Positions 1 to 64,000 of a DNA stretch of 64,000 nt are shown here, piece by piece. This DNA is from a bacterium. GTDB taxonomy: Bacteria > Patescibacteriota > Dojkabacteria > SC72. Both the position numbers and the translations under genes were made by a program. The notes under the pieces were generated by a model. That model was not told the origin of the DNA, ran no database searches, and was given only the letters and a program-made list of their open reading frames with translations. Where the stretch lies: the NCBI GenBank assembly GCA_021463465.1, contig JAJTYH010000003.1:3043-67042 (forward strand), in the 5' to 3' direction. How positions within the stretch are numbered: the first letter of the stretch is position 1; the number at the start of each line of letters is the position of its first letter.

Positions 1-2108
1 ACCTTATCGAGGAAATTCATAGTTTCCATAAATTTGGCTACAACTGTATTATATTGAAACCTCTCTAAGGCTGTTTTCGAGAATATATTTACCTTGTTTA
101 GAAAATGAGTTACTTCAGGAGATCCGTCTTCCTTAAACTTCTTCGAATTGTCAGCTACAAAGGAATAAACTCTCGATACAAAGCGCTTAACCCCATTAAG
201 TGCGCTTTCATTCCAAGCCATTGTAGAGTCAAAAGGCCCAATGAACATAAGGTATGCCCTAGCTACATCGGAACCTACTTTGGCTGTTACATCACCAGGA
301 ACAATTACATTTCCACGAGTTTTACTCATCCTTCGATTATCCGAACCCAAAATAACCCCGTGAGATACACGTTGATAGTACGGCTCAGGAGTAGTAACCG
401 CTTTCTGGTCATAAAGAAACTGATGAATAAACCTAGAGTAAAGCAGATGCAGGGTATTATGCTCATCACCACCAATATAAGTATCCACTGGCAACCAGTA
501 ACTCTGTTTGCTAAGGTCGGCAATAAACTCCTTGTTTAAAGGGTCTACATATCTAACAAAGTACCAGTCGCTCCCCGCCCAGTTAGGCATGGTATCCGTT
601 TCTCGCTTTGCAGGACCTTTACATACAGGACATATAGTATTCACCCATTCTTGCATATTCGCCAATGGACTCTCCCCTGTTTCAGTAGGTTCGTAACGCT
701 CTACCTCTGGCAATTTGATGGGCAAATCAGATTTCTTTACAGGAACCCAGCCGCACTTCTCACACTTAATCATAGGAATAGGTTCGCCCCAGTAATGTTG
801 ACGGCTAAAAATCCAATCTCTTAGGTGATACCTAACCGTTTTAGTGCCCCAACCCTGCTTTTCTATATAATCCATCATGAGTTTTGTAGCTTCATTAATC
901 TCTTTACCATCTAAGAAGCCCGAATTAATCATTACTCCAGACTCCTCCTGTACCTGTTTCTTATCAGTTATTTCTGATTGATCCCCGTCCTTGCCCACTA
1001 CAACCCTCAGAATTTCAAGTCCAAACTGCTTAGCGAACTCGAAATCACGAATATCATGACCCGGAACTCCGACTACAGCGCCTGTACCCACACTGCCCAA
1101 TACAAAATCCGTAATCCAAATAGGCATAGGCTTCTTAGTCAAGTGATTAATCGCGTATATACCAGTAAAGACACCTGTCTTTTCACCTTCAGAAACTTCT
1201 TTCTGACGTTCCAACTCAGATTTATCCAAAGTTGCTTTTACATACTTTTGTATTTCATCCAAATCCTGATTTGTCTTAATCTTTCCTTTAATTAGCTTTC
1301 CAACCAAAGGGTGTTCAGCAGCCAAAACAATAAAGGTGGCTCCGAAATTCGTGTCTGGGCGAGTTGTAGCCACTGTTACAGTCTCATCAGTACCTTGAAT
1401 AGGATAAGTGATATCAATCCACTCCTTCTTATCTATCCAGTTGATCTGAGCGGCCTTAACTTTTTCTATAAATGCAGTGTCTTTCAAACCATCAATCAAT
1501 CGATCAGCATAAGCTGTAATCTTTACAATCCACTGACTAATATTTCGCTTACTTGTTTTAGTACCACATCGTTCACAGTTACCATTTACAACCTCTTCAT
1601 CTGCTAACCCAATCTTACAAGAAGGACACCAGTTAATAGGTCGTTCTTCTTTGTAGGCTAAACCTTGTTCAAAGAGTTTAATGAAAATCAACTGAGTCCA
1701 TTTGTAGTAGTTCGGATCTGTTGTATTTACCTCTCGACTCCAGTCAAATGAAAAGCCTAAACTTTTCATCTCTTCCCTGAAGCTGTCCGTATTCTCTTTG
1801 GTTACATCCTGAGGTTTACGCTTCACCTTAATAGCATAGTTTTCTGTAGGTAAACCGAAAGCATCCCAACCCATTGGGAACAACACGTTATACCCTTGCA
1901 TACGCATAAATCGAGCGTAAACGTCACCACCTGTAAATGAAAAAGCGTGACCTACATGTAGCCCGCTACCACTTGGATATGGAAATTCAACAAGCACATA
2001 CTTCTTTTTCCGCCCCTTATCGTTATCGACCGCCTTATACAAATCACCTTCAAACCACTTATCTCGCCACTTCTCTTCTACTTTTTTGAAATCAAATATT
2101 TTTTTCAT
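1..2108 (-). CDS. leuS: Leucyl-tRNA synthetase, partial (C-terminus lies beyond window start). The ATG is at 2106-2108.
   Basis: Manual minus-strand translation from 2108 is open to position 1. It reads MKKIFDFKKVEEKWRDKWFEG...PYPSGSGLHVGHAFS (HIGH motif), the LeuRS editing-domain region, and RMSKTRGN (KMSKS-like). The ORF track omits it because there is no in-window stop. Confidence 0.9.
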   Translation of the reverse strand, partial: MKKIFDFKKVEEKWRDKWFEGDLYKAVDNDKGRKKKYVLVEFPYPSGSGLHVGHAFSFTGGDVYARFMRMQGYNVLFPMGWDAFGLPTENYAIKVKRKPQDVTKENTDSFREEMKSLGFSFDWSREVNTTDPNYYKWTQLIFIKLFEQGLAYKEERPINWCPSCKIGLADEEVVNGNCERCGTKTSKRNISQWIVKITAYADRLIDGLKDTAFIEKVKAAQINWIDKKEWIDITYPIQGTDETVTVATTRPDTNFGATFIVLAAEHPLVGKLIKGKIKTNQDLDEIQKYVKATLDKSELERQKEVSEGEKTGVFTGIYAINHLTKKPMPIWITDFVLGSVGTGAVVGVPGHDIRDFEFAKQFGLEILRVVVGKDGDQSEITDKKQVQEESGVMINSGFLDGKEINEATKLMMDYIEKQGWGTKTVRYHLRDWIFSRQHYWGEPIPMIKCEKCGWVPVKKSDLPIKLPEVERYEPTETGESPLANMQEWVNTICPVCKGPAKRETDTMPNWAGSDWYFVRYVDPLNKEFIADLSKQSYWLPVDTYIGGDEHNTLHLLYSRFIHQFLYDQKAVTTPEPYYQRVSHGVILGSDNRRMSKTRGNVIVPGDVTAKVGSDVARAYLMFIGPFDSTMAWNESALNGVKRFVSRVYSFVADNSKKFKEDGSPEVTHFLNKVNIFSKTALERFQYNTVVAKFMETMNFLDK

Positions 2109-2312
2109 AAAGACATTAATCAATTTAAACTGAAATTGGTTTTAATACAAAAGTTGATCCCCTAAGGGAGGAGGAGTTTTAATGTCTTAGTTGTGTAGAC
2201 AGAAGATTTTTGCATTTACGGGATTATAGCTCAAAGAAAGGAGAAAATAAATAAAAGCGATATCCCTAATTCTTTGATTTCGTCGAGCAGTGAAGATAAA
2301 ACGATTTATCAT

Positions 2313-2389
2313 TGGTGGACCTGGTGGGATTTGAACCCACTACCCCTTCTATGCCATAGAAGTGCTCTAGCCAAGTGAGCTACAGGCCC
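2313..2389 (-). tRNA. tRNA-Ala (anticodon GGC), CCA encoded
   Basis: The reverse complement folds as a cloverleaf with a G3:U70 acceptor pair, anticodon loop aUGGCau, T-loop TTCAAAT, and 3' CCA. Confidence 0.85.
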
Positions 2390-2407
2390 TAAACTATGTT
2401 GTACTCA

Positions 2408-2480
2408 TGGACTCAGCCGGAGTCGAACCGGCGACCTTCGCAATGCGAATGCGACGTTCTACCAACTGAACTATGAGCCC
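2408..2480 (-). tRNA. tRNA-Ala (anticodon CGC), no encoded CCA
   Basis: Cloverleaf with G3:U70, anticodon stem tcgca/tgcga, loop ttCGCat, T-arm gccgg/ccggc. Confidence 0.8.
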
Positions 2481-2509
2481 AACTTCCGCGATTATACCAC
2501 TGCTAAATA

Positions 2510-3934
2510 CTAATACCAACAATAACTAGCGTGTGAAGAAGTTGAGGAGGACTTGAAATACGGAGATGGGTTAACATCGTTCCAACTATCCCATCTACCC
2601 CTAATTAGCATCATGTGTACATGCGTACCTGTGGCATAACCAGTACGGCCCATCTTCCCAATAACCTGGCCACCTGACACTGTTGAGCCACTTCCTACAT
2701 ATATATCGTCCAGATGTCCGTAAATAGTTGAGTACCCATTACCGTGATCAATTGCAACTGTCCAAGCTAAACCAGTCCCTCCCCACGAACCTATGCCCCT
2801 TGGAGGGCAGTTACCACTTTGACATCCTGCAAACACAACCTTACCTGGAGCCGACGCAACAATTTTAGGATAACTACCATTAGTATCTCTAATATCCATA
2901 CCATTATGATACCCATTCCAACATTGGCTTACACCCCCCTGTCCACCCGAGACTGGCCAATTAAGGAATCTATTCGCTGAAGATACTTTAATAGAGCCCT
3001 TTGTAAATGTTACTGGAGGTCTAAACACTCCAGAGTAGATAACCTTAGGAGGTGATTTAATTACAGGTTTTTCTATTGGGGTAGCACCAGGGATAAGGAT
3101 AGTTTCGCCAGATTGAAGCTCATATGGATACTCTTTCAGATTCTTCTCTGCAATAAGCTGTGGGTTAATCTTGTACTTTTTTCCAAGCGTATAGACTGTA
3201 TCACCCTTTTTTGCTTTTACAACAACACCATTGTAAGGAGGAACATTTAATACGTCGCCTGGACGAATTACATCATCTTGAATAAATGGGTTTGCCCATA
3301 AAAGAGTATCAGTTGATATGTCATTGTTCTCAGCTATTTTAAATAGTGTATCACCAGGTTTAACTGTATAATTTAAGAACTCTGTCCTACCTCTTTCCTT
3401 AGGTGAAGGAGTTGTACTTGTCCCCCTTTGTACTAACCTATCTTCTCTGTTTAATGTCGTCGTACCTTGTGCAAATATACTCGTATATCTAACGCCAGAA
3501 ACTGGAGATGACGACTTATAAGCGTAGCCCATAAGAAAGACTAGGAATATAACGAGTACAATAAAATGTAATGAGAATTTGAAGATTCCTCCTCTACCCC
3601 AAAATAGATTTCTAACAAAAAACTTTCTAAAACCCTCTGTATACTGATTTATAAGCTCACCTAACACTCCAACCAATACCAACGCAACTCTCAATCGTAA
3701 TGCAGTGTATGAAAAAAAATCTAGAAAGAACAGTACAATGGCGCTTCCCTTGTATTTCTTCTTAGCATAAGCTACCTGCTGGTTAATTTTTAATCTCCAT
3801 CTAAGGAAGATTGATGTGTCAGAGTAATTAAATGAAAGAGACTCATCTTTAGCAATATCACTATCTTCAACAGAGTCCAGGAGTCGTTTGATACTACGTT
3901 TTGCGATATTTTGTATTGAAGGTTCACCCTTCAT
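2510..3934 (-). CDS. Membrane-anchored LysM-repeat / M23 (LytM-type) peptidoglycan endopeptidase
   Basis: 474 aa with an N-terminal TM segment and two LysM-like segments (YTVKPGDTLFKIA..., YTLGKKYKINPQLIAEKN). The C-terminus has M23 motifs (GIGSWGGTGLAWTVAIDHGNGYSTIYGHL and GTHVHMM). Confidence 0.8.
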   Translation of the reverse strand: MKGEPSIQNIAKRSIKRLLDSVEDSDIAKDESLSFNYSDTSIFLRWRLKINQQVAYAKKKYKGSAIVLFFLDFFSYTALRLRVALVLVGVLGELINQYTEGFRKFFVRNLFWGRGGIFKFSLHFIVLVIFLVFLMGYAYKSSSPVSGVRYTSIFAQGTTTLNREDRLVQRGTSTTPSPKERGRTEFLNYTVKPGDTLFKIAENNDISTDTLLWANPFIQDDVIRPGDVLNVPPYNGVVVKAKKGDTVYTLGKKYKINPQLIAEKNLKEYPYELQSGETILIPGATPIEKPVIKSPPKVIYSGVFRPPVTFTKGSIKVSSANRFLNWPVSGGQGGVSQCWNGYHNGMDIRDTNGSYPKIVASAPGKVVFAGCQSGNCPPRGIGSWGGTGLAWTVAIDHGNGYSTIYGHLDDIYVGSGSTVSGGQVIGKMGRTGYATGTHVHMMLIRGRWDSWNDVNPSPYFKSSSTSSHASYCWY

Positions 3935-3954
3935 AGTCTTTGATTATACCAGAA

Positions 3955-5211
3955 TTAAGCCTCGTGCAACTTGGCTAAGAATTCCACATTATTTTTGGTC
4001 TTCTTCATTCTGGAAACAAGCACTTCAGTTGGCTCTTCATTGTTATCTAAAACCTCAAGCATACGCCTAATTCTCCATGATTGGTTTAGTACTTCCTTAC
4101 CGAGCAAGAACTCTTCATTTCGAGTTCCGGAATTAATAACATCGATTGCGGGATAGATTCTACGGTTAGAAAGATTTCTGTCTAAATGCAATTCCATGTT
4201 ACCTGTACCTTTGAATTCTTCATAAACCAAGTCATCCATCTTGGAACCTGTATTCACAAGTGCAGTAGCCACAATGGTTAAACTACCGCCATTCTCAAAA
4301 TTTCGAGCAGCACCAAAGAATCTCTTTGGAGGATAAAGGGCCACTGGATCAAATCCACCTGATAGAGTCTTACCTGATGTAGGCATAGTAATGTTATAAG
4401 CACGAGCCAAACGCGTAACGCTATCCATAAGGATAACTACATCTTCACCCCACTCAACCATTCGCTTAGCTTTTTCAAGCGCCATTTCGGCAACCTTACA
4501 GTTATACTCTGGCATCTCGTCAAAGTTAGAGGCAAAGACTTCACCTTTAACACTTCGCTGCATGTCCGTGACCTCTTCGGGTCTCTCACCCACTAACACT
4601 ACAATCAATTTAGCCTCGGGATGATTCTTCGTAATACCAGCAGCGATATCTTTAAGTAACCACGTCTTACCTGATTTAGGAGGCGAAACAATCATAGATC
4701 GCTGACCAAAACCGATAGGACTAAGTAAATCGATTACTCTGGTAGAGATAATATCGCTTTCAGTCTCAAGTTTAATCTGTTTGTTTGGAAAGATTGGAGT
4801 TAACTTATGGAAGAAAGGTCTTGCAGCAGCTTCAGCAGCTGGCCTACCGTAAACGGTATCAACCCTGAGCAAACTCAAATACTTTTCTTTATCCTTTGGA
4901 AGCCTTGCAGGACCAGCAACTACATCTCCTGGTCTTAAGCTAAACTTTTTAATCTGTGAACCGGAAATATATACATCGTTTTCCCCTTGTAATGGACCAT
5001 CGGTTCTCAAAACACCATGTGAACCATCGTTCATCACTTCAAGAAGCCCCTCAACAAAGATAAAGCCTTCTTTTTCAGTAGAAAGCTTTAATATTTCAAT
5101 AATCAAATCTCTCTTGGGTAATTCCATGAAATCTTGCATGCCAATTTCTTTGGCTTTGGTGCGCAACTGAGCCAGCGTTTGCTGCTCCAAATCTTTTATT
5201 GATACGTCCAT
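3955..5211 (-). CDS. rho: Transcription termination factor Rho
   Basis: 418 aa with an N-terminal Rho_N-like region ([10 protein letters not shown]), a cold-shock-like RNA-binding domain, and an ATPase with Walker A GKT and the RecA-like core of Rho. Confidence 0.9.
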
Positions 5212-5724
5212 AATGGGAAAAAATAAATAATGAAAATAAAGATAATGGGTTCGACAGGTAAAGTATATGTAACAGAAAAATTAATGTCAAACTTGAGAAT
5301 AAAAGGGTGGGATCGGTACTGCCCCGACCGACCCCGATCTCTTAGTACAGAGAGTACAAACAAATCGGCGTGCAATAGTATTGCATCCACAATCCCCTTT
5401 TCCGAGGGCCCAGTAAATGGGTTTACCAAACCAAACCCTGGGAAAAAGAGACTATTTTCTTTATGAATTTTTCCTGTTGCCCAGCAGTGTTTAGCACCCC
5501 AGACAAAGGGAGAAATCCACAAAGATTTACACGCCTTTTGAAAGATCTATTCGAAGTATATCCCAGTTAAGGTATATTGTCAACCTATAAGAATAGTCCT
5601 TAAGCAGACCTTCCTGTTTAAAGCCGTGCTCGTGGGCTAAGTTCCTTGGTACTACCGCATATGTTACGATTACAATAAGGCAGCGTTATTGTTACGAAAA
5701 GTGTGGAAACATGGACGCAAAAAT
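5212..5724 (-). promoter_or_regulatory. Long noncoding region upstream of rho (putative rho leader/promoter; possible structured RNA)
   Basis: A 513 bp stretch with no credible ORF lies between radA and rho. rho genes commonly carry long autoregulatory leaders. The GC-rich hairpin gatcgg...ccgatc sits at about 5306-5340. Confidence 0.3.
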
Positions 5725-7023
5725 TTATAACTGCTTTATATTCGTTGAACCTGACATGCCCGAAACAAGCTTGTAGCCGAGTCTTTTAGCCTCTTTGGCT
5801 ACTGTTTTGTATGTGCCCCCTCGCCTTATTTCACCAGTCAACCCTACTTCCCCGAAATACACAGACTTAGAGCTTAACGTTTCATCTCTGGATGCCGACT
5901 TGATCGCCATGCATAGAGCAAGGTCTAAAGAAGGATCGCCGACCTCCACACCTCCGACAACATTTACAAACACATCTTTGTCGCCTAAATAAACGCCGCC
6001 TCTACGCGACAACACCGCACATAACATATCCAATCTTTGCTTCCTAACGCCATTAGCCACGCGCCTTAAAGGGCCGAATTCACTTCCCCTATCAACCACT
6101 AACGCTTGAACCTCTACAAATACCACCCTAGATCCCTTTAATATAGAGCCAATCGCTGTACCTTCCCCCCAGTTCTCATCATCTAAAAAGGCTTGGGAAG
6201 GATTTTCAACCTGAACCATACCCTCTGAACTCATTTCGAATACTCCTATTTCATCTGTCGCTCCAAACCTATTCTTCCCAGCCCTAAGTATCCTAAACTG
6301 CGAATATTCACCTCCTTCAAAAAACATTACAGAATCAACAATATGCTCCAATACTTTAGGGCCAGCAACGCTACCCTCTTTTGTAATCTGACCGATAACA
6401 AAAACTGCGGCATTATAAAACTTAGCTATACGTGTTAACTTCGCACCGCAAACCCTTACCTGACCTATACTTCCAGCATAACTCCTTACGGTTTCAGAGG
6501 AGAGCGACTGTACGGAATCAACTATCACCAAATCAGGCATTTCCGCTTCTACCAAAGCATCTATAGCTTCCACTACAACATCTTCAGAAACTAATAAGTT
6601 ACTATAGGAGTTTGCTTTTGATATACGTTTTATCCTAGAGTAAATTTGGCTAGCTGACTCCTCTCCTGAGATGTAAAGAACCTTTTTAGTTTGTGATAGA
6701 TTGACCGCAATCTGAGATAAAAGCGTTGATTTACCTATACCAGGTTCACCCGCAATTAAAGTTATACTGCCAGGTACAATTCCACCTCCCAAAACTCTGT
6801 CAAACTCAGTAAAACCACTAAGTAGCCTTGCAGATGGAGCATTAGACTTTCTGCTTATTTCATTGAATTTATAAGCCTTACCAACGTATTCTTTCTTTTT
6901 ACTTTTGCCTTCAGCTTTCGAATCTTCTACAGCCTCCTGAAGACTATCCCACTCACCACAAGCAGAGCACCTTCCTGACCATTTTAAATACTCAGCATTA
7001 CAGTTAGTACAAAAGTATTTCAT
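5725..7023 (-). CDS. radA: DNA repair protein RadA/Sms
   Basis: 432 aa with an N-terminal C4 zinc finger (CTNCNAEYLKWSGRCSACGEW), a RecA-like ATPase (GEPGIGKST) and a C-terminal Lon-like domain. Confidence 0.9.
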   Translation of the reverse strand: MKYFCTNCNAEYLKWSGRCSACGEWDSLQEAVEDSKAEGKSKKKEYVGKAYKFNEISRKSNAPSARLLSGFTEFDRVLGGGIVPGSITLIAGEPGIGKSTLLSQIAVNLSQTKKVLYISGEESASQIYSRIKRISKANSYSNLLVSEDVVVEAIDALVEAEMPDLVIVDSVQSLSSETVRSYAGSIGQVRVCGAKLTRIAKFYNAAVFVIGQITKEGSVAGPKVLEHIVDSVMFFEGGEYSQFRILRAGKNRFGATDEIGVFEMSSEGMVQVENPSQAFLDDENWGEGTAIGSILKGSRVVFVEVQALVVDRGSEFGPLRRVANGVRKQRLDMLCAVLSRRGGVYLGDKDVFVNVVGGVEVGDPSLDLALCMAIKSASRDETLSSKSVYFGEVGLTGEIRRGGTYKTVAKEAKRLGYKLVSGMSGSTNIKQL

Positions 7024-9506
7024 TTCGCTATATATATCTCAGAGTTTTTGATATCTAAAACAACTTCTTTAAGCTTCTTATCACCCTCGTTTTCAGGATT
7101 TTCAAGGATATGGTTAGCAAGTACACTTTCAACACTATCCTGAAGCATACGGCGCAATGGCCTTGCTCCATATTCATCACTAAACCCTTCCCTGACCAAG
7201 TGCTCTTTAACTTTATCCTTAATCAGGACCTTAAAACCAACACTCTTCAATCTCTTATTTAGCTGCGAAATAAGTAGATCTACGATTTTTTTAGCATCTG
7301 ATTTTGTTAAGGAACGGAAAATGACAATATCGTCTAACCGATTAATCAATTCTGGCCGTAAAGTCTCCTTCAGTCTCTTAACTAGCTGGTCTCTCATACT
7401 CTCATAAGCGCCCTCAGTCTTACTATCAGTCCTATTATCACTCTCTCCTCGATCTGCAACAAATCCTAAAACTTTATCTCTTCTTATATCTTCAGCACCA
7501 ATGTTGGAAGTAAGTACTACTACGGTATTCTTAAAGTCTACACGTCGCCCTTTCCCATCAGTTAGATGGCCGTACTCTAAAATCTGTAGCAGAATATTAA
7601 GTACATCATTATGAGCTTTTTCTATTTCATCAAACAAAACTACCGAATGTGGATGCTGACGAATCTTCTCAGTTAATTGACCACCTTCGCGATACCCAAT
7701 ATAGCCAGGGGGTGAGCCAATAAGCTTGGATACACTATGCATCTCCATAAGCTCACTCATATCAATTTGTACCAGCCTATCCTCATTTCCAAAAAGTTCC
7801 TCGGTAAGAGCCTTTGCAAGCTCCGTCTTACCTACCCCAGTTGGACCCAGAAACAAGAAAGATGCCCATGGCCTATCCTCGTCTGATATCCCTGTTCTGG
7901 CTCTCTTAATAGCATTGGACACGACATCTACAGCTTCATTTTGTCCAACAACTCTCCTATTAAGTGACTTATTTATGTTTATCAGCCCGGATCTCTCATC
8001 ATTACCTAAGGTAGTAATCGGGATACCAGTCCACTTTGAGACAACCTTTCTAACAGTAGAAATATCTACCTCATACTCTTTACTTTTAGCAACTTCTAAC
8101 CTCTTTTTCTCGAACTTATCAATCTCAGATTTGAGCTTGTGCTCTTTTGACTTAAGGACCTGAGCCTCTTCCATAAGATCCTTTTTAATAGCTGATACCT
8201 TCTCTACTTGAACTGTCCTTAGCTCACTTAAAAGATCAGAAATACCTCCGTATTCAGCCTCAGCCTCAAGCTTCATAGTAGCTGCGGCCTCATCAAGTAG
8301 GTCGATTGCCTTATCAGGTAGAAATCTTTCACTGACATATCTATCTGATAATTTAACTGAACCTTCTAGGGCTTCTTTGCTAATCCTTACACCGTGGTGA
8401 GTTTCAAGAATTGGTTTAATCCGTTTTAGAATTTGAATCGTATCTAATACAGAGGTTTCCTCAACAAATACTGGCTGGAACCTTCTTACTAAAGCATTAT
8501 CCTCTTCAAAATACTGTCGGTACTCGTTACTCGTTGTTGCACCGATACATCTAAAATCATTACGAGTTAAAGCTGGTTTTAGTACCGCAACAATATCCGA
8601 AGGCATACCAGGAATTCCGCTGCTTAATATGTTATGAATTTCATCGATAAAAACAATAATGTCAGAGGAAGACGTCACTTCTTTAACTATAGCCATCATT
8701 TTCTCCTCCACATCCCCTCTCATTTTGCTTCCCGCCATGATACTTGAAATATCCAGAGCAATGATTCTAGATTCTTTTAAAGCTTGAGGTACGTTTCCAT
8801 CAGCAATTCGTTGGGACAAAGCTTCAATCAATGCTGTCTTACCTACTCCTGCCTCACCTACAATAATAGGATTATTCTTTTTTCTACGGCTTAGTACATT
8901 GATTATCTTTTCTATTTCAGTATCTCGGCCAATAACAGGATCAAGCTGACCTGCCTCTGCTTCCTTTACTAAATCCCTCCCAAATACGCTAAGTGCTGAC
9001 TGTTCCGGCATTATGGAAGGTACATTATCAGGCTTAGAAAGAATCCCCATAGGATAGGTAGCATAGTTAAACAATGCTTCTTCAAAAGCTTTGTAATCCA
9101 AACCCTTCTTACCCAGGTTTAATGTGAACTCATCTTGTTGCTTAAGTAGTGATAATAGTATATGTTCTGTTCCCACATATACATGCGAGAGCTTACTAGC
9201 TATTGAATACGCACCCCTAATTATCTTCTTGGTGGATTCTGATAAATTGAAATCTAACCGAGTCTTTGAATCTTTTTTAAACTCAAATTGCTTATCATTT
9301 ACTATATACTTTAAAATATCGCCCATATCTACTCCCATAGTATATAGCGTGCGAGTACCCAATGATGCCTTGTTGTGTATAATGCCTAAAAATATATGAA
9401 TAGGTTCAATCTCATGTGAGAACATCTGAATAGCTATTTCAGCCGCTAGATTGATCGACTGTCGAGCATTTTCACTTAGTTTTGTAAGAATGTTGCCTTT
9501 AGTCAT
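7020..9506 (-). CDS. ClpC/ClpB-family AAA+ chaperone (Clp ATPase)
   Basis: 828 aa with a Clp_N repeat domain and two AAA+ modules (GEAGVGKTA and GPTGVGKTE), separated by a coiled-coil middle domain. There is a 4-nt overlap with radA. Confidence 0.85.
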   Translation of the reverse strand: MTKGNILTKLSENARQSINLAAEIAIQMFSHEIEPIHIFLGIIHNKASLGTRTLYTMGVDMGDILKYIVNDKQFEFKKDSKTRLDFNLSESTKKIIRGAYSIASKLSHVYVGTEHILLSLLKQQDEFTLNLGKKGLDYKAFEEALFNYATYPMGILSKPDNVPSIMPEQSALSVFGRDLVKEAEAGQLDPVIGRDTEIEKIINVLSRRKKNNPIIVGEAGVGKTALIEALSQRIADGNVPQALKESRIIALDISSIMAGSKMRGDVEEKMMAIVKEVTSSSDIIVFIDEIHNILSSGIPGMPSDIVAVLKPALTRNDFRCIGATTSNEYRQYFEEDNALVRRFQPVFVEETSVLDTIQILKRIKPILETHHGVRISKEALEGSVKLSDRYVSERFLPDKAIDLLDEAAATMKLEAEAEYGGISDLLSELRTVQVEKVSAIKKDLMEEAQVLKSKEHKLKSEIDKFEKKRLEVAKSKEYEVDISTVRKVVSKWTGIPITTLGNDERSGLININKSLNRRVVGQNEAVDVVSNAIKRARTGISDEDRPWASFLFLGPTGVGKTELAKALTEELFGNEDRLVQIDMSELMEMHSVSKLIGSPPGYIGYREGGQLTEKIRQHPHSVVLFDEIEKAHNDVLNILLQILEYGHLTDGKGRRVDFKNTVVVLTSNIGAEDIRRDKVLGFVADRGESDNRTDSKTEGAYESMRDQLVKRLKETLRPELINRLDDIVIFRSLTKSDAKKIVDLLISQLNKRLKSVGFKVLIKDKVKEHLVREGFSDEYGARPLRRMLQDSVESVLANHILENPENEGDKKLKEVVLDIKNSEIYIAK

Positions 9507-9570
9507 AGCTGATGCTTACGCCATTAATTATACCATAGAGGTCAACAACGACTTCTTTAATAATTACAGA

Positions 9571-10833
9571 TTATTCTTTAGGAAGTTCCGCCTCAATCGC
9601 CTCTTCAACAGCTGCGGCCAACTCCTTTTTTGAAATCTTCTTAACTTTCTTTTCAGTCTGAACTGCTTTGATACTAAGTCCCAAATGACGTTCAGTTGAG
9701 CTGATTGAAAGAATCTTAACTTTAACTGGATCGCCTTCTTTAACTATATCTTCAGGGTTTTTAACCAACATATCTGACATTTCAGAAATGTGAATCAAAC
9801 CGTTAAGGCCTTCGCCCAGTCGGACAAATGCACCGTAAGGTACGACTCTTTGCACACTACCTTCAACCACATCACCAACCTTGAACTTAGAAATAGCTTC
9901 AGACCAAGGGTCTTTTTGTAGTCGCTTAATACTGTAAGCAACACGCTTACCACTATCAAACATCCCAATTACCATAACATCTACTGGATCCCCTACTTTA
10001 TAGATATTGCTAATGTCTTCAACCTTGTCCCATGAAAGCTCAGATAAATGAACTAAACCTTCCAGTCCAGCTGCGTTAACGAATACACCAAACGGCGCAA
10101 TACCACTGATATGACCTTTAAGGGTATCACCTTCCTTAACCTTCTTAAGGGTGTCTTCTCGCTGCTCAATATCTCGGGCCTGTGTGACCATTTTCTCGGA
10201 AAGGATAATCCTATTCTTCTCACGATCAAGCTCAATAATCTTAGTCTTAATCTTGGTACCAATAAGAGAAGTAAGTTTCTTTTGAACTTTCTCGTTAATA
10301 TCCTTACCAACTCTCCTTACCCCATCTGCATAAACGCGCGAGGCATCAAGCTGAGAAGTGGGGATAAATCCACGAATATCCTTGCCTAACTCTACTATAA
10401 GTCCACCGTTATTAGACTCAACAACAGTAGCGTCAACAACATCATTCTTTTTCTTTGCTTCATCCAATTTCAACCAGGTACCTGCCTGCTGAGTTCTTCT
10501 AACAGAAAGAATCAACTGACCTTCTTCATCTTCGGGCTTAACCACGTACACCAAAAGCTTATCTCCAACCTTTTGATCCAGAGGGTTAAATCCATCAGCC
10601 TTAAGTTCTCTCCCAGCAACAATACCTTCTGATTTGTAACCAACATCTACTACAATAATTCCAGGTCTAACATCAACAATAAGACCTTCTACAATATCTC
10701 CACGGTGGAGAATCTTAGGTTGATTAGCTGAATCTGAAATGAATTTCTGCAGTGCAGAATATAACTTCTTGTCGTCCATAATGATAAAAAATGGCCCAGA
10801 CTGGCGGAACAATCTAAAGGCGTACATCTTCAA
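9571..10833 (-). CDS. rpsA: 30S ribosomal protein S1 (four S1 domains)
   Basis: 420 aa containing repeated S1 RNA-binding domain signatures such as G..V.G.V......G.FV. Confidence 0.85.
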   Translation of the reverse strand: MKMYAFRLFRQSGPFFIIMDDKKLYSALQKFISDSANQPKILHRGDIVEGLIVDVRPGIIVVDVGYKSEGIVAGRELKADGFNPLDQKVGDKLLVYVVKPEDEEGQLILSVRRTQQAGTWLKLDEAKKKNDVVDATVVESNNGGLIVELGKDIRGFIPTSQLDASRVYADGVRRVGKDINEKVQKKLTSLIGTKIKTKIIELDREKNRIILSEKMVTQARDIEQREDTLKKVKEGDTLKGHISGIAPFGVFVNAAGLEGLVHLSELSWDKVEDISNIYKVGDPVDVMVIGMFDSGKRVAYSIKRLQKDPWSEAISKFKVGDVVEGSVQRVVPYGAFVRLGEGLNGLIHISEMSDMLVKNPEDIVKEGDPVKVKILSISSTERHLGLSIKAVQTEKKVKKISKKELAAAVEEAIEAELPKE

Positions 10834-10889
10834 AATATTATTTACCCGCGGTCAGAGTATACCACAAAGTCCCTACTGAGGAAATATTC

Positions 10890-10918
10890 TTGACTTAAAG
10901 GGTTTAATTGAGTAGTAT
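10890..10918 (+). promoter_or_regulatory. Sigma70-like promoter for greA (TTGACT-17-TAGTAT); transcript would be near-leaderless
   Basis: The -35 is at 10890-10895 and the -10 at 10913-10918, with a 17-nt spacer. The ATG is at 10927, only ~8 nt after the -10. Confidence 0.4.
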
Positions 10919-10926
10919 CTGGCTCC

Positions 10927-11388
10927 ATGGAGCAGATTGAGAGGCCCTTAATAACCAAAGTAGGACTTGAGAAGCTCAAGGCAGAACTATACCAAAGGGA
11001 GAATGTCAAAAAACAATCCCTCGTCTCTACCCTAATATCCTCAAAAGAAGCTGGTGACGAAAGAGAAAACGACGGCTTCAGCCTAGCATTTGAAGATTTC
11101 CAAATCAACGAACAGAGGATCCTCGACTTAAAGGAAACTATAAAATTCCATCAATTGGTTATCCCTAAACAGAATAACTTTGTGGAACTGGGGCATAAAA
11201 TAATACTTAAAGACCTGAAAGGGAAAGAACGTATACTGCAATTAGTACCTCCAATAGAAGTCGACCCTTTCTTGGGTAAGATTTCAGATAAATCGCAAAT
11301 CGGTGAAATGCTTCTCAAAAAGACAGTTGGTACAAAAATAGTTTTAGGAGGTAAACTTTACAAAATTATAAAGATTGTTACCTTTTAG
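10927..11388 (+). CDS. greA: Transcription elongation factor GreA
   Basis: 153 aa with an N-terminal coiled coil (LEKLKAELYQ...) and a C-terminal FKBP-like GreA domain. Confidence 0.8.
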   Translation: MEQIERPLITKVGLEKLKAELYQRENVKKQSLVSTLISSKEAGDERENDGFSLAFEDFQINEQRILDLKETIKFHQLVIPKQNNFVELGHKIILKDLKGKERILQLVPPIEVDPFLGKISDKSQIGEMLLKKTVGTKIVLGGKLYKIIKIVTF

Positions 11389-11941
11389 CCAAGTATGCAT
11401 ACTTCTTTATCAAATGTCTAGTTGAAAAATCCTTAAGTTTACTCTTACCAATTTCCAAGATAGTTGCAACTTCCATTATACGGGCCTCATTTGGAGCTTC
11501 AATCTCCATAAACTCAGGTATATGACTAAGTGCTCCAAGATACCTATCAAAAACAATACTAGCATCACCTAACTTCCATGACCTTCTGATTTTTTCATCT
11601 TCCCTTACAACCCTTTTAAAACCCAACTTTTCAAGAAGAGTTCTTGTTGTATCAAAGCTTGAAACACTTATTTCAGTTTCAATTCTCTTTTTAACCTTAC
11701 TACCCTTTTTCTTATTTCCTGGGACTTCTTTAAGCGTCAGCACAGTACTTTCACCCTCTTGCCTAAGTCTTAAGGTCTTATGTGAAGCCTGAACGTCATT
11801 TTGATTATTATCTAGGCTCAGTGCATGGAATTTTAACTCAAATTCAAACTCTGCCCCAAGTATTTTGAGTTTATCTTCTATCGCTTTTCGATTTATTTCT
11901 AATACTTTTACTTCTATCTCTTCCATTATTTGTCTTTGCAA
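11378..11941 (-). CDS. CYTH-domain protein (class IV adenylyl cyclase / triphosphatase fold)
   Basis: 187 aa beginning EIEVKVLEI, with alternating charged beta-strands typical of CYTH. It is convergent with greA and overlaps it by 11 nt. Confidence 0.5.
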   Translation of the reverse strand: MQRQIMEEIEVKVLEINRKAIEDKLKILGAEFEFELKFHALSLDNNQNDVQASHKTLRLRQEGESTVLTLKEVPGNKKKGSKVKKRIETEISVSSFDTTRTLLEKLGFKRVVREDEKIRRSWKLGDASIVFDRYLGALSHIPEFMEIEAPNEARIMEVATILEIGKSKLKDFSTRHLIKKYAYLAKR

Positions 11942-12552
11942 TATGAACAGTACTCTTTAAGTATACACCTTGATTCATTCATCCTAGCTTTACAGACATA
12001 TCTACCATAAAGTACGAATGTCGAATTTACTCTATGCCAGACTTCTTGAGGGTAAAGCTTTTGTAAATCCAAAGCTACTTTCTTTGGGTCCGAATGTTTG
12101 GTTAGTCCCATTCTCTGCGCAACTCGAATCACATGAGTATCAGCACCTATACCTTCATTCTTTTTATACAAATCATTAAGAAATACATTGGCTGTCTTTA
12201 TACCCACACCTTTAAGCCTAATCAGTTCATCAACTGTATCGGGTACCACCCCACCAAAATTAGTCTCAAGCGTCTGTGCAGTTTCAACGAGATACTTAGC
12301 CTTAGATTTAAAATAGTTCACCCCAGCTATCAGTTCTTCAATGTCCGAAATATTAGCCATTGACAGTTTTTTAGAGGTTGGATACTTATCAAAGAGTTTC
12401 GATGTCACTGTATTGACTTTTTTATCAGTCGTCTGAGCCGAAAGAATTATACAAATCAGGAATTGAAAAGGCGTTTTCCAATTGCCAAGTTCAGATTTAG
12501 CATCAGGAAATAAGCTTTCTATCTTTTTTAATATTGTTTGTGATTTATTCAT
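11926..12552 (-). CDS. nth: Endonuclease III (Nth), HhH-GPD glycosylase with [4Fe-4S] cluster
   Basis: 208 aa with an HhH-GPD motif (LKGVGIKTANVFL) and a C-terminal C-x6-C-x2-C-x5-C cluster (CKARMNESRCILKEYCSYC). Confidence 0.85.
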   Translation of the reverse strand: MNKSQTILKKIESLFPDAKSELGNWKTPFQFLICIILSAQTTDKKVNTVTSKLFDKYPTSKKLSMANISDIEELIAGVNYFKSKAKYLVETAQTLETNFGGVVPDTVDELIRLKGVGIKTANVFLNDLYKKNEGIGADTHVIRVAQRMGLTKHSDPKKVALDLQKLYPQEVWHRVNSTFVLYGRYVCKARMNESRCILKEYCSYCKDK

Positions 12553-12574
12553 ATAAACTTTTTAAATCCAGTTA

Positions 12575-13810
12575 CTAATAAAACTTTGGGTTTTTAACAA
12601 CAACCTCTCGAAGATCTTTTGCAAGGATAACCTCTGATTCATATAAACTTTCAGTACGTCTCTTAAATCTCATCCCTTTATATATTATTCCGACATCGCC
12701 AGTGTAGTAAAGTAACGGGATATCGTTATAAAAGTATCGTGGCTCAGGTCTCTCATAAAACGCACTGAACGTTTCAGATACATAAGATGCTGGTACAAAT
12801 GGATTAAGTCCCAAATTTCCTATACGTTCCAAAACATCTAACAGATTTATTTTAATGCTGTTTATCCCATCTCCCTCATCAAACCAATTCAAAGACCCTT
12901 GGTAGTTCCTTAAGCATATAATTAAAGCTATAACAAAAGGGAGATGATTAATATGAAAATCAATTCCAGACGTATCATTCTCTATATATATTATATCTTT
13001 TGAGAACTCAAATCCTAATCGGTTTCTTAAATTTAAGTAATTTTGTAATTGCGTTATTCTTAATTTATCGTGAATATCTTCATCATGACTTCTGACACTA
13101 AGGCTTCGCAACCATCTTTCACTATTATTCGGAACAACGACAAATGTTACATCCTCCTTAAGTAATTCCTTATTCTTGTATAACGCTTTAACCATCTCTT
13201 GTACTTCTGTGTCGTCACCTTGAAACACATCAGTAGATGCGGTTCCTCTATCTTTAATTAAAACACGACTAAATTCATTTCTTTCATTAACCCCAAAAAT
13301 ATCGGGTAACATTTTGACAAATGGAGGTAGTCTTTCTGTAAAAGTCCATGAGAAAACCTCATTCATAAAGTTTTCCAATATACATCTTGAAGTAAGAAAT
13401 CCTTCTGCAAATCTGGCGTTTTCAGAACATGCTCTACTCCCATTAAGTAAAACATCCCCATTAATACCTTCCTTCAAAACCCTCCTCCAATTAGGATACT
13501 CAACATCTAGATTTAGAGTTACTTCTATAAGGCTTTTCCAGTACTCAGGTCCTAAAGACTTTCTGATTTCTGAAAACAATTGGGGTGTATTTAGCTCTCT
13601 CTCAGAATAACTTCCATTACGATGTGGAAATACAATGGGTAAATCTGGAGGTTCAATTACAGAAGCGACTTTAAATGGGATTTCTCCATTTTCTTGGCAA
13701 ATTTTAGACATAAATGACACTATGAAATGAATCCTTTCTAATAAAGTGCCTTTGCCTATTTGATTTGGCCCCTCAATAGATGTAAGCAAAAATTTCTCAT
13801 CCGATACCAT
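12575..13810 (-). CDS. Hypothetical protein with N-terminal P-loop (deoxynucleoside/nucleotide kinase-like) and uncharacterised C-terminal domain
   Basis: 411 aa. A Walker-A-like motif IEGPNQIGKGTL resembles the dNK/dTMP kinase motif IEGxxGxGKST. An ERW motif lies downstream. The C-terminal ~180 aa are unassigned. Confidence 0.5.
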   Translation of the reverse strand: MVSDEKFLLTSIEGPNQIGKGTLLERIHFIVSFMSKICQENGEIPFKVASVIEPPDLPIVFPHRNGSYSERELNTPQLFSEIRKSLGPEYWKSLIEVTLNLDVEYPNWRRVLKEGINGDVLLNGSRACSENARFAEGFLTSRCILENFMNEVFSWTFTERLPPFVKMLPDIFGVNERNEFSRVLIKDRGTASTDVFQGDDTEVQEMVKALYKNKELLKEDVTFVVVPNNSERWLRSLSVRSHDEDIHDKLRITQLQNYLNLRNRLGFEFSKDIIYIENDTSGIDFHINHLPFVIALIICLRNYQGSLNWFDEGDGINSIKINLLDVLERIGNLGLNPFVPASYVSETFSAFYERPEPRYFYNDIPLLYYTGDVGIIYKGMRFKRRTESLYESEVILAKDLREVVVKNPKFY

Positions 13811-13852
13811 AAAGCATTATAGCAACAATAATGGGATAAATAGAGAAACAAA

Positions 13853-13875
13853 AAACCCACCTTTCAGGTGGGTTT
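13853..13875 (-). terminator. Rho-independent terminator of the rRNA operon (after 5S)
   Basis: The hairpin aaacccacc-tttca-ggtgggttt is followed on the minus strand by a U-run. Confidence 0.6.
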
Positions 13876-13879
13876 AATG

Positions 13880-14001
13880 ACAGTCCCGGCGACGACCTAT
13901 CTTCCCAGATCCGTACGGACCAAGTATTTTAGGCGCTGGAGCGTTTTACTTCTGAGTTCGGGATGGAATCAGGTAGTTCCACTCCGCTACAACCGCCAGG
14001 C
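13880..14001 (-). rRNA. rrf: 5S ribosomal RNA
   Basis: The reverse complement begins GCCTGGCGGTTGTAGCGGAGTGGAACTACCTGATTCCATCCCGAACTCAGAAGT..., matching the 5S consensus. Confidence 0.85.
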
Positions 14002-14504
14002 ATAAGTCCTAAAAATTTTAGAACTCGTGCCTGGCCTCTTCTTACGAAGAAGTCAGGACTAAATTCATAAAGAGCAAAAGAGTGTTTGCACACTCAAAAC
14101 TGAATAGAAATATACCTACCTAAAAATATCAAAGCTTTTGATTTATTAGTACTTCTAGGCTGAACACATTACTGTGCTTACACCAGAAGCCTATCAACGT
14201 GGTCATCTTCCACGAATCTTCCGCTAGGTCAAGCCTAGCAAGCAAATTTCATCTTAGGACGAGCTTCGCACTTATATGCTTTCAGTGCTTATCTCTTAGC
14301 GACTTAGCTACCCTGCGATGCTCTTGGTAGAACAGCAGGTGTACTAGAGGTCACCTCGCCCCGATCCTTTCGTACTAGGGGCCACCTCCCTCAAATTTGC
14401 AACGCCCGCATCGGATAGAGACCGACCTGGCTCACGCCGGTCTGAACCCAGCTCACGTACCGCTTTAATGGACGAACAGTCCAACCCTTGGGTGCTTGTC
14501 CACA

Positions 14505-14536
<32 letters not shown>

Positions 14537-15107
14537 GAACGGTGCCGTCAATATGAACTATCGGGCACCACCAGCCTGTTATCCCCGGGGTAACTTATCT
14601 CCGTTAAACAATAGCGATTCCACATTCTGCTAAAGGGTCACTTAGACCTGCTTTCGCAACTGCTCGGGGTGTCCCCCTCACAGTAAAGCATCCTTATGCC
14701 TATGCACTCTTCATCCGATTTCCATCCGGATTGAGGATACCTTAGTGCTCTTGCGATACTCTTTCGCAAGAAACCGCCCCAGTCAAACTGCCTGCCGTGC
14801 ACTGTTCCTTGGCTAGATCATAGCCACAGGTAAGAAATAAAACGTTAAAAGGGTGGTATTACACTTGGCGCCTCCGCTAGACCTGACGATCCAGCTTCAA
14901 AGGCTCCCACCTATACTCTACATCCAAAGTTTTATCCCAATGCAAAGCTGCAGTAAAGCTCCACGGGGTCTTTTTGTCCTTATGCGGGTAGGCCGCATCT
15001 TCACAGCCATTTCAATTTCGCCGGGCACGTTGTCGAGACAGTGAAAGAATCGTTACGCCTTTCATGCAAGCCACTAATTAAGTGGCGAGGTATTACGCTA
15101 CCTTAGG

Positions 15108-15898
15108 CATTCCTGTTACTTATATCTAGAAAAACTAGATGACCTAATTACTTAGGCGGATACATGTTCATGTATCTCACTACATTGCTGTAGTGGTCGG
15201 ACTATATCTTCACATATTACTATGTGTCTAACATTTAGCCTCTGAGGATTCTATCAATTACTATTTTTCTGTCCCACTTTTTACCTTTACCTAACCGATT
15301 TATCTTGTAAGCATAATCAACTAGCTTTAAAAAACCAGTACGATTGAGATGCTTTTTGTAGTACATCAGAGTAACTGCTTCTGAAAAAATTTCAAAAGCT
15401 TCTGACTTTACAATTAACGGATATTTCTTGAAGAAAGGTATGACTTTAGTAAAACATGGAGTAATTCCAGATATTTGATAGGTAAACACATTAGAAGGAT
15501 TACTCTTTCTATGTATAGAACCAGTATCAAACATACTTTGGATTAATTTAAGAATATCTAAACCTTTCTCATGTTGATAAACATAAAAAGCCGGTTCAAT
15601 TCTTAAACCATATTTCACATTATTTCTATTCTTAATATTAAGACAGAAACTACCTTCTCCATCAATAAATCCTGAGATAAACCAATTAATGTAATGCGTA
15701 TTTGCGGGAACTGTATTTGAAAGTCTTTCCTGCTGATTGTCCAAAAGCATAAAATTTTTACTCTTTAAAAAGTATTTATACCGTTTAGGATGTCCCAGCA
15801 TATAGTTAGATTTTATAACGGCCCAATATCTTGTAGCAACACACTTAATTTCTTTGAAATGAATTTCTAAGAAAATTAAGAGTAGATATTTATCTACC
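15108..15898 (-). mobile_element. Group I-type intron inserted in 23S rRNA between ...AACGGU and CCUAAGGUAGCG... (E. coli site ~1917), carrying a homing endonuclease ORF
   Basis: Exon sequence ...GGCUGUAACUAUAACGGU ends at 15899 and resumes CCUAAGGUAGCGUAAUACCUC at 15107. The inserted 791 nt end in G (omega G) and follow an exon U. Confidence 0.7.
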
Positions 15899-15921
15899 AC
15901 CGTTATAGTTACAGCCGCCAT
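15235..15921 (-). CDS. LAGLIDADG homing endonuclease (intron-encoded); functional start probably internal (M41 or M58)
   Basis: The motif NWFISGFIDGEGSFCL is a LAGLIDADG motif. The annotated ATG at 15921 lies in the 23S exon, so the real start is likely downstream. Confidence 0.75.
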   Translation of the reverse strand: MAAVTITVVDKYLLLIFLEIHFKEIKCVATRYWAVIKSNYMLGHPKRYKYFLKSKNFMLLDNQQERLSNTVPANTHYINWFISGFIDGEGSFCLNIKNRNNVKYGLRIEPAFYVYQHEKGLDILKLIQSMFDTGSIHRKSNPSNVFTYQISGITPCFTKVIPFFKKYPLIVKSEAFEIFSEAVTLMYYKKHLNRTGFLKLVDYAYKINRLGKGKKWDRKIVIDRILRG

Positions 15922-18111
15922 TGACCAGGGCTTAAGTCGTCCGCTTCACAGCAGCTAGGACACCGAAGTGTACCTAGGAGCCGATCACAAACTTCCTTAA
16001 CCTTCTGGCATTGGGCAGGCGTCAGCACTTATACATCTTCTTACGAATTTGCAAGCGCCTGTAGTTTTGTTAACTAGTCGTTCTTTCCAATTTCATGCTG
16101 CCATAATCAACACTAGATAAATCTTGTGTTGTATGGCCCTCCTTCTCGCGAACTTACGGAGTTAATTTGCCGAGTTCCTTAACAACGCATCACCCGTACG
16201 CCTTGGTGCATTCACACCAGTCCACCAGTGTCGGTTTGCAGTACGATTGCAAGTAAATTTAGTATCCCCGAAGGGATACAGTTAGAAGTTTTTCCAGGAG
16301 GATTAAATACGACAAATCGGCTTCCCGAAGGTTACCTTTACGTCACAGCTCACATACGTTTACCCGAAGGTAAACACGTCTCCCCGGATTTACCTGAGAA
16401 GACTAGTTCACTGCTTGTGCCCCAATCCTTAAGGGGCCTGCCTTTTCAATCCCCGAACTCCATCACAATACTAGCAGTACAGGAATATTAACCTGTTGCC
16501 CATCGCATACGCCTTTCGGCCTGTGCTTAGGATCGACTAACCCATGGATGACTGACATAGCCATGGAAACCTTAGACATTCGGCGAGCAGAGTTTTCATC
16601 TGCTTTGCGCTACTCATCCCTACATTCTCACTTCTATGCGCTCCAGAAACTACTTACGTGTTCCCTTCACAGCGTTGTCTAACCTGCTAAGGCTAGCATG
16701 CATAGAACGCTCCCCTACCGCCCATATCCGTCGAAACGGAAATGTACTTGTAACTTCGGAATCTACCTTCAGCCCCGTTAAATCTTAGGTGCAAAGTCTC
16801 TTGACTAGTAAGCTTTTACGCACTTTTTAAAGGGTGGCTGCCTCTAAGCCAACCTCCTAGCTGTCTGAGAATCTTTACCGCCTTCTCCACTCAGGTAGAA
16901 TTTAGGGTCCTTATTTGACAATCTGGGCTGTTTCCCTCTTGAGCATAGGAACTTAGCTCCCTAGCTCTAACTGCTGCAATATACATACCGGTATTTGGAG
17001 TTTAACAAGACAAAGTACGATTACTCGCCTTCGATCTTATTAGTGCTCTACCCCCAGTACTTAAATTGCAACGCTAGCCCTAAAGCTATTTCGGGGAGAA
17101 CCAGCTATAACCAGGTTCGTTTGGCATATTACCGCTAACCACGTCTCATCTCATAGATTCGCAAGTCTAATGAGTTCGGTCCTCGATCCTAATTTCTTAG
17201 GACTTCAACCTGGACGAGGCTAGATCACCTGGATTCGGGTCCAGTGCATACGACTCAAATCGCCCTATTCGGACTCGCTTTCGCTTCGGCTCCACCGTTT
17301 CCGGCTTAACCTTGCCGTACACAACTGACTCGCAGGGTCATTCTTCAATAGGCACGCCGTCACGGGATATACCCGCTCCGACTGTTTGTAAGTATATGGT
17401 TTCAGTATCTATTTCACTCCCCTAACAGGGGTTCTTTTCGCCTTTCCCTCTCGGAACTTTGTTCACTATCGGTCGTAGAAAGTGTTTAGCCTTGCCAAGT
17501 GGTCTTGGCAGCTTCCCACAGAATTTCACTTACTCCGTGGTACTTAGGAAAATTAAAAGAAGATGTACTGATTTAATGTACGCAACTGTCATGCTCTACG
17601 GTCTACCTTTCCAGGTATGTTCCAATATCAGTATATTTTGTAACTTCTCAAGAACCTTGCTGTGTTCTTATATAATTCCCTACAACTCCAATGTCGCACG
17701 AACAGCAATTTACGGACTCTCCGCATCAATCATCGCAACGCGAATCATGAATTAGATACTCCTTACACGACATTAGTTTAGGCTTCTCCCTTTTCGCTCG
17801 CCACTACTAAGGGAATAATCCTGTTGGTATTTTTTCCTCCGGTTACTGAGAGGTTTCACTTCACCGGGTGCCTTTCCTAGCAGCTATGAATTCACTGCTG
17901 GATGATCAGACATGACTCTGATCGGGTTACCCCATTCGGAAATCTCCGGGTTCTAATGTTTGTTTGGCAACTCCCCGAAGCATATCGCAGCCTACCACGT
18001 CCTTCTTCAGCTTTCTACGCCAAGGCATTCACCATATACCTGTAGCATCGCTTTATATATTTTTATTAAAATGGTTGTATTATTTCTATTCAGTTTTTAA
18101 AGTGCAAAATC

Positions 18112-18186
18112 TTGGACCTGGGTGGACTCGAACCACCTACCTCTTCATTGCAAATGAAGTGTTCTAGCCAGCTGAACTACAGGCCC
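18112..18186 (-). tRNA. tRNA-Ala (anticodon TGC) in 16S-23S spacer
   Basis: Cloverleaf with G3:U70 and anticodon loop ttTGCaa. There appears to be one extra nucleotide between the T-stem and the acceptor stem. Confidence 0.75.
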
Positions 18187-18207
18187 ATACCTATCTATAG
18201 TTTTCAA

Positions 18208-18281
18208 AAAAGAGCATCTGGGCGCACCAAGAATCGAACTTGGGACCTCAGTCTTATCAGGACTGTGCTCTAACCAGCTGA
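18208..18281 (-). tRNA. tRNA-Ile (anticodon GAT) in 16S-23S spacer
   Basis: Cloverleaf with anticodon loop ctGATaa. This is the classic 16S-Ile-Ala-23S arrangement. Confidence 0.85.
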
Positions 18282-18370
18282 GCTATGCGCCCTCTGATTC
18301 TAGATAATTTGATAAAGATCTAACTTTGAAAACTAGATAGTGGTAGGAAGTACTTTTTGGGTACTCCTTA

Positions 18371-19920
<1,550 letters not shown>

Positions 19921-20202
19921 GCATTGTTTCCTGTACAAAAGAGTACAAGAAAACTGTTGACGCTACCCAACAGATTTTTCACTCACAAGGACATTACGTT
20001 TGCGTATTCAAATTTTTAAAAATGAATTTGCAGGAAATGTCAAAAAATTACTTTTGACTTCCTACCACTATTTAATTTTCAAAGCGCAAAATGAATTGGT
20101 GCATACCATATACAAACTTTGCGTGTAGTAAGAAATTCGTTAGAAATCTAAATTTCTAAGAGGAATTCTGATTCTCAAGTATCCCAAACTCAATGTGGGG
20201 GT

Positions 20203-20231
20203 ATTATACACACAAAAAACCGATGACACAA
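20203..20231 (-). promoter_or_regulatory. Candidate rRNA operon promoter (TTGTGT-17-TATAAT with upstream TG)
   Basis: The minus strand reads TTGTGTcatcggttttttgtgtgTATAAT. It lies ~285 nt upstream of the 16S 5' end and just downstream of the ligase stop. Confidence 0.45.
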
Positions 20232-20254
20232 GTGCTTAAACCAGAAATATTTAC

Positions 20255-22048
20255 CTAAGCAAACATGTGCTCTAACTCTTCCACAGTAGTAACCTGATTT
20301 ACTGCTTTCTCCCTATCAAATTCAATCATTCGGGGGAACCTCAAGGACAAACCGCGGGCAGGCGTATCTGCAACCCCCTTAGTTGTTATTGCCTTCGTTA
20401 TATCATCCGCTTCAATAGTACAGACCACCTCAGGGATTACCCACACATCTGGCTCCAAGATTTTACTAACTATGACATTTCTCGGGATTTTCTTAACAAC
20501 CAAAGGCTTCAATCTAACCAAAATCTTCTCCCATAGCTCATCTGTAACCCCAGTACCCAAACGTGTCACTGACTCAAAAAGCTCTTTTTCATGGTTGTAA
20601 ACTCCACAAAGTAGCGCTCCTATACCAAAAGTCGCACGCTTACCCGACCCTAGGTAGTACCCAAGAATAACTACGTCAATCGAATCACTCAAACCAGACA
20701 TGAACGATTTTTTGAGCTTAATCCATTCAAAGTTTCTACTCCCTGGGGTATATCCTCCAGAGGGTAACTTAGCTATTAAACCCTCTAACCCGGCTTCTAC
20801 CCACCTGCTAAAATTCTCTTTCAAGGCACCCTCGTCAGTTATCCGCACACTTTCTGCCTCTAAAATATCAGTATTCGCACTCTTCAAAAGCAAACTCAAC
20901 TTACCTATACGACTTTCCGTACCCTCATTAATCTGATTTTGACCATCTAAGTACATTAAATCAAAAGCAAAAGACTTTACAGGGATATCCGCAGATATTT
21001 TACTAACCGCATACTTACGTTTTCTTAACATTGTATCTTGGTAAGACTTAAAGTGAGCCCTCTGCGAGTCCCACCCTATTACCTCACTATCTAAAATAAA
21101 GGATTCTGATTTAAGCCGTTTTGCAGCCTCTACAATCTCAGGAAACATCTGAGTGACGTCTTCCAGATTACGTGTAAACAACTTTACTTGAGTCACGTCG
21201 CCACCAAATAGCCCTGCCTGGCTTTCCTGCTTTAAGTATTTAAACCAGATTCGATCTGAATATATAGCGCCGAAACCTTTGACTGACTTATGAATTTGAA
21301 GCCTCAAACCGTCAAACTTAGGTTGGACAACATAACTTTCTCCCATCCGAACTGTAATCTCTTCAAAACTTTTAGCTCGTTCTACTAATCTCGAAAGAAT
21401 TGGTATGCCAGGTTTAACTTCAATCTTTCTCAAATCATCAATTGACCTATTTTGGCATACAACCTGCGCTATATATCCAATATCCGCACTCACTCCATAC
21501 GCCTTATCTAACTCTTCTCTGACACTCTTATCCCCTTTGAACAAAAAGGAGAAGACATCTAGCAATGTCTTAACACTCGCCCCTAATCTCAAACTTCCGC
21601 AAACTATCCGAGCGAAAAACTTACCTTCAAGTTTTGAGAAATCAGAAAGAGCTTTAACCAAAATTAGCTGCTTCCTTTCAGCCGAACCTAAACCTCTGGC
21701 ATTAACAATACTCCACAGCAACTCATAGACTTCCATTACCTCCATATTCGAACCATTACTCTTTAATACATAATAAACGACTGTGCCTATATCCCCGCGG
21801 GCTTTACGCAAATCCAAAACACTCTCTGAAGTTAAACTTTGAAGAGCTTTCAAAAAGGTTTTTTCGGATGTTTGGAATTCACTATCTACAAACAATGGAG
21901 CAACACGACCATCAAGCATATACGAGACAACAGTGACTTCCTGCAAGTTAAGGCTATTGTAAAGTTCAACGAGCTTAGCAGTCATTTCATTACGCGACGA
22001 TACAGCTTCAATCGATTCCAACACCGAAACTAACTGAGAAAATTTCAT
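20255..22048 (-). CDS. ATP-dependent DNA ligase (Lig1/LigB-type)
   Basis: 597 aa carrying the adenylation KxDG motif (KFDGLRLQIH). There is an N-terminal DNA-binding domain, and nucleotidyltransferase and OB domains in canonical order. Confidence 0.85.
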   Translation of the reverse strand: MKFSQLVSVLESIEAVSSRNEMTAKLVELYNSLNLQEVTVVSYMLDGRVAPLFVDSEFQTSEKTFLKALQSLTSESVLDLRKARGDIGTVVYYVLKSNGSNMEVMEVYELLWSIVNARGLGSAERKQLILVKALSDFSKLEGKFFARIVCGSLRLGASVKTLLDVFSFLFKGDKSVREELDKAYGVSADIGYIAQVVCQNRSIDDLRKIEVKPGIPILSRLVERAKSFEEITVRMGESYVVQPKFDGLRLQIHKSVKGFGAIYSDRIWFKYLKQESQAGLFGGDVTQVKLFTRNLEDVTQMFPEIVEAAKRLKSESFILDSEVIGWDSQRAHFKSYQDTMLRKRKYAVSKISADIPVKSFAFDLMYLDGQNQINEGTESRIGKLSLLLKSANTDILEAESVRITDEGALKENFSRWVEAGLEGLIAKLPSGGYTPGSRNFEWIKLKKSFMSGLSDSIDVVILGYYLGSGKRATFGIGALLCGVYNHEKELFESVTRLGTGVTDELWEKILVRLKPLVVKKIPRNVIVSKILEPDVWVIPEVVCTIEADDITKAITTKGVADTPARGLSLRFPRMIEFDREKAVNQVTTVEELEHMFA

Positions 22049-22050
22049 AC

Positions 22051-22449
22051 CTATTTAGCCAGAGTATAGTTGACAGACTTTGTACTCCCATTACGCTTAA
22101 CAAACCCCATTTTTTCAAGCTTATTCAAATCTCGTCTCAAAGTTCGATCTGTCTGAGCAAACAGCTTTACCATATCCGAAACCTTACCCTCTCCTCTCTC
22201 AGATATATAGTCCATAACTCTCATTTGACGATCGTTTAGACCGTTCGAGGCAAAAGTTGACTCCGGTTTAAGGTTCTCTACTTTAAGCGCTTCTTGGACT
22301 TTAACTTTAGGAGGAAAGACTCTTCTTACAATTACAGGTCTACGAGCACCGCGCTTCTTCATGAAAAGATAGTAGATTACCACCACTGGTACTAACAAAA
22401 GGAAAAGAAGATACCCGTAGTTTTGTTTTTTCATGAAAATAAAGCTCAA
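22051..22449 (-). CDS. Membrane-anchored winged-helix (HTH) DNA-binding protein
   Basis: 132 aa with an N-terminal TM helix (LLFLLLVPVVVIYYLF) and a C-terminal wHTH resembling the DeoR/ArsR type (MRVMDYISERG...DLNKLEKMGFVKR). Confidence 0.5.
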   Translation of the reverse strand: MSFIFMKKQNYGYLLFLLLVPVVVIYYLFMKKRGARRPVIVRRVFPPKVKVQEALKVENLKPESTFASNGLNDRQMRVMDYISERGEGKVSDMVKLFAQTDRTLRRDLNKLEKMGFVKRNGSTKSVNYTLAK

Positions 22450-22491
22450 TTTACATTGAATTCTACAATAATTTCCATATGGATGTAATAC

Positions 22492-23952
22492 CTACTTCAG
22501 TTCGCTCATATTGCTTCCAGAGGAGACATTCACTTCCAGCGGAACATTGAGTTTAACGACATTTTTCATAATATCTTTAACCTTCTCACTGAATTCCTCT
22601 ACAAGTTCTTCTTTTACCTCAAAAATCAATTCATCATGAATCTGTAGGAGCATATAAGCTCTATCCCTGTATTTCTTCTGAATCATTTCATCTATCTCGA
22701 CCATTGCAAGCCTCATAATATCAGCTTCACCTCCTTGGATAGGCATATTAACAGCTTCGCGAATTGCCGCATTAAGCATATTTCGATTGCGAGAAGATAG
22801 TCCAGCAATATGCCTTGTCCTCCCAAACATTGACTGAGCGTATCCATACTTAAGTGCTATCTCCTTAGCCCGATTAATATAGTTACCTACCCCCGAGTAT
22901 GTTTTGAAATACTCTTCAATATACTGCTGAGCCAATTCACCAGAAATCCCAGCCAATCGAGATAATCCATACTTGGTTTGACCAAAAAGAATTGCAAAGT
23001 TAATAGTTTTACCCAAATTCCGCTCATCTTTTGTTATTTCACCCTCAGGTTTACCCATAACCCTTGCTGCCGTAGACATATGGATATCCTTCCCTTTAAT
23101 GAAATCTTCGACAAGCGCACTATCCAGAGAAATATCAGCCATAACCCTGAATTCAATCTGCGAATAGTCGGCCCCTACAATTTTAAAACCTTTTCTTGGC
23201 ACAAACACTGAGCGTATCTTCGACGCAAACTCACCTCGTGCTGGGATATTCTGCATATTAGGATTAATAGAAGAGAAACGTCCAGACGAAGAACCAGTCA
23301 TTTTAAAATCGGTATGAACGACAAAACCTTCACCTTCTGATTCAATCGCCATCAAAGGTTTGACATAAGTACTGTGAATCTTAGTAACTTCCCGATACCT
23401 AAGAACTAATTCAATAACCGGATGCAAAGATTTAAGCTCATTAAGGATTTCCTCTCTGGTACTGCGCTTCCGACCGCTCACAGGCAATGAAAGTTCCGTA
23501 AAGAGCACATCAGCCAACTGCTTTGGGGAATTCACATTAAATTCATGACCTATCTCTTCATAAATCCTTTCAGTGACAATCACCGTTTCTTTAGAAAGCA
23601 GTTTATCTATCTCAATGAGCCTATCCCTTCTTAATGTAACACCTCTCTTTTCCATCCTGGAGAGCACCCGTGCAAGCGGTATATCAAGAAAATTAGAAAC
23701 GACTTCGTAAGGAGTTAACCCTCTGCTTTTAAATCTATCCACTAAGAACTCAAACCATTTCTCGACATACTCACTATTTTCCGTATTCTTCATCTGAGCT
23801 TTCAACGCGTCAACAATTTCAATAAATGCTTTCCCTATTTTATTGGCATCACCCTTGTCCAGCTTGTCAGGCAAGGCTTTAGCTACAAACTCAAAAGCGA
23901 TTGAAGGCAAGTCGTATGATTTCTTACCAGAAGAAAGTAAATGGGAAAGCAA
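22492..23952 (-). CDS. polA: DNA polymerase I, C-terminal fragment (family A polymerase domain); frame stays open upstream to 24021
   Basis: Motif A is DYSQIEFRVMA, motif B is KTINFAILFGQTKYGLS and motif C is QIHDELIFE. The ORF track places the start at a TTG. Confidence 0.8.
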   Translation of the reverse strand: MLSHLLSSGKKSYDLPSIAFEFVAKALPDKLDKGDANKIGKAFIEIVDALKAQMKNTENSEYVEKWFEFLVDRFKSRGLTPYEVVSNFLDIPLARVLSRMEKRGVTLRRDRLIEIDKLLSKETVIVTERIYEEIGHEFNVNSPKQLADVLFTELSLPVSGRKRSTREEILNELKSLHPVIELVLRYREVTKIHSTYVKPLMAIESEGEGFVVHTDFKMTGSSSGRFSSINPNMQNIPARGEFASKIRSVFVPRKGFKIVGADYSQIEFRVMADISLDSALVEDFIKGKDIHMSTAARVMGKPEGEITKDERNLGKTINFAILFGQTKYGLSRLAGISGELAQQYIEEYFKTYSGVGNYINRAKEIALKYGYAQSMFGRTRHIAGLSSRNRNMLNAAIREAVNMPIQGGEADIMRLAMVEIDEMIQKKYRDRAYMLLQIHDELIFEVKEELVEEFSEKVKDIMKNVVKLNVPLEVNVSSGSNMSELK

Positions 23953-23987
23953 CTTTATATCGAAAAAGCTTTTTCCTTTAGCAAAGT

Positions 23988-25148
23988 CTACCTGTTCCCC
24001 TTTCCCACAGCTTCTTCGTAATTATAAAACCAGGTTTCACAGCTTTCATCGTCCGTGAAACTCGGAATAATCTCTGTGGATAAATTCCCCTCCTTATCCG
24101 CGATACATTTTAACCAAAAAGGCTCTACAGCTACCTCTTCCCGAGGAAAGTAGCCATATATAACAGTTCTCGGAGTGCCGACAGGTACAAAACCCTGGGA
24201 CTCACTATCGACCTCAACGCCAAACATCCCTAATTGCTCGCCCCTACTTTGCCTATTTGCCGATTTAGGAATTTTGGTGATTAAAGACCTAAATTCGAGT
24301 TTTTTAAATATTGTCGCCACTTCGTTTTCATCAAAATCACTTAACAAACAACTTTCGAGCTGTAAGTTCAAATCCACACTTTTATTTATTGTAGCTAGAT
24401 CCTTACTAAACTCAGCCTGCTCTACACCTTCCTTTAATAAAGTTGCTACTCTAGGCGTTAAAGAGGTTAAGTTTTTGTATATACCCCCTAGGGTACCGTA
24501 CTTATCCAAAAGATCTTTGGCCGTTTTATCCCCCACGCCTTTAATGCCCGGAATATTATCCGAAGCATCCCCTACAATAGCCTTATACTCCACAACCTGC
24601 TCTGGGTAATAACCATATTTATTAAAAGCAGCATTTCTATCGAAAATACTGAGATTACTAAAACTTCCCTGAGGGATACAAACCTTAACTTTCTTACCGA
24701 TAAGCTGCAAAAAATCCCTATCGCCTGTTATTAAATACGTATCAGTATCGTAATTCGTCCATTTTCCCCTCTCAACCCACTCTGAAATGGTACCTAATAT
24801 ATCATCTGCCTCATATCCATCTTTCTTAAGAATAGGAATATTCATCGCCTTAACTACCTCTTCCACTATTGGAAATTGGTCAATCAGCGATTGATCGGTT
24901 GGTTTACGGTGTGCTTTGTACTCTACATACTTTGCATGTCTAAAAGTTGGCTTACTTGTATCAAAAGCACAGACCACGTACTTAGGATCAAACTGTTTCA
25001 ACACCTGCAAAAGCATCACTGTGAACCCGTACACAGCATTTACCTGAACTCCATCAGACGTAGTTAGTGAAGCGGGATATGCGTGGAATGCTCTGTGAAT
25101 AATTGCGTTTGCATCAATCCCAATGAACAAGTCTTTACCCTTTGCCAT
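23988..25148 (-). CDS. polA: DNA polymerase I, N-terminal fragment (5'-3' exonuclease / FEN domain plus start of vestigial 3'-5' exo region)
   Basis: 386 aa with a 5' nuclease domain, conserved acidic residues and an H3TH. The ORF ends with TAG 35 nt before the downstream polymerase-domain ORF, which is in the -1 frame. Confidence 0.8.
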   Translation of the reverse strand: MAKGKDLFIGIDANAIIHRAFHAYPASLTTSDGVQVNAVYGFTVMLLQVLKQFDPKYVVCAFDTSKPTFRHAKYVEYKAHRKPTDQSLIDQFPIVEEVVKAMNIPILKKDGYEADDILGTISEWVERGKWTNYDTDTYLITGDRDFLQLIGKKVKVCIPQGSFSNLSIFDRNAAFNKYGYYPEQVVEYKAIVGDASDNIPGIKGVGDKTAKDLLDKYGTLGGIYKNLTSLTPRVATLLKEGVEQAEFSKDLATINKSVDLNLQLESCLLSDFDENEVATIFKKLEFRSLITKIPKSANRQSRGEQLGMFGVEVDSESQGFVPVGTPRTVIYGYFPREEVAVEPFWLKCIADKEGNLSTEIIPSFTDDESCETWFYNYEEAVGKGNR

Positions 25149-25172
25149 AGCGTATTATACTCTACCAACCAG

Positions 25173-27047
25173 TTACTTCTCAATAACCCTGTTAAATTCC
25201 TCCCTGCTAAGCTCTTCTTTCTCCATCAGTTTGGCCACTAATTTGTCTACATCAACCTTATGGTCGCTGAGAATCTTACGGGCATTTTTCTGAGCCAAAT
25301 CAATGATAGACTTAATCTCATTGTCGATAAGTTCCGCCGTTTTATCGCTATAATCCCTATCGCCCCCATACGAATATCCCAAATGAGTAGTCTCTTCCAT
25401 ATTTCCATATTTAACAAAGCCCAACTTTTCACTCATCCCCCAACGACGAACCATCAATTTAGCGATATCTGTAGCATGTTCAATATCCGAAGCGGCACCA
25501 TTACTCATCTCACCAAACCATATCTCTTCAGCAATTTTTCCACCCACAGAAGACTGAATTGCGGCGAAAAGCTGAGTCTTCGTCTCGTTCGATCTATCTT
25601 CTTCTGGTACATAAACAGTGACACCACCGGACATTCCTCTGGAGATCATAGAAACCAACTCCACAGGAGAAGATCCTTCAGTGAATTTGGCAACAACTGC
25701 ATGCCCCGCCTCATGATAAGCAACTCTTTTAAGGTCTTCTTCGGTTCGTTTGTTTTTAAGCTGCCTTCCAAGTTTAACTTTAAGATATGACTCCAAAAGA
25801 TGCGACTGAGTAATCTCTTTTTTGTTCTCTTTAGCTGCCATAATTGCAGCTTCGTTCAAGAGATTTTCTAAATCTGCACCCGAATACCCCACTGTTTTCT
25901 TCGCAACAATCTCCAAGTTTGTTTTTTCAGCAAACTTTTTATTCACCGCATGGACCTTTAATATATCCAATCTCTCATGGAAGTCTGGCATTCGAACAGT
26001 TATAGTACGGTCAAAACGACCTGGACGAAGAATCGCTGGATCCAATACATCTGGACGATTTGTAGCAGCAAGGACTATTACATTCTCGCGATCTTCAAGT
26101 CCGTCCATTTCAACCAAAATTTGGTTTAGAGTTTGCTCTCCCGCTCCAGAATGGAGCACAGTACCTCTCTTTTTTGCCACAGCATCTATTTCATCAATAA
26201 AAACGATACAAGGAGCGGCTCTTCTAGCTTTTTGGAACAAGTCTCGAACCCTAGAAGCACCTGCGCCAACCAACATCTCTTCAAATTCTGAACCAGAAGT
26301 ATGGAAAAATGGTACTTTAGCCTCACCTGCTACGGCTTTAGCTAAAAGTGTTTTGCCTGTACCAGGTGCACCAGCAAGCAGAACACCCTTAGGGATTCGT
26401 GCGCCTGCATCAGTGTACTTTTTAGGACTTTTCAAAAAATCAACTATCTCAATCAACTCTTCTTTAACGTCTTCAATTCCAGCAACACTATCAAAGGTTA
26501 CTCCAACCTTTTTACCAAAAAGCAGTCTAGCTTTTGACTGACCAAAATCCATAAGTTTACCCCCTGATTGCTGCATCCCGCGAATCATGTTGTACATCAT
26601 CACAAGTCCAACGCTAAGTAGAATCATCCAAATGATATCTGCAATAGAAATCTGAAAAGATGGCTGGTAAAAGTCATTTTTAAGTGTCTTAATGTCCACC
26701 CCAGCATCTGCTAAAACTGAATAGAAATCAGTACCTGGTTGCACCAAAGCAAACGAACGTTGCGTAGTCTTTATCTCAGTTCCGCCAACATTCTGGATAG
26801 CTTCTTTTGAGAGGATAACCATCTCATCTTTGATGGCAACTTTACTGTAATCACCTCGTGAAATATCACTAACGATTGCACTCAATGAAACCTCTTTCCC
26901 TCTTGCTTGTGCACCAAGAAAAAATGACCAGCATGTGAAAACAACAGCAAATATAATAAGCGAAATTAAGAGATTTGTCAGATTAAAGACCTTACTCTCA
27001 GGTTTAAACTTTACGATATTTGGGCTATTTTTTTCTTGTTGAGGCAT
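25173..27047 (-). CDS. ftsH: ATP-dependent zinc metalloprotease FtsH
   Basis: 624 aa with an N-terminal TM, an AAA module (GAPGTGKTLLAKA) and an HEAGHAV zinc-binding motif. Confidence 0.9.
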   Translation of the reverse strand: MPQQEKNSPNIVKFKPESKVFNLTNLLISLIIFAVVFTCWSFFLGAQARGKEVSLSAIVSDISRGDYSKVAIKDEMVILSKEAIQNVGGTEIKTTQRSFALVQPGTDFYSVLADAGVDIKTLKNDFYQPSFQISIADIIWMILLSVGLVMMYNMIRGMQQSGGKLMDFGQSKARLLFGKKVGVTFDSVAGIEDVKEELIEIVDFLKSPKKYTDAGARIPKGVLLAGAPGTGKTLLAKAVAGEAKVPFFHTSGSEFEEMLVGAGASRVRDLFQKARRAAPCIVFIDEIDAVAKKRGTVLHSGAGEQTLNQILVEMDGLEDRENVIVLAATNRPDVLDPAILRPGRFDRTITVRMPDFHERLDILKVHAVNKKFAEKTNLEIVAKKTVGYSGADLENLLNEAAIMAAKENKKEITQSHLLESYLKVKLGRQLKNKRTEEDLKRVAYHEAGHAVVAKFTEGSSPVELVSMISRGMSGGVTVYVPEEDRSNETKTQLFAAIQSSVGGKIAEEIWFGEMSNGAASDIEHATDIAKLMVRRWGMSEKLGFVKYGNMEETTHLGYSYGGDRDYSDKTAELIDNEIKSIIDLAQKNARKILSDHKVDVDKLVAKLMEKEELSREEFNRVIEK

Positions 27048-27064
27048 TAATATAGAGATAAATG

Positions 27065-27138
27065 TTAAAAATATGGTGACGACAGGAATCGAACCTGTGA
27101 CCTTGGGTTTATGAATCCCATGCTCTAACCTTCTGAGC
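27065..27138 (-). tRNA. tRNA with CAT anticodon (elongator Met or lysidine-type Ile2), CCA encoded
   Basis: Cloverleaf with anticodon loop ttCATaa and a G1:C72 pair, so it is not an initiator. The anticodon stem has an A31-A39 mismatch. Confidence 0.75.
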
Positions 27139-27181
27139 TACGTCACCAAGTGTCTGAAATTATATCATCAAAGGAAGCTTT

Positions 27182-27745
27182 CTAGCTATTGACCCGACCA
27201 GAATACTCTCCTGTCTCTGTATTCACAATAACAATATCTCCCTCATTAACAAAAAGTGGTACATTTATTTTTAAACCTGTTTCGAGAGTAACTGTTTTAG
27301 TCGGATTACCTGCGGTATTCCCCCTGACTCCATCTGCAGCTTCTGATACTTTTAAATTCACAGATGGTTTACGTCTAACATCCAGGACTTTACCCTCATA
27401 TTCAACTACTAAAGTTTTATCCCCCTCTTTAAGGAACGGTACATAATCTCCAATCATTGCAAAAGACAAAGATACCGTTTCAAATGTTTCTGAATTCATA
27501 AAATACGCACTCTTACCATCATTGTATAAATACTGTACAGACTTAGTTTCTGGTTCAAAAACTTCGACTTTAACTCCAGCTTTAATTGTAATTGTTGAGT
27601 TGTTACCTGTCTCAACACTTCGAAGCTTCAGTGTAAGGAGTCCGCCCTGTCTCCCTTGAGTCTTATACGCCCGGTCCATGATGTAATAATCCTTACCTTC
27701 AAGGCGCATATACATATCTTTTCTTGGCTGATCAGTAAATGGCAT
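27182..27745 (-). CDS. efp: Elongation factor P (true start probably M11/M13)
   Basis: Three-domain EF-P pattern, including ...YLYNDG..YFMNSETFE... and GNTAGNPTKTVTLETG..INVPLFVNEGD.IVVNTETGEY.GRV. Confidence 0.8.
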   Translation of the reverse strand: MPFTDQPRKDMYMRLEGKDYYIMDRAYKTQGRQGGLLTLKLRSVETGNNSTITIKAGVKVEVFEPETKSVQYLYNDGKSAYFMNSETFETVSLSFAMIGDYVPFLKEGDKTLVVEYEGKVLDVRRKPSVNLKVSEAADGVRGNTAGNPTKTVTLETGLKINVPLFVNEGDIVIVNTETGEYSGRVNS

Positions 27746-27816
27746 AAATTACGGTATCAAAACATTATGAAAAACCTTATATTCTACTATTATATCGCAA
27801 AACCTTGCAACTGGGT

Positions 27817-28728
27817 TTATTTTATAACAAGATTCACAGACGCTTCATGGCTAGCGTCAATTGCTCCAGATTTGGAAATTTGTTTATGTTGACCCGTGCA
27901 AGCACTACCTTTTTTATGCGTTACAGACACATTTATCGTAATTTGTTCTGGGAAACTTTCGGCGACAAAGTGGTTGACTGATACATCCTCACAATTTTGA
28001 GACGCGCCTGTTAATGTGTAGTGCCATTTAGTACCGTCATGTGAATAATGTAGAGTATAACCATGTGAAGTGATTTCCTTTTCAGTCGCCTGACTCGGTT
28101 TGTAATTTTTCAAATCATTAAAACTTCCACCAGTATCATGAGGTTTATTTGCTACAGGTGTACTATCTGGTGAATAGATATTGCAAACTGCCTCGCATGA
28201 AAACATATCTCCACTAAGTGGGTTATGAGGAGGCAGATACTTGCATCCATCAACCTTAGATTTATATCCAACACTTGAAATTGACTTATCCAAAGAAGAT
28301 ATCAAAGAACGAATTGAAGATTTAACAGCATGGCTTGACGTTGAGTCCGCTCCTAATTCTTTTAAGTACCTTGCTAAATCTTCACGGATATCCGCCATTT
28401 TCTTAACTTTAGGATCAGTTTTTGTTGCGTCCTCTACTTGGCATTTTACATATTTATCTGTATTAGGGACGCACACATTAGAATTTGCTTTCGCCATTAC
28501 AACACTTCCGCCATGTTTGCAGACACACTTCGTAGGCAAACATACTGACTTTTCACCAGCACCACATGCCCTGCCTTGACTACAAGTACTAGGTAAGAAT
28601 GCAGCATTAGAGTCACTTGCCCCCAAAAAACCAGAACTGTTCATATACCATCCAGCGCACAGCAATAAGATAAAAAGTACCCCACCGATTATCATTACAA
28701 TCTTTGACTTTTTGCTCACTGTCTTCAT
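27817..28728 (-). CDS. Secreted/membrane-anchored cysteine-rich hypothetical protein
   Basis: 303 aa with an N-terminal signal or TM anchor and many Cys residues. Confidence 0.5.
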   Translation of the reverse strand: MKTVSKKSKIVMIIGGVLFILLLCAGWYMNSSGFLGASDSNAAFLPSTCSQGRACGAGEKSVCLPTKCVCKHGGSVVMAKANSNVCVPNTDKYVKCQVEDATKTDPKVKKMADIREDLARYLKELGADSTSSHAVKSSIRSLISSLDKSISSVGYKSKVDGCKYLPPHNPLSGDMFSCEAVCNIYSPDSTPVANKPHDTGGSFNDLKNYKPSQATEKEITSHGYTLHYSHDGTKWHYTLTGASQNCEDVSVNHFVAESFPEQITINVSVTHKKGSACTGQHKQISKSGAIDASHEASVNLVIK

Positions 28729-28790
28729 CTGTTAATGCTTGAAAGTTAAGTTAAGAATAAAGTAACAAAAGGGACATGGTTATGCAATCC

Positions 28791-29825
28791 CTATTTTAAG
28801 CTTATTGTTCCAAAAAATGTTAATACTTTGGAGTACGCAGTAACGATAAAGGTATCAATAGCTAAAAGCCAGTCAACCCCTTTATCAATAACTGCAATTG
28901 CATCGATGGTACCCTGTAACTTTTCAGTGTCAATACCTAAAACATCATCTTGAAATAGAACAAGCTGGTTTGGATTATCCTGGGTTCCAAGTACCTCTTT
29001 ACCTAGTACGCTGTTTTGAAGTTCCTCTTCAGCCGTCGTTACTCTTTCCGAAGTGATTATATATGATATGACAGGAAACTCTTTAATAATATTTGTGCCT
29101 TTACCGTCATTGGCTAATACCATTGAAGTTGGGAGGAATTCTACCTGCGTAAGTCCAGCACTTTTCGATTTAAAATATACTGTACCAAAAACCCCACTCT
29201 CTTTATCAAATCCAGGATGTGGTAATCCGCCAGTAAGTCGAGAATAGCCAGTTTCGTTATTAATCTCTTTCTGAATAAATACATTGGCAAAAGATTCTGA
29301 AGTGGTAATATCTACTACTTCAATTTTTTCAGGGTCAAAAGCTAAATCGGCTTGTACTGCATTAATTGGAGTCTTAACGCCAGAAATCTCAATTTTCATT
29401 GGAAATATCTCTCCTATCTTATACTGTGACTTATCAGGAATCACGAAAGAAACTGTCTTTGGTACTTTAATCAAACCAAGCGATTCAATTACCTGACGCT
29501 CAATAAACACCACAGCAACTGAAAGGACTGTTACCATAAATACTAGGAGCCCATTATAAAGAGATGAGGTTAATGTCTTTGGTTCAACGCCTTGAGATTT
29601 GAGGACTTTTTCATGGCACAATCTACACATCTGCCCATCTTCACGTGAACGACACGAGAAGCATACTAACGATTTTGGGAAAAATAACCACCATATTGGA
29701 TAGGCTGCCGCTACGAAAAGTCCGAAGATACTAAATAAGTGAACAAGCACCCATGATAATGGTATGTATAGCACAAAACGTAAAAAAGATAGGAAAAGTG
29801 CTGGTTTTAACTCGAGTTTTTCCAT
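28791..29825 (-). CDS. Membrane protein with CxxC pairs and a cohesin-like beta-sandwich ectodomain
   Basis: Two N-terminal TM helices are followed by CFSC...CRLC and a further TM. The ectodomain segment VSFVIPDKSQYKIGEIFPMKIEISGVKTPINAVQADLAFDPEKIEVVDI resembles a cohesin module. Confidence 0.45.
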   Translation of the reverse strand: MEKLELKPALFLSFLRFVLYIPLSWVLVHLFSIFGLFVAAAYPIWWLFFPKSLVCFSCRSREDGQMCRLCHEKVLKSQGVEPKTLTSSLYNGLLVFMVTVLSVAVVFIERQVIESLGLIKVPKTVSFVIPDKSQYKIGEIFPMKIEISGVKTPINAVQADLAFDPEKIEVVDITTSESFANVFIQKEINNETGYSRLTGGLPHPGFDKESGVFGTVYFKSKSAGLTQVEFLPTSMVLANDGKGTNIIKEFPVISYIITSERVTTAEEELQNSVLGKEVLGTQDNPNQLVLFQDDVLGIDTEKLQGTIDAIAVIDKGVDWLLAIDTFIVTAYSKVLTFFGTISLK

Positions 29826-30403
29826 TCGGAGTAGTATAACAAAATTGAGAAATCAAAGATATCACACTTCCTATCCCCATTTACATCACATCCAGTCCAC
29901 ACAACTTCTTGAGGCGAAGTCAGTGTTTCCTTTGATATAAAAAGGTTCCAGCTACTATTCCAAGACTTCACAAATCGAATAAACTCGTCAGCAACCAACC
30001 AACCGTCCCTATTAATATCATAAGATCTAAGTAATAATGGCAACCTTAAAAGTGGTATGGGTTCAAACGTTGATGTCACAGGTGGCGATAATGTGGGAGA
30101 TGAGACAGGTGGGTTTGGAGTAATTGGAGGGTTTGGAAAAACACATGCACTGAAATCAAACGCACAGCTAGCATCACAAAAAGTCTCTCCCTTACCCATA
30201 CCGTAATCTTGGCAACTATACTGCAAGCCCAGAACTTGCTCACATTCCTCTTGCCCTTCCACAACCCCGTCGCCACACACACTAAGATCAACCGATGCTC
30301 CAATAGTGGAATCAGACTGCGCAAGGATAGAGGATATATATGAAAAAACCGAAAAGAATAAAATTGCCAATACACTAATTAGAGCTGTAATACTTCTGCT
30401 CAT
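29807..30403 (-). CDS. Secreted Cys-rich protein with two dockerin-like Ca-binding repeats
   Basis: Signal peptide, then a CGDGVVEGQEECE Cys-rich repeat and a Pro-rich linker. Two dockerin-like repeats follow: DINRDGWLVADE and DVNGDRKCDIFD, with Ca-binding positions 1, 3, 5, 9 and 12 filled by D/N/D/x/D(E). Confidence 0.5.
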   Translation of the reverse strand: MSRSITALISVLAILFFSVFSYISSILAQSDSTIGASVDLSVCGDGVVEGQEECEQVLGLQYSCQDYGMGKGETFCDASCAFDFSACVFPNPPITPNPPVSSPTLSPPVTSTFEPIPLLRLPLLLRSYDINRDGWLVADEFIRFVKSWNSSWNLFISKETLTSPQEVVWTGCDVNGDRKCDIFDFSILLYYSEWKNSS

Positions 30404-30408
30404 GAATA

Positions 30409-31017
30409 CTACTTTTCATCTGATTTCTTAGCCTTAATCTCGATATTAAAGTACTTTTTGAACAATAGCATACCTACACCTGCGCCTAGTAAGATTGAAA
30501 CTCTTTGTGGCCAAGGAGCATACAGATTCCATAAGGATACAGCGCGATAGTACACTCCCATTACAACATTCGCTGGATCAACTACAAAATATAACTTCGA
30601 AGCAGCTGCAATCCCTACAGTAGAGCCTTCTCCATTAACTTTCTTAACAGGAGAAGCTTCAAGGTAAGCGAAATAATCACCAGGGACTACTTTAAGAGGT
30701 ACATCCAAGGTTATTTCAACTACCTGAGATTCGTTGGGTTTAAGGTGGAATTGAGAAGGACTAAAAGAAAACCATTCCGCTGCGGGTTTTTGTTCTGGTT
30801 GCTGCTCATGATAAGTCACAGAAACCGTATAATCACCTTCTTCGTCCCCTGTATTCAAGACGGCAATTTGAGGTAGTTTGTAAATAATTCCAGGTTTTAG
30901 TTTTTCCTCCACAACTATTTTACCCGTTCCGACTCCAACGCCGATAGAGGCAAAAATATTGCCAGAAAACACAAATACCATTAGGAAGACTAGGAGAATC
31001 AGACCGTATTTATTCAT
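30409..31017 (-). CDS. Cell-surface protein with signal peptide and C-terminal TM anchor
   Basis: 202 aa with an N-terminal signal, a beta-rich domain and a C-terminal hydrophobic anchor followed by a basic tail (KKSDEK). Confidence 0.5.
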   Translation of the reverse strand: MNKYGLILLVFLMVFVFSGNIFASIGVGVGTGKIVVEEKLKPGIIYKLPQIAVLNTGDEEGDYTVSVTYHEQQPEQKPAAEWFSFSPSQFHLKPNESQVVEITLDVPLKVVPGDYFAYLEASPVKKVNGEGSTVGIAAASKLYFVVDPANVVMGVYYRAVSLWNLYAPWPQRVSILLGAGVGMLLFKKYFNIEIKAKKSDEK

Positions 31018-31031
31018 ATACTAACTATTCT

Positions 31032-31544
31032 TTAATCCGCAACAGCCTGTACTATAACATCAACGGATTGCGATGTATAGGAAGAAGAAGATGAAGGAGT
31101 TAATAGCTGTAGATGGAAAGTTTGAGTACCACTTGTAGCAACCGAGTTGGCAAGTGTCTGATAGCTTGTCGTTAGAGCAGTATAGTTGGTGGGTGGTGTA
31201 TTGCAGGTAGCAACACAAAATCTATGCACATATTGATCAGCTCCAATAGAGGATGCAAGCGTCCAAGCAGTACTATTTTGGCCCCTTATGTTGAAATCTT
31301 CAGCGACATTACCGTTATTTGTTGCTGTCTGCATGTCATTGACATCACCAGTAATTGTCGATCTAGAAGTGCTGACTGCCATTATACCGTAAGCAATACT
31401 ACCATCGCTAACCGTTACTGAGATATTTTGAGCAGTTACAGTCGCAGCAACAGTGCCAGTATCAGCAGCGTATGCCATAAATCCTGAAAACATAGTAACT
31501 AGTATTAGATAACCAGCAATAATTTTCTTCGAAAGCTTCATATT
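31032..31544 (-). CDS. Secreted S/T-rich protein (WxL-like motif AWTL); start taken at internal MKLSKK signal peptide
   Basis: The ORF-track start (31655) overlaps the tRNA. The internal Met gives a canonical signal peptide (MKLSKKIIAGYLILVTMFSGFMAYA). Confidence 0.4.
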   Translation of the reverse strand, partial: NMKLSKKIIAGYLILVTMFSGFMAYAADTGTVAATVTAQNISVTVSDGSIAYGIMAVSTSRSTITGDVNDMQTATNNGNVAEDFNIRGQNSTAWTLASSIGADQYVHRFCVATCNTPPTNYTALTTSYQTLANSVATSGTQTFHLQLLTPSSSSSYTSQSVDVIVQAVAD

Positions 31545-31628
31545 CAAAAAATAAAAGTAAATCTGACGCTTAAAATTATCTGAATAACGAGAGTTAGTCA
31601 ACAAGCAAACTTTATAGGGTATTAAGAT

Positions 31629-31703
<75 letters not shown>

Positions 31704-31762
31704 TTAACAACTACGCTACGAGATTATATAGGAAATTTCTCGTATCTTCAATTAAATATTAA

Positions 31763-32215
31763 CTACATACCGTAAATAAAAAAATCTTTCCACGTTTCGG
31801 AAACGCTCTTTTCCTCAGGAATCTTTGCAACTCCAAGTTTTAGAATACTCTCTAATTCTTTTTTAGCTAGATTTAAGGATTGATCTGATAGAACAAAGAT
31901 AACCTCTCCTCTTTTCGAGTAATTCAGCCGATTACGAATATCAGTTTCTGTATAATCATCCGTCTCGATACGTGTTTTATCCAATATCAGGGATATATTT
32001 TTTAATCTCAGATCAGTAACTTCTTCCCTTGCCCTATTAAGTATAGCCATTTTATCTTTGGCAATTTGAATCGAGCGAAAGCTGTTAAATAATAAGAAAA
32101 TTGAAAACACAATAAATCCAATCAAAATAAGTAAATTAACAAAGTATGAAAACCCAGAAGCGCTTTGCAGTGTAGAAGACTGATTTTTCTGTTTCTTAAA
32201 AAGTATTTCCTGCAT
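31763..32215 (-). CDS. Small bitopic membrane protein with coiled coil (FtsB/DivIC-like?)
   Basis: 150 aa with a single TM near the N-terminus, followed by heptad-like periodicity. Confidence 0.4.
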   Translation of the reverse strand: MQEILFKKQKNQSSTLQSASGFSYFVNLLILIGFIVFSIFLLFNSFRSIQIAKDKMAILNRAREEVTDLRLKNISLILDKTRIETDDYTETDIRNRLNYSKRGEVIFVLSDQSLNLAKKELESILKLGVAKIPEEKSVSETWKDFFIYGM

Positions 32216-32278
32216 ACTTTCAAATAGTAGCTTAAAGCTTGTTTTAATACAACAAAGTGTTAAAATGCACCCTATAAA

Positions 32279-33055
32279 ATGCTAGACCTAGGACAAACAG
32301 AAATAATAACGCAGATTGATTTCAGACCACAGACAAGAGAAGCCCTCCTGCTTGCATTATGCCAGCGAATCGATGTATTCGATGAAGTCATTCTGAATAA
32401 CTCAGATAAAGACAGTAACCTCGAGCTATCATCACTTAGCACACCAATGAATATAAAAAATGAGGTTGCATTATTATCAAGAATCCTAAAAAATGGAGAT
32501 ATAACCGATGGATTAATGGGACTTAGATCCGCAATCTATATTATTGAGAATAAAGACATCACCAAAATTGCACCAGATACAGTTTACAATTTTATCGATG
32601 CTTTAATTGAAAATAGTGATAATAAGCTTCGCTTTGGAATTTGGCTATATACGCTATACAAAATCTCATCAACATTAGGCAAAAGCCTTGTAAAGAGCCC
32701 TTTTGACCCAGCAATACCTGTATTCTTAAAGCTTTCCGAGCTACCAAGTAAACTACATTACGAAGGCGACGAAAGCGAAGTAATTACAACATTACTCCTC
32801 TTAACAACGATAAGAATATACGATTACCAAAATCTATTACGAGCACCAATCGAAAGTTTTAATTTACAAATTACAGGTAAACTTGGCGAAATTTTGACTG
32901 GAATAACTAATCCTGAATGCCAAAGAGAGATTTACAAAGCACTATTCACTACCTTCAAAAAAAGTATCCACGAATTAAAGGCGAAAATACCTACACTAAA
33001 AGAGTGGTCGCTAAAAGAAGAAGATATATTAAAAATACAGAAGGAATACCTTTAA
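32279..33055 (+). CDS. Hypothetical protein
   Basis: 258 aa ORF with no recognisable motifs. It is the first of a plus-strand block in an otherwise minus-strand region. Confidence 0.5.
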   Translation: MLDLGQTEIITQIDFRPQTREALLLALCQRIDVFDEVILNNSDKDSNLELSSLSTPMNIKNEVALLSRILKNGDITDGLMGLRSAIYIIENKDITKIAPDTVYNFIDALIENSDNKLRFGIWLYTLYKISSTLGKSLVKSPFDPAIPVFLKLSELPSKLHYEGDESEVITTLLLLTTIRIYDYQNLLRAPIESFNLQITGKLGEILTGITNPECQREIYKALFTTFKKSIHELKAKIPTLKEWSLKEEDILKIQKEYL

Positions 33056-33063
33056 AACTTTTG

Positions 33064-33092
33064 TTGACCCTTCTATTTCACAATGCTATAAT
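33064..33092 (+). promoter_or_regulatory. Strong sigma70-like promoter (TTGACC-17-TATAAT) upstream of recombinase gene
   Basis: The -35 is at 33064-33069 and the -10 at 33087-33092, with an exact 17-nt spacer. Confidence 0.5.
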
Positions 33093-33134
33093 CCCTATAG
33101 TATAGCCCATGCGGTTAACTTATATTGACATAGA

Positions 33135-34025
33135 ATGAGCGCAATAAGAAATCCAGAATTCGCAAAATATCACACTATTTTCGTAGAAGACCTGAAAAAG
33201 AAAAGCAGATCTAACTCAACGGTGATTGCTTACGCAAAAGACATCGAACAGCTTCTAGCGTTTTTCTCTCAAAAGGGTCTACTCGACCTTTCCAAAACAA
33301 CAATAGAAGACCTTGAATCGTACAAGCTCAATCTCCAAGAGAATAACTACACACCAAAAAGCATTTCTCGTAAGATCAATTCGACAAGAACTTTTTACAG
33401 ATACCTTGTTGAGAGAAACCATATCTTAGAAAATCCTTCTGAGAAGCTTGCACACCCAAAATTCGAAATTAAACCTCCACGCGTCCTTTCCGAACTTGAG
33501 TATCGTGCTCTAAGAGACGTCTCACGTATTGACACAAGGCTCTACACTATAATCGAGATATTGCTACAAACTGGAATAAGAATCGGTGAACTAGCGACCT
33601 TAGGCATTGATGACGTTCGTGTATCAAACGATAACAAAATCCCCTACCTTTATGTTAAAGCCCAAGGTAGTCACCCAGCTCGAAAGGTACCATTAAACCA
33701 ATCAGCTTACAAAGCTATTCAGGAGTACCAAAAAATCAGACCAGAGAGCGAAGATGAAACTCTCTTTATTACTAAAAATGGTAAGCCGCTTCTAGTTCGT
33801 AATATAAGAACTACTATTGACAAGGCTTTTGAAAAATCCGGTATTAAGAATGCTAAGGTGAACGACTTAAGGAATACCTTTATCGCCCACCATTTAGCCA
33901 ACGGAATGAGTTTAGTAACTGTTTCCAAACTCGTAGGTCACAAACGACTCTCAACAACCGAAAAGTACCTTAATCTTGTTAATAATAAGCAAGAAGACCA
34001 GGAAAAAGGTTTGAAAGAGCTCTGA
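33135..34025 (+). CDS. Tyrosine site-specific recombinase (XerC/XerD-like integrase)
   Basis: 296 aa with an N-terminal core-binding domain and a C-terminal catalytic domain carrying the R..HxxR..Y signature (DLRNTFIAHHLANG...HKRLSTTEKY). Confidence 0.8.
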   Translation: MSAIRNPEFAKYHTIFVEDLKKKSRSNSTVIAYAKDIEQLLAFFSQKGLLDLSKTTIEDLESYKLNLQENNYTPKSISRKINSTRTFYRYLVERNHILENPSEKLAHPKFEIKPPRVLSELEYRALRDVSRIDTRLYTIIEILLQTGIRIGELATLGIDDVRVSNDNKIPYLYVKAQGSHPARKVPLNQSAYKAIQEYQKIRPESEDETLFITKNGKPLLVRNIRTTIDKAFEKSGIKNAKVNDLRNTFIAHHLANGMSLVTVSKLVGHKRLSTTEKYLNLVNNKQEDQEKGLKEL

Positions 34026-34026
34026 A

Positions 34027-34464
34027 ATGACAAAACTTTTTGGTCATATACTCCCTACTTTTCGTGAACCCTTACCACAGGACTCATTCGAACAATGTCT
34101 TGTGGATTTAAATATCCAATTAACCCCACCAAATATCTTTTTCCTCAATTTCATAGGAAGGAATGCTATTTGGCGTGCAATACAAAGTAAGCAGAGCGAC
34201 AAGCCAATAATCATGAATCACCAAGAAAAGCAGATTATAATTGCCCTCTCTAAATACGAGAGCCCACTTTTAATGGCAAAAGGTGATCCTAAAAACTACG
34301 TCAAACACAATATTCTTAGGCTTGATGATTCATTAGGAAGGCTACTCGTAACAGAGGGTAATGCTATATTAATTGAAAAAGAGGCGGGAGTAACTTCAAT
34401 ATCTGGAACATCGTTTGATAAAGATTTACAGATGTACTTTACATATTCAATTGAACTAAACTGA
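34027..34464 (+). CDS. Hypothetical protein
   Basis: 145 aa ORF tightly coupled to the recombinase, 2 nt after its stop. Confidence 0.45.
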   Translation: MTKLFGHILPTFREPLPQDSFEQCLVDLNIQLTPPNIFFLNFIGRNAIWRAIQSKQSDKPIIMNHQEKQIIIALSKYESPLLMAKGDPKNYVKHNILRLDDSLGRLLVTEGNAILIEKEAGVTSISGTSFDKDLQMYFTYSIELN

Positions 34465-34479
34465 GACGAAGTAACAACA

Positions 34480-34743
34480 ATGGCTTACAATCCTAGTAAG
34501 AATCAAACTATAAGGAAGCACTTTCCACCTTCCATTATCAGTGAAACGCATAATAATCTAAGAAATGAAGTGAGTTCTGCCCGTATTAATAACCCAAGTT
34601 TATGCAGATTATCAGCTCTTTTTCAAAAACCAAATACAACTACTGAACAGTGGTTAAACCCTGATGGCACGATCTATACTGGCGAATTTCTTACCATTAT
34701 GGATAACGTACTAAAGCATGATTTAAATATCCTCCAAAACTGA
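34480..34743 (+). CDS. Hypothetical small protein
   Basis: 87 aa ORF in the same operon-like array. Confidence 0.35.
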   Translation: MAYNPSKNQTIRKHFPPSIISETHNNLRNEVSSARINNPSLCRLSALFQKPNTTTEQWLNPDGTIYTGEFLTIMDNVLKHDLNILQN

Positions 34744-34805
34744 TTTAAAATGAAAAGAGAGACATTCATGAAAGAATTTGCTTACTCTCTGATATACTTT
34801 ACTAA

Positions 34806-35111
34806 ATGAACATAAACGTTTCAGAAGGGACCGCTCATAAACTACCAAACGATTTAAAAAGAGACCTTTTGTCGGACAGAACTGCACTTAAAAAATGGGA
34901 AGGGTTAACACCGGTTGCACGTAATGAATGGATTTGCTGGGTTATATCAGTAAAGAAAGAAGAAACTCGTCAAAATCACATGCTTAGATTAATCTCCGAG
35001 CTTAAAGAAGGGAAACGTAGACCCTGTTGCTGGATTGGATGCATTCACAGGGATGATAAAAGAATTAGCCCTTCAGTAATGGGGATAATAAACAAAACGA
35101 ACAAGCCATAA
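34806..35111 (+). CDS. YdeI/OmdA-like (bacteriocin-protection family) domain protein
   Basis: 101 aa. The segment LTPVARNEWICWVISVKKEETRQNHMLRLISELKEGKRR resembles the C-terminal signature of the YdeI/OmpD-associated family. Confidence 0.4.
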   Translation: MNINVSEGTAHKLPNDLKRDLLSDRTALKKWEGLTPVARNEWICWVISVKKEETRQNHMLRLISELKEGKRRPCCWIGCIHRDDKRISPSVMGIINKTNKP

Positions 35112-35143
35112 CAATTTCAAGCATTCGACTATTCAAAGAAATA

Positions 35144-35217
35144 TGGGGGAGGACGGAATCGAACCGTCGACATCGGCTTTATAAGAACCGCGCTCTAACC
35201 TTCTGAGCTACACCCCC
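35144..35217 (-). tRNA. tRNA-Ile (anticodon TAT), no encoded CCA
   Basis: Cloverleaf with D-arm gctc/gagc, anticodon stem cggtt/agccg, loop ctTATaa and T-arm gacgg/ccgtc. The acceptor stem is gggggtg/ctccccc with one U-U mismatch. Confidence 0.65.
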
Positions 35218-35256
35218 GCCGCTGCAGAATTTTATCAAAATTGCCTGAAATAATCA

Positions 35257-37800
35257 CTATTTAAGCGTTAACGCTGGAGTCCCGCCAGGATTGGTCTGCG
35301 AACCAGGAGCCACGCTCAATTCCGCTCTCTGAGCAATCTCCTCCTCAACTAACTTCACATCCCTACCATACTTTAACCTCGAGAGGTTTTTCACCATCTC
35401 AGCAACCTCTTTATTCACTTTAATATCGAAACCAGAGTCTGGAAAATTAGGACCGTAGGTCGGATCTAATGAGAAAGGCGCTGGGTACTTACCTCCAGAG
35501 ATCATTTTAGCGTAATAATGCATGTTAGGCTGATTCATAAGGTCATTTGCTGTAAACGTAGGCTCAAACTGTGATTCCAAGTACTTAGCATCATCAGGGC
35601 CAGCACGAGCAATTAAGAGCGTACCAACATTACCAAAGACTGCATTCTTGATATCATCGGTTAGCTGTCCTATATACTGGTTGGCAACCGTAAGGTTTAG
35701 TCGATATTTACGGGCTTCAGAAAGAATTGATGCGAACTCATTTGTTGCAAAATTCTGAAACTCATCTACATATAGATAGAAGTCCCGCCTTTGAGATTCA
35801 TCACGGATATCTTCACGACTTAAGGCTGCTGAAACAATTTTAGGGATAATCAAAAGCCCAAGGAACTGAGCATTTTCCTCGCCAATTAATCCTTTCGCAA
35901 GATTTATAATCAGAATCTTACCTTCATCCATCACCTGACGGACATTAAATGAAGACTTTGACTGAGCTACAATATTACGCACAGCCAAGTTAGTGACGAA
36001 TCGGTCAAATTTGGAAGTAATGTAACCTAAGGTTTCTGACTTATGGAAATCACTCGTCTTAGCAATCTGATCGGTCCAGTATCGCTTCACCAAATCATCC
36101 TTAATCAAAGGTACCCACTTCTCCTGTACCCATTTGTCGTCAGTGATAATACGAAGTACCTCAAGAAGGGTTGAACCCTCCTCAGACATAGCTGTCAGCA
36201 TTGAGTTTCTTACTGCGCGCTCCAAAATTGGACCTACAATTCCTTGGTTATGGGGGTCAAAGAGCTTTTTCAACAAATCAATGAAACCGTTAACAATTCT
36301 GTGCTTATCCTGTTCGTTCTGAAACTGCATTAAATTAAAACCCATTGGACGATCGTAGTCAGCTGCATTGAAGTAAATAACATCTTCGGCCCTTTCATGT
36401 GGAATCCTATCTAAAAGCATTTCTGCGGTAGAACCGTGAGGATCAATAAAACAAAGTCCTTCACCATTATAAATATCCTGTATCATCATACGCACCTGCA
36501 GCCACGATTTACCTGAACCAGTCTGACCTAATACATACGCATGTCTTCGACGATCATCCCGCTCAAAGCAGATAGGTTTGGTAATACCCCTATACTTATT
36601 ATTCCCTAGCCAGATTGAGTTTTTAGATTTAATATCAGAGCTTATCCATGTTGCGGCAGGAGCATCTTTGGCCAATAACCAGTTTACGTTGGGCACAGTG
36701 ACATCCTTATTAGGAAAGTGATACATAGAAGCTAACTCTTCGACATTAAAGACTGAACCACCTCGAAGAGGCATTCTTCGATAAAGGACGTCATGCATGA
36801 ACTCACGCTCCTTAAATTTGTTCAACTTATCCTTCTTCAACTCATTGATTCCTGGATTCTTAAACTGATCAAAAGCCGACACAACGTTATTCAAATGCAT
36901 ATTTGCAATATCAGCATTGTTGGCAGTAGCGACAACTCGAACGGCAGCTCTAAAACCCGTCTTAGCAGTCTTCTTGCTTATCGCTTGAATTTGCTCCTGA
37001 CTTACGCTAATCCGACTCTTCTCAGGATCTGAATTATTCTCTTCAACTTTCTGTACAAATTTTCTTCCGTTCTTCTGCCACTTACTCGCAGTTGGAGAAA
37101 TTACAATCTGGATCATTATCCCCTCACCTTTTCCTATTTTGCTAAGTGTAGAAAGAATGTTGGCTAAAGGGTCTCCTTTAAAATCCTCTGCCACTTTCAA
37201 AGGGTAATACTCTTCATCGGTTTGGATTAGACTAGCGTATGCTACCTTCCCACTCTCTTCAAATATATTGTATTCCTCTGATATAGAAACTTCAGCATCC
37301 TGATAAGATCCGAGTATCTGTTGCTCTACTAAATTCGCCAACTTTTTAGGGGCATACACATAGAAACGGATTTCCCCCGGCAACCCTACAATTTCAAAAC
37401 TAACGCTATTACCTACCGTAATGAACTGCTCAATCCCCTTTCCTCCTCCACCTATACCATACAAGTTAGAAAACATCTTCTCTGCGACACCGATTTCAGT
37501 CTCATTACCTCTTGGCACCCTCACCTCAAACAGTACTCCAGATTTAGTCTTTTCGTCACGGTCTTTTTTCTTAAGAAGGTTCATGTAGTAATAGATTAGG
37601 CCACCAATGGCACCTGCAAAAAGTAGTATGAAAATAAACAGTGTGACAATACCTCCCCATTGAAAAGCAGTACCAGGTTGAGGCACATTGTAACTATCCT
37701 GTGGGTAGTTAATAACCTCACCTGGCACAACTCCATCGCCCGGTTGAACCGGCCCTATAACCTGTGAATACACTTGTGAATGTGATGGCAGCTTAAGCAT
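35257..37800 (-). CDS. Type IV secretion-type ATPase (VirB4 / VirD4-TraG-TraD superfamily) with N-terminal TM
   Basis: 847 aa with a TM at ~50-75. It has Walker A HAYVLGQTGSGKS, an IDPHG motif, Walker B YLYVDEFQNF, and the C-terminal motif ANQYIGQL. Confidence 0.65.
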   Translation of the reverse strand: MLKLPSHSQVYSQVIGPVQPGDGVVPGEVINYPQDSYNVPQPGTAFQWGGIVTLFIFILLFAGAIGGLIYYYMNLLKKKDRDEKTKSGVLFEVRVPRGNETEIGVAEKMFSNLYGIGGGGKGIEQFITVGNSVSFEIVGLPGEIRFYVYAPKKLANLVEQQILGSYQDAEVSISEEYNIFEESGKVAYASLIQTDEEYYPLKVAEDFKGDPLANILSTLSKIGKGEGIMIQIVISPTASKWQKNGRKFVQKVEENNSDPEKSRISVSQEQIQAISKKTAKTGFRAAVRVVATANNADIANMHLNNVVSAFDQFKNPGINELKKDKLNKFKEREFMHDVLYRRMPLRGGSVFNVEELASMYHFPNKDVTVPNVNWLLAKDAPAATWISSDIKSKNSIWLGNNKYRGITKPICFERDDRRRHAYVLGQTGSGKSWLQVRMMIQDIYNGEGLCFIDPHGSTAEMLLDRIPHERAEDVIYFNAADYDRPMGFNLMQFQNEQDKHRIVNGFIDLLKKLFDPHNQGIVGPILERAVRNSMLTAMSEEGSTLLEVLRIITDDKWVQEKWVPLIKDDLVKRYWTDQIAKTSDFHKSETLGYITSKFDRFVTNLAVRNIVAQSKSSFNVRQVMDEGKILIINLAKGLIGEENAQFLGLLIIPKIVSAALSREDIRDESQRRDFYLYVDEFQNFATNEFASILSEARKYRLNLTVANQYIGQLTDDIKNAVFGNVGTLLIARAGPDDAKYLESQFEPTFTANDLMNQPNMHYYAKMISGGKYPAPFSLDPTYGPNFPDSGFDIKVNKEVAEMVKNLSRLKYGRDVKLVEEEIAQRAELSVAPGSQTNPGGTPALTLK

Positions 37801-37843
37801 ATCTATCTGGGAAAATATAACACACCAAAGCGATAATAGCTAT

Positions 37844-38395
37844 TTATTCAAACAGACTAAAGATCTTTGCAATCAGAGTTGCAGCCCAAGTTTTGGCGTC
37901 TGAAACAGGAGCATCATTTGAGATACTTTTGGCATTAGTATAGGTAGTAGTTGTGGGCTGATATCCGAAGAAATTGTAGGTTTTAACATTCGCCGTCTTG
38001 GCCTGCTCTGCTTCAACTCTTGCGACTTCTTCAGCTGGCATTACGGGTTTAGCAAAATTTTCACTATTTTTTTTCTCTTCTTTGAGCACGTTTAATGCGA
38101 TTTCAAACTCTTCGTTCTTCTCTACTTTTTGTTCTTGCTGCACAATTACCTCAGGTTTAGTCGACGTTACTGGAGCAACCTCTACTGAAGGAGTAGCTTC
38201 TTCAACCCTAACCTCTTTAACGTATTTCTCATATATTCCGTGTTGCCTTAGCATTTCCTGCTTCTGATCAACAGTGAGAGTTGACCATACAGTTGCAGGT
38301 ACGATATTAACCAACTCGGCAGGAGTCTCTCTTAACCATTCCGCTTGGGGAGGTCCTTTTACCTCGTTGTTATTCTGTAAATCGGTGGGCTGCAT
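37844..38395 (-). CDS. Hypothetical E/K-rich protein
   Basis: 183 aa low-complexity ORF. There is no tmRNA signature despite its position next to smpB. Confidence 0.5.
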   Translation of the reverse strand: MQPTDLQNNNEVKGPPQAEWLRETPAELVNIVPATVWSTLTVDQKQEMLRQHGIYEKYVKEVRVEEATPSVEVAPVTSTKPEVIVQQEQKVEKNEEFEIALNVLKEEKKNSENFAKPVMPAEEVARVEAEQAKTANVKTYNFFGYQPTTTTYTNAKSISNDAPVSDAKTWAATLIAKIFSLFE

Positions 38396-38406
38396 ATTGC
38401 CACAAA

Positions 38407-38847
38407 TTATATCATACTCTCTCGCTTCTCCCTGTGGAATTCACGATTCAAATCACGTTCTTTCTCCTTCAGCTTCTTTTCATAACCTTTTCGACCCCTA
38501 CCTAAACCTATCAAAACTTTTACTTTTCCTCTATTAAAATACATTTTCATAGGAATAATAGTTAAACCACCTTGCTTGCTTTTCGATTGTAAGTTGAGTA
38601 ATTGACCTTTTCTTACTAATAATTTCCTTGACCGGGCTGGATCGTATGTCTCATCACTACTAAATTTGTATCTAGCAATATCCGCATTAACTAACCAGAG
38701 CTCACCTCCAATAACTTTCACATATGCATTCCCCAAGTTGACTCGATTATCTCGAATCGACTTCACTTCTGCACCAGTAAGTACAACACCCGCCTCGATG
38801 CCGTCTTTAACCTCATAGTTACGTAACCCTTTCTTATTTGCGACCAT
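38407..38847 (-). CDS. smpB: SsrA-binding protein SmpB
   Basis: 146 aa aligning with SmpB throughout (GIEAGVVLTGAEVKS..., RSRKLLV..., and a basic C-terminal tail). Confidence 0.85.
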   Translation of the reverse strand: MVANKKGLRNYEVKDGIEAGVVLTGAEVKSIRDNRVNLGNAYVKVIGGELWLVNADIARYKFSSDETYDPARSRKLLVRKGQLLNLQSKSKQGGLTIIPMKMYFNRGKVKVLIGLGRGRKGYEKKLKEKERDLNREFHREKRESMI

Positions 38848-38863
38848 GGCCAGAGTATATCAC

Positions 38864-41215
38864 CTACTTCAGTTTTAGCTTCAAAATTCTATTGCCATCA
38901 AGAATATAGAGGTTCTCCTCATTATAGTCAGCGGCAATCTCTCGAACATCCTTCAACATATCGTCTCTTGCTCCTCTGTACACGTACTGAGCTAACAACC
39001 GCATCTGATTCGGATGCAATACCTCTCCACCTGCTTCAATCGGCTTCTCAAAAACTAACACCCTTTCATTAGTCTTATCGAACACATACATTCGTGCACC
39101 TTCTCGGGTAACGGTATAGGCAGCTGACAATTCTCCTAAGCCTTCGACATCCTCAACTGTTACAGCATTCAAAACAGTTTTATTTCGAGTATAATCAAAA
39201 GAGTATCGCTCAATTCCCCTATCACCTGAGGTCATCACATAAAGGCTGATATCGTTGGCTAGATTATGCGCAGAATCAAATGACTTACCACTTACATATT
39301 CAAAAGGATAACTGTAACCAGCACCAGTTCGCCCTGACTTCATCACAGCCTTTTCAGAAGGACTGAGAAGATATACGTTATCGATATTGGTAATAATCGC
39401 CATATCCACTACAGTCATTCCCCCTATAACATCACGATCCAGACCTGAGAGTACTCCAAACCTTCCGATACTTCCGTCTTTTCCAAAAGGAGCCCTTACC
39501 ATCCCAGCCTGCTCATCAAATACATAAACCCCACCTTCTCCGTAATCTACATATTTAGGTTGTTTCAAAATATTTTTACTATCATCCAAAGGTACTGCCT
39601 TATTATCAGCCAAACTCATTTTGTAGACCTCAGGTCCACCTGCATTTGAAATGAAAAGAAACTCATTCTGAAATTCATCCTTGTAGCTAGTGATATCAGT
39701 AAGGTTTACAGCATCTCCAAACTGAGTTCTACCGTCCAAAACAAATTCCAAAGTGCCATCTTCCTCCGACACACCTACCTTTTTCGCAATCTTATCCATG
39801 ATTGCCTGCAAACGAGTTTTAAGAGAATTCATTCGAACTTGATCATCTAACGATAGAGTCTTGCCTTCAAGAGGTATGAGCAAGCCGTCATTATTGAAAA
39901 GTATCAGCTCTGCATCATCAGAACTTGTAAGGTAAGTTTTTTCAGCTTCATTAAGAACCTCTTCCATACTCTCAAAAATCCCCACAGCCTGTTTATGCAA
40001 ATCTCTACTCTGCTTTGCGGCAATACTTAACCTTGCACCACCATAGATCAAGAAGATTACTAAAAGCGCCAGAAAGAAAATCCCGAACCGCTTATTCCTT
40101 AATCCGACTTCTTTGTACCCATCAATCTTAAGACCTTGTGCCATTTGCTTTTTCCCGAAACTCAAAAGTGATAACCTAGCCATTAAACTTTTAAACCAGT
40201 TCTGCCTACCGTACTTTTCACGAATCAAGCCGTTTACCCTTGCGACTACCCCACCACCTGCAACACCTAATCTATTTACGATATTGGTAGTGACTTCACC
40301 AATCTTAATGACTCCAGGCCTCACCTTTCCTAAAGCACTCTTTAAAATAACCTGAGCCCTTGAGAGGTGTTTCCCAAAGTTAAAATTCAGCTTTTTATCT
40401 GAGATCACTGATTCTTCAACAATTTCGTCGACGAGCTCTTCACGGGTAGGTAGTTCATCTTTAGAAGTCATTGCCGCTGAAGTTTCAACTTCAACCTTCT
40501 CTTCGCCGAGCTTTACCTCTACTCGTTCTTTACGCACCAAAGGTTCAATAGGTGGTCTTTTAATCACCTTAAACTCTTTGCCAGAAAGTAGAAGCAAGGA
40601 CTCACAGCCCCTGAGATAAGCCGAAAGTTTATCAATACCTTTAGCTATATCATCGGCCGAATCTCCAAGTTTCTTATCGGAGGTAATCTGATCAATAAGT
40701 CCTGGTGAACTCATTATAAGCAAATCAGAATCAGACCATGCCATGCTTAAAACCACACCTTTATTCTGATTGACAATCTGGTCCACCTTCACAAATCCAC
40801 CGTTTTTATAAAGCAAAAGTTGCTGTTCACCAAAAACGGTTAAATAAGCACCCTTACCTTTAAACACTGCCAACGCAAAACTTAGATTGACACCCTTAGA
40901 GTCAAGCTCAGGCTGATTCTTAATCAAATCAGAAGCTTTACGTGCACCCACAGCAACAGAGTGTTTAAGACTATCAATAACTGTAGTAAATGGAGAGTAA
41001 AAATAGCTATCAACAATTGCGTCCCACACGAACTTCGCTACACGGTCAGCTTGTATCCCCTCTGACCCAATAACTGTGATTAAACCATGTAATTCCCCTT
41101 TAGCTTCAAGTTCTTTAGGATTACTGGGGGCAAAGCGATTAGTAGAAGTCAGTGCAAAGTTCTGCACATCATTTGCGATGTATCTTAAAGTGTACAGAGG
41201 CATAGCTTTAACCAA
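38864..41215 (-). CDS. Large bitopic membrane protein (cytoplasmic N-domain, one TM near residue 370, ~400 aa ectodomain)
   Basis: 783 aa with the TM FGIFFLALLVIFLIYGGARLSI. The N-terminal domain has weak PP2C-like features. The C-terminal domain is beta-rich. Confidence 0.55.
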   Translation of the reverse strand: MVKAMPLYTLRYIANDVQNFALTSTNRFAPSNPKELEAKGELHGLITVIGSEGIQADRVAKFVWDAIVDSYFYSPFTTVIDSLKHSVAVGARKASDLIKNQPELDSKGVNLSFALAVFKGKGAYLTVFGEQQLLLYKNGGFVKVDQIVNQNKGVVLSMAWSDSDLLIMSSPGLIDQITSDKKLGDSADDIAKGIDKLSAYLRGCESLLLLSGKEFKVIKRPPIEPLVRKERVEVKLGEEKVEVETSAAMTSKDELPTREELVDEIVEESVISDKKLNFNFGKHLSRAQVILKSALGKVRPGVIKIGEVTTNIVNRLGVAGGGVVARVNGLIREKYGRQNWFKSLMARLSLLSFGKKQMAQGLKIDGYKEVGLRNKRFGIFFLALLVIFLIYGGARLSIAAKQSRDLHKQAVGIFESMEEVLNEAEKTYLTSSDDAELILFNNDGLLIPLEGKTLSLDDQVRMNSLKTRLQAIMDKIAKKVGVSEEDGTLEFVLDGRTQFGDAVNLTDITSYKDEFQNEFLFISNAGGPEVYKMSLADNKAVPLDDSKNILKQPKYVDYGEGGVYVFDEQAGMVRAPFGKDGSIGRFGVLSGLDRDVIGGMTVVDMAIITNIDNVYLLSPSEKAVMKSGRTGAGYSYPFEYVSGKSFDSAHNLANDISLYVMTSGDRGIERYSFDYTRNKTVLNAVTVEDVEGLGELSAAYTVTREGARMYVFDKTNERVLVFEKPIEAGGEVLHPNQMRLLAQYVYRGARDDMLKDVREIAADYNEENLYILDGNRILKLKLK

Positions 41216-41459
41216 GAAGAATTAATATTACTGCGAGAGCACTTCCCACAATCCCAACCAGAAGTAGAGCATATGAGAACAGTTTCGAAGTGTTGTTATT
41301 GGGGGTTTTAACAGTATCAGCTAAAATTCTTACCCTTAAAATTAACAGGAAAACATAGATTAGATAACCTATGACAAGAACTAAAAACAGTAGCTTCAAA
41401 ATATCAGCTACTCCGGAAGATCCAAGTTCGATTGTGCCAATTCCCTCTAAGAAGTCCAT
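41208..41459 (-). CDS. Small two-TM membrane protein
   Basis: 83 aa with two hydrophobic helices. It is translationally coupled to its neighbours. Confidence 0.45.
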   Translation of the reverse strand: MDFLEGIGTIELGSSGVADILKLLFLVLVIGYLIYVFLLILRVRILADTVKTPNNNTSKLFSYALLLVGIVGSALAVILILLG

Positions 41460-42082
41460 TAGATTTTACCCTCCTGCTTCAATTCAAGTAGATCTAAAAG
41501 CGTATCTTGAACGTCGCGAGGTCTGGGTACATTATCAAACACAAACTCCCGCTGAGCTCCAGCAGTTTGAATATATACATTTCCATAATCAAAAATCGAA
41601 CTGAAAATACCAACAGGTTTGTGAGTCACATCCTCAATCTTTTCTAGCTGAGCTTCTGCAAATTTATGATAAAGAACATTATTAAAATCGACATCTACAA
41701 TCCTCTGATCAGTAATGATATTAACGGTGTAGTACCACTTAAAGTATATGTCCACCGCCAAAGTTACTGCTAATAACACGAATAAAAGAGAAGATCCTGC
41801 TGACAATCCAAAGTTGCTTCCTTCCAGAAGCGAATCAATTACTCTAGTAAAGACTATTGGAGTAATAAGAAGCAAAAGGAAAAGTAGGAAATGAGGGAAA
41901 AACACAATCGGGTGCTTTCTTACGAGTAGAATTACACTCTCTTCATGATCTTGTCCGTTGAAACTTACATCGGTAGGGAAAGCACAAAACGAGCTTGTAT
42001 TACTGCCATTTTCTCCATTACTAAGTCGATCGATGAAACTTTTTTTCAGTTTGGCGAATTTTTTAGGCACCACCACCTTCAT
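41459..42082 (-). CDS. Membrane protein with bacterial PH (bPH_2/YdbT-like, DUF304-type) domain
   Basis: 207 aa with two TMs followed by an ITDQRIV...FDYGNVYIQTAG pattern typical of the bacterial PH domain. Confidence 0.5.
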   Translation of the reverse strand: MKVVVPKKFAKLKKSFIDRLSNGENGSNTSSFCAFPTDVSFNGQDHEESVILLVRKHPIVFFPHFLLFLLLLITPIVFTRVIDSLLEGSNFGLSAGSSLLFVLLAVTLAVDIYFKWYYTVNIITDQRIVDVDFNNVLYHKFAEAQLEKIEDVTHKPVGIFSSIFDYGNVYIQTAGAQREFVFDNVPRPRDVQDTLLDLLELKQEGKI

Positions 42083-42123
42083 ATAAATATGAAGATAGCA
42101 TAAACACGGGAAAAACTAAACCT

Positions 42124-43920
42124 TTACTTCTTCAAAACGTCTATGAATACATAGTTGTTTTGAGGTATGGAGAGATACCCAGGGGCTCTCATGTTAAAGA
42201 CCTGTTTGAAATCTGCACCGCTTAACTCGACCGCACCTCTATTAGTAACAAAACTCACTTTTGTAGTAGCTCCAGCACCATTTTGGGTAACCACAGGATT
42301 ACCATTAATAGATGTCACTGGGCTACTAAGCAAAGACTTCATCTCGTCCATTGAATACGGGTTACCCGAGAGACCGCTTATTTTGCACTGCGGAAGGGTC
42401 ACAGGAATTATACGGCTTGTATTTACATAACCTGTTACCCCACTACCTTTAAGTACTAAATAAGTGTTTAAAAGATCGGCCATCTCAGCCTGTGAAAGCC
42501 ATGGATTAGGCTGCGCAGAACAGGCTGCAGAACTGTCTGAATATGTTTGACGATACCATGCTCGATAAAACCAAGGGCTATTCGCTTTGCTCTCCCAAGC
42601 ATTAGTAGTCCAACCATTCCCTCCACCTTGTCCATCAGTAGTATCCCATCCGCTGGTCGTGAGGTAACCACCAGAGGTGGCGGAATAGTAAGTAACAACT
42701 CCACTGATTATTTTTCCATTAGTCTCATCCACTGCCTGCTTCCACCTAGAAGGAGGATTGGCCGACTTAGAAGGGTTCCATACCTGGCAACTCTGAGTTA
42801 TGCAGATTGTAGTGCCGTTGTAATAATAGTTGTAAGCATAAGTTCGAGCGGCAACCGCCTGAGCCTTTAAAGCTTCAAGGTCCCAACTGGACGGCATTTC
42901 AGCAATGCCATATAGATAATCAGTCTCAAAATCCATAGAGCCATATCCTTGCACTTTGATATCACCTGAAGTACCTCTAGTTACTGGACTTTTACTGTAG
43001 TACGCCTTCAATATTGTTTTGTAATCCTGGTTTCCAACAACGGCCCTAGCTTGTGCACCGTACTGACTCATACCTAAACGGTGTGTGTAAGCACCGAAAG
43101 AAAAGACAGCAAAGCTGCCTGTTGGAGCACTCTGTTGAAACCCAGCTAGAGTGGCTGCGGAATCGCCAGAAGTTGGCACAGTTCCTACACTCGTTGTGGC
43201 ACCACTTTTAGCGACAAGGATTGCTACCTGTAAATCTGAAATCTCATCTTTGAGTAAGGTAATCTGTTTTTTCAAACTAACACTCTGCGAATTTTTGGCA
43301 TAAATCTGATTCTCGTAGCTGTTCTTCTGAGCTATCAAATCCAATTTGAGCTTCTCTGTATCCTCTCTCTGGCCATCTAAAGCTTTCTTGTCTTCTGCAA
43401 GTGAAAGCTTTTCACTATTTATTTGCGCAAACTCCTCTCGCTTGCTTCTGAAATTAGCAATATGCTGAGAAAGTAGATACTGTTTATAAAAAAGATTCTG
43501 CGCAAAACCTGCAGAGGAACTGTTCAAAAAGAAGTAATCGAGGATACCTACGCGTGTTACTTTATATAGATCATAAGAGACTTGCCCCAATTGTTCTTTC
43601 TGCTTTTCCAGTAGTTGTTCTTGAGATTTAAGCTGTGCACTTTTGTTCCTAAGCAACTTCAAAGTGTCATTAAGGTAACCTTCCACTTTGAGAATCTCTT
43701 TCTCAATTAGTACGATCTTCTCATCCACACTGGCAGAACTCGCATTGATAGCTTCAATCTCTTTTTTGATTTTTTCCAGATCCTTTTGCTTACTTTCTAC
43801 CTGCCCACTCTTATTATCTAACTCATCCTCCAAGTCACCTAATGACTGGGAGTATACTGGAGAGAAAATCACAGAAAAAAGAAGAGTCAACAAAAGGATT
43901 ATGTTTAGGGCATTCTTCAT
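42124..43920 (-). CDS. Secreted coiled-coil protein with SpoIID/LytB-type peptidoglycan hydrolase domain
   Basis: 598 aa with a signal peptide and ~230 aa of coiled coil. The motif YTHRLGMSQYGAQARA resembles the SpoIID motif GHGVGMSQWGA. Confidence 0.6.
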   Translation of the reverse strand: MKNALNIILLLTLLFSVIFSPVYSQSLGDLEDELDNKSGQVESKQKDLEKIKKEIEAINASSASVDEKIVLIEKEILKVEGYLNDTLKLLRNKSAQLKSQEQLLEKQKEQLGQVSYDLYKVTRVGILDYFFLNSSSAGFAQNLFYKQYLLSQHIANFRSKREEFAQINSEKLSLAEDKKALDGQREDTEKLKLDLIAQKNSYENQIYAKNSQSVSLKKQITLLKDEISDLQVAILVAKSGATTSVGTVPTSGDSAATLAGFQQSAPTGSFAVFSFGAYTHRLGMSQYGAQARAVVGNQDYKTILKAYYSKSPVTRGTSGDIKVQGYGSMDFETDYLYGIAEMPSSWDLEALKAQAVAARTYAYNYYYNGTTICITQSCQVWNPSKSANPPSRWKQAVDETNGKIISGVVTYYSATSGGYLTTSGWDTTDGQGGGNGWTTNAWESKANSPWFYRAWYRQTYSDSSAACSAQPNPWLSQAEMADLLNTYLVLKGSGVTGYVNTSRIIPVTLPQCKISGLSGNPYSMDEMKSLLSSPVTSINGNPVVTQNGAGATTKVSFVTNRGAVELSGADFKQVFNMRAPGYLSIPQNNYVFIDVLKK

Positions 43921-43945
43921 AACCTTAATATTATACCTGAAATAT

Positions 43946-44266
43946 TTATCCGCCTAAAAAGTCGAATACGAGTTTGAGAACCCAGCTAAATATGAAAAGG
44001 AATATCAAGCCACCAATAGCCCAAGTCAGAGTACCACGTGCTTGATTAGTCTTAGCTGAATCTCCAGCAGAAATTAGCCAAATGTAACCACCGTACACTA
44101 CCATACCTGTCGCTACCAAACCTCCAATAGGTAGAATCATGTCAAAGAAAGCATCCAGAGAACCTCCAAGTTCTTCAAAGCGTGGAGGTGCAGATTGAGC
44201 ATGAACCAAACCCACAGTAAATAAGAAAACTATAATTGTAGTCAGCGCGTTTAGAACTTTCTTCAT
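43946..44266 (-). CDS. T4SS pilin-like small membrane protein (paralog 1)
   Basis: 106 aa with a signal peptide and two hydrophobic helices. The shared motif is VYGGYIWLISAGDSAKTNQARGTLTWAIGGLIF. Confidence 0.6.
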   Translation of the reverse strand: MKKVLNALTTIIVFLFTVGLVHAQSAPPRFEELGGSLDAFFDMILPIGGLVATGMVVYGGYIWLISAGDSAKTNQARGTLTWAIGGLIFLFIFSWVLKLVFDFLGG

Positions 44267-44290
44267 ATATCTATTCTAACATGTAATACA

Positions 44291-44319
44291 AAAAAAGGCA
44301 GGGTTGCCCCTGCCTTTTC
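44291..44319 (-). terminator. Strong bidirectional intrinsic terminator between pilin paralogs
   Basis: A perfect 8-bp GC stem (aggcaggg-ttgc-ccctgcct) is flanked by A7 upstream and T-run downstream. Confidence 0.65.
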
Positions 44320-44335
44320 CAATTTCAAACCGAGC

Positions 44336-44704
44336 TTATGAAACTTTAAGTAAGTTTGTAAGCACGAAGTTGACTATAAGGACTGAAACGAAACAGATTA
44401 CCAAACCAACAACGGCATAGGTAATACCCTTTGTAGCCTTCTCAACTTTACCCTCATCCCCTGCAGCCATAATATATTGGATACCACTGTAAACCAAGAT
44501 ACCAACAGCTACTAAAGCTGAAAGTGCAATCACTAAGTTTAGCGCACTCTTAATGAAACTTATAAGGTCACCACTTCCTGCACTGGAAATACCACCAACA
44601 AACTGTCCAGCACTCTGTGCAAATACAGCCGATGTAAGGTAAAGAGATGACGAAACAGCAGAAGCTGCTGCTGCAATCTTTGTCAAAGCATTTCTAACTT
44701 TCAT
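44336..44704 (-). CDS. T4SS pilin-like small membrane protein (paralog 2, followed by terminator)
   Basis: 122 aa carrying VYSGIQYIMAAGDEGKVEKATKGITYAVVGLVI. It has the same architecture as its neighbours. Confidence 0.6.
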   Translation of the reverse strand: MKVRNALTKIAAAASAVSSSLYLTSAVFAQSAGQFVGGISSAGSGDLISFIKSALNLVIALSALVAVGILVYSGIQYIMAAGDEGKVEKATKGITYAVVGLVICFVSVLIVNFVLTNLLKVS

Positions 44705-44780
44705 GTTTATGAGTATTAAATTAACACTGCTATATCAAACAAGAGTATTATATTACACATATAACGCTCTTTTCAATACC

Positions 44781-45113
44781 TTACCTCAAAACTTGTTCAA
44801 CTACAAATTTGATAATTGTTCCAGCCAAAAATACAATTAGCATACCGATTGTAGCTGCTTTGATTGTATTCTGACCCTCAACTAAGTGATCAGCTTCTCC
44901 TTGTGCTGAAATTATGATTTTATATCCACCGTAAACATATAGTGCAACTGTGACCAATGCTGAGAAAGCAATCGCTGTATTAATAAGGAAAGTAAGCCTT
45001 TCAACCGTGCCATCCAATGTCGTAAAAGCGTCTCCTCCAAAAGGGTTAGAAATACCGTACCAAGTAGCAAAAAGAATTCCTTTAGTTTTAATGTATTCCC
45101 AAAATTTTTTCAT
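44781..45113 (-). CDS. T4SS pilin-like small membrane protein (paralog 3)
   Basis: 110 aa carrying VYGGYKIIISAQGEADHLVEGQNTIKAATIGMLIV. Confidence 0.55.
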   Translation of the reverse strand: MKKFWEYIKTKGILFATWYGISNPFGGDAFTTLDGTVERLTFLINTAIAFSALVTVALYVYGGYKIIISAQGEADHLVEGQNTIKAATIGMLIVFLAGTIIKFVVEQVLR

Positions 45114-45463
45114 GGCTGAATTCCAGGTATATTAAGTGTGTTTTGAATCAAAAGTAGTATCGCAACCGAAAGAGCAATAAGGGCAAATCCTATGATGGCG
45201 TTAGTAGCCACTTCTCTTGCCTCACCAAGCTTTTCAGGATTTCCCTGACTTGTAATCATAACATATCCTGCATAACTCATTAATGCCATTGCAGCCAAAA
45301 CTCCAAGTGGTACCGATAAACTTACCAACGCATTTACCAACCCAGTAAGGTCCTGTTGTTGAGTCACGTTGTTGATTTGACCAGCAACAATTTCCCCGAG
45401 TGCATCGGCATGAACTTTACCAGTCGGAATCAAGCTAATTATCTTATTTATCAAACTCAACAT
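45110..45463 (-). CDS. T4SS pilin-like small membrane protein (paralog 4)
   Basis: 117 aa carrying SYAGYVMITSQGNPEKLGEAREVATNAIIGFALI. It overlaps paralog 3 by 4 nt. Confidence 0.55.
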   Translation of the reverse strand: MLSLINKIISLIPTGKVHADALGEIVAGQINNVTQQQDLTGLVNALVSLSVPLGVLAAMALMSYAGYVMITSQGNPEKLGEAREVATNAIIGFALIALSVAILLLIQNTLNIPGIQP

Positions 45464-45481
45464 ATTCTGCGCTATTATACA

Positions 45482-48445
45482 CTAGATTAATCCATCATCC
45501 CATATTTGATTCTTCTCGCAAAAAAAGCAGTAATGCCCTTCAGGCACAGAGAAGTCCCCTGCCCTAATTTTTGCAACTATTTCGCGGATATGCGCGAGCA
45601 CCTGAGTTCTACGCGTCAAATCAACTGTCACTTCAATCTTTTTACAGTGCTCAACATATACATACGAAGCTTTTTGAACTACAAATCCCATTGTTTCAGC
45701 AACAATATATGCATAAAGCTGAAGCTGCCAGTCTTTCTGAGCCTCTTTAATGTCCTTAACCTTACCTGTCTTGTAATCCATTATCTCCACATACTTTTTC
45801 CCATCTTTCTCCTCCAAAAGATCAATCCGGTCAATTCTCCCACGAATCTTAAAGTCATCTAAGGCATATTCAAAAGACCTCTCAATATACAAAGGTTTTT
45901 CCTTTAATGAGTAAAATTTATCAAAGTATTCAGAAAGCGACTTTTCCCCCTCCTCGTAGCGTTTAAGCTCGTGATCCTTACTATCATACCCAGCGCTAAT
46001 CCAATTCTTTCTATAGTACCGAATTAAGTCTTCCTTTGTTGGTAAAGTTACAAAACCATCCAAACTTTGCCTCGAAGCAGCCAACTGCTCGTAAACGTTC
46101 TTCAGTGTATTGTGAACCGCACTCCCAAAAGATGATGCACTCGAAATTGGCGATGGTAGTTTCAGAATATATTCATACTTATACTGTCGGGGACACATCT
46201 CATACATATGGAGTTGTGTGTAGCTGAATTCGTTAAGAGTTTTAATCCCAAGCTTTACATAGTCAAGTGCAGGCGCAATAGATTTAACCTTTACCTCTTT
46301 CGATTCGACCTCTGGTACTACTTGCTTGATAACCTCTTCATCTAGGCTTTCAAAGATAAAAGGGCTGAGTTTTTTCTTACGCTTACCCTCACCGTAATAC
46401 TGTGCCCCAGTAAGGTAGAGGATTTCCTTAGCCCGAGTATATGCGACATAAGCTAATCTACGTTCCTCCATAGTATGCTCAGCCTTTGGGTTTTCCGGTA
46501 AAATTTCTTTAATCAGTGCGTCCGGAATTGGAATAGTATCTTGACGATTTCGACTCGGAAATCTTTCAGATACCATATTAGCAACGAAAACCACAGGGAA
46601 TTCTAAGCCCTTTGAAGAATGGATTGTAAGAACATTTACTGCATCGTATTCGTCAAACGAGGAGGCATCTACCGTTGGGCTTTCCCCTACTTCTGCACTA
46701 TACTCGAGATAATCCAGATATTCATAGAGGTTAGTACCAGGATTCTTATGCCAAAAGGTATTGAGCATATCAAAGTATTTACGTACATTCTCTACAATAA
46801 AAGTATTCTTACCACTGTCATCCTCAGTATATTTAGCTTTCAAACCACTATGTTCAAAAAAATGGTAAAGGATTTCACCTGCAGATTTCCCCTTAGCCAA
46901 CATTTCCATTGCTCCATCATATATATCTACCAACTGCTTTATTCCCCCAACAGTCGAGATCTTTATATTGCTAGCCTCAATGCTTTCATCGCTCCCAATC
47001 TTCTTTCCTGCAATTCGTTCCAGAACTTCCAAAGTCGTTTGCTTTTCTAACTTAGCCACTCTCAGAATTTCGACGATATCACGGGGTTTAAGCTGCCATT
47101 GAGGCATGCTCAGTATATTAAAAGAGCTCACAGCATCGCCACTGTTCACCAATGATTTCAGAAAGGAGATTAAGATTACCACCTCAGGCCTTTGGTACAA
47201 ACTTCTTGAACCACCTAATTTGTATGGAATACCCCTATGTCTAAGCGTATCAATAATTTCATCAGCATGTTGATTTGCCCTTACCAGAATAGCGAAATCC
47301 TGAAAGCTGTATTCACCCTCTTTGTGAAGCTGCGTAATCTCTTGCGCAATCTTTTCTGCTTCGCTATCAGAGGTATTTTCGTGTAGTAATCTAACGCTTG
47401 CTTCCCCTCCTTTGCCTACCTCGGACTTCAGCTGCTTGTCGATTTTTTCTTTGACTTCTAACCGGTAAGGATTGTTATGCTTTACCAGCTTGTAGGCCAC
47501 ATCTAGAATGGCCTGATTTGACCGATAATTAGTAGTTAAAACAACGCTTTTTGCCTCAGGATAGCTCTTTTTAAATTGGAGGATATTAGAGATTGCAGCA
47601 CCTCGGAACTTGTATATCGCCTGGTCATCATCCCCAACAACGGTGATGTTAGCACTTTTTCTATCCTTTGCTGTAGCAACAGGTTCTTCCTTTCCTAGAG
47701 CCAATAAGTTGACTAATACATTCTGTGTATAGTTGGTATCTTGAAACTCGTCAACCAGAATATACTTAAACTGTTTATGATATTTCTCAAGAATGTTAGG
47801 TTTTGTTCTGAAAAGTCTCAATACAGTAATTATCAGGTCTCCAAAATCCAATTTTGAATTGACAATCTTTACTTCAGAATACATCTTGTAGGTGGCGCTT
47901 AATTCCATTGCCTCTTCTTTAACCTCTTGTTCCTCTTTAGTGGTAGCTTTTAGGTTGTTGGCATAATCAATGTAATCCTGGGGGCTTACATCTTCATCTT
48001 GAAGCCTGGAAAAGTGGGAAAGGATGTCTGAAATGAACCTCGTAGGGTTACCCAGAGGCCTGAACTTCTTCAAAGGGAAAGCAAAAAGGTTTCTGCGGAA
48101 AAGGATATACGCTTCAGACTGAGTCATCAAACTGTAGCTGCTGTCTAAACCAATATATATACCTTCTTGTTTGAGAATTTTGTCAGCAAATGAATGAAAG
48201 GTAGAAATCCAAGGCTGCTCATAGCCTAAAGGCATCATTACATCTACTCTTTCTTCCATCTCATTAGCAGCCTTTTCAGTGAAGGTGAGCGCCAAGACCT
48301 CAGAGGGTTGCGCCCATTTCTCATTTAAAATATGCCCTATTCGCTCAGTGATTACTTTAGTCTTACCGGTACCTGCACCAGCAATAATAAGGAGCGGACC
48401 AGATTTATGTTTAACAGCTTTAAGTTGATTAGGATTTAAATCCAT
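45482..48445 (-). CDS. UvrD/PcrA-family DNA helicase with C-terminal PD-(D/E)xK-type nuclease domain (AddA-like)
   Basis: 987 aa with Walker A AGAGTGKT and helicase motifs through ~650 aa. The C-terminal domain has a Cys cluster (HYCFFCEK). Confidence 0.8.
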   Translation of the reverse strand: MDLNPNQLKAVKHKSGPLLIIAGAGTGKTKVITERIGHILNEKWAQPSEVLALTFTEKAANEMEERVDVMMPLGYEQPWISTFHSFADKILKQEGIYIGLDSSYSLMTQSEAYILFRRNLFAFPLKKFRPLGNPTRFISDILSHFSRLQDEDVSPQDYIDYANNLKATTKEEQEVKEEAMELSATYKMYSEVKIVNSKLDFGDLIITVLRLFRTKPNILEKYHKQFKYILVDEFQDTNYTQNVLVNLLALGKEEPVATAKDRKSANITVVGDDDQAIYKFRGAAISNILQFKKSYPEAKSVVLTTNYRSNQAILDVAYKLVKHNNPYRLEVKEKIDKQLKSEVGKGGEASVRLLHENTSDSEAEKIAQEITQLHKEGEYSFQDFAILVRANQHADEIIDTLRHRGIPYKLGGSRSLYQRPEVVILISFLKSLVNSGDAVSSFNILSMPQWQLKPRDIVEILRVAKLEKQTTLEVLERIAGKKIGSDESIEASNIKISTVGGIKQLVDIYDGAMEMLAKGKSAGEILYHFFEHSGLKAKYTEDDSGKNTFIVENVRKYFDMLNTFWHKNPGTNLYEYLDYLEYSAEVGESPTVDASSFDEYDAVNVLTIHSSKGLEFPVVFVANMVSERFPSRNRQDTIPIPDALIKEILPENPKAEHTMEERRLAYVAYTRAKEILYLTGAQYYGEGKRKKKLSPFIFESLDEEVIKQVVPEVESKEVKVKSIAPALDYVKLGIKTLNEFSYTQLHMYEMCPRQYKYEYILKLPSPISSASSFGSAVHNTLKNVYEQLAASRQSLDGFVTLPTKEDLIRYYRKNWISAGYDSKDHELKRYEEGEKSLSEYFDKFYSLKEKPLYIERSFEYALDDFKIRGRIDRIDLLEEKDGKKYVEIMDYKTGKVKDIKEAQKDWQLQLYAYIVAETMGFVVQKASYVYVEHCKKIEVTVDLTRRTQVLAHIREIVAKIRAGDFSVPEGHYCFFCEKNQIWDDGLI

Positions 48446-49374
48446 TATTTTGCTATCGATTTAAGTACTTCACACTCTTTTCCAAATGTCTCGGGTTTCT
48501 TCAAGTTCGGAGTTTCAAGAATGAAAGGGATATCCTTCAATTTAGGATGATTAACAATATTTGTAATAGCTTCTAAACCAATCTGGCCTTCGCCTAAGTT
48601 GGCATGTCGATCTTTATGGCTATTAAAAGGTACCATCGAATCATTTAAATGGAAACATTTAATATTCTCCAAACCTAAAATTGACTCTATTTTCTTAATA
48701 ATTCCCTCCAAATCATTTACCCAATCGTAACCACTCACGAACATATGCTCAGTATCAAGCACGTAACCAATCCGTTCTTTCTTTTGCACCCCATCACGCA
48801 TACTGGCCAGTTCTTCCAATGTATCGCCCATAACCGCTCCAGATCCCGCAGAACTTTCAAGCAGAATTGGACATTCTCCCTGGGTGTTATCAATAACCCA
48901 ATCTAATCCATAACTAATGCGTTTTATCCCTTCTTCAGGGGTTAAATCCTTTGCTGAACCAGGGTGAAAGGTAACTCCTATCACTTCAAGGTCAGAACCT
49001 AGCTCTTTGGCATATTTCATGAGATTTGCGCCATAGTTAACGTAAGTTGCTACTGAAAGCTTGCTTAAATGGAACATCTGGCTATCCTGTCTTGCAAGAT
49101 TAATCAGATACACTCCGTGCATCAATACCTTCTTAACACTGCTATTCTTTTGCAGCTCTACAAAAAGCTTAGCGTTCTCCTCAGGAAGTTCTTTAGCACT
49201 CCATCGCATAGGAGCAGAAGGCATAATCTGAACAGTGTTAATACCGTATGTATCAGCCATCTTCATAGTATTAGCTGGACCACCTGCAGAAGTAACGTGA
49301 GCACCTATATATCGCATAAGGCTAAATATAAATTTAGTTACTTTCTTTTTCAAACACTCTATGAATTGTATCAC
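48445..49374 (-). CDS. nfo: Endonuclease IV (AP endonuclease, TIM-barrel)
   Basis: 309 aa with xylose-isomerase-like TIM motifs (HGVYLINLA...HLNDS). There is a 1-nt overlap (ATGA) with the helicase gene. Confidence 0.8.
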   Translation of the reverse strand: MIQFIECLKKKVTKFIFSLMRYIGAHVTSAGGPANTMKMADTYGINTVQIMPSAPMRWSAKELPEENAKLFVELQKNSSVKKVLMHGVYLINLARQDSQMFHLSKLSVATYVNYGANLMKYAKELGSDLEVIGVTFHPGSAKDLTPEEGIKRISYGLDWVIDNTQGECPILLESSAGSGAVMGDTLEELASMRDGVQKKERIGYVLDTEHMFVSGYDWVNDLEGIIKKIESILGLENIKCFHLNDSMVPFNSHKDRHANLGEGQIGLEAITNIVNHPKLKDIPFILETPNLKKPETFGKECEVLKSIAK

Positions 49375-49389
49375 AGGAAAGTAAAAAGA

Positions 49390-49418
49390 TTGATTAGGAA
49401 GGACATTAAATATATAAT
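49390..49418 (+). promoter_or_regulatory. Promoter for tRNA-Ser (TTGATT-17-TATAAT)
   Basis: The -35 is at 49390-49395 and the -10 at 49413-49418. The tRNA starts 17 nt downstream. Confidence 0.45.
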
Positions 49419-49434
49419 TTGCAAGATTTTACGG

Positions 49435-49522
49435 GGAGAGGTGGCTGAGTGGCCGAAAGCGCCTCACTGCTAACGAGGTGTACCTAACGGTACCACGGGT
49501 TCGAATCCCGTCCTCTCCGCCA
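49435..49522 (+). tRNA. tRNA-Ser (anticodon GCT), long variable arm, CCA encoded
   Basis: Acceptor ggagagg/cctctcc, anticodon loop ctGCTaa, variable arm tgtacc-taac-ggtaca, T-arm, and 3' CCA. Confidence 0.85.
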
Positions 49523-49558
49523 TATATTCACGGTAGCGACAAGACCCACCCACCTTCC
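49507..49558 (+). repeat. Direct repeat copy a (tRNA-Ser 3' end plus 36-bp flank; attL-like)
   Basis: The sequence CCCGTCCTCTCCGCCATATATTCACGGTAGCGACAAGACCCACCCACCTTC is shared with copies b, c and d. Confidence 0.7.
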
Positions 49559-49687
49559 TAAGGAAGGCTCACTGGGATTGAGTTATTTCCACCCTTAAAC
49601 CATTGATTTCAAAATAATGGCCTTTGAGTTAAAATGTACCATTCTCAGAGGAGTTTTAGTGTATTCTGGTTTAGTATAAAAATATCA

Positions 49688-50074
49688 TTACGGTTTAAAG
49701 TATGCCTTTGCAATCATTTCCCTATAGGGAAATGATATTTTCATTATCTTAATCTCCTCCTCACTATACCATGAGTACTTATCTGGTAAACTCTTTGTTG
49801 GCTTAAATTTATAAAGCGGTGTGCATGCGTAAACAATAGATATTTGATTGATTTCATCAAAGTTATACGCAGCAATAACACCTAACATTTCTATCGTTAA
49901 TCCAGTGTAATTAAGTAAAAATCTTTTGTAGGCATCTTCAATTCTCTCTCTATCATTTATAGTCGAAAATGGCAGCATAAATTCGTCATTGAGCTTTTCT
50001 AATAAAATTTTATTCTCACTATTAAATAAAACTGCAATTACCTTAATTTCTTTTTTCATAATTAGATTATACAA
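49688..50074 (-). CDS. Degenerate NUDIX-fold protein (Nudix box not conserved)
   Basis: 128 aa. KVIAVLFNSENKILLEKLN...RERIEDAYKRFLLNYTGL resembles the NUDIX beta-strand and box, but lacks the REx2EE residues. Confidence 0.45.
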   Translation of the reverse strand: MYNLIMKKEIKVIAVLFNSENKILLEKLNDEFMLPFSTINDRERIEDAYKRFLLNYTGLTIEMLGVIAAYNFDEINQISIVYACTPLYKFKPTKSLPDKYSWYSEEEIKIMKISFPYREMIAKAYFKP

Positions 50075-50081
50075 CTTTTAG

Positions 50082-50139
50082 TTCCAGACCCGTATGTTCC
50101 GCCATATTTTCACGGTAGCGACAAGACCCACCCACCTTC
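50082..50139 (+). repeat. Direct repeat copy b (degenerate tRNA-Ser 3' half plus flank; att-like)
   Basis: TTCCAGACCCGTATGTTCCGCCATATTTTCACGGTAGCGACAAGACCCACCCACCTTC is about 95% identical to copy a across 42 bp. Its tRNA-like part is diverged. Confidence 0.7.
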
Positions 50140-50352
50140 TTTCAAAATCCTTCCACACTTTAAATTATATACTGGTGGAGGAAAACATCTCGAATTTCGA
50201 GTTAAATTAGTATAACTCAGTTAGAAGGAGTTACCTTTTTTTTCTTGGGCAAGTGTGATCTTCAAATCCGGTTCCTTTTCTATTCCTATCCCAAAGATTT
50301 TGTTGATAAATTAGCGAAAACATATGTACACCACCATATGATAAAATTAATA

Positions 50353-51030
50353 ATGGAAAAGATTGGGATTATAGGGATAACATCAGAAGGAGCTTCTTTA
50401 TGCTATAAAACTATTATCGCTGAATCCACAAAAACGCTAGGTGGATTTAATAATGTAGAAGTCGTACTAGTCCAGCCAAATTTTAATAATATTTTAGAAG
50501 CTCAAAAGACAAAGGATTGGAATAAAGTAGCTACGATTATTATCGATTCTGGTAAACAACTTGAAAAATTAGGAGTAACTAAAATTGTAATTCCAGCAAA
50601 TTCAATCCATTTTGCAATTAAGAAAATCCAAGCGGGACTGGATATTCCTGTGATTAACATATTAGATGTTGTAAAGGATGTTTGTATAAAGGAGAATTAT
50701 AAAAAAGCTTTGATTCTAGGAGTTGGAATTACGATGAGCGATAATCTTTACAAAGCTGTTCTAGAAAGTAATCATGTAACTTACACCCTTCCAAACGAAG
50801 ATGATTGTAATGCTCTAGATAGAATAATTTACGAAGAACTCGTTAAAGGAATTGTAAGCCCAGAATCGACAAGAAAAATCCTGAATATAATACAAAAAGG
50901 CAAGGATAACTTATGTGACGTTGCTATACTTGCTTGTACTGAACTTCCGATGGCTATAAAGAGCACTAATTCTCCTGTACCAACAATTGATACAACGAGA
51001 GAACTTGCATTAGCTTCTTTGCTAAACTAA
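50353..51030 (+). CDS. Asp/Glu/hydantoin racemase-family protein (ORF open from 50245; start taken at MEKIGIIG)
   Basis: Racemase signatures IGIIG...ATxxFY-like at the N-terminus and ...ILACTELP... for the second catalytic Cys region. Confidence 0.65.
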   Translation: MEKIGIIGITSEGASLCYKTIIAESTKTLGGFNNVEVVLVQPNFNNILEAQKTKDWNKVATIIIDSGKQLEKLGVTKIVIPANSIHFAIKKIQAGLDIPVINILDVVKDVCIKENYKKALILGVGITMSDNLYKAVLESNHVTYTLPNEDDCNALDRIIYEELVKGIVSPESTRKILNIIQKGKDNLCDVAILACTELPMAIKSTNSPVPTIDTTRELALASLLN

Positions 51031-52040
51031 TTCTTTACGAGGATTTTAAGTTCGTTTAATAAATTATCCTCAACTTCTATTTCACCAGTGGACAATACTT
51101 TTGCCATAGCATCATCACCTTTTTCGCCTGGGAGCTGAACTTTCTTAACTCCTCCAAGTGTTTTTGCATTATGTATTCTTTCAACAACCATATCCATATC
51201 TTTTTTGAATTCATTTATATCTACAAATGCTGAGGGATCAATTGCAATTACAACATTTCCCCAACCAAGTTCAGATTTAATACCGGTAACAGCGGATCTG
51301 ATAACTGGGCCTGTGAGAAGTTCAACAACAAGGTTTAATCCATATCCCTTATAATTTTTATCAAATGGTCGAATAGCTCCTTCCATTGCTTTTGCAGGAT
51401 CTGTTGTTAAATTTCCTTCTCCATCATACGCAACATCACCTGGAATACTCTGTCCAGCAGTTTTTGCTTGTACTAGACCAAACCATGCCATAGCACTTGT
51501 AGCCATATCAAAGACAACAGGTGCTTTTGTTGTTGGAAAACCATAAGCCATAGGATTTGTTCCAAACTTTGGTTCGTATGATCCAAACGGTGCAACAGTT
51601 TCCGGAGACCCAGAATATATCATTCCTACCATATCAGCTTTTGCAATTTCTCTTGCAAAGTATCCAATAGCACCTGTTGAACTAAATGTATTTGTTAAAC
51701 CTACAATTGAAATCCCAAACTCCTTTGCTCGTTCTATTGCCATTTTAATGGCCTTCTTCATTGGCACCATTCCAAAATTCTTTCCTCCATCTAATAATAC
51801 TGAGGCTTTTCTTTCTTTTAAAACTTTAATCTCAGTCGCTTCGGGACTCTTCGGAATTCCTTTCCCAATTAGTTTAACTATTCCTTGGTTATTTCCTCTC
51901 ATCTGTGCATATAGCAGAACTTCACCAATCACATTTGACTCTTCTTCTGTATACCCATATTTTAATAGTGCTTTATGCACGATTTCCTTTAATTCTGATA
52001 ACTGAATTTTCATATTTATTTTTGTTAATTTATCGACCAT
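51027..52040 (-). CDS. Ldh_2-family (malate/L-lactate/sulfolactate) dehydrogenase
   Basis: 337 aa. Length and motifs (e.g. ...HKALLKYGYTEEES..., GSPETVAPFGS, HKG-like region) are consistent with the Ldh_2 family. Confidence 0.6.
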   Translation of the reverse strand: MVDKLTKINMKIQLSELKEIVHKALLKYGYTEEESNVIGEVLLYAQMRGNNQGIVKLIGKGIPKSPEATEIKVLKERKASVLLDGGKNFGMVPMKKAIKMAIERAKEFGISIVGLTNTFSSTGAIGYFAREIAKADMVGMIYSGSPETVAPFGSYEPKFGTNPMAYGFPTTKAPVVFDMATSAMAWFGLVQAKTAGQSIPGDVAYDGEGNLTTDPAKAMEGAIRPFDKNYKGYGLNLVVELLTGPVIRSAVTGIKSELGWGNVVIAIDPSAFVDINEFKKDMDMVVERIHNAKTLGGVKKVQLPGEKGDDAMAKVLSTGEIEVEDNLLNELKILVKN

Positions 52041-52306
52041 AGTTTATCGCAATTACTCCTAAATGACGAATTTGTAATCTGCTGACCTCTTCACCTATGG
52101 TAATGAGGTTTGAACATTTTTCTTTAAAATTCCTTAACAGCTAATAATACTTTCACACGGTTGAAATCCAGCCCTCTCCTCCATAACCGCTCTACAATGA
52201 CAGGGCTCACCATCTTTAAGATTGCTTACAGGAATGTGATTCGTTACATACTAAAAAAGTAGTTCCCAAATCTAATTCTTCAATACTTAGTGGTATAATA
52301 ATCCAA

Positions 52307-52813
52307 ATGAAATATATAACCAAAGAACAATTTGAAACCATTAAGAATATTCCAAGGGCACGATTAACAGCACGATTTTTTGTATACACCGGAATAATAA
52401 TTCAAGCAGGAAACAAAATTTTACTCTGTAAACCGAAAAAATCTAAATACCTTGGTTGGCAATTACCTGGAGGAAAGGTTCTGTGGAGCGAAAAATTCAC
52501 AAAATGCATCCAAAGAGAAGTACTTGAAGAAACAGGAATGGAAGTGACATTAAAAGGGATAGTAGGTGTATATCAAAGAAAAACAACACCTGAAGATGAA
52601 GAATTTATTAGAATAATTTATTGCGCCAATACTTTTAAAAAGTTACATCGTAAGCCAATTGATCCCGAAATTGAGAAAGTCCGCTGGTTTGATATTCAGG
52701 AAGTTTTAGAAGGAAAAGTTGAAATTCAATCACTCCAAATCATTAAAGAAATAAAATACTACCTGAGAAACAAGGTTTATCCTTTAAATTTTATTAAGGC
52801 TTATAAATGGTAA
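52307..52813 (+). CDS. NUDIX hydrolase
   Basis: Canonical Nudix box GGKVLWSEKFTKCIQREVLEETGMEV. It is preceded by an extended -10 (TGgTATAAT, 52291-52299) only 7 nt from the ATG, so it is leaderless-like. Confidence 0.75.
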   Translation: MKYITKEQFETIKNIPRARLTARFFVYTGIIIQAGNKILLCKPKKSKYLGWQLPGGKVLWSEKFTKCIQREVLEETGMEVTLKGIVGVYQRKTTPEDEEFIRIIYCANTFKKLHRKPIDPEIEKVRWFDIQEVLEGKVEIQSLQIIKEIKYYLRNKVYPLNFIKAYKW

Positions 52814-52843
52814 GAGTTTCGCACATGCTTATAAAAATCTTAA

Positions 52844-52903
52844 TCTCCAGACTCGTATGTCCCTCCATATTTTTATGGTAGCAGCAAGACTCAACCCTCC
52901 GCA
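52844..52903 (+). repeat. Direct repeat copy c (diverged)
   Basis: TCCAGACTCGTATGTCCCTCCATATTTTTATGGTAGCAGCAAGACTCAACCCTCCGCA is about 75% identical to copy b. Confidence 0.6.
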
Positions 52904-52954
52904 CAAAGATTCATTAAAAAATTAAGTTAAGGCTCTATAACGTTAAGCTTCAGA

Positions 52955-53015
52955 CACATATACCCTTCGATGCTCTCACTGTAGTGACAAGGAGCATTAT
53001 CTTTCTTTCAAAACC
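52955..53015 (+). repeat. Direct repeat copy d (strongly degenerate)
   Basis: TTCAGACACATATACCCTTCGATGCTCTCACTGTAGTGACAAGGAGCATTATCTTTCTTTCAAAACC shares the blocks CAC-GTAG-GACAAG and CTTTCTTTCAAAA-CC with copy b. Confidence 0.4.
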
Positions 53016-53189
53016 TTTTGCCAATTTAAGTTAGCTTTCTCCTAGAATCACTCACTAAAAAGCAGAACCTTGATAAACGAAAATATTAGAAATCGTTTCT
53101 ACTTGTTTCAGGTGGATTGCCACAACTTGATTCGTATGAATAGACTACAAATCCAGTTTATGCCAATTCATTTTCAAACAATCTACTAG

Positions 53190-53744
53190 CTACTTCTTAA
53201 AAATATCCTCAAAAAGTTTTTCAAAGTCGGAGTATCCGGCATCAGTTGTAAAATGTCCTGCATCTTTAACAAACACATACCTCGCTTTAAAAGTCTTTGC
53301 AATTTTTTCACCGTGACTGACCGGAATATAACTATCATTACTGGATTGGTACACAACAAACTTCTTACACTGTCCTTTTATTTTTTTAAAATCAAAAGGT
53401 TTTGCAAAGAAAGTATCTAACAAGCCATTTTCCTTTGGATACCAGAGATAATCAATAAAACCGCCAACCATATAAAGAGTATCAATTTGATAATCAAAAT
53501 CAGTTAGAAGATTTAAAACAAACGATACACCTCTGGAGTGAGCAATAAAAACAGTTTCCTCATTTATTTTATCTTTGTATTTATCTAATTCCTTGTACCA
53601 CCGACTTAATTGATGACCGTCTTCACAAGGAAAATCAGGGACAACACATTGATAACCCTGCTTCTCTATCTTGCTTTTCATCCAAGGAAACCAGTGTACT
53701 TTAGATGAATCATCAGAGCCATGGATTATAAAAAAGTTTTTCAT
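53190..53744 (-). CDS. Alpha/beta serine hydrolase (YdeN/RBBP9-like esterase)
   Basis: 184 aa with IIHGSDDSS...W and FIAHSRG, a nucleophile-elbow-like motif. Confidence 0.55.
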   Translation of the reverse strand: MKNFFIIHGSDDSSKVHWFPWMKSKIEKQGYQCVVPDFPCEDGHQLSRWYKELDKYKDKINEETVFIAHSRGVSFVLNLLTDFDYQIDTLYMVGGFIDYLWYPKENGLLDTFFAKPFDFKKIKGQCKKFVVYQSSNDSYIPVSHGEKIAKTFKARYVFVKDAGHFTTDAGYSDFEKLFEDIFKK

Positions 53745-53767
53745 ATAGTTTTTAAATCGATTATACT

Positions 53768-54685
53768 CTAGTTCATTGATAATCTTTCAAGCCTAGCAAT
53801 CATTTTAGTAAATGTATCCAAATCATCAGATCTTTTAAGTCTTTCAAATGTAAGAAGAGAGTAATACGATTCTTCAACTAAAAATAAAATCTCACTCAGA
53901 ATCCTATATTTACAGTACTTTTCTAACAACGAAAGCCTCTCCCAGGCCTCTAAAAATCTTTCGAAGGTTTTCCTTGATAGAAACAGCTCAGACTCAAAAA
54001 TATCATAGAAGGGTAACGTTGAGTGAACATCATCAAAATCAATAATCCCTGCGTATAAATTATTATCCATATACACATGCCCAGGTATATCTGCATGTAC
54101 TAATCGACCAACTTCTAACTCAACTGAACTATCAATAAGTCCTTTATACTTGTTCTTTAACTTGTCAAAAATAGTAGTTTCGCCAATTTGATAGGACAAG
54201 AGCCCAACAAATGTTTCAAACTTTGAAAGAAAATAATCTTTATAATAACGATACTGACCATATAAGCTCTTACCCTCAACTCTTATATTCCCAAACCCGC
54301 TGACATCTACCCCATTTATAATGGAGAGCTGTTCTGCAATTACCTCTAATTGTTTGTTCCATTGAGATGGCGTACCTGAATCACCTTGTAGTTTATCGAT
54401 AATAAGCACGTGTTTACCGTCAAAAGCACTAAACCTATCTACAAAAGTTATTTCAGGTGTACTAACACCCTTTGCTCTTAGCTGATCAGTGATAAACTTC
54501 TGAACCAGATAATCAGAACTGTTATCATGACTAATCTTTAGATAATGGGAAGTACCGTCAATAAAGCGTAAAATAAACACATTCGAAGATACACCTTTAT
54601 TTAATACTGGGTCGATACTCTCAAGTTTGAAGCCCTTTTGGAACAGGTACCGTTTTACTTCTTCAATATCAATTTTATCAATCAC
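53768..54685 (-). CDS. Aminoglycoside/small-molecule phosphotransferase (APH-family kinase fold)
   Basis: 305 aa. The motif LVHADIPGHVYMDNNLYAGIIDFDD matches the APH catalytic loop HxDxxxxN and a DFD metal-binding motif. Confidence 0.6.
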   Translation of the reverse strand: MIDKIDIEEVKRYLFQKGFKLESIDPVLNKGVSSNVFILRFIDGTSHYLKISHDNSSDYLVQKFITDQLRAKGVSTPEITFVDRFSAFDGKHVLIIDKLQGDSGTPSQWNKQLEVIAEQLSIINGVDVSGFGNIRVEGKSLYGQYRYYKDYFLSKFETFVGLLSYQIGETTIFDKLKNKYKGLIDSSVELEVGRLVHADIPGHVYMDNNLYAGIIDFDDVHSTLPFYDIFESELFLSRKTFERFLEAWERLSLLEKYCKYRILSEILFLVEESYYSLLTFERLKRSDDLDTFTKMIARLERLSMN

Positions 54686-55348
54686 TATTATATACAGCTC
54701 TTAACTTTAAGATTTAATTATAGTTTAATAATACCTAAATATCACTTCCCAAAGAATTACAGTCTCTGGAAACAAAAGGAAAACTAGATGACATGACACA
54801 GGCATATCCAATATAGAAAGCATAATTACAACTGATAAGTAAAACTTTAAAAATAAGTGCTGTTATTTTTGATAGAGTTGGGGTAACTATCAATAGCGAG
54901 TACACGGTAATTAAATCCGTTACGTCTATTTTTCAAAAGCTAGGATTTAATATAATGAAAAATGATTAAAGTATCTCGTAGGGATAAGTTAAAACACTAA
55001 TAAGAACTACTTTCTAAACAAATCGGGCTTCAACCTTGAAGAATACTAAATACTCTCTTCTACTGGTTATTAGGATCAAGTCCATTATTCAATGAAATCA
55101 TAATGGGAATCAATAACCCCTGCTGGATACAATACAACCTCAACAGTGATTAGATGCTAAATCTTCTAAATAAATTCAACGTGATTGAGGCAAAAGAAGA
55201 TCTTACGAGATCAAAACCTAGCCCTGAACCATATCTAATAACTGTAAAAAGTTAGACTTCCAACTATGCCATGTATTGCGATTGATGATACGGCTGATTC
55301 TTGCAAACCCTTCAATTTAACGAGTTTTTAGATTTCAACATATACAAA

Positions 55349-55374
55349 AAACGCCCGGTAAAAACCGAGCGTTT
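55349..55374 (-). terminator. Intrinsic terminator downstream of RRM gene
   Basis: The minus strand reads aacgctcgg-ttttta-ccgggcgtt followed by TTTTGTAT. Confidence 0.5.
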
Positions 55375-55396
55375 CAAGTTCAAGAGTCGAAGTGAA

Positions 55397-55723
55397 TTAG
55401 AAACGTCTGTCGTTTCTGTATCCACCGTTATCTCTTCGACCACCGAAATCTCTTCGGCCGCCACCAGAGAAACTTCTTCGAGGTCTCTCTTCTCTTGGCT
55501 GAGCAAAGTCAACCTTAAGAGTTCGACCATCCAACTCCATGCCATTCATGGCATCGAGAGCTGCTTGAGCCTGCTCTGCTGTCTCGAAGGTAAGGAATCC
55601 GAATCCCTTTCCAACGGGCTTGTATGAGTCAACAACCTTACCATGAGCAGAAGCAACCTCTACCAATGTCTCAATTGTTGTATCGTAGGATAGATTTCCT
55701 ACAAACAATTTTACTTTATCCAT
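55397..55723 (-). CDS. RRM-type RNA-binding protein with RGG/Gly-rich C-terminal tail (start at MDKVKLFVGNL)
   Basis: RNP2 motif LFVGNL and RNP1 motif KGFGFLTF. The C-terminal tail is RRSFSGGGRRDFGGRRDNGGYR. Confidence 0.75.
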   Translation of the reverse strand: MDKVKLFVGNLSYDTTIETLVEVASAHGKVVDSYKPVGKGFGFLTFETAEQAQAALDAMNGMELDGRTLKVDFAQPREERPRRSFSGGGRRDFGGRRDNGGYRNDRRF

Positions 55724-55833
55724 TAAAGATAAAAAATAAATTATATACCTTACAATACCAACTAATTGAAACACTAGTTACGATCTGTAAGCAGTGCATT
55801 ATACCATGAAAGTAGTATAATGAAACTATTAGA

Positions 55834-56538
55834 TTGTTTTTACCTAAAATGAAAAGCCGGCATTTACAGTTTCTTCTGCTCGGACTATCTGCAGTGACCT
55901 CGGTGATTATGTATTTCAACTTACCGAATCGAATCCCTTCTCACTGGAATTACCTTGGACAAGTTGATGGATTTAGTTCGAAATTAGCTGTATTAGCAGC
56001 ATTTCCCCTCTTAACCCTGTTCATCTACTCACTTTTAATGCTGATTCCTAAATTTGACCCTCTCAATAAAAATATCAAAGAGTTCTCTGTTGAGTTTGAG
56101 AAATTTATAACCGTGATGATGCTCTTCTTTTTAGTAATACAGTACCAGGTTATTCTGTGGGCGGTAGGGATTAAGCTTTCACCTAATACTCTATTCCCTC
56201 TGATTATCTCAATTCTCTTCTACTCTATCGGTGGGCTTTTATCAAAATCAAAACCCAATTGGAGCATTGGTATAAGGACACCCTGGACATTAAGCAGCGA
56301 AAAGGTATGGGAAAAAACACATTCACTTGGCGCCAAGCTCTTTAAACTATCACCTTTAGTTTTGCTACCCACCCTACTCTTTCCTCGTGCCGCCTTCTTT
56401 GTATTAATCGCTTATATACTTCTTATTACAGCGACATTAATAGCTTACTCGTACCTACAATACCAGCAAACTACAAAAGCTAAAGTTATAGAGATGAAAA
56501 CACGGCCTAAAAAACGGAAAAGAGTTAAGCGAAGCTAA
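55834..56538 (+). CDS. SdpI/YhfL-family polytopic membrane protein (DUF1648 N-terminus)
   Basis: The N-terminal IPSHWN...G.VDGF and the motif NWSIGIRTPWTLSSEKVWEKTH match SdpI signatures. Multiple TM helices are present. Confidence 0.6.
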   Translation: MFLPKMKSRHLQFLLLGLSAVTSVIMYFNLPNRIPSHWNYLGQVDGFSSKLAVLAAFPLLTLFIYSLLMLIPKFDPLNKNIKEFSVEFEKFITVMMLFFLVIQYQVILWAVGIKLSPNTLFPLIISILFYSIGGLLSKSKPNWSIGIRTPWTLSSEKVWEKTHSLGAKLFKLSPLVLLPTLLFPRAAFFVLIAYILLITATLIAYSYLQYQQTTKAKVIEMKTRPKKRKRVKRS

Positions 56539-56540
56539 AG

Positions 56541-56693
56541 CCACTTACCATCTTCAAATACTTTCTTACCATCAACGTAAATCTGGCTACCTTTCTTTCT
56601 CATATCTTTAACCTTATCCCCCTTCTTTACTTTAAGTGAGTGATCTACAAAAACTTTAGCAAGTTTAACATTACGCGGATCAGTAAACATAGT
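56541..56693 (-). pseudogene. 51-codon remnant resembling the N-terminus of an M29-family aminopeptidase (AmpS/PepS)
   Basis: The manual translation MFTDPRNVKLAKVFVDHSLKVKKGDKV... follows the AmpS N-terminal pattern x-KLAK-x-V-x-x-SL-x-V-x-x-G-x-x-V. It stops after 51 codons. Confidence 0.3.
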
Positions 56694-56731
56694 GCGATTC
56701 ACTTAAGTTATTACTCCATTCTACACCTAAA

Positions 56732-56760
56732 TTTTCAAAAGAGTTATAGGGTGCTATAAT
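56732..56760 (+). promoter_or_regulatory. Candidate promoter (TTTTCA-17-TGcTATAAT, extended -10)
   Basis: The -35 is at 56732-56737 and the extended -10 at 56752-56760. It faces the 3' end of the giant minus-strand gene. Confidence 0.35.
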
Positions 56761-56766
56761 CTCAAC

Positions 56767-56895
56767 GTTTGAAGCCGCAGGGTTTCATTCTCCTCCCAGG
56801 CGGGAGCCCTTGTTGGGCGACATGGGTTCCCGACCTGGAGTGGTGTGAGTAATGGCTTCTAAGCCAACGACTTATGTCGTCACTCACACCACTTA
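56767..56895 (+). ncRNA. Candidate small structured RNA (unclassified)
   Basis: A ~130 nt GC-rich region contains a 9-bp-closed hairpin (ggtgtgagt...actcacacc, 56842-56890) and internal helices. No ORF is present. It lies between a promoter and the giant gene's stop codon. Confidence 0.25.
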
Positions 56896-56905
56896 CCAAA
56901 TGAAA

Positions 56906-59900
56906 TTATTTCTTTTTTACGATAATCCCCCGATCCACTACTATTTCTTTAGCTTTACGCTTCTTGGTGATTATACTGCTACCACCTTCGTATCTAACTG
57001 CCTTGTATCTTTCATCCATGACTCCAAGTTGATAAGTATCATTTGGCATTACAAATTGATACTGACCCTCTTTGTCTGTAACCCTTTTACCGACATATCT
57101 ATCAAACTTCATCTCTTTCAGAGTTACTGTGACACCCTCTACTGGACTGCCACTCTTTTCAACTACCATTCCAAACGACTGTTTTTTAATAGTTATGTTC
57201 TTAATTAACAACATTGAAGCAGGTAGATACAACAATACAGCGGTGAGATTAAGTGGGCTTGGGAATTTAAAGTAGGTATAGGCACCTAGGGCTAAACCAC
57301 CAAAAAATAGCGTTATATGGAAGATCTTTACGAGGATTGACGCAGAGCTCAAAAACTGTGCAAACACTTTTGAAATAGGAGAGAGAGCCTTTGGATCCAT
57401 CGGTACTACAATATTAAACATACTTTTACGCATAAAATTCACCAACTCTCCGTGGTAAACAGGCTCAAGAGGATAATCCACATGACCAGGCACAATCTTT
57501 GATGGATAAGTGTAGCCTGGTTTAACGACTAAGACCTTATACTTTCCTGGAGGGAGGCTGGCCCCAAATGTTCCAAATGCACTAGTTACATCTGTCCAAA
57601 CTAATCGCTCGCTTGTATTATAAATCCTCACTACAGCACGATTAATTGGCTTTTTGCTCACTGCATCATAAACCAAACCGTAAGGTCTACTTTTTTTAAT
57701 AAAACCGAAGAAGGAAAGTATGCTTACAAGTAATTGAATAAGGAAGTATGGAATATTTGTAAAGCCACCAGCAAATACTGCTATTCCAACAGAAACAGTT
57801 GTAGCAGTAGCGGCTGAAGCAACTACACTTAACTGAGGTTCTGACAGTTTTCCAACAGGTGTAGCATCAATAATTTTCGAAACTTTCTTCGCAGCAACAA
57901 TGGTAGCCTTAGGCGCCTTAACCAATACCGCATCTGCAACCTTTTTAACAGTTGGATTATTGATGCCTTTTACTAGCGACTCTGTAGGAATAACAATATC
58001 TTCCTCAGTCAGTTCTTCCTCAGTTGGAGTAACCTGATTTCCCTCTGTAGGCTCACTAACAGGTGACTCAACTTCAACAATCTCACCCATACCACCAGTT
58101 CCACTCAAGCCAGAAGCTACCCAGTAATCGATATTGCCAATTTTTTCTTTATGAACAACAACATCTTCACCTTCAATCTTTTTTGTCTGTGGGAACACAC
58201 CTTCAAAAATCACTCCTCCCTCACAATTACTATTAACGTCCGCAAGTGTAAGACTCCCTGGACACAGCCTGAATCTAGTTGTTTCACCAGCGGGTGTATA
58301 AAGCGTGAAGTTACCCGATAAACCCTGTTGCTGTGTAATCTTAAATACTGCCTTATTCTCCAACTTACTTGAATCCGCCCTTACGCTGCTCCAGTCTTTA
58401 TCCGAATCAAATAAGACTGGTAGATCAGCAATCAATAAATCTCCTTTAGTGACTTTCAATTCTTTTTCACCCCTTTGTGCGCCTTCAAACTGAGCTACAT
58501 TCACCTCAGGCAAATCTTTCAATACAACTGTAACACCAGCAGGAGCGCTGAATACCACCGCGTTGGTTTTTACAATAATCTTTGTACCATAAATAGTTTC
58601 TACGTTATTTCCGTTTCGTGCCTTTACCTTGAATTCAAAATCAGATGCAGAAGGCAAACCTTTTATTAAAAAACCATTATTGCCGCCAAACTCTTCATAA
58701 GTACCCCATGAAGCAGTGCTTTTAAGCGTTCCGTCTTCTTTCGAAACAAACTTCCCACTTGCAACCTCAAAAATAGCATATAAAACAAGGCTGTCGTTGC
58801 CTGGGTTTACAAGGCGAATTCGACCCCCTGTTGTTGATTGAGTGTTAAATGTAGGCTCTCCTGGTACCAAAGCATTAGTATGCGCCGTTGCCGCATCAGA
58901 ATATTCAGTTTCAACATTCTGTTGGTTTCTTGATTTCACCAAGAAAGTGTAAAATTTGCCAGGTACAAGCTGGGTCACAGTTACACCACTACTCCCACCC
59001 CACTGTGCATATGTTCCCCAAACAGGTGAATCTACCTGCGCACCAGAAAGGTTAACAAATTTATCCAATCCATCAATTTTAATACTAAAGCTACTTGTAC
59101 TAGACGAATACTGATTATCTAACTTCAATTTTATTGAGTTTGTTGAAAGGTTAGACAAACCTAATGGAACAGGGCGCGGCGCAAGGGTTGTAACTTGAAC
59201 ACCTTCAGTTTCAAACGACACAACTTCATCGCCATTTCGAACATAAACTTTGAAAGTGTAAGTTGCATTTGGAGTCAAACCCGTTACAACAACACCATTA
59301 CTCGACCCGAATTCAGAGTATGTACCCCAAATAGCGCTATCACTTAAGTTACCACCAGACTTAGGAACGTATTTAAGCGAATTTTCTCTAATACTAAACT
59401 GGGTTGCTGGAGGATTACCACCATTACTCACCTTTATCCTTACTGAGGTATCAGATACAGCTTCAAGAATTGGAAGGTCAAGAGGTGCTGCATGGGTGTA
59501 CTTTTGACCAGTTAGCGATACATCTGTTTCTACATTATCACTATTTTTTGCCTTAACTGCGAATGTATATTGAGCATTAGCAAACAAACCTACCACATTT
59601 ACCCCTGTTGTTTGACCAAAGTCACTATATGAGCTCCAGGTAGGGGTAGTTCCTAAACTTCCATTGCCTGGATTCACATACAAGCCAGAAACTGTTTCAA
59701 GTAAGGCATAACTTGTTGTTGTATTATTACTTCCAGTATTAATCTTAACGTTAATTGAGGTATTGGAGACCGCACTCACATTAGGGGCATCTGGAATGTT
59801 AGCAAATGTCGTTATAGTAGCTGTGCTAGTGAAATCGCCATTACCATTAGAATCGTAAGCAGCTACTTTACGCGTGTATGAGGTGTTAGCAGTCAGACCG

Positions 59901-62900
59901 AATTCATCACAGTATGTGATATTGCTACTTGCGCACTGTGCAACCTGTACTCCGCTCTCGTCAAAAACCCTAAAGCCTACCTCGTTGGTTAAATCCTCAG
60001 TAAATTTCCATCTGATACTTGTACTGCTTAGCACCTCTGGGGTACCCATAGTTGGAGCGCCAAGTGCCTCGTATTCGCCTGAAGCATTGCTATATGAAGT
60101 TTCTTCACCGTCGTTATTTCTAGCTTTAACCCTAAATGCATAACCAACACCAGGTTCTAAGCCAGAAGCTATAAACCCACTATCTCCACCGTAATCAGCA
60201 AACTGATCCCAAGCTTCATTCTGTACAAAGTTGCCAGATGAATTAACATAATCCCCACTATTAACTTCTTGTACAGCATATGTAACAGAAGCAGGGTTAC
60301 CGTTACTATCAAGTGTTACCCTAGCCGTTGCAGAGCTAATCCTCTGAACATCTGGAACGCCTGGGGTATTTGCAAATGTATATTTCGTAGCCGAACTTCC
60401 AAATACAGTGACCACCTGATCTCCATTTCTTGCCATAACTTGGAAGGTATAGCCATTATTAGGGGATAATCCTGATACACCTAAACCGTTAGACCCTCCC
60501 CACTGAGCATATGTAGCCCAATCTGCGCTGCCCTGTGCCACTCCCGTTTGATGGTTTATATAATTACTACCACCTACCTGAACTGAAAACTCTGTATTAG
60601 AAGGGTTATTGTTAACATCCAAAACAAGCTTTAAAACAGTAGTAGATAGTGCGCTTAAAGTCGGGGCATTTGGTGTTTTAGATCGTGTATAAATAGAAGA
60701 TCCTGTTGATAATGCCCCCTCTATATTATTTATGTTCCTAGCTTTTACCTTATATGTGTACTGAGTATTACTACTTAACCCTATCGAGTCTACCCCGCTA
60801 GTACCGCCCCACTGTGCGTAGGTCCCCCACTGTACCTCCGAAACCAACTGGCCATTAGCTGGATTAAGATATTGATCAGTTACATCCTCAAATACCGCAA
60901 ACTCAGTATTAGAAGGATTTGTTTGAGGGTTAATTTTCACATTAATAACTGTTGATGAAAGCGAGGAAACGGAAGGTGCTACACTATCAGCAGCTAAAGT
61001 AACAAATTGACCTTGTGAGGATTGCGAAGTTTCAACATTAGATTCATTTCTTGCTATAACTGTGGCGAAATACGACGTATTAGGAGTTAAACTTGTAATA
61101 GTAATACCCTCCCACTCTGCTTCGGTTTTCCATGTCGCAGGTGAAGTTACAAGACTTCCGTTCCCATCAACGTAATAAGTATCATCAATTAGTATTTTGA
61201 ACTTAGTATAAGTAGGATTGCCACCTGGATTAATCCCAATTGTTGCCGTAGTTTGGCCAGCAGTAATTGAAGGGGCATCAGGTGTAACCGACAGCGTATA
61301 TAAAGTAGAACTTGAGCTTTTAGAACTCTCAGTTCCTCCATTGTATGCACTTAGTTTTCGAGTGTACGAAGTATTTACATTCAAACTGTTTTCAACACAC
61401 TCGTAAGTATCTCCACTAACTAAATTAGCAGTACAATTAGCAATAAAAGAATCCCCTCCATCATAAAGTTTAAAACCCGTTTCATTAAGACCATTGTTAT
61501 TAAACCTCCAGGAGATGGTATCTCCATCTACAGCTACAGGGGTTAAAATATTAGGGGTTAAAAGATTAGTATAAGTTGAGATACTGCTGCTGTACGCTGT
61601 TTCAGTATTTTCAGAATTCCTAGCTTTTACCTTAAAAGTATACTGTAATCCCTCATCAAGATTATTTACCTGAAAGTTAGTGCCCCAGGAACTTGCTGTA
61701 TACCAGAACGGCGCAACTTGGAGTTGATTCGTTGTACCGTTAACGTATTTGCTACTAGACTCCTCAAAAAATGCATATTCTGTTGAGGTTGGATTACTAT
61801 TTAAATCTGAATTTAAGGCAATCTTTACATAGTTGCTACTAACTTCGGCAAAGGAAGGTACCAATGGAGTATTCGCGGCTGAATATTTATTTGAGGTTGA
61901 AGAATACGCTGTCTCAATACCGTCACCATTTCTTGTTTTTACTCTGAACGTATATTGAGTATTAGGAATTAAACCTGAAATTATTTCAGCGCCATCACTG
62001 TCCCATGATCCACTCTCATTGCAACCGGCAGTAGTACAATCAAACATTACAGCAGACTGACCTTGTCCAAGATTACTTGTACCACTTGTGAGAACTTCAA
62101 TAGATGTAGGTCCTACAGATCCATAAGAGATTGAAGGTACTGATGCTAAAGTATAAATGGTCACATTAGACGAGTATGCTGTCTCTACACCATCACCATT
62201 CCTACCTTTTACTCTAAATGTATATTGCGTATTGTCGGACAAAGATGTGGCAGTCGCATTCATTGACGTTTGCCATGCATTTAACCCTGTGTCACAACTG
62301 GTTCCTGTACAATCAAAATATATACCTGAGCTTCCTTCAGTTTCGTTTGATACCCCACTGGCTGTAAGCGGAATTTCAGATGTCGTTATTGTACCTAATG
62401 CAATCGAAGGGGTCTGGATAAGTGTATACCTACTTATACTTGATGAGTACGTTTGGCTATCGCCATTTTCATTGTATGCTTTTAACTGCCTCTGATACGA
62501 GACATTAGGAGAAAGTCCCGTTTCATCACAGTATGCAATATCAGCGCCGACACAAGTAGCTTTCAGATTGCCTAACATATCAAACACTTTTACTCCATCC
62601 TCATTATCTGCATTATCAGTAAACGTCCACCTGATTGAAGTTGTAGAAAGGGCCGAAGGTGCTGTTGCAGTAGGGGTATCAGGGACATTTAGTTCTTCTG
62701 ATCCAACTGTAAAAGATACAGAGTCCCCTGAATTATCTTTTCGTTGTGCGTATATAACCTGCAAGTAAGGGGGTAAGCTTGATTGAGAGTCAGTTATTGC
62801 GCTACAGCTATGTGTATGCGATGCAGAGGCTGTTGTTGTGACTGTTCCGTAGCTTGTAACCTTATTACTACCTGAATCAACAGATGTTGATAGATTTAAA

Positions 62901-64000
62901 GCGTGTGTATGAGTAGCGGCCCCACCCGTACCACCTGGCGTTGCATTTCCTCTAGGGAATTTACCATCAAGGGCTGTATATCTTTGCCAGCCAAGCGGAG
63001 GGAGTTGATTTACAATAATGATCGAACCTGAAGGCAATTGACCTGCACTATCTTTAGAAGCAAAGAGTAGGTCTAGGTATGGAGGCAATGTGCTTGCATT
63101 TTCAAGGCTACCTGATGGAATTGAATGGAGGTGAGCGAGCTTCACCTCGCTGCTTGAAAGCTGATAAAAGTTCGCTGCAGGTGAGGTTGACCCTGTGTAT
63201 CCAGATCCATAGTAAATAGCGATTCTTCCGTTACCTCCAGTAGCGGTATCAGCAGCACTACCTCCTGTAGCCGTTACTAGACTACTACCCAAAGTAACTG
63301 AATCACCTTTTATAAGTATTCCTCCACCAGCGCCACCTCCTCCATCTCCTCCATAAGCATTTGGGGCTGCAGTTCCAGCGCCACCATTACTTGTTACGCT
63401 TGCGCCAGAGTTAAGGCTTACCGTTGACCCATAAATCATTATAATTCCTCCGCCTCTCCCACCTGCACCACCAAATTGACCTGTACCATTACCACTTTCA
63501 CCGCCGCCACCACTACCACCACCAGATCCAAGGAATATACTACTAAGATTTGCTGGACCAACACTACCACCACCACCACCACCTCCCCCATAATCAGTAT
63601 TTCCTAAATCCTGGCCGGCACCACTACTTCCCGAAGCACCATTACCATCGGAATTCGTTGTACCATTTGACCCTGAGTTTGCACCAGTGTCGCCACCATA
63701 CCCACCTTGTCCAGCAGTCCCATATCCTCCTCCTCCTCCATCACCACCATACCCATTTTCTGAGGCTCCTGTACCAAAAGCAGCACCTCCTCCTCCACCA
63801 GTACCTCCTGACGATGAACCTGATTTAGAAGGATATGCTGTCGTATCAGAACTGCCACCACCACCTCCTCCACAAGTTCCTGAGGCATTGTTTTCTATAC
63901 CTCTATCACCACCCTGTCCTCCCCAATTAGAAGGATTACAAAGCGATCCGCCTCCCCTACCACCTCCGAAACCATCATCCCCTTCAACTGCACCTTCATG
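56906..64000 (-). CDS. Giant surface protein, partial (N-terminus beyond window end): Gly-rich region, tail-collar-like motifs, ~14 FN3/Ig-like repeats, C-terminal TM helices plus CarboxypepD_reg-like domains
   Basis: The frame is open from 64000 to the stop at 56906-56908 (>2364 codons). HTH and PPY motifs are present (GGAATHTHALNL, SHTHSCS, LPPYLDLLF, LPPYLQVIYAQRK). Repeats of ~95 aa end ...YTF.VKARN...ETAYSS..YT. Near the C-terminus there are 2-4 TM helices and two transthyretin-like domains. Confidence 0.85.
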   Translation of the reverse strand, partial: HEGAVEGDDGFGGGRGGGSLCNPSNWGGQGGDRGIENNASGTCGGGGGGSSDTTAYPSKSGSSSGGTGGGGGAAFGTGASENGYGGDGGGGGYGTAGQGGYGGDTGANSGSNGTTNSDGNGASGSSGAGQDLGNTDYGGGGGGGGSVGPANLSSIFLGSGGGSGGGGESGNGTGQFGGAGGRGGGIIMIYGSTVSLNSGASVTSNGGAGTAAPNAYGGDGGGGAGGGILIKGDSVTLGSSLVTATGGSAADTATGGNGRIAIYYGSGYTGSTSPAANFYQLSSSEVKLAHLHSIPSGSLENASTLPPYLDLLFASKDSAGQLPSGSIIIVNQLPPLGWQRYTALDGKFPRGNATPGGTGGAATHTHALNLSTSVDSGSNKVTSYGTVTTTASASHTHSCSAITDSQSSLPPYLQVIYAQRKDNSGDSVSFTVGSEELNVPDTPTATAPSALSTTSIRWTFTDNADNEDGVKVFDMLGNLKATCVGADIAYCDETGLSPNVSYQRQLKAYNENGDSQTYSSSISRYTLIQTPSIALGTITTSEIPLTASGVSNETEGSSGIYFDCTGTSCDTGLNAWQTSMNATATSLSDNTQYTFRVKGRNGDGVETAYSSNVTIYTLASVPSISYGSVGPTSIEVLTSGTSNLGQGQSAVMFDCTTAGCNESGSWDSDGAEIISGLIPNTQYTFRVKTRNGDGIETAYSSTSNKYSAANTPLVPSFAEVSSNYVKIALNSDLNSNPTSTEYAFFEESSSKYVNGTTNQLQVAPFWYTASSWGTNFQVNNLDEGLQYTFKVKARNSENTETAYSSSISTYTNLLTPNILTPVAVDGDTISWRFNNNGLNETGFKLYDGGDSFIANCTANLVSGDTYECVENSLNVNTSYTRKLSAYNGGTESSKSSSSTLYTLSVTPDAPSITAGQTTATIGINPGGNPTYTKFKILIDDTYYVDGNGSLVTSPATWKTEAEWEGITITSLTPNTSYFATVIARNESNVETSQSSQGQFVTLAADSVAPSVSSLSSTVINVKINPQTNPSNTEFAVFEDVTDQYLNPANGQLVSEVQWGTYAQWGGTSGVDSIGLSSNTQYTYKVKARNINNIEGALSTGSSIYTRSKTPNAPTLSALSTTVLKLVLDVNNNPSNTEFSVQVGGSNYINHQTGVAQGSADWATYAQWGGSNGLGVSGLSPNNGYTFQVMARNGDQVVTVFGSSATKYTFANTPGVPDVQRISSATARVTLDSNGNPASVTYAVQEVNSGDYVNSSGNFVQNEAWDQFADYGGDSGFIASGLEPGVGYAFRVKARNNDGEETSYSNASGEYEALGAPTMGTPEVLSSTSIRWKFTEDLTNEVGFRVFDESGVQVAQCASSNITYCDEFGLTANTSYTRKVAAYDSNGNGDFTSTATITTFANIPDAPNVSAVSNTSINVKINTGSNNTTTSYALLETVSGLYVNPGNGSLGTTPTWSSYSDFGQTTGVNVVGLFANAQYTFAVKAKNSDNVETDVSLTGQKYTHAAPLDLPILEAVSDTSVRIKVSNGGNPPATQFSIRENSLKYVPKSGGNLSDSAIWGTYSEFGSSNGVVVTGLTPNATYTFKVYVRNGDEVVSFETEGVQVTTLAPRPVPLGLSNLSTNSIKLKLDNQYSSSTSSFSIKIDGLDKFVNLSGAQVDSPVWGTYAQWGGSSGVTVTQLVPGKFYTFLVKSRNQQNVETEYSDAATAHTNALVPGEPTFNTQSTTGGRIRLVNPGNDSLVLYAIFEVASGKFVSKEDGTLKSTASWGTYEEFGGNNGFLIKGLPSASDFEFKVKARNGNNVETIYGTKIIVKTNAVVFSAPAGVTVVLKDLPEVNVAQFEGAQRGEKELKVTKGDLLIADLPVLFDSDKDWSSVRADSSKLENKAVFKITQQQGLSGNFTLYTPAGETTRFRLCPGSLTLADVNSNCEGGVIFEGVFPQTKKIEGEDVVVHKEKIGNIDYWVASGLSGTGGMGEIVEVESPVSEPTEGNQVTPTEEELTEEDIVIPTESLVKGINNPTVKKVADAVLVKAPKATIVAAKKVSKIIDATPVGKLSEPQLSVVASAATATTVSVGIAVFAGGFTNIPYFLIQLLVSILSFFGFIKKSRPYGLVYDAVSKKPINRAVVRIYNTSERLVWTDVTSAFGTFGASLPPGKYKVLVVKPGYTYPSKIVPGHVDYPLEPVYHGELVNFMRKSMFNIVVPMDPKALSPISKVFAQFLSSASILVKIFHITLFFGGLALGAYTYFKFPSPLNLTAVLLYLPASMLLIKNITIKKQSFGMVVEKSGSPVEGVTVTLKEMKFDRYVGKRVTDKEGQYQFVMPNDTYQLGVMDERYKAVRYEGGSSIITKKRKAKEIVVDRGIIVKKK

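Follow-up and report, generated by a model that had tools for sequence, protein, structure and literature searches.

In the 64-kb stretch of Candidatus Dojkabacteria DNA analysed here (the window), the minus-strand polA gene carries a one-base frame change within a G/A-rich stretch, and is consequently written in two reading frames. We conclude, with a probability of roughly 0.82, that this break is an unprogrammed indel (an error or a recent mutation) in a gene for a single polypeptide. The gene is split, the domains on either side of the split are intact, and both conservation of the frame change and elements that could stimulate frameshifting are missing. Apart from the break, polA is an ordinary single-polypeptide gene, encoding a 5'-nuclease, a vestigial exonuclease-like domain, and a family A polymerase.

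The first frame (ORF1, ending ...YNYEEAVGKGNR-TAG) covers the 5'-nuclease domain and a disordered linker, and continues ~60 residues into the exonuclease-like domain. Its Pfam matches are 5_3_exonuc_N (PF02739; 2.7e-51) and 5_3_exonuc (PF01367; 1.4e-28), and it matches Taq Pol I residues 15-284. The second frame is bounded by a TAA at 24024-24022, beyond which it stays open, and encodes the remainder of the exonuclease-like domain together with the family A polymerase domain. It matches DNA_pol_A (PF00476) at 4.2e-123, covering positions 3-380 of the 381 in the profile, and aligns to Taq 433-826 with motifs A, B and C (DYSQIEFRV, KTINFAILFG and QIHDEL) intact; in motif B, Phe replaces Tyr, as in the family consensus. 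No second lesion occurs in its 509 codons. The coordinates of these and other features are collected in Table 1.

Table 1. Features of the polA region, in window coordinates
Feature	Position	Strand	Basis or comment
polA upstream frame (ORF1), 386 aa	23988..25148	-	Stop TAG 23990-23988; Pfam, Taq match, structure model
polA downstream frame, -1 relative to ORF1	22492..24021	-	Pfam, Taq match, homologue alignment
Frameshift box	23991..24021	-	Sole stretch permitting the frame change; alignment, structure model
G GGA AAG GGG, two overlapping in-phase X_XXY_YYZ heptamers	23997..24006	-	Sequence; chance estimates; literature
14-nt palindrome gaaaaagctttttc	23962..23975		Unremarkable; not a functional part
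polA promoter-like site TTGAGA-18-TATAAT	25154..25183	-	11/12 matches

As written, polA has no continuous reading frame but breaks at 24021..23988. Its two frames share 34 nt, stop codon included, of which 31 nt—the frameshift box—are usable for a shift. Re-checking the sequence bore out what a preliminary description of this region had reported of the extent and TAG end of ORF1, the -1 phase and opening of the polymerase frame, and the 34-nt overlap (if the stop codon is counted). A -1 shift (or one added base) generates a Pol I that is colinear with its relatives over the full length and reads ...EEAVGKGEQVDFAKGKSFFDIKLLSHLL... across the junction, just as previously given; its length is 885 aa rather than the ~892 aa first estimated. 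The nuclease domains and polymerase blocks are those of Taq/Bst-type Pol I, in which the 3'-5' exonuclease-like domain is inactive. In contrast to bacterial Pol I, however, polA as written in the window can be read through only by shifting to the -1 frame at residue 383.

The break does not coincide with a domain boundary. In the structure model it falls in loop 383-396 (pLDDT about 64), inside the exonuclease-like domain, while the true disordered inter-domain linker spans residues 299-325. The frameshift box encodes a poorly conserved surface loop flanked by the conserved blocks CETWFYNxE and FDIKLLSH. ORF1 takes in four strands and one helix of this domain before it stops, ~60 residues beyond the domain boundary, and the unshifted 386-aa product is thus predicted to end within a folded domain and not to be self-contained.

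This position bears on the proposal, made in the preliminary description, of a genuine two-subunit Pol I. The nuclease piece (386 aa) and the polymerase piece (486 aa) would then exist as separate polypeptides, the latter initiated at TTG 23952 or by reinitiation past the TAG, and the two might reassociate via the split exonuclease-like domain. Stand-alone 5'-nucleases do occur in many other CPR lineages, on long contigs; these FEN-like 5'-3' exonucleases of CPR/Patescibacteria carry both Pfam nuclease domains found in ORF1 and share 43-48% identity with its residues ~1-300. However, they end at the domain boundary (~295-320 aa), whereas ORF1 reaches 386 aa, into the next domain. Initiation of the second piece is also problematic. 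TTG 23952 lies 36 nt past the TAG and is the earliest canonical start codon of the downstream frame, but it sits within the conserved block FDIKLLSHLLSSGKK (FDIKLLSH), part of which would therefore be lost. It has no Shine-Dalgarno sequence, and the second frame offers nothing usable as a start signal.

A promoter-like sequence, ATGAAA-17-TATAAT, is found at 24049..24021, just 5' of the frameshift box, and could in principle serve the polymerase half. Against this, its TATAAT is accounted for by the codons for Tyr-Asn in the conserved WFYN motif, and the intact gene of the closest relative, L059, has it as well; furthermore, the region contains seven promoter-like matches against a shuffled expectation of 3.5 +/- 1.7, which is not clearly above chance. 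In the promoter-like site upstream of the whole gene, the -10 hexamer stops 5 nt short of the ATG, suggesting that the polA mRNA is leaderless. Downstream of the internal -10 hexamer there is no AUG at which initiation of the leaderless type, apparently favoured by this genome, could begin; we accordingly rejected an internal promoter with a leaderless start as a source of the polymerase half. No Dojkabacteria relative is split at the point where the window polA breaks. Taken with the location of the break, we regard a naturally divided Pol I as scarcely credible.

Comparison with homologues indicates that the uninterrupted form of the gene is the rule. The best 120 homologues of the fused Pol I are single ORFs, except for one contig-end fragment; for 119 of the 120 (875-921 aa), the alignment covers 99-100% of the fused protein. 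Its length, domain order and gene neighbourhood are those of Dojkabacteria orthologues. The junction lies in a variable-length linker between two conserved blocks. In the three closest relatives (62-64% identity), which share with the window the gene order FtsH-polA-HTH_DeoR-ligase, polA is a single ORF at the DNA level and the linker is 14 codons long; in the window it measures 44 nt, or 14 codons plus 2 nt. None of the three carries G_GGA_AAG, the slippery heptamer at the window junction. Across the homologous 65 codons, two of them have no in-phase heptamer at all, and the third has an A_AAA_AAT (Lys-Asn) that is incidental, the gene being intact. The comparison with close relatives that had been proposed earlier thus yields an uninterrupted polA in each case and freedom from heptamers in two of three, at identities of 64% at most; this is largely the outcome named there as refuting the observation.

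The best protein match to the window Pol I has 64% identity, and the test of conservation is thus one above the species level. The exact products of ORF1 and ORF2 have no match in the gene-position index, and scans of genome and metagenome contigs for a polA of the same species gave a best tblastn segment of 53% identity. A protein search with a 221-aa segment spanning the junction returned no match at E <= 1e-5, which suggests that near-identical junction fragments are absent.

The sequence at the junction accounts for the interest in recoding. G_GGA_AAG (24006..24000) lies within the frameshift box in the correct X_XXY_YYZ phase, as the preliminary description had recognized; it had overlooked a second in-phase heptamer, A_AAG_GGG (24003..23997), which overlaps the first and also lies inside the box. 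The 0-frame TAG follows G_GGA_AAG after three codons (9 nt). A stop shortly after the slippery heptamer is common to many real recoding sites. The X_XXA_AAG class, to which G_GGA_AAG belongs, is among the most shift-prone in E. coli (PMC5009743, PMC4066793).

How often such a site would arise by chance was estimated in two ways. The frequency of in-phase heptamers over 15,881 ordinary codons in the window is 0.0072 per codon; given nine positions in the overlap, any heptamer is expected there with a probability of ~6% and an X_XXA_AAG with ~0.9%. In simulated random one-base deletions, the frameshift box holds an in-phase heptamer of some kind in 12-15% of cases and an X_XXA_AAG in 1-2%. When one base is lost just upstream, any XXX-YYY codon pair of the true frame automatically mimics an in-phase heptamer when read from the upstream frame. 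The mere presence of a heptamer in the frameshift box is therefore weak evidence. That a top-class heptamer sits in phase in a 31-nt box, at only ~1-2% under random deletion, speaks against an unprogrammed indel, as do the 0-frame stop three codons later and the otherwise clean window.

These same features make up the case for programmed -1 ribosomal frameshifting of the dnaX/IS3 type, in which ribosomes would slip on G_GGA_AAG or A_AAG_GGG to maintain a set ratio of the 386-aa and 885-aa products: a heptamer of the top efficiency class with a second overlapping it, a nearby stop, and a shifted product that fits the homologues with no gap problem. Yet X_XXA_AAG heptamers also occur in phase 15 times in the ordinary genes of the window, and the short product would stop ~60 residues into a folded domain rather than at the 299-325 linker. 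Moreover, the full-length relatives examined are single ORFs. GeneTack requires a cluster of at least five genes with a conserved frameshift site (PMC3711429); because the frame change is not conserved, the window polA belongs to no such cluster. It instead resembles the singleton frameshift genes of that survey (PMC3711429) in being single, unclustered, and located in short homopolymer runs.

The surroundings of the heptamer were searched for stimulators. Folding of 50-, 60- and 107-nt windows found no stable hairpin or pseudoknot ~5-9 nt downstream of the heptamer. The 50-nt folds starting 0-15 nt past the heptamer have energies of -5.7 to -8.9 kcal/mol, which places them between the 26th and 65th percentiles among 3,417 genic windows, and the 107-nt fold has a z-score of -0.95. 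A 60-nt fold reaches z = -2.2, but only when the bases immediately adjoining the heptamer pair; these would sit inside the ribosome, and the fold was rejected as a stimulator on that ground. The preliminary description had also pointed to a palindrome ~25 nt downstream. This exists (23975..23962, 24 nt past the heptamer), but its folding energy is 0.0 kcal/mol, and the window contains five 14-nt palindromes against 4.9 +/- 2.2 in shuffles; it is thus no stimulator. Upstream of the heptamer, the sequence tacgaagaagctgt has no GGAGG-like core, and hence no Shine-Dalgarno-like stimulator is found there. A Shine-Dalgarno core precedes only 3 of 45 genes, the genome being nearly free of such sequences, and this, together with the upstream sequence itself, led us to reject the element.

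The E. coli dnaX site consists of A_AAA_AAG with a Shine-Dalgarno-like element upstream and a hairpin downstream. Like dnaX, the window polA is a replication gene with an in-phase X_XXA_AAG and a stop codon near; unlike dnaX, it has neither the Shine-Dalgarno-like element nor a stable hairpin at the right spacing, and its orthologues do not conserve the site. For E. coli dnaX, it is the short protein that results from the shift (PMC3711429), whereas in the window polA a shift would be needed for the full-length enzyme and the short product would end inside a domain. Bare heptamers in E. coli, tested free of stimulators, raised frameshifting to only 2-10 times a background of ~0.055%. Programmed frameshifting is, on this evidence, very unlikely. 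Transcriptional slippage was rejected because the longest runs are only G4 and A3; known cases need A or T runs of about 7-8 or longer (PMC3711429).

Other Dojkabacteria contigs provide analogues of the break as frameshifted pseudogenes or assembly indels. One of them, L063, is shifted by -1 within this same polA linker, with an in-phase C_CCA_AAG, and was considered as a second, independent case of frameshifting. Alignment to the intact genes of L066 and L067 (89-91% protein identity) shows a plain deletion, one base having been lost from a GGG run that lies upstream of the C_CCA_AAG, and L063 was rejected as such a case; it bears an additional TAT-to-TAA nonsense change 60 nt after the deletion. 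Two further contigs, L064 and L065 (= CP129478.1), also have a broken polA and are multiply broken, with FtsH and/or the ligase fragmented too. The window differs from noisy assemblies of this kind in that the 64 kb around polA contain no other broken gene among ~57, as judged from suspicious adjacent ORF pairs and from large genes. With polA alone broken in an otherwise clean window, the assembly is not a generally error-prone one.

The nature of the indel, and whether it is an error or a mutation, are inferred. Of the three explanations originally offered for the split—programmed frameshifting, a two-subunit enzyme, and a 1-nt indel—the last is favoured, and the evidence above counts against the first two. 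We propose a net frame change of -1 nt inside GTGGGAAAGGGGAAC, in the variable surface loop. The short G3, A3 and G4 homopolymer runs of the overlapping heptamers are the most likely place for a one-base deletion or a two-base insertion: one base would have been lost from one of these runs, or two extra G gained. One extra G or A in a run would give GTGGGGAAAGGGG, GGGAAAAGGGG or GGGAAAGGGGG, and the intended product would be the 885-aa Pol I. The in-phase heptamer would then be a by-product, the true-frame GGG AAA (Gly-Lys) resembling G_GGA_AAG when read from the upstream frame. In the alignment to L059, the linker is too divergent to pinpoint the indel. The window reads V-G-(K-G)-N-x-V-D where L059 has V-G-N-L-V-D; this one residue of the alignment hints that the missing base could instead follow AAC (23994).

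As to origin, a consensus or sequencing error stands at slightly better than even odds, while a real mutation, recent or strain-level, is less likely but quite possible. If the genome truly lacks the base, unprogrammed -1 slippage on either of the two overlapping heptamers could still supply full-length Pol I in trace amounts. This would be compensatory slippage, a special case of the unprogrammed indel in which most ribosomes stop at the TAG and a low level of Pol I suffices. Compensatory frameshifting at indels is a recognized category (PMC5009743), the heptamer class is intrinsically shift-prone, the 509 downstream codons are still perfect, and the clean window weakens the case for a sequencing error. 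Nevertheless, the yield expected in the absence of stimulators is well below 1%, and an assembly error would give the same sequence. We consider compensatory slippage doubtful.

For annotation, the two ORFs are best treated for now as one polA with a frameshift. A more far-reaching outcome, which we think quite improbable, is lineage-specific recoding: the one-base deletion would be fixed, and Pol I would be made by stimulator-free -1 slippage on G_GGA_AAG/A_AAG_GGG. If so, the main product of the gene would be a 386-aa 5'-nuclease protein, translated from a leaderless-looking mRNA. Such a polA would be the first on a chromosome known to need ribosomal frameshifting and, after dnaX, the second replication gene among the few non-mobile bacterial genes with -1 recoding—in an organism where Shine-Dalgarno pairing is hardly used.

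Rechecking of both polA reading frames bore out the coordinates and translations of the preliminary description (see table). In Pfam, ORF1, the upstream frame, matches just two 5'-3' exonuclease domains, and the downstream frame encodes a full DNA_pol_A domain (4e-123). The overlap in which a shift can occur (the frameshift box) spans 24021..23991, where the 0-frame reads gtG GGA AAG GGG. It holds, in phase, both the heptamer originally picked out, G_GGA_AAG, and a second one that had been overlooked, A_AAG_GGG; a -1 shift at either gives the same product (...EEAVGKGEQVDFAKGKSFFDIKLLSHLL...) of 885 aa, rather than the ~892 aa first estimated. We consider that the frame change most probably reflects an unprogrammed indel in an ordinary polA gene (probability roughly 0.8).

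Features of the polA locus, in window coordinates
Feature	Position	Strand	Remarks
ORF1 (386 aa)	ATG at 25148 to TAG 23990-23988	minus	C-terminal end ...CETWFYNYEEAVGKGNR
Downstream polA frame	open after TAA 24024-24022 to 22492	minus	one base behind ORF1
Heptamer G_GGA_AAG	24006..24000	minus	X_XXY_YYZ phase
Heptamer A_AAG_GGG	24003..23997	minus	X_XXY_YYZ phase; overlaps G_GGA_AAG
Promoter-like ATGAAA-17-TATAAT (10/12 matches)	24049..24021	minus	inside polA, 5' edge of frameshift box
polA promoter-like site	25154..25183	minus	-10 hexamer ending 5 nt ahead of ATG

The top matches of the fused protein are DNA polymerase I sequences of Candidatus Dojkabacteria (WS6, CPR), the nearest at 64% identity. 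All but one of the 120 best homologues are single proteins (875-921 aa) that cover the fused query over 99-100% of its length; only a fragment of 721 aa, from a 2.2-kb contig, departs from this. The fused protein matches residues 15-284 and 433-826 of Taq Pol I and retains intact DYSQIE, KTINF and QIHDE blocks. In motif B, the Taq tyrosine (VLYG) is replaced by phenylalanine (ILFG; fused residue ~722, near window position 22980 on the minus strand), a substitution shared by a consensus built from 46 Dojkabacteria Pol I sequences. Alignment with 40 of the 120 homologues places the frame change within a linker variable in both length and sequence, between the conserved flanks CETWFYNxE..V (upstream frame) and FDIKLLSHLLSSGKKSY (downstream frame). 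In an AlphaFold2 model of the fused protein (mean pLDDT 87), the domains are separated by a disordered linker at residues 299-325, and an exonuclease-like domain begins at 326 (strands 326-334, 344-351, 356-361 and 371-375; helix 377-382). The junction, K383/G384, falls in loop 383-396, with more helices of that domain following it. The break thus cuts a folded domain ~60 residues past its natural boundary.

Uninterrupted relatives without a heptamer, as envisaged in the preliminary description, were for the most part found. Each of the three closest relatives (loci L059, L060/L061 and L062) carries polA as one ORF. In two of them the homologous 65 codons are free of in-phase heptamers; the intact gene of the third includes an incidental A_AAA_AAT (Lys-Asn). 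The gene order FtsH-polA-HTH_DeoR-ATP-dependent ligase, in which the HTH_DeoR protein is small and the DNA ligase 597 aa long, is common to the window (20255..27047, minus strand), L059-L062 and L066, a further Dojkabacteria locus. From the conserved V/I/L to D-I-K there are 14 codons in the three closest relatives, versus 44 nt in the window. Since 44 nt is 14 codons plus 2 nt, either one base was lost from a 15-codon linker or two were gained (e.g., G2 to G4) in a 14-codon linker. Genome and metagenome contig scans revealed no same-species polA (maximum 53% identity, for the best tblastn segment), the junction segment gave zero matches when used as a query, and no record of the exact ORF1 or downstream products was found.

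In-phase X_XXY_YYZ heptamers occur 114 times in the 15,881 codons of 45 ordinary window genes. Fifteen of them are X_XXA_AAG (8 A_AAA_AAG, 4 T_TTA_AAG, 3 C_CCA_AAG). In-phase counts roughly match those in one of the two remaining phases, so avoidance is not apparent, and the organism clearly tolerates such heptamers. When one-base deletions were simulated in the ordinary genes, 12-15% of the resulting frameshift boxes contained an in-phase heptamer, and 1-2% an X_XXA_AAG. The reason lies in the structure of the site: every XXX-YYY codon pair of the downstream frame reads as an in-phase -1 heptamer, and the two are exactly equivalent; in the window polA, this pair is GGG AAA (Gly-Lys).

Programmed frameshifting, one option raised in the preliminary description, draws on the fact that G_GGA_AAG is rated among the heptamers most prone to shifting in E. 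coli (PMC5009743; PMC4066793). However, heptamers without stimulators yielded just 2-10 times a 0.055% background there (PMC4066793), and folding points to no stimulator here: 50-nt windows that begin 0-15 nt past the heptamer reach -5.7 to -8.9 kcal/mol (26th-65th percentile among 3,417 genic windows of the same sequence), the 107-nt downstream fold has z = -0.95, and the 60-nt fold attains z = -2.2 solely via pairing of the GGGAA immediately adjoining the heptamer. The 14-nt palindrome remarked upon earlier is present, 24 nt downstream, but does not fold on its own; the window holds 5 such palindromes, versus 4.9 +/- 2.2 in shuffles. There is no Shine-Dalgarno-type sequence ahead of the heptamer. 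By published criteria, calling a programmed frameshift needs a gene cluster with a conserved site (PMC3711429), whereas the polA frame change is a singleton. Moreover, ORF1 overshoots the stand-alone 5'-nuclease boundary by about 60-90 residues: in other CPR bacteria, such nucleases measure about 295-320 aa and match ORF1 over residues ~1-300. With a singleton site, no stimulator and a product ending past the domain boundary, we regard programming as improbable.

That Pol I is genuinely split into two genes is hardly credible. The first start codon of the downstream frame, TTG 23952, is part of the conserved FDIKLLSH block and lacks a Shine-Dalgarno sequence. A promoter-like site does lie within polA, but its TATAAT (which includes the TAA closing the -1 frame) supplies the adjacent Tyr and Asn codons of the conserved WFYN motif, recurs in the intact L059 gene, and is followed by no AUG, which leaderless initiation would require. 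Across the window, a Shine-Dalgarno core is found in just 3 of 45 genes (the 16S rRNA 3' end retains CCUCC), and TATAAT lies 5-11 nt ahead of the ATG in many, polA included; such proximity suggests that leaderless mRNAs are widespread.

As to the origin of an unprogrammed indel, a consensus or sequencing error has somewhat better than an even chance. Against a simple sequencing error, the window is otherwise clean: suspicious adjacent ORF pairs are complete, separate genes, and large genes (ClpB-like, UvrD-PDDEXK, RadA, S1, FtsH, ligase and a 2,177-aa surface protein) have full domain sets. Because no broken gene other than polA was seen among about 57, a real deletion of recent date must be taken seriously; a real recent mutation, perhaps with trace compensatory slippage, is given clearly less than even odds.

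Three further features of the window were observed. A 23S rRNA match (14125..18057, minus strand; 3,933 nt versus a 2,925-nt model) encloses a 228-aa ORF (15235..15921, minus) with a LAGLIDADG_1 homing-endonuclease domain (7.6e-20), which suggests that the rRNA gene carries an intron-type insertion. A tRNA-Ile with anticodon UAU, an uncommon bacterial route for reading AUA, is predicted at 35144..35217 (minus). The 2,177-aa ORF (56906..63439, minus) probably encodes a giant surface protein; it has fibronectin type III domains as well as CarboxypepD_reg-like ones.

Other Dojkabacteria polA genes are also broken. In locus L063 (JGI Ga0183122_113529), a polA fragment of 404 aa stops within the linker that is also interrupted in the window polA; a -1 shift is required within 2160..2240, where C_CCA_AAG is in phase (the true frame reads it as CCC AAA, Pro-Lys). 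DNA alignment with its intact relatives L066 and L067 (89-91% protein identity) reveals that L063 has lost one base from a GGG run (cttGGGctc against cttGGccc) upstream of the heptamer, and that a TAT-to-TAA nonsense change follows 60 nt later. These changes rule out L063 as independent support for frameshifting, and indicate a damaged or poorly sequenced copy rather than a recoding site. In L064 (Ga0496408_003178) and L065 (CP129478.1, 378026-385483; a 1.04-Mb genome), polA is split three ways; fragmentation also affects the ligase in both and FtsH in L064, which indicates noisy assemblies. Both resemble long-read assemblies rich in frameshifts, whose broken polA genes should not be taken as biology.

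What the first reader, a model, noticed from the sequence alone, without database searches (positions are those of the whole stretch)
35257..45463. Type IV secretion-like locus with four tandem pilin-like paralogs, a coiled-coil SpoIID-type hydrolase and embedded smpB
A minus-strand array reads, in order:
- four ~110-aa paralogs (signal peptide, two hydrophobic helices, shared motif Y.GY..I.SAGD/QG....A...I.G..I) resembling T4SS pilins of Gram-positive/CPR-type secretion systems;
- a secreted protein with ~230 aa of coiled coil fused to a SpoIID/LytB peptidoglycan-hydrolase domain, playing a VirB1-like role;
- a bPH-domain membrane protein and a small two-TM protein;
- a 783-aa bitopic membrane protein;
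- smpB and an E/K-rich ORF;
- an 847-aa membrane-anchored VirB4/VirD4-type ATPase.

Pilin paralog 2 has its own strong terminator (44291-44319), suggesting it is the major subunit.

No relaxase, VirB6-like polytopic channel or VirD4/VirB11 pair is obvious, so this may be a reduced or non-canonical secretion/pilus apparatus. This is of interest for an organism likely living attached to a host cell.
Basis: partly seen in the sequence, partly recalled or inferred. Interest (0 to 1): 0.6.

Follow-up and report, generated by a model that had tools for sequence, protein, structure and literature searches.

The report
Dojkabacteria pilin array beside coupling-protein ATPase
This stretch of a Candidatus Dojkabacteria (CPR/Patescibacteria) chromosome carries four VirB2-like pilin genes of the already described Patescibacteria type IV secretion system, but the large ATPase nearby is a coupling-protein (VirD4-type) homologue that sits beside the pilins only in this class, so the region is a conserved gene neighbourhood and not a self-contained secretion machine.

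Summary

- **Pilins.** Three of the four small paralogs pass Pfam's threshold for T4SS_pilin (PF18895); the fourth is sub-threshold.
- **Hydrolase.** The 598-aa protein has a signal peptide, a coiled coil and a SpoIID/LytB domain.
- **ATPase.** The 847-aa ATPase is not VirB4. Its family aligns end to end with the relaxase-adjacent ATPase of a Bacillus conjugative plasmid, and its closest solved relatives are TrwB and DotL. It belongs to the coupling-protein (T4CP) family.
- **783-aa protein.** It is not VirB6-like. The model shows a PP2C-like cytoplasmic domain (apparently degenerate), one membrane helix and a PknD/NHL-like beta-propeller.
- **Missing core.** No VirB4, TrsD, VirB3 or VirB6 is in the 64-kb window.
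- **Synteny.** The whole block, including smpB, a helicase, a Xer-type recombinase and DivIC, is collinear in 80 Dojkabacteria species. In 83 loci holding this ATPase family that are mostly from other CPR lineages, only two Dojkabacteria-like ones keep part of the block, and none shows a pilin gene.

Patescibacteria T4SS pilin arrays and unlinked T4CP homologues were described in 2023-2025. This is a new member of a known kind, and the "reduced secretion locus" reading is only partly supported.

The parts
45110..45463 (-). Pilin paralog, array position 1 (117 aa). Its stop overlaps the start of the next gene.
   Evidence: PF18895 T4SS_pilin 31.3 bits, cutoff 26.6. Two hydrophobic helices. Positional orthologues are present in 45 Dojkabacteria loci.
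44781..45113 (-). Pilin paralog, array position 2 (110 aa).
   Evidence: PF18895 is sub-threshold, 16 bits. It aligns with the other three at 21-25% identity and has the same two-helix layout. A profile built from the array recognises its orthologues.
44747..44776 (-). Sigma-70-like promoter match (TTGAAA-18-TATAAT, 11 of 12) in the 76-nt gap before pilin 3.
   Evidence: Consensus scan only. A gap of about 70 nt before position 3 is conserved in 36 five-gene arrays.
44336..44704 (-). Pilin paralog, array position 3 (122 aa); candidate major subunit.
   Evidence: It has the best PF18895 score, 45.8 bits, and NF045849 ICE pilin-like scores 35.4 bits against a cutoff of 40. This array position is the most conserved across species, 49% mean identity. 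It has its own promoter-like site and hairpin.
44290..44318 (-). Intrinsic-terminator-like hairpin plus T-run, 17 nt after the stop codon of pilin 3.
   Evidence: -18.2 kcal/mol. A comparable hairpin plus T-run follows position 3 in 7 of 36 related arrays, against 0-3 of 36 at other positions.
43946..44266 (-). Pilin paralog (106 aa), orthologous to array position 5 of relatives. It has a clear signal peptide ending VHA-QS.
   Evidence: PF18895 39.3 bits and PF04956 TrbC/VirB2 at E 8.6e-4. The ~91-aa position-4 paralog of relatives is missing in the window.
42124..43920 (-). Secreted protein (598 aa) with a coiled coil and a SpoIID/LytB domain.
   Evidence: PF08486 68 bits and TIGR02669 99.1 bits, cutoff 83.3. 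Coiled-coil composition. It directly follows the pilin array in Dojkabacteria; the median gap is 49 nt, and 21 of 47 loci have an extra ~130-aa ORF in between.
41459..42082 (-). 207-aa membrane protein with 2 TM helices and a possible bPH domain.
   Evidence: bPH_2 scores 16.5 bits, below the cutoff of 22. TM helices. Found in 66 Dojkabacteria loci, always abutting the next gene, median gap -1 nt.
41208..41459 (-). 83-aa DUF5657 protein with 2 TM helices.
   Evidence: PF18901 41.9 bits, cutoff 25.
38864..41215 (-). 783-aa bitopic protein. The layout is a PP2C-like cytoplasmic domain (about residues 20-215), a disordered linker, a TM helix (about 372-401), a helical stalk and a six-bladed beta-propeller (about 480-783).
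   Evidence: AlphaFold2 model at pLDDT 70, with the propeller at 80-95. Foldseek PDB matches the PknD sensor domain 1rwi at E 1e-9 and the PP2C phosphatases 2pk0 and 1txo at about E 6e-8. No Pfam hit. The DGxGG and DG metal-binding motifs are replaced (read by eye).
38407..38847 (-). smpB, the housekeeping trans-translation factor.
   Evidence: PF01668 156 bits and NF003843 160 bits. It starts a median 12 nt after the 783-aa gene in 74 of 74 loci.
37844..38395 (-). 183-aa low-complexity ORF rich in E, K, V and A, directly upstream of the ATPase.
   Evidence: No family hit. A co-directional ORF ends within 200 nt upstream of the ATPase in 122 of 135 loci across CPR lineages, but homology between them is not detectable.
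35257..37800 (-). 847-aa membrane-anchored ATPase of the T4CP (VirD4/TraD/TcpA-position) family, with an N-terminal DUF8128 domain.
   Evidence: DUF87 scores 28.4 bits, with weaker TraG-D_C and TrwB_AAD_bind hits. NCBIfam gives TraD and VirD4-like CD1115. Homologues carry PF26449, PF10412, PF01935 and PF02534. PDB matches are TrwB 1.4e-7 and DotL 6e-6. hhalign to the Bacillus plasmid relaxase-adjacent ATPase gives E 2.7e-49 over 662 columns, but only 9.9% probability to the same plasmid's TcpF/VirB4.
35144..35217 (-). tRNA-Ile(UAU) directly downstream of the ATPase gene; marks the end of the co-directional gene string.
   Evidence: ARAGORN and Rfam.

Best explanation
The region is a class-wide collinear piece of a Candidatus Dojkabacteria chromosome. 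It holds three separable units, not one machine.

**Unit 1: pilin array plus SpoIID protein.** This is the pilus-subunit module of the Patescibacteria-type (MPF-FATA-related) type IV secretion system, made of four VirB2-like pilin genes followed by the secreted coiled-coil SpoIID/LytB protein. The proposed working is inferred, not shown:
- The pilins are exported by Sec, lose their leader and sit in the membrane as two-helix hairpins.
- A VirB4-driven assembly platform (VirB4/TrsD/VirB3/VirB6), encoded elsewhere in the genome, extracts and polymerises them into a surface filament used in contact with the host cell.
- The position-3 paralog (44336-44704) is the likely major subunit. It has its own promoter-like site and a strong hairpin terminator, and it is the most conserved position.
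- The other paralogs are ancient, individually conserved minor or alternative subunits.
- The SpoIID-type enzyme may cut peptidoglycan locally for the filament.

**Unit 2: membrane proteins plus smpB.** A tightly packed string encodes a bPH-like membrane protein, DUF5657, a PP2C-like/TM/beta-propeller protein and smpB. The three envelope proteins have unknown function, and smpB is housekeeping.

**Unit 3: small acidic ORF plus ATPase.** The ATPase is a DUF8128-type coupling-protein homologue. Its family is near-universal in CPR bacteria, is encoded apart from T4SS genes in other lineages, and lies next to the pilins only because of Dojkabacteria gene order. It may feed substrates to the T4SS in trans or may have been taken over for another membrane-associated task.
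For: **Pilins**
- PF18895 is above the gathering score for three of four paralogs. TrbC/VirB2 and ICE-pilin hits are weaker. All have the two-helix layout.
- Arrays of 5-8 such genes occupy the same place in 43 related loci.
- Orthologues at one array position are 40-49% identical across species, while paralogs within an array average 31%. The paralogs are therefore old and separately maintained.
- Position 3 is set off by a conserved gap of about 70 nt. It is the position most often followed by a hairpin plus T-run.

**ATPase**
- Profile matches are to TrwB and DotL only, not to VirB4 or FtsK.
- The family aligns end to end with a Bacillus plasmid ATPase that lies next to the relaxase gene. 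Only the Walker A region matches that plasmid's TcpF/VirB4.

**No functional link by synteny**
- No pilin, SpoIID, bPH or DUF5657 gene lies next to this ATPase family in 3 ABY1-class loci. In 80 metagenome loci, only two Dojkabacteria-like ones keep part of the block. The neighbours are ribonucleotide reductase, CysS and ribosomal proteins.
- The Dojkabacteria block also contains smpB, a helicase, Xer and DivIC.
- Insertions occur at the SpoIID|bPH and smpB|ATPase junctions.

**Literature**
- Patescibacteria VirB4 forms its own clade and has TrsD, VirB3 and VirB6 beside it. Arrays of 2-11 VirB2 genes average 25% identity. Of 5,713 T4CP homologues, 148 lie near virB4. The two Dojkabacteria genomes I could read in Table S1 are scored VirB4-positive (PMC12102498).
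- The pilin array and T4SS are essential in Southlakia epibionticum (PMC10633639).
Against: - No VirB4 was located for this organism. The window (64 kb) and the +/-10 kb flanks of 80 related loci contain none, and I could not read a whole Dojkabacteria genome.
- That PF18895 proteins form a filament has not been shown biochemically for any CPR organism.
- The promoter and terminator are consensus or energy predictions, and the hairpin is present in only 7 of 36 relatives.
- The AlphaFold model of the ATPase was too poor to use (pLDDT 50.6), so its classification rests on sequence profiles alone.
- The invariable pilin-to-ATPase adjacency across the whole class could still reflect co-function.
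Confidence: 0.6

Rival explanations
1. The whole string is one reduced, non-canonical pilus or secretion apparatus. The T4CP-like ATPase powers pilin extraction or substrate transfer. The bPH protein, DUF5657 and the 783-aa bitopic protein form the membrane platform. The SpoIID protein plays the VirB1 role. No VirB4 is required.
For: - The gene order pilins-SpoIID-bPH-DUF5657-783aa-(smpB)-small ORF-ATPase is kept in every Dojkabacteria locus long enough to show it.
- All the proteins except smpB are membrane-bound or secreted.
- T4CP and VirB4 are related P-loop ATPases.
- No VirB4 lies within 64 kb.
Against: - The same collinear block includes smpB, a helicase, Xer and DivIC.
- Outside Dojkabacteria the ATPase family has housekeeping neighbours and no pilins.
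- The two Dojkabacteria genomes I could read in the published table are scored VirB4-positive (PMC12102498 Table S1).
- To my knowledge, no T4CP is known to assemble a pilus.
- The 783-aa protein resembles a signalling or sensor protein, not a channel.
Confidence: 0.15
2. The ATPase is not a secretion component in these bacteria. It is a housekeeping membrane DNA or nucleoprotein translocase, an FtsK-like helper of chromosome handling at division, exapted from a conjugative coupling protein. Only the pilins (with or without SpoIID) relate to T4SS.
For: - The family is very large: 20,634 clusters at 50% identity.
- T4CP homologues are present in 2,918 of 3,035 Patescibacteria genomes, more than have VirB4 (PMC12102498).
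- A Xer-type recombinase and DivIC lie just downstream in Dojkabacteria and in 18-21 non-Dojkabacteria loci.
- dnaX lies nearby in three ABY1 loci.
- No relaxase or T4SS gene sits next to it.
- The paper itself raises exaptation and reports that the Southlakia homologue is not essential.
Against: - Neighbourhoods differ between lineages, so the Xer/DivIC adjacency may again be collinearity in one clade.
- Profile matches go to TrwB and DotL, not FtsK.
- No FtsK-gamma-like DNA-recognition domain was detected.
- A non-essential gene in Southlakia argues against a core division role.
Confidence: 0.15
3. The pilin-like paralogs are small two-helix membrane proteins that do not form a filament, for example membrane-embedded subunits or regulators. 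The SpoIID protein is a general cell-wall growth or division enzyme of the coiled-coil-plus-hydrolase type, like PcsB, CwlO or EnvC.
For: - The pilin profile has no sequence match to any solved pilin.
- PF18895 is named by inference.
- One paralog fails the Pfam threshold.
- The coiled-coil-plus-hydrolase architecture is typical of FtsEX-controlled division hydrolases (my own knowledge, not tested here).
- In 21 of 47 loci another ORF separates the pilins from SpoIID.
Against: - PF18895 and TrbC/VirB2 hits.
- Structure-based annotation calls the Southlakia array proteins pilins inside an essential T4SS cluster (PMC10633639).
- Tubular structures at a CPR-host interface were reported and suggested to be T4SS pili (bioRxiv 10.64898/2026.06.21.733656).
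Confidence: 0.1

Closest known systems
Patescibacteria-type T4SS with VirB2-like pilin arrays (Southlakia epibionticum SEML1_0006-0019; survey of 3,035 genomes in PMC12102498)
   Same: - The pilins belong to the same Pfam family (PF18895).
- They form a tandem array of divergent paralogs. The window's are 21-34% identical, against a published mean of 25%.
- The location is chromosomal, no relaxase is present, and the host is monoderm.
   Different: - In Southlakia and in many Microgenomatia and Paceibacteria genomes the array lies within a few genes of virB4/trsD. Here no VirB4, TrsD, VirB3 or VirB6 is within the 64-kb window.
- Here the array is followed by a SpoIID-type enzyme, not the peptidase and lysozyme homologues reported downstream of virB4 in Southlakia.
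- Arrays far from virB4 are already counted in the published survey, where the pilin gene was near virB4 in 1,135 of 1,948 assemblies.
Monoderm conjugative coupling proteins (T4CP): the relaxase-adjacent DUF87 ATPase of Bacillus subtilis plasmid NZ_OX419568; TrwB of R388; DotL/IcmO
   Same: - The alignment to the Bacillus plasmid protein runs end to end, including the N-terminal domain (hhalign E 2.7e-49).
- Walker A and B regions align with TrwB.
- An N-terminal membrane anchor is present.
   Different: - The gene is chromosomal, near-universal in CPR and not next to a relaxase or T4SS genes.
- It has one predicted TM helix, whereas VirD4-type T4CPs usually have two (my own knowledge).
- The window protein's Pfam TrwB_AAD_bind and TraG-D_C scores are below threshold.
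VirB4/TcpF/TraC assembly ATPases
   Same: P-loop ATPase of the same superfamily and of similar length (about 800-850 aa).
   Different: - Only the Walker A region matches TcpF (9.9% probability).
- There is no AAA_10, CagE or PF19044 hit.
- No adjacent TrsD or VirB3 is present.
SpoIID/LytB lytic transglycosylases and VirB1-type T4SS hydrolases
   Same: The SpoIID/LytB domain scores above the NCBIfam cutoff. The protein is secreted and encoded next to the pilus-subunit genes, as VirB1-type enzymes often are.
   Different: Known VirB1 analogues use SLT, CHAP, M23 or lysozyme folds, not SpoIID. The 200-residue coiled coil recalls the division hydrolases PcsB, CwlO and EnvC instead.
Bacterial PP2C phosphatases with membrane anchors (PstP) and the PknD NHL beta-propeller sensor domain
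   Same: The fold of the N-terminal domain of the 783-aa protein matches PP2C, and the fold of its C-terminal domain matches the PknD sensor (Foldseek). Like PstP, it has a cytoplasmic PP2C-like domain followed by a TM helix and an extracellular part.
   Different: The metal-binding Asp motifs appear to be replaced (VIGSEG for DGxGG, SSPGL for SDGL, GEQQ for GDSR). It is therefore probably not an active phosphatase. No sequence-level family match exists.

Membership tests
T4SS pilin, VirB2/TrbC-like (Pfam PF18895 T4SS_pilin) | Score above the Pfam gathering threshold (26.6 bits) | tested here: met
   45.8, 39.3 and 31.3 bits for three paralogs. The fourth (44781-45113) scores only 16 bits.
T4SS pilin, VirB2/TrbC-like (Pfam PF18895 T4SS_pilin) | Small protein of about 100 aa with a cleavable leader followed by two hydrophobic helices joined by a short polar loop | tested here: met
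   Hydropathy profiles and alignment. AxA-type leader ends VFA-QS and VHA-QS were read from the sequence.
T4SS pilin, VirB2/TrbC-like (Pfam PF18895 T4SS_pilin) | Polymerises into an extracellular filament | not testable with these tools
   Needs cryo-EM or proteomics.
Type IV secretion system (as a complete locus) | Presence of the hallmark VirB4 ATPase | tested here: not met
   No VirB4-type domain was found in any large ORF of the window. A TcpF query found nothing in the window or in 165 loci. The rest of the genome could not be read.
Type IV secretion system (as a complete locus) | Membrane channel parts: a VirB3/PrgI-like protein and a polytopic VirB6-like protein | tested here: not met
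   The only polytopic ORF in the window is an SdpI/DUF1648 protein at 55834-56538. The 783-aa protein has a single TM helix.
Type IV coupling protein (VirD4/TraD/TraG/TcpA-position) | P-loop NTPase domain with profile similarity to known T4CPs | tested here: met
   PDB profile search gives TrwB 1.4e-7 and DotL 6e-6. NCBIfam gives TraD and VirD4-like CD1115. Full-length hhalign to a relaxase-adjacent plasmid ATPase gives E 2.7e-49.
Type IV coupling protein (VirD4/TraD/TraG/TcpA-position) | N-terminal membrane anchor | tested here: met
   One predicted TM helix at residues 42-76, conserved across the family.
Type IV coupling protein (VirD4/TraD/TraG/TcpA-position) | Encoded with a relaxase or with T4SS genes, and couples a substrate to the channel | tested here: not met
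   No relaxase is in the window. The neighbours in other CPR lineages are housekeeping genes. Function is not testable here.
VirB4 family | VirB4-type domains (AAA_10, CagE_TrbE_VirB or PF19044) over the C-terminal ATPase and N-terminal domain | tested here: not met
   No such Pfam hits in the window protein or in 240 listed homologues. hhalign to TcpF gives 9.9% probability.
SpoIID/LytB | Domain score above the curated cutoff (TIGR02669, 83.3 bits) | tested here: met
   99.1 bits; Pfam SpoIID 68 bits. Catalytic residues were not examined.
PP2C (PPM) phosphatase (783-aa protein, N-terminal domain) | PP2C fold | tested here: met
   Foldseek matches 2pk0 and 1txo at about E 6e-8, TM-score 0.52-0.54 normalised to the target, on a domain modelled at pLDDT about 70-84.
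PP2C (PPM) phosphatase (783-aa protein, N-terminal domain) | Conserved metal-binding aspartates (DGxGG, GDSR and DG motifs) | tested here: inconclusive
   By eye the corresponding stretches read VIGSEG, GEQQ and SSPGL, and they are conserved as such in 10 homologues. No structure-based residue alignment was available.
Bacterial PH domain (bPH_2) | Score above the Pfam gathering threshold (22 bits) | tested here: not met
   16.5 bits, E 0.01. The 2-TM plus C-terminal domain layout is compatible.

The most novel reading that the evidence does not exclude
In Dojkabacteria the pilins are assembled or used without a nearby VirB4. The adjacent genes (coiled-coil SpoIID enzyme, bPH protein, DUF5657, the PP2C-like/beta-propeller bitopic protein and the DUF8128 coupling-protein ATPase) would then form a lineage-specific, T4CP-driven pilus or uptake apparatus for taking macromolecules from the host.
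Probability: 0.1. Interest if true: 0.7.

Novelty: new member of a known kind. Interest (0 to 1): 0.3.

Why it matters
**Context.** CPR/Patescibacteria depend on host cells. Their T4SS, with its unusual pilin arrays, is essential in the one species tested, yet its function is unknown.

**What this locus adds**
- It gives a Dojkabacteria example.
- The pilin paralogs are ancient and individually conserved. This pattern fits specialised subunits better than recent antigenic variation.
- One paralog has its own transcription signals.
- The widespread "T4CP" of CPR belongs to the family of the monoderm plasmid relaxase-adjacent ATPase, and is genomically uncoupled from pilins outside this class.

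**Practical value.** These points help to choose targets (the position-3 pilin, the DUF8128 ATPase) for structural and genetic work. They do not reveal a new kind of system.

Tried and rejected
- **ATPase structure.** The AlphaFold2 model from a 10-sequence alignment had pLDDT 50.6, too poor for fold search, so I dropped it.
- **783-aa protein.** Searches by sequence found only 9 homologues and no Pfam or PDB match.
- **Pilin profile against PDB.** Only spurious matches to designed proteins.
- **Small ORF upstream of the ATPase.** I tried to show homology between the versions in different lineages. Alignment gave 16-24% identity, and jackhmmer stayed within close relatives. Only the conserved position can be claimed.
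- **Mobile-element idea.** I considered that the region is an integrative element, because a tyrosine recombinase and a tRNA sit beside the ATPase. I rejected this because the recombinase and DivIC are collinear in 62 and 52 of 80 species and in sister lineages, as expected for a Xer-type housekeeping gene.
- **VirB6 idea.** I considered the 783-aa protein as a VirB6 analogue and rejected it because it has a single TM helix and PP2C/propeller folds.
- **Viral contigs.** A scan with the ATPase profile found 14 loci, mostly with shorter ATPase-domain-only relatives and no pilins. This was not informative.
- **Published table.** The stored copy of Table S3 of PMC12102498 is cut before the Dojkabacteria rows, so I could not read the position of their VirB4.

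Full report
**What is there**

The window is a chromosome segment of a Candidatus Dojkabacteria (candidate division WS6, CPR/Patescibacteria) bacterium. The best protein matches of the large ATPase are all from that group, and so are the 80 related genomic loci. Other typical CPR features are present:
- The 23S rRNA gene is about 1 kb longer than the model and carries a LAGLIDADG endonuclease ORF.
- Almost all genes lie on the minus strand.

In transcription order they are:
- four small paralogs at 45110-45463, 44781-45113, 44336-44704 and 43946-44266;
- a 598-aa protein, a 207-aa protein, an 83-aa protein and a 783-aa protein;
- smpB and a 183-aa ORF;
- an 847-aa ATPase, followed by tRNA-Ile(UAU).

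**The pilins**

- Three of the four paralogs pass Pfam's threshold for T4SS_pilin (PF18895): 45.8, 39.3 and 31.3 bits against a cutoff of 26.6. The fourth reaches 16 bits.
- One also hits TrbC/VirB2 weakly. Two hit the mycoplasma ICE pilin-like family below its cutoff.
- The paralogs are 21-34% identical and share a leader followed by two hydrophobic helices.
- In 43 related loci the same position holds 5 to 8 such genes: five in 36 loci. The window lacks the ~91-aa fourth member.
- Orthologues at a given array position are 40-49% identical across species, whereas paralogs within an array average 31%. The paralogs therefore predate the class and are individually maintained.
- The array has a fixed internal layout:
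  - genes 1 and 2 abut;
  - a gap of about 70 nt precedes gene 3;
  - genes 4 and 5 abut.
- In the window the gap before gene 3 holds an 11-of-12 sigma-70-like match.
- A -18.2 kcal/mol hairpin plus T-run follows gene 3. A similar hairpin follows gene 3 in 7 of 36 relatives, against 0-3 of 36 at other positions.

**The ATPase**

The ATPase has one N-terminal TM helix, a domain of about 300 residues (DUF8128 in precomputed annotations of its homologues) and a P-loop domain.

Evidence that it is a coupling protein (T4CP):
- Pfam gives DUF87 above threshold, and TraG-D_C and TrwB_AAD_bind below it.
- NCBIfam's best hits are TraD and the VirD4-like CD1115 family.
- Profile searches of the PDB find the coupling proteins TrwB and DotL, then HerA. 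They find no VirB4 and no FtsK.
- A tblastn search of plasmids finds near-full-length relatives in Bacillus, haloarchaeal, Streptomyces and Sulfolobus plasmids.
- In one B. subtilis plasmid the relative lies directly before the replication-relaxation (relaxase) gene. It is upstream of TcpC-, TcpE-, TcpF- and CD3337/EF1877-family (mobilome membrane protein) genes. This is the position expected of a coupling protein.
- The CPR family profile aligns with that protein over 662 columns (E 2.7e-49). It matches the same plasmid's TcpF/VirB4 only at the Walker A motif, with 9.9% probability.

The protein is therefore a coupling-protein homologue, not VirB4. The AlphaFold model was too poor to add anything.

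**The other genes**

- **598-aa protein.** A signal peptide is followed by about 200 residues of coiled coil and a SpoIID/LytB domain.
- **83-aa protein.** This is DUF5657.
- **207-aa protein.** It has two TM helices and only a sub-threshold bPH hit.
- **783-aa protein.** It has no sequence family. Its model (pLDDT 70, C-terminal part 80-95) shows the following, in order:
  - a cytoplasmic PP2C-like domain;
  - a disordered linker;
  - one TM helix;
  - a helical stalk;
  - a six-bladed propeller like the PknD sensor domain.
- The PP2C metal-binding motifs appear to be replaced (by eye). The protein looks like an envelope-spanning sensor or scaffold, not a VirB6-like channel.
- No VirB4, VirB3, VirB6, VirB8, VirB11 or relaxase is present anywhere in the 64 kb.

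**Is it one system?**

The full order is collinear in all Dojkabacteria loci long enough to show it: helicase, pilins, SpoIID, bPH, DUF5657, 783-aa protein, smpB, small ORF, ATPase, Xer-type recombinase (opposite strand), DivIC. Housekeeping genes are part of this conserved order, and the tightest junctions include 783-aa-to-smpB (median 12 nt, 74 of 74 loci). Conserved order therefore says little about shared function. Insertions occur between SpoIID and bPH and between smpB and the ATPase.

Outside the class the ATPase family is very large: 20,634 clusters at 50% identity. I examined its neighbourhood in two sets of loci:
- three ABY1-class loci;
- 80 metagenome loci.

Only two Dojkabacteria-like loci (L124, L133) keep part of the block, and neither shows a pilin gene. 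Of those, L124's contig begins inside the SpoIID gene, so its pilin region is out of view. A Pfam scan of 136 upstream neighbours from 17 of the metagenome loci gives ribonucleotide reductase, NrdR, CysS, ribosomal proteins and response regulators. What recurs is:
- a small, fast-evolving co-directional ORF just upstream (122 of 135 loci);
- in one group of lineages, the Xer-type recombinase and DivIC downstream.

**Comparison with what is known**

- Tn-seq in Southlakia epibionticum found an essential T4SS cluster with a pilin array and no recognisable coupling protein or relaxase (PMC10633639).
- A survey of 3,035 Patescibacteria genomes reported the following (PMC12102498):
  - a dedicated VirB4 clade related to MPF-FATA, with TrsD, VirB3 and VirB6 beside it;
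  - 441 arrays of 2-11 VirB2 genes averaging 25% identity;
  - 5,713 T4CP homologues in 2,918 genomes, only 148 of them near virB4.
- The two Dojkabacteria genomes whose rows I could read in its Table S1 are scored VirB4-positive.
- A 2025 review lists these systems as the first T4SSs of monoderm bacteria (its "Gram-positive" group) that may make conjugative-type pili (PMC12857230).

The window therefore shows a Dojkabacteria instance of a described system. Its pilin module is encoded away from the VirB4 core and, by class-specific gene order, close to the CPR-wide T4CP homologue.

**Mechanism proposed**

Shown:
- pilin family membership;
- T4CP family membership;
- SpoIID domain;
- gene layout and its conservation.

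Inferred:
- The pilins are Sec-exported and processed.
- A VirB4 platform encoded elsewhere polymerises them into a host-contact filament.
- The position-3 gene encodes the major subunit.
- The SpoIID enzyme may open the wall.
- The ATPase either serves the T4SS in trans or has another membrane-associated role.

I put 0.6 on this reading. I put 0.15 on a housekeeping DNA-handling role for the ATPase. I put 0.1 on the paralogs not forming a filament at all.

**Verdict**

This is a new member of a known kind. Interest is modest at 0.3. The useful points are:
- the ancient, position-specific pilin paralogs;
- the full-length link between the CPR "T4CP" and a relaxase-adjacent ATPase of a monoderm (Bacillus) plasmid;
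- the demonstration that its adjacency to pilins is class-specific.

Noticed in passing
window 14125-18057 (23S rRNA, minus strand); ORF 15235-15921: The 23S rRNA gene spans 3,933 nt against a 2,925-nt model. It contains a 228-aa LAGLIDADG homing-endonuclease ORF (72 bits), the rRNA insertion typical of CPR bacteria.
   Followed up: partly
window 22492-23952 and 23988-25148 (minus strand): DNA polymerase I is split into two ORFs 35 nt apart: a 5'-3' exonuclease of 386 aa and a polymerase domain of 486 aa. A related Dojkabacteria contig (L085 19733-22420) has one 895-aa gene. This could be a natural split, a pseudogene or an assembly error.
   Followed up: no
window 35144-35217: tRNA-Ile with anticodon UAU lies directly downstream of the ATPase gene. 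To my knowledge, bacteria usually read AUA with a lysidine-modified CAU tRNA, so this may say something about AUA decoding in this lineage.
   Followed up: no
window 33135-34025 (+) and 31763-32215 (-); loci L001-L165: A tyrosine recombinase (Xer-like) on the opposite strand and DivIC lie just downstream of the ATPase in 62 and 52 of 80 Dojkabacteria loci, and in about 18-21 non-Dojkabacteria CPR loci. This is a recurrent ATPase-Xer-DivIC neighbourhood.
   Followed up: partly
window 37844-38395; position -1 in loci L001-L165: A small (about 100-190 aa), low-complexity, fast-evolving co-directional ORF ends within 200 nt upstream of the ATPase in 122 of 135 loci across CPR lineages. Homology between lineages is not detectable.
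   Followed up: partly
window 35257-37800: The ATPase matches phrog_5156, an 824-position phage protein family of unknown function, at E 2e-88. Fourteen IMG/VR contigs encode relatives, mostly shorter ATPase-domain-only versions. Relatives of this ATPase are therefore filed among viral sequences.
   Followed up: partly
window 56906-63439 (minus strand): A 2,177-aa ORF carries many fibronectin type III and CarboxypepD_reg-like domains and has hydrophobic segments near its C-terminus. It is probably a giant surface or adhesin protein.
   Followed up: no
window 27817-31655 (minus strand): Five consecutive ORFs of 198-344 aa each have a hydrophobic segment in the first 65 residues, N-terminal in four of them. 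One has a cohesin domain (37.6 bits). This is a cluster of secreted or surface proteins between EF-P and DivIC.
   Followed up: no
loci L003, L020, L031, L034, L035, L039 and others, between the last pilin gene and SpoIID: In 21 of 47 Dojkabacteria loci the gap between the last pilin gene and the SpoIID gene exceeds 300 nt. In the loci checked it holds an extra ORF of about 130 aa. The window has no such ORF, and the ORF was not characterised.
   Followed up: no

Follow-up and report, generated by a model that had tools for sequence, protein, structure and literature searches.

Probable serial integration of integrase-less units behind a serine tRNA gene in an uncultured Dojkabacteria bacterium

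How did a series of small gene units, none of which encodes an integrase, come to lie one behind another downstream of a serine tRNA gene? We analyzed a 64-kb stretch of DNA (the window) from an uncultured Dojkabacteria (CPR) bacterium, in which tRNA-Ser(GCT) (49435–49522, + strand; ARAGORN, and Rfam tRNA at 57.6 bits) is followed by such an array. The locus is probably a tRNA-anchored stack of mobile units that were integrated serially and site-specifically at the tRNA 3' end, with cassettes lacking an integrase. Growth of islands by repeated insertion behind a tRNA is an already known mode.

The tandem att-like direct repeats proposed for this locus in the initial annotation are real and all lie in a single orientation. 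Repeat-finding returned a single family, with copies at 49499, 50081, 52160, and 52844, and an ungapped scan placed a further copy at 52947 in register with the family. The array therefore contains five copies rather than the four originally counted, site x having been overlooked. Site a (49498–49547, + strand) is attL-type and combines a genuine tRNA half (T) with the right half TATATTCACGGTAGCGACAAGACCC. Its left half comprises the last 25 nt of tRNA-Ser, from the T-loop to CCA (49498–49522), and not the 16 nt initially assigned to the tRNA. Site b (50080–50129, + strand) is attR-type and combines an element-borne pseudo-tRNA half (P; AGTTCCAGACCCGTATGTTCCGCCA) with the right half TATTTTCACGGTAGCGACAAGACCC. 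The identity between these two copies extends to 49557 at a and to 50139 at b; the near-identity of their flanks holds, with a value of 34/35 nt in place of ~95% over 42 bp. Site x (52159–52208, + strand), located between the Ldh_2 and NUDIX genes, consists of a genuine-type tRNA-Ser 3' fragment (GGTTGAAATCCAGCCCTCTCCTCCA) and a degenerate right half, and is 63% identical to a. Site c (52843–52892, + strand) has a P-type half (TCTCCAGACTCGTATGTCCCTCCA) and the right half TATTTTTATGGTAGCAGCAAGACTC. Site d (52946–52995, + strand), a degenerate P-type copy, begins 103 nt downstream of site c, and no ORF separates the two. As read directly from the sequence, the right flank of site d is similar to the flank of copy b (CTTTCAAAAYC...TTTAARTTA).

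Ungapped identity over 59 nt is 51 for a/b, 44 for b/c, 36 for b/d, and 37 for a/x. Elsewhere in the window, on either strand, queries a and b match at no more than 29/59 positions, and query c has one match of 33/59, at 31244 inside an ORF. A 26-nt core of the flank, with up to three mismatches allowed, occurs in the window at a and b only, and shuffles predict no matches. A profile built from 27 copies, all from other genomes, recovered a, b, and c (E = 3e-17, 1e-17, and 4e-9, respectively) but did not detect x or d, so these two copies are identified from within-window similarity and position only. They are weaker than a, b, and c, yet above the window background, and their absence from the profile matches counts against a stack. 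Searches of 52996–55396, including one with the external profile, found no further copies.

The divergence of the tRNA-derived part of copy b had been taken as a decay gradient, which is not borne out, as this segment is conserved across genomes. The P half (24–25 nt, TTCCAGACCCGTATGTTCCGCCA) matches the b copy of L011 at 24/24 positions and that of L018 at 23/24, despite Nfo proteins in these genomes that are only 66–67% identical to that of the window. It also recurs in cassette arrays at tRNA-Asp in metagenomes. This conservation in distant genomes and recurrence at a second tRNA argue that P is a conserved element-borne half-site and not a product of decay. To the right of CCA, alignments revealed a module of ~125 nt (49523–49645, + strand) that is conserved with L011 and with the tRNA-Asp array copies; its landmarks are ...AAGACCCACCCAC..., the hairpin CCTTCC-TAA-GGAAGG, and GGGATTGAGTTATTT. 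This right-hand module is missing after the tRNA in L018, L017, and L097, and is thus element-borne rather than a host feature. It matched no Rfam family and showed no covariation.

The intervals between the repeats are discrete units without an integrase, as had been proposed. Cassette 1 (49558–50079, − strand) carries an ORF of 123–128 amino acids (49688–50059/50074) whose match to Pfam NUDIX is weak (18.2 bits, under the 21.1 cut-off) and which is 23% identical to the canonical NUDIX protein of the array. Cassette 2 (50140–52158; GC 0.33–0.37, versus ~0.40 in the flanks) carries an amino-acid racemase (Asp_Glu_race; 50353–51030, + strand) and an Ldh_2-family dehydrogenase (51027–52040, − strand), both assigned by Pfam and NCBIfam. 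Cassette 3 (52307–52813, + strand) encodes the canonical NUDIX hydrolase (168 amino acids; Pfam NUDIX, 69 bits). The gene content agrees with the initial annotation, which had placed the last three genes in a single unit; site x separates the racemase and Ldh_2 genes from the NUDIX cassette. The remainder of the low-GC variable island (52996–55396; GC ~0.33) includes Pfam-assigned Ser_hydrolase (53190–53744, − strand) and APH-like (53768–54685, − strand) genes and ~700 bp without an ORF. It ends at a conserved RRM gene, and synteny with relatives picks up again at RRM, SdpI, and a giant protein. The low GC content across 50–55 kb (0.33, as compared with ~0.40 in the flanks) supports the stack.

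The tRNA-Ser(GCT) gene is adjoined by the Nfo gene in every Dojkabacteria relative examined, and cassette content at these loci was found to be variable. In L015, whose Nfo is 98% identical to that of the window, the entire 582-bp unit from a to b is missing, and the breakpoint coincides exactly with the repeat. The sequence there reads tRNA...CCGCCATATTTTCACGG...CCACCTTC, followed directly by TTTCAATATCC...racemase, such that the tRNA is joined to the right flank of copy b. L015 has T at +4 linked to the tRNA, where site a of the window has A. The k-mer with this linkage is absent from the window, indicating a true haplotype and not an assembly jump, and the linkage confines the crossover to TCCGCCATAT. 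The L015 state could equally have arisen through homologous deletion between the 41-bp a/b repeats. Other relatives carry different cargo: L011 has tRNA-Ser, a site, a 174-amino acid ORF, and a P site, and L018 has tRNA-Ser, a site, a 224-amino acid ORF, and a P site, followed by a NUDIX gene. No site follows tRNA-Ser in L017 (69% Nfo identity), L097 (73%), or L012 and L013 (51–52%). Eight metagenome loci have arrays at tRNA-Asp in which this P half and the right-hand module recur, with a spacing of 0.7–7.7 kb, mostly ~0.7–2 kb. The site-bounded presence or absence of a unit, along with the varied cargo in relatives, supports the idea that the repeats act like attachment sites where tRNA-Ser ends.

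In the mechanism that we propose, each repeat would be a compact attachment site of ~50 bp centered on the tRNA 3' end. Its left half takes one of two forms, the T-loop and acceptor of the genuine tRNA (T) or the element-borne look-alike (P), and its right half is TATWTTCACGGTAGCGACAAGACCC. An incoming element carrying a P half and a right half would recombine at the tRNA-proximal site, with the crossover falling within TCCGCCATAT. The tRNA would stay intact and become joined to the left end of the element, giving site a, and the P half of the element would become joined to the previous flank, giving site b. Repeated rounds would push older units outward, and b, x, c, and d may mark four such events. 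The recombinase-lacking units now present are a NUDIX-like gene (unit 1), the racemase and Ldh_2 genes (unit 2), the NUDIX gene (unit 3), and an empty unit (unit 4). These units, which may still move, would be either trans-mobilized satellites or what remains of larger elements; among the options initially raised, a stack of islets and mobilization in trans fit best.

The most likely enzyme is a large serine recombinase (LSR) belonging to a clade encoded beside the tRNA by full-size, prophage-like relatives, and the serine-type integrase driving the array is probably encoded elsewhere. L021, a prophage-like element with a terminase, a ParB-methylase, and an N-terminal serine recombinase fragment, terminates in the P half. 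Homologues of its recombinase, retrieved through protein similarity alone, are convergent to the tRNA in L028 and L029 and at 15 tRNAs among 64 IMG/VR loci. A GACC box lies at +18 to +24 in 12 of 17 recombinase-convergent tRNAs versus 1 of 19 controls (p = 6e-5). Site a has GACC in this register, at +21 past the tRNA end, and the box is also found in copy b. In L033, an intact recombinase (Resolvase, Recombinase, and Zn_ribbon_recom) is located 0.8 kb from tRNA-Ser(GCT), with a GACC box after the tRNA. These links to an LSR are by association in other lineages, and they suggest serine-type chemistry in the organism of the window.

Several observations count against serial integration. The 64-kb window encodes no LSR, and no recombinase lies in or adjoining the array. 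The conservation of ~125 nt to the right of CCA far exceeds the needs of a half-site. The half-sites show little inverted symmetry (3–5 of 5 outer positions, with at least 4 of 5 in just 11 of 34 copies). Genuine-type tRNA fragments occur internally (x, L025:3637, and L032), and a crossover between CCA and TAT cannot yield these. A racemase orthologue is found in the L011 island as well, with no flanking sites. Under the canonical model of serine integrases, attL-type sites are not targeted again, so that serial insertion would need relaxed site choice, as in CcrAB.

The alternative that survives best, although we regard it as unlikely, is that the small units are themselves mobile, as integron-like cassettes captured singly at the tRNA-proximal site by a trans-encoded recombinase and re-excisable. 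The P half and right-hand module would then constitute a conserved recombination module carried by single-gene cassettes. A pattern of conserved left end, one ORF, and conserved right end indeed recurs with a spacing of 0.6–1.4 kb (in the window, L011, L018, L020, L022–L025, and L027), three genomes have differing cargo at one and the same position with both ends intact, and unit 1 is polymorphic. Internal junctions rebuild a P plus right-half site and the tRNA-proximal junction rebuilds a T plus right-half site, so every unit is flanked by apparent substrate sites. However, the integron analogy offered in the initial annotation fails on three points: there is no intI-type integrase (on the sole tyrosine recombinase, integron-integrase models reached 59 bits, with the cut-off at 265), the sites lack attC-like hairpin folding (z-scores −1.3 to +1.2), and the cassette genes occur in both orientations. 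In addition, certain units hold two to three genes or entire prophage-like elements, neither a circular form nor a duplicated cassette was seen, and att sites would also remain after deletion in relics of larger elements.

Considerably less probable is a tyrosine recombinase acting in trans, either the XerD-like protein (33135–34025) or another, in a manner resembling Xer-exploiting elements (IMEX) or pdif modules. Tyrosine recombinases are the classic agents of integration at tRNA 3' ends, and the XerD-like gene is the sole recombinase gene in the window, as had been noted. The conserved span per site reaches ~170–200 nt, including an upstream CTGTCTCTTTTGTCTCA motif, and in this resembles a lambda-type attP, with its arm sites, more than it does a minimal site for a serine integrase. 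Against this, the XerD-like protein is of generic Xer type, its best matches being XerC, XerD, and XerA, all under their cut-offs. Its gene is 15 kb away and unlinked to the sites, which lack dif-like 11-6/8-11 symmetry (the best arms at most equal those of shuffles). A phmmer search of the array loci and full-size elements under study found no Xer-like protein in any of them, and the full-size site-bearing elements encode serine recombinases instead.

Least probable of all is that the repeats are a functional sequence module (a tRNA-like processing signal, terminator, or small RNA) spread by local duplication, with polymorphism due to homologous recombination between copies: the ~125 nt conserved across lineages, the hairpin of variable sequence, a possible long-range CCAC...GTGG pairing, the orientation that all copies share with the tRNA, and the ability of homologous deletion to produce the L015 state would accord with it, but searches yielded no Rfam match, no consensus structure, and no compensatory change, many copies consist of the P half only followed by unrelated DNA (L021, L023:1313, L026, and L027), copies bound low-GC units with unrelated cargo, a prophage-like element also terminates in the P half, and the distribution among close relatives is patchy.

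The tRNA-anchored stack that we favor can be compared with several known systems. As in integrons, small cassettes are ordered, each ends in a conserved recombination site, and the newest unit would lie beside a fixed primary site. Unlike integrons, the array has no intI, attC hairpin, or common cassette orientation, and the 3' end of a tRNA serves as its primary site. SCCmec composite islands at orfX are made by CcrAB large serine recombinases and likewise consist of serine-recombinase elements in tandem at one chromosomal site, with short direct repeats between them and certain units lacking ccr genes. SCCmec targets a protein-coding gene at its 3' end instead of a tRNA, and SCCmec elements are tens of kilobases in size.

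Cis-mobilizable elements (CIMEs), known along with ICE and IME accretion in streptococci, are att-flanked units without integration and transfer genes (PMC5704250; concept in PMC3146451), and their arrays arise when a new element enters a flanking att site (PMC5704250). CIMEs are defined against a cognate ICE and their mobilization has been shown experimentally, whereas here both a cognate element and mobilization are inferred. The tycheposons of Prochlorococcus form tRNA-adjacent islands that grow by successive integrations pushing older elements inward, with partial tRNA repeats and degenerate remnants scattered through the island, in a streamlined host genome as here (Hackl et al., 10.1101/2020.12.28.424599). 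Most tycheposons (910/937 elements) have tyrosine recombinases and replication modules (10.1101/2020.12.28.424599), in contrast to the integrase-less array and its associated LSRs, and the tycheposon repeat is simply a partial tRNA rather than a conserved element-borne look-alike with a non-tRNA half.

The ssrA islands of Dehalococcoides use serine recombinases, and 15 of them lack an integration module (McMurdie et al. 2011, PMC3146451); the many islands of this kind have been read as cis-mobilizable elements (PMC3146451). As in the window, these islands lie in tandem downstream of a single tRNA-like gene and have direct repeats of the 3' end of that gene as their boundaries, and a conserved motif immediately upstream of each repeat is unalignable to the gene, as is the P half (PMC3146451). 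They also have a reverse-strand LSR beside attL, along with ParB and a DNA-modification gene (PMC3146451), which may be compared with L021, L028, L029, and L033. The present system differs in its CPR host and in its target, which is a true tRNA (Ser-GCT here, and Asp, Gln, Trp, and others in relatives). The crossover would fall at the very 3' end, between CCA and TAT, versus the T-loop in Dehalococcoides. Its units are much smaller, often a single gene of 0.6–1 kb, and unlike the ssrA islands it has a conserved right-hand module of ~125 nt.

The array begins at an intact tRNA-Ser(GCT) gene (49435–49522; ARAGORN, Rfam 57.6 bits), which forms its proximal boundary. In a repeat search a single direct-repeat family dominated, whose copies a, b, x, and c start at 49499, 50081, 52160, and 52844, and an ungapped scan added copy d, starting at 52947; the start-to-start spacings are 582, 2079, 684, and 103 nt. 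All five copies share the orientation of the tRNA and lie at unit boundaries. The initial annotation had described four repeats behind the tRNA. The array is real and co-oriented, but it has five copies, x having been missed, and x splits what had been taken for a single 2.7-kb cassette into a unit with racemase and Ldh_2 genes (b–x) and a separate NUDIX unit (x–c). The gene content of the intervals is as first described. The units carry only NUDIX-like, racemase, Ldh_2, and NUDIX genes, with att sites at their flanks and no recombinase or transfer genes, and gene orientations along the array are −, +, −, +. The racemase and Ldh_2 genes overlap (50353–52040) and may constitute a two-gene metabolic unit; they bear a weak likeness to cysteate racemase (CuyB) and L-sulfolactate dehydrogenase, with matches far below the NCBIfam cut-offs.

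Ungapped identity over 59 nt is 51 for a/b, 44 for b/c, 36 for b/d, and 37 for a/x, and the background maximum elsewhere in the 64 kb, on both strands, is 29/59 (queries a and b). Query c had one match of 33/59 (31244, minus strand), which falls within an ORF and was taken as chance. The 26-nt flank core is matched only by a and b, even at three mismatches (chance expectation 0). When a profile was made from 27 copies that all come from other genomes, it detected a, b, and c (E = 3e-17, 1e-17, and 4e-9) and missed x and d; these two are assigned to the family by their resemblance to the other window copies, their common orientation, and their position between genes. The within-window scores and the recovery by the external profile establish the copy family as real, with a, b, and c independently supported and x and d degenerate. 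Pattern and profile searches yielded no further site copies elsewhere in the 64-kb window.

The GC content of 50–55 kb is ~0.33, as against ~0.40 around it. At the distal end of this low-GC island, just before a conserved RRM gene, ~700 bp (54686–55396) have no ORF of at least 50 amino acids except a doubtful 56-amino acid GTG ORF (54735–54905). On its far side the variable region ends at a conserved boundary, a giant surface-type protein (56906 to at least 63439, minus strand; 3474 amino acids in Logan contigs) with DUF2341, Laminin_G_3, and fn3 repeats. An identical locus occurs in an NCBI MAG (GCA_020853275.1, contig JADYZE010000062.1) and in three Logan assemblies; exact look-up of the protein of the first cassette returned the NCBI MAG contig only, a result uninformative on the Logan samples.

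Every copy consists, in register, of a 25-nt left half with a CCA end followed by a right half. The left half of copy a, GGTTCGAATCCCGTCCTCTCCGCCA, is the genuine T-loop and acceptor of the tRNA (T), and that of copy x, GGTTGAAATCCAGCCCTCTCCTCCA, is a genuine-type fragment. Copies b, c, and d have a different sequence, CCAGACYCGTATGTYCC..., here called P, which by counting from the sequences is 80% identical to the 3' end of tRNA-Asp and 68–72% identical to that of tRNA-Ser. The CCA was considered as a marker of element-supplied 3' ends and is uninformative, the other tRNAs of the window being mixed in this respect. The right half is TATWTTCACGGTAGCGACAAGACCC, and a and b stay identical for 10 nt beyond it. 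The conserved span covers 25 nt on the left, and on the right it ends after 18–25 nt in the b copy of the related genome L011 and both copies of L018, which probably delimits the essential right half. An outer inverted match, GGTTC...GACCC, is present at 3–5 of 5 positions in copies with a full right half; this symmetry is weak, reaching at least 4/5 in only 11 of 34 copies.

The tRNA-Ser(GCT) gene adjoins nfo, the endonuclease IV gene used here as a yardstick of relatedness, throughout Dojkabacteria, which makes the locus comparable across genomes. The window itself belongs to a Candidatus Dojkabacteria genome (CPR/WS6), and the closest relatives of the window Nfo in genome collections are all from Dojkabacteria MAGs. 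A Logan contig with 98% identical Nfo (L015) reads tRNA...CCTCTCCGCCATATTTTCACGGTAGCGACAAGACCCACCCACCTTC|TTTCAATATCCTTCC... and then the racemase gene; the 582-bp a-to-b unit is therefore absent, and the break falls exactly at the repeat. The T at position +4 is linked to the tRNA in L015, while in the window site a has A and site b has T, so L015 represents a distinct haplotype and not an assembler jump via a single shared 31-mer. If an insertion made the difference between L015 and the window, the crossover would lie within TCCGCCATAT, an interval that takes in the centre of the site. The L015 state would also result from a homologous deletion across the 41-bp a/b repeats. Other Logan contigs, from several Dojkabacteria populations (L001, L014, L030, and L096), terminate at the 3' end of tRNA-Ser or at the core of the site, or a few bases away. 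This is consistent with repeats or population heterogeneity there, and is at most a hint of excised circles or empty-site junctions within one population.

More distant relatives carry other cargo at the same place, as a comparison of tRNA-Ser loci suggested in the initial annotation bears out. In L011 (UBA2022, Nfo 66%), tRNA-Ser is followed by the same right half, ~110 nt of shared downstream sequence, a 174-amino acid ORF, and then GGGTTCCAGACCCGTATGTTCCGCCATATATTCACGGTAGCGAC. In L018 (GCA_016182915.1, Nfo 67%), it is followed by the right half, a 224-amino acid ORF on the other strand, GGGTTCAAGACCCGTATGTTCCGCCATATGTTCACGGTAGCGACAAGA, and a NUDIX gene; the NUDIX genes of L018 and the window are only distantly related, and shared cargo was rejected on that ground. 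The sequence after tRNA-Ser is unrelated, with no site, in L017 (69%), L097 (73%), and L012 and L013 (51–52%). Across genomes with a protein divergence of one third, the P half is identical at 23–24 of 24 positions; the cargo between sites differs among genomes, and the distribution of sites is patchy. From these sequence comparisons, P and the right half appear to be the conserved ends of a mobile element family rather than a decayed tRNA duplicate. The divergence of copy b from the tRNA had been attributed to a decay gradient, which the conservation of P contradicts. The presence of sites, the absence of the first unit from L015, and the differing cargo of L011 and L018 support the proposal that serial site-specific integration at the tRNA left units that lack an integrase.

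The family extends beyond tRNA-Ser. A scan with the P-half pattern found 8 loci in JGI metagenomes and 0 in IMG/VR; the exact core patterns CACGGTAGCGACAAGACCCACC and CCGCCATATWTTCACGGTAGCGAC had 0 matches in either. Most of the JGI loci have several co-oriented copies 0.7–7.7 kb apart (mostly ~0.7–2 kb), typically with 1–3 ORFs between them, and the arrays of two (L020 and L023) begin at tRNA-Asp(GTC). Their cargo includes NUDIX, nucleoside deoxyribosyltransferase, and transglutaminase-like proteins as well as unknowns. One unit of the L023 array (3609–6310) contains a 430-amino acid ORF behind a T-box leader (5934–6213; 80.7 bits, under the gathering threshold of 93) and a tRNA-Tyr (5807–5890). 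Many copies have a CTGTCTCTTTTGTCTCA motif 7–45 nt upstream, which the window copies lack. Many also continue into a right-hand module of ~125 nt, composed of GGTTGCKACAAGACCCGTCCACTAT, a hairpin of variable sequence, GGGGATTGAGTTATTT, and GGCCTGGTGGATGAAAA, which is present at window copy a and in L011 as well. The box GGTNGCNNCAAGMCCCRYC occurs only in site register across 340 kb of collected sequence. In other copies, P is followed by unrelated DNA, as would be expected of an attR junction with non-element DNA.

A dispersed repeat of REP or MITE type is set aside, all window copies lying at one locus in one orientation and those elsewhere likewise forming tRNA-anchored arrays; the genome-wide REP-like motif raised in the initial annotation as a possible refutation is not what we find in the 64 kb. 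A host small RNA was also considered for the right-hand module and rejected. The module is absent after the tRNA in L018, L017, and L097, it matches no Rfam family besides tRNA, and RNAalifold gave 0 or 12 pairs, none of them showing a compensatory change. A blastn search of the module against GenBank phages returned generic tRNA-Ser ends only.

No serine recombinase is encoded in the window, and within its 64 kb no integrase lies inside the array or beside attL. The sole tyrosine recombinase (33135–34025) is of generic Xer type and scores below the XerC, XerD, and XerA cut-offs; phmmer detected no Xer-like protein in the array loci. This gene lies in a plus-strand block (32279–35111) without Pfam matches, between tRNA-Met (31629–31703) and tRNA-Ile(TAT), where the AT skew shifts.

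A large serine recombinase (LSR) is instead associated with related sites in other loci. L021 is a prophage-like element with terminase, ParB-methylase, and SMODS genes; one of its ends is ...CTGTCTCTTTTGTCTCATTTTAGGGTCCAGACCCGTATGTCCCGCCATAT, a P half, and the other, at the contig edge, is an N-terminal Resolvase-domain fragment of a serine recombinase whose homologues also have Recombinase and zinc-ribbon domains. Two loci, L028 and L029, were fetched by similarity to the recombinase protein alone. L028 has tRNA-Asp, an in-register GGTCGCTTCAAGCCCCGTC, a Shedu gene, and then the recombinase facing the tRNA, and L029 repeats this layout at tRNA-Ser(CGA). A profile made without L028 and L029 matches both through the box (E = 2e-4 and 3e-4), leaving bare sites unmatched. 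In L033, tRNA-Ser(GCT) is followed by ...CTTGGTTGCTCCAAGACCCACC..., a 259-amino acid ORF, and an intact recombinase of 454 amino acids (Resolvase, Recombinase, and Zn_ribbon_recom), beyond which lie a terminase-like gene, a ParB-methylase, and a type I restriction-modification system.

An IMG/VR scan with an alignment of the recombinase catalytic domain gave 64 loci; a scan of the same database for close relatives with the C-terminal half of the L028 recombinase gave none. Twenty of the 21 tRNAs in the IMG/VR loci are on the strand opposite the recombinase, and for 18 of these 20 the distance beyond its start is 1.4–10.4 kb; 15 of them, each the first tRNA to be encountered, lie at 1.4–6 kb. 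The targets are tRNAs for Ser, Gln, Asp, Trp, Glu, and Asn. GACC occurs at +18 to +24 past the tRNA end in 12 of 17 recombinase-proximal tRNAs versus 1 of 19 controls (Fisher p = 6e-5); in window copies a and b it occurs at +21. The layouts of L028, L029, and L033, the tRNA positions in IMG/VR, and the GACC counts together appear to tie this LSR clade systematically to tRNA 3' ends that carry the right-half box. Genes of the clade are very often split or truncated (177 + 292 amino acids at 2520–3877 of L028; 289 + 127 amino acids at 10001–11292 of L029), and the best 120 database matches are all 143–336 amino acids long, many of them on short contigs.

Direct observation covers the sites with their limits and polymorphism, and the association with recombinases in other loci; from it we infer the chemistry, which enzyme acts in this organism, and the state of the small units seen today, still mobile or relict. 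The element site would consist of P and the right half, and the target would be the T half of the tRNA with whatever flanks it on the right. A crossover at or near CCA|TAT would leave the tRNA sequence unchanged and yield T joined to the left end of the element, and P joined to the former flank. With a first element in place, the tRNA-proximal junction would again be T with a right half of the family type, and later arrivals could insert there and push older units outward. Copies b, x, c, and d would then mark four events, and the c–d interval would be a unit after loss of its cargo. Because the sites are shared with recombinase-bearing elements, the units could have been moved by an integrase that a related autonomous element supplied. 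Several points count against this scheme. To our knowledge, canonical serine integrases do not take attL-type sites as targets. The internal genuine-type fragments (x, and those at L025:3637 and L032:14445–14330 in two comparison loci) cannot arise from a crossover at CCA|TAT; each may instead be a left half that belongs to a site of another element. Further difficulties are the weak half-site symmetry, the homologous-deletion route to the L015 state, and the ~125-nt module with the upstream motif, for which the scheme does not account.

A different and, in our estimation, unlikely reading is a cassette-capture system of CPR bacteria, parallel to integrons in function and made of different parts. 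The tRNA 3' end would be the fixed primary site, the P half and right-hand module (~50–170 nt) would play the attC role on single-gene cassettes, and an LSR encoded elsewhere, on prophage-like relatives, would insert and excise them. Each junction restores a site of either T + right-half or P + right-half type, so that shuffling of the units could need nothing beyond the integrase.

Islands built at tRNAs by serial integration are well known, and the bare architecture is therefore unsurprising. The new features are a defined site in two parts, conserved outside its tRNA-derived portion in divergent Dojkabacteria and at two tRNA targets, units that are unusually small and integrase-less, and associated LSRs set systematically against tRNA 3' ends, which are normally targets of tyrosine integrases. 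In CPR bacteria genomes are tiny and few mobile elements have been recognised, and the family would offer them a concrete route for the exchange of accessory genes; the cargo seen comprises NUDIX hydrolases, nucleotide-salvage enzymes, Shedu, SMODS, and restriction-modification genes. Since the sites are short and precisely delimited, recombinase/site pairs could be tested directly and might serve as tools. Interest would be greater if single-gene units proved to be independently mobile cassettes.

The window has other features of note. It carries a bacterial rRNA operon with an interrupted 23S gene (14125–18057, minus strand; 3933 nt versus a 2925-nt model), the insertion being ~1 kb, low in GC, and occupied by a LAGLIDADG endonuclease ORF (15235–15921, minus strand). 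The tRNA-Ile at 35144–35217 (minus strand) has a TAT anticodon, which is unusual in bacteria, where AUA is normally decoded by a modified CAT anticodon. Several small T4SS_pilin-like genes lie between smpB and a UvrD-like helicase and are conserved in relatives (43946–45463), and the 847-amino acid ORF at 35257–37800 looks, by eye, like a VirB4-type ATPase.

Among known systems, the integron, one of the options first offered for the array, fails on intI, attC folding, and cassette orientation. Integrons have intI beside attI, whereas the only tyrosine recombinase of the window is 15 kb away and scores 59 bits with the integron-integrase model, against a cut-off of 265. They also have attC hairpins and co-oriented cassettes read from a common promoter; the window array has neither, and its sites as single-stranded DNA show no attC-like hairpin, folding no better than shuffles (z −1.3 to +1.2). 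Xer-dependent elements (IMEX, pdif) have dif-like 11-nt arms around a 6–8 bp spacer. The window sites lack this symmetry, with a best arm complementarity of 5–7 of 11 that is reached by 203–500 of 500 shuffles, and together with the generic type of the Xer gene this argues against the XerD-like protein as the agent. The window units resemble cis-mobilizable elements (CIMEs) in being att-flanked and without recombinase or transfer genes. A literature search turned up no relevant account of islands of this kind in Patescibacteria. Tycheposons resemble the locus in their mode of growth, with islands enlarging at tRNAs through successive integrations (10.1101/2020.12.28.424599). The closest description is that of the Dehalococcoides ssrA genomic islands, which are tandem and bounded by repeats of the ssrA 3' end, each repeat having upstream of it a conserved motif that does not align with the gene (PMC3146451). 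Like islands of these two types, which adjoin a tRNA or tRNA-like gene, the array has an intact tRNA gene at its proximal boundary, co-oriented 3'-end repeats, and a unit that is present or absent among related genomes with the break at the repeat; it differs in having no integrase beside attL. The ssrA islands have a reverse-strand serine recombinase beside attL, with ParB and a Mom homologue (PMC3146451), and an integrase beside attL is present in the related full-size elements L028, L029, and L033. Fifteen of the ssrA islands are themselves without an integration module and were read as cis-mobilizable elements (PMC3146451).
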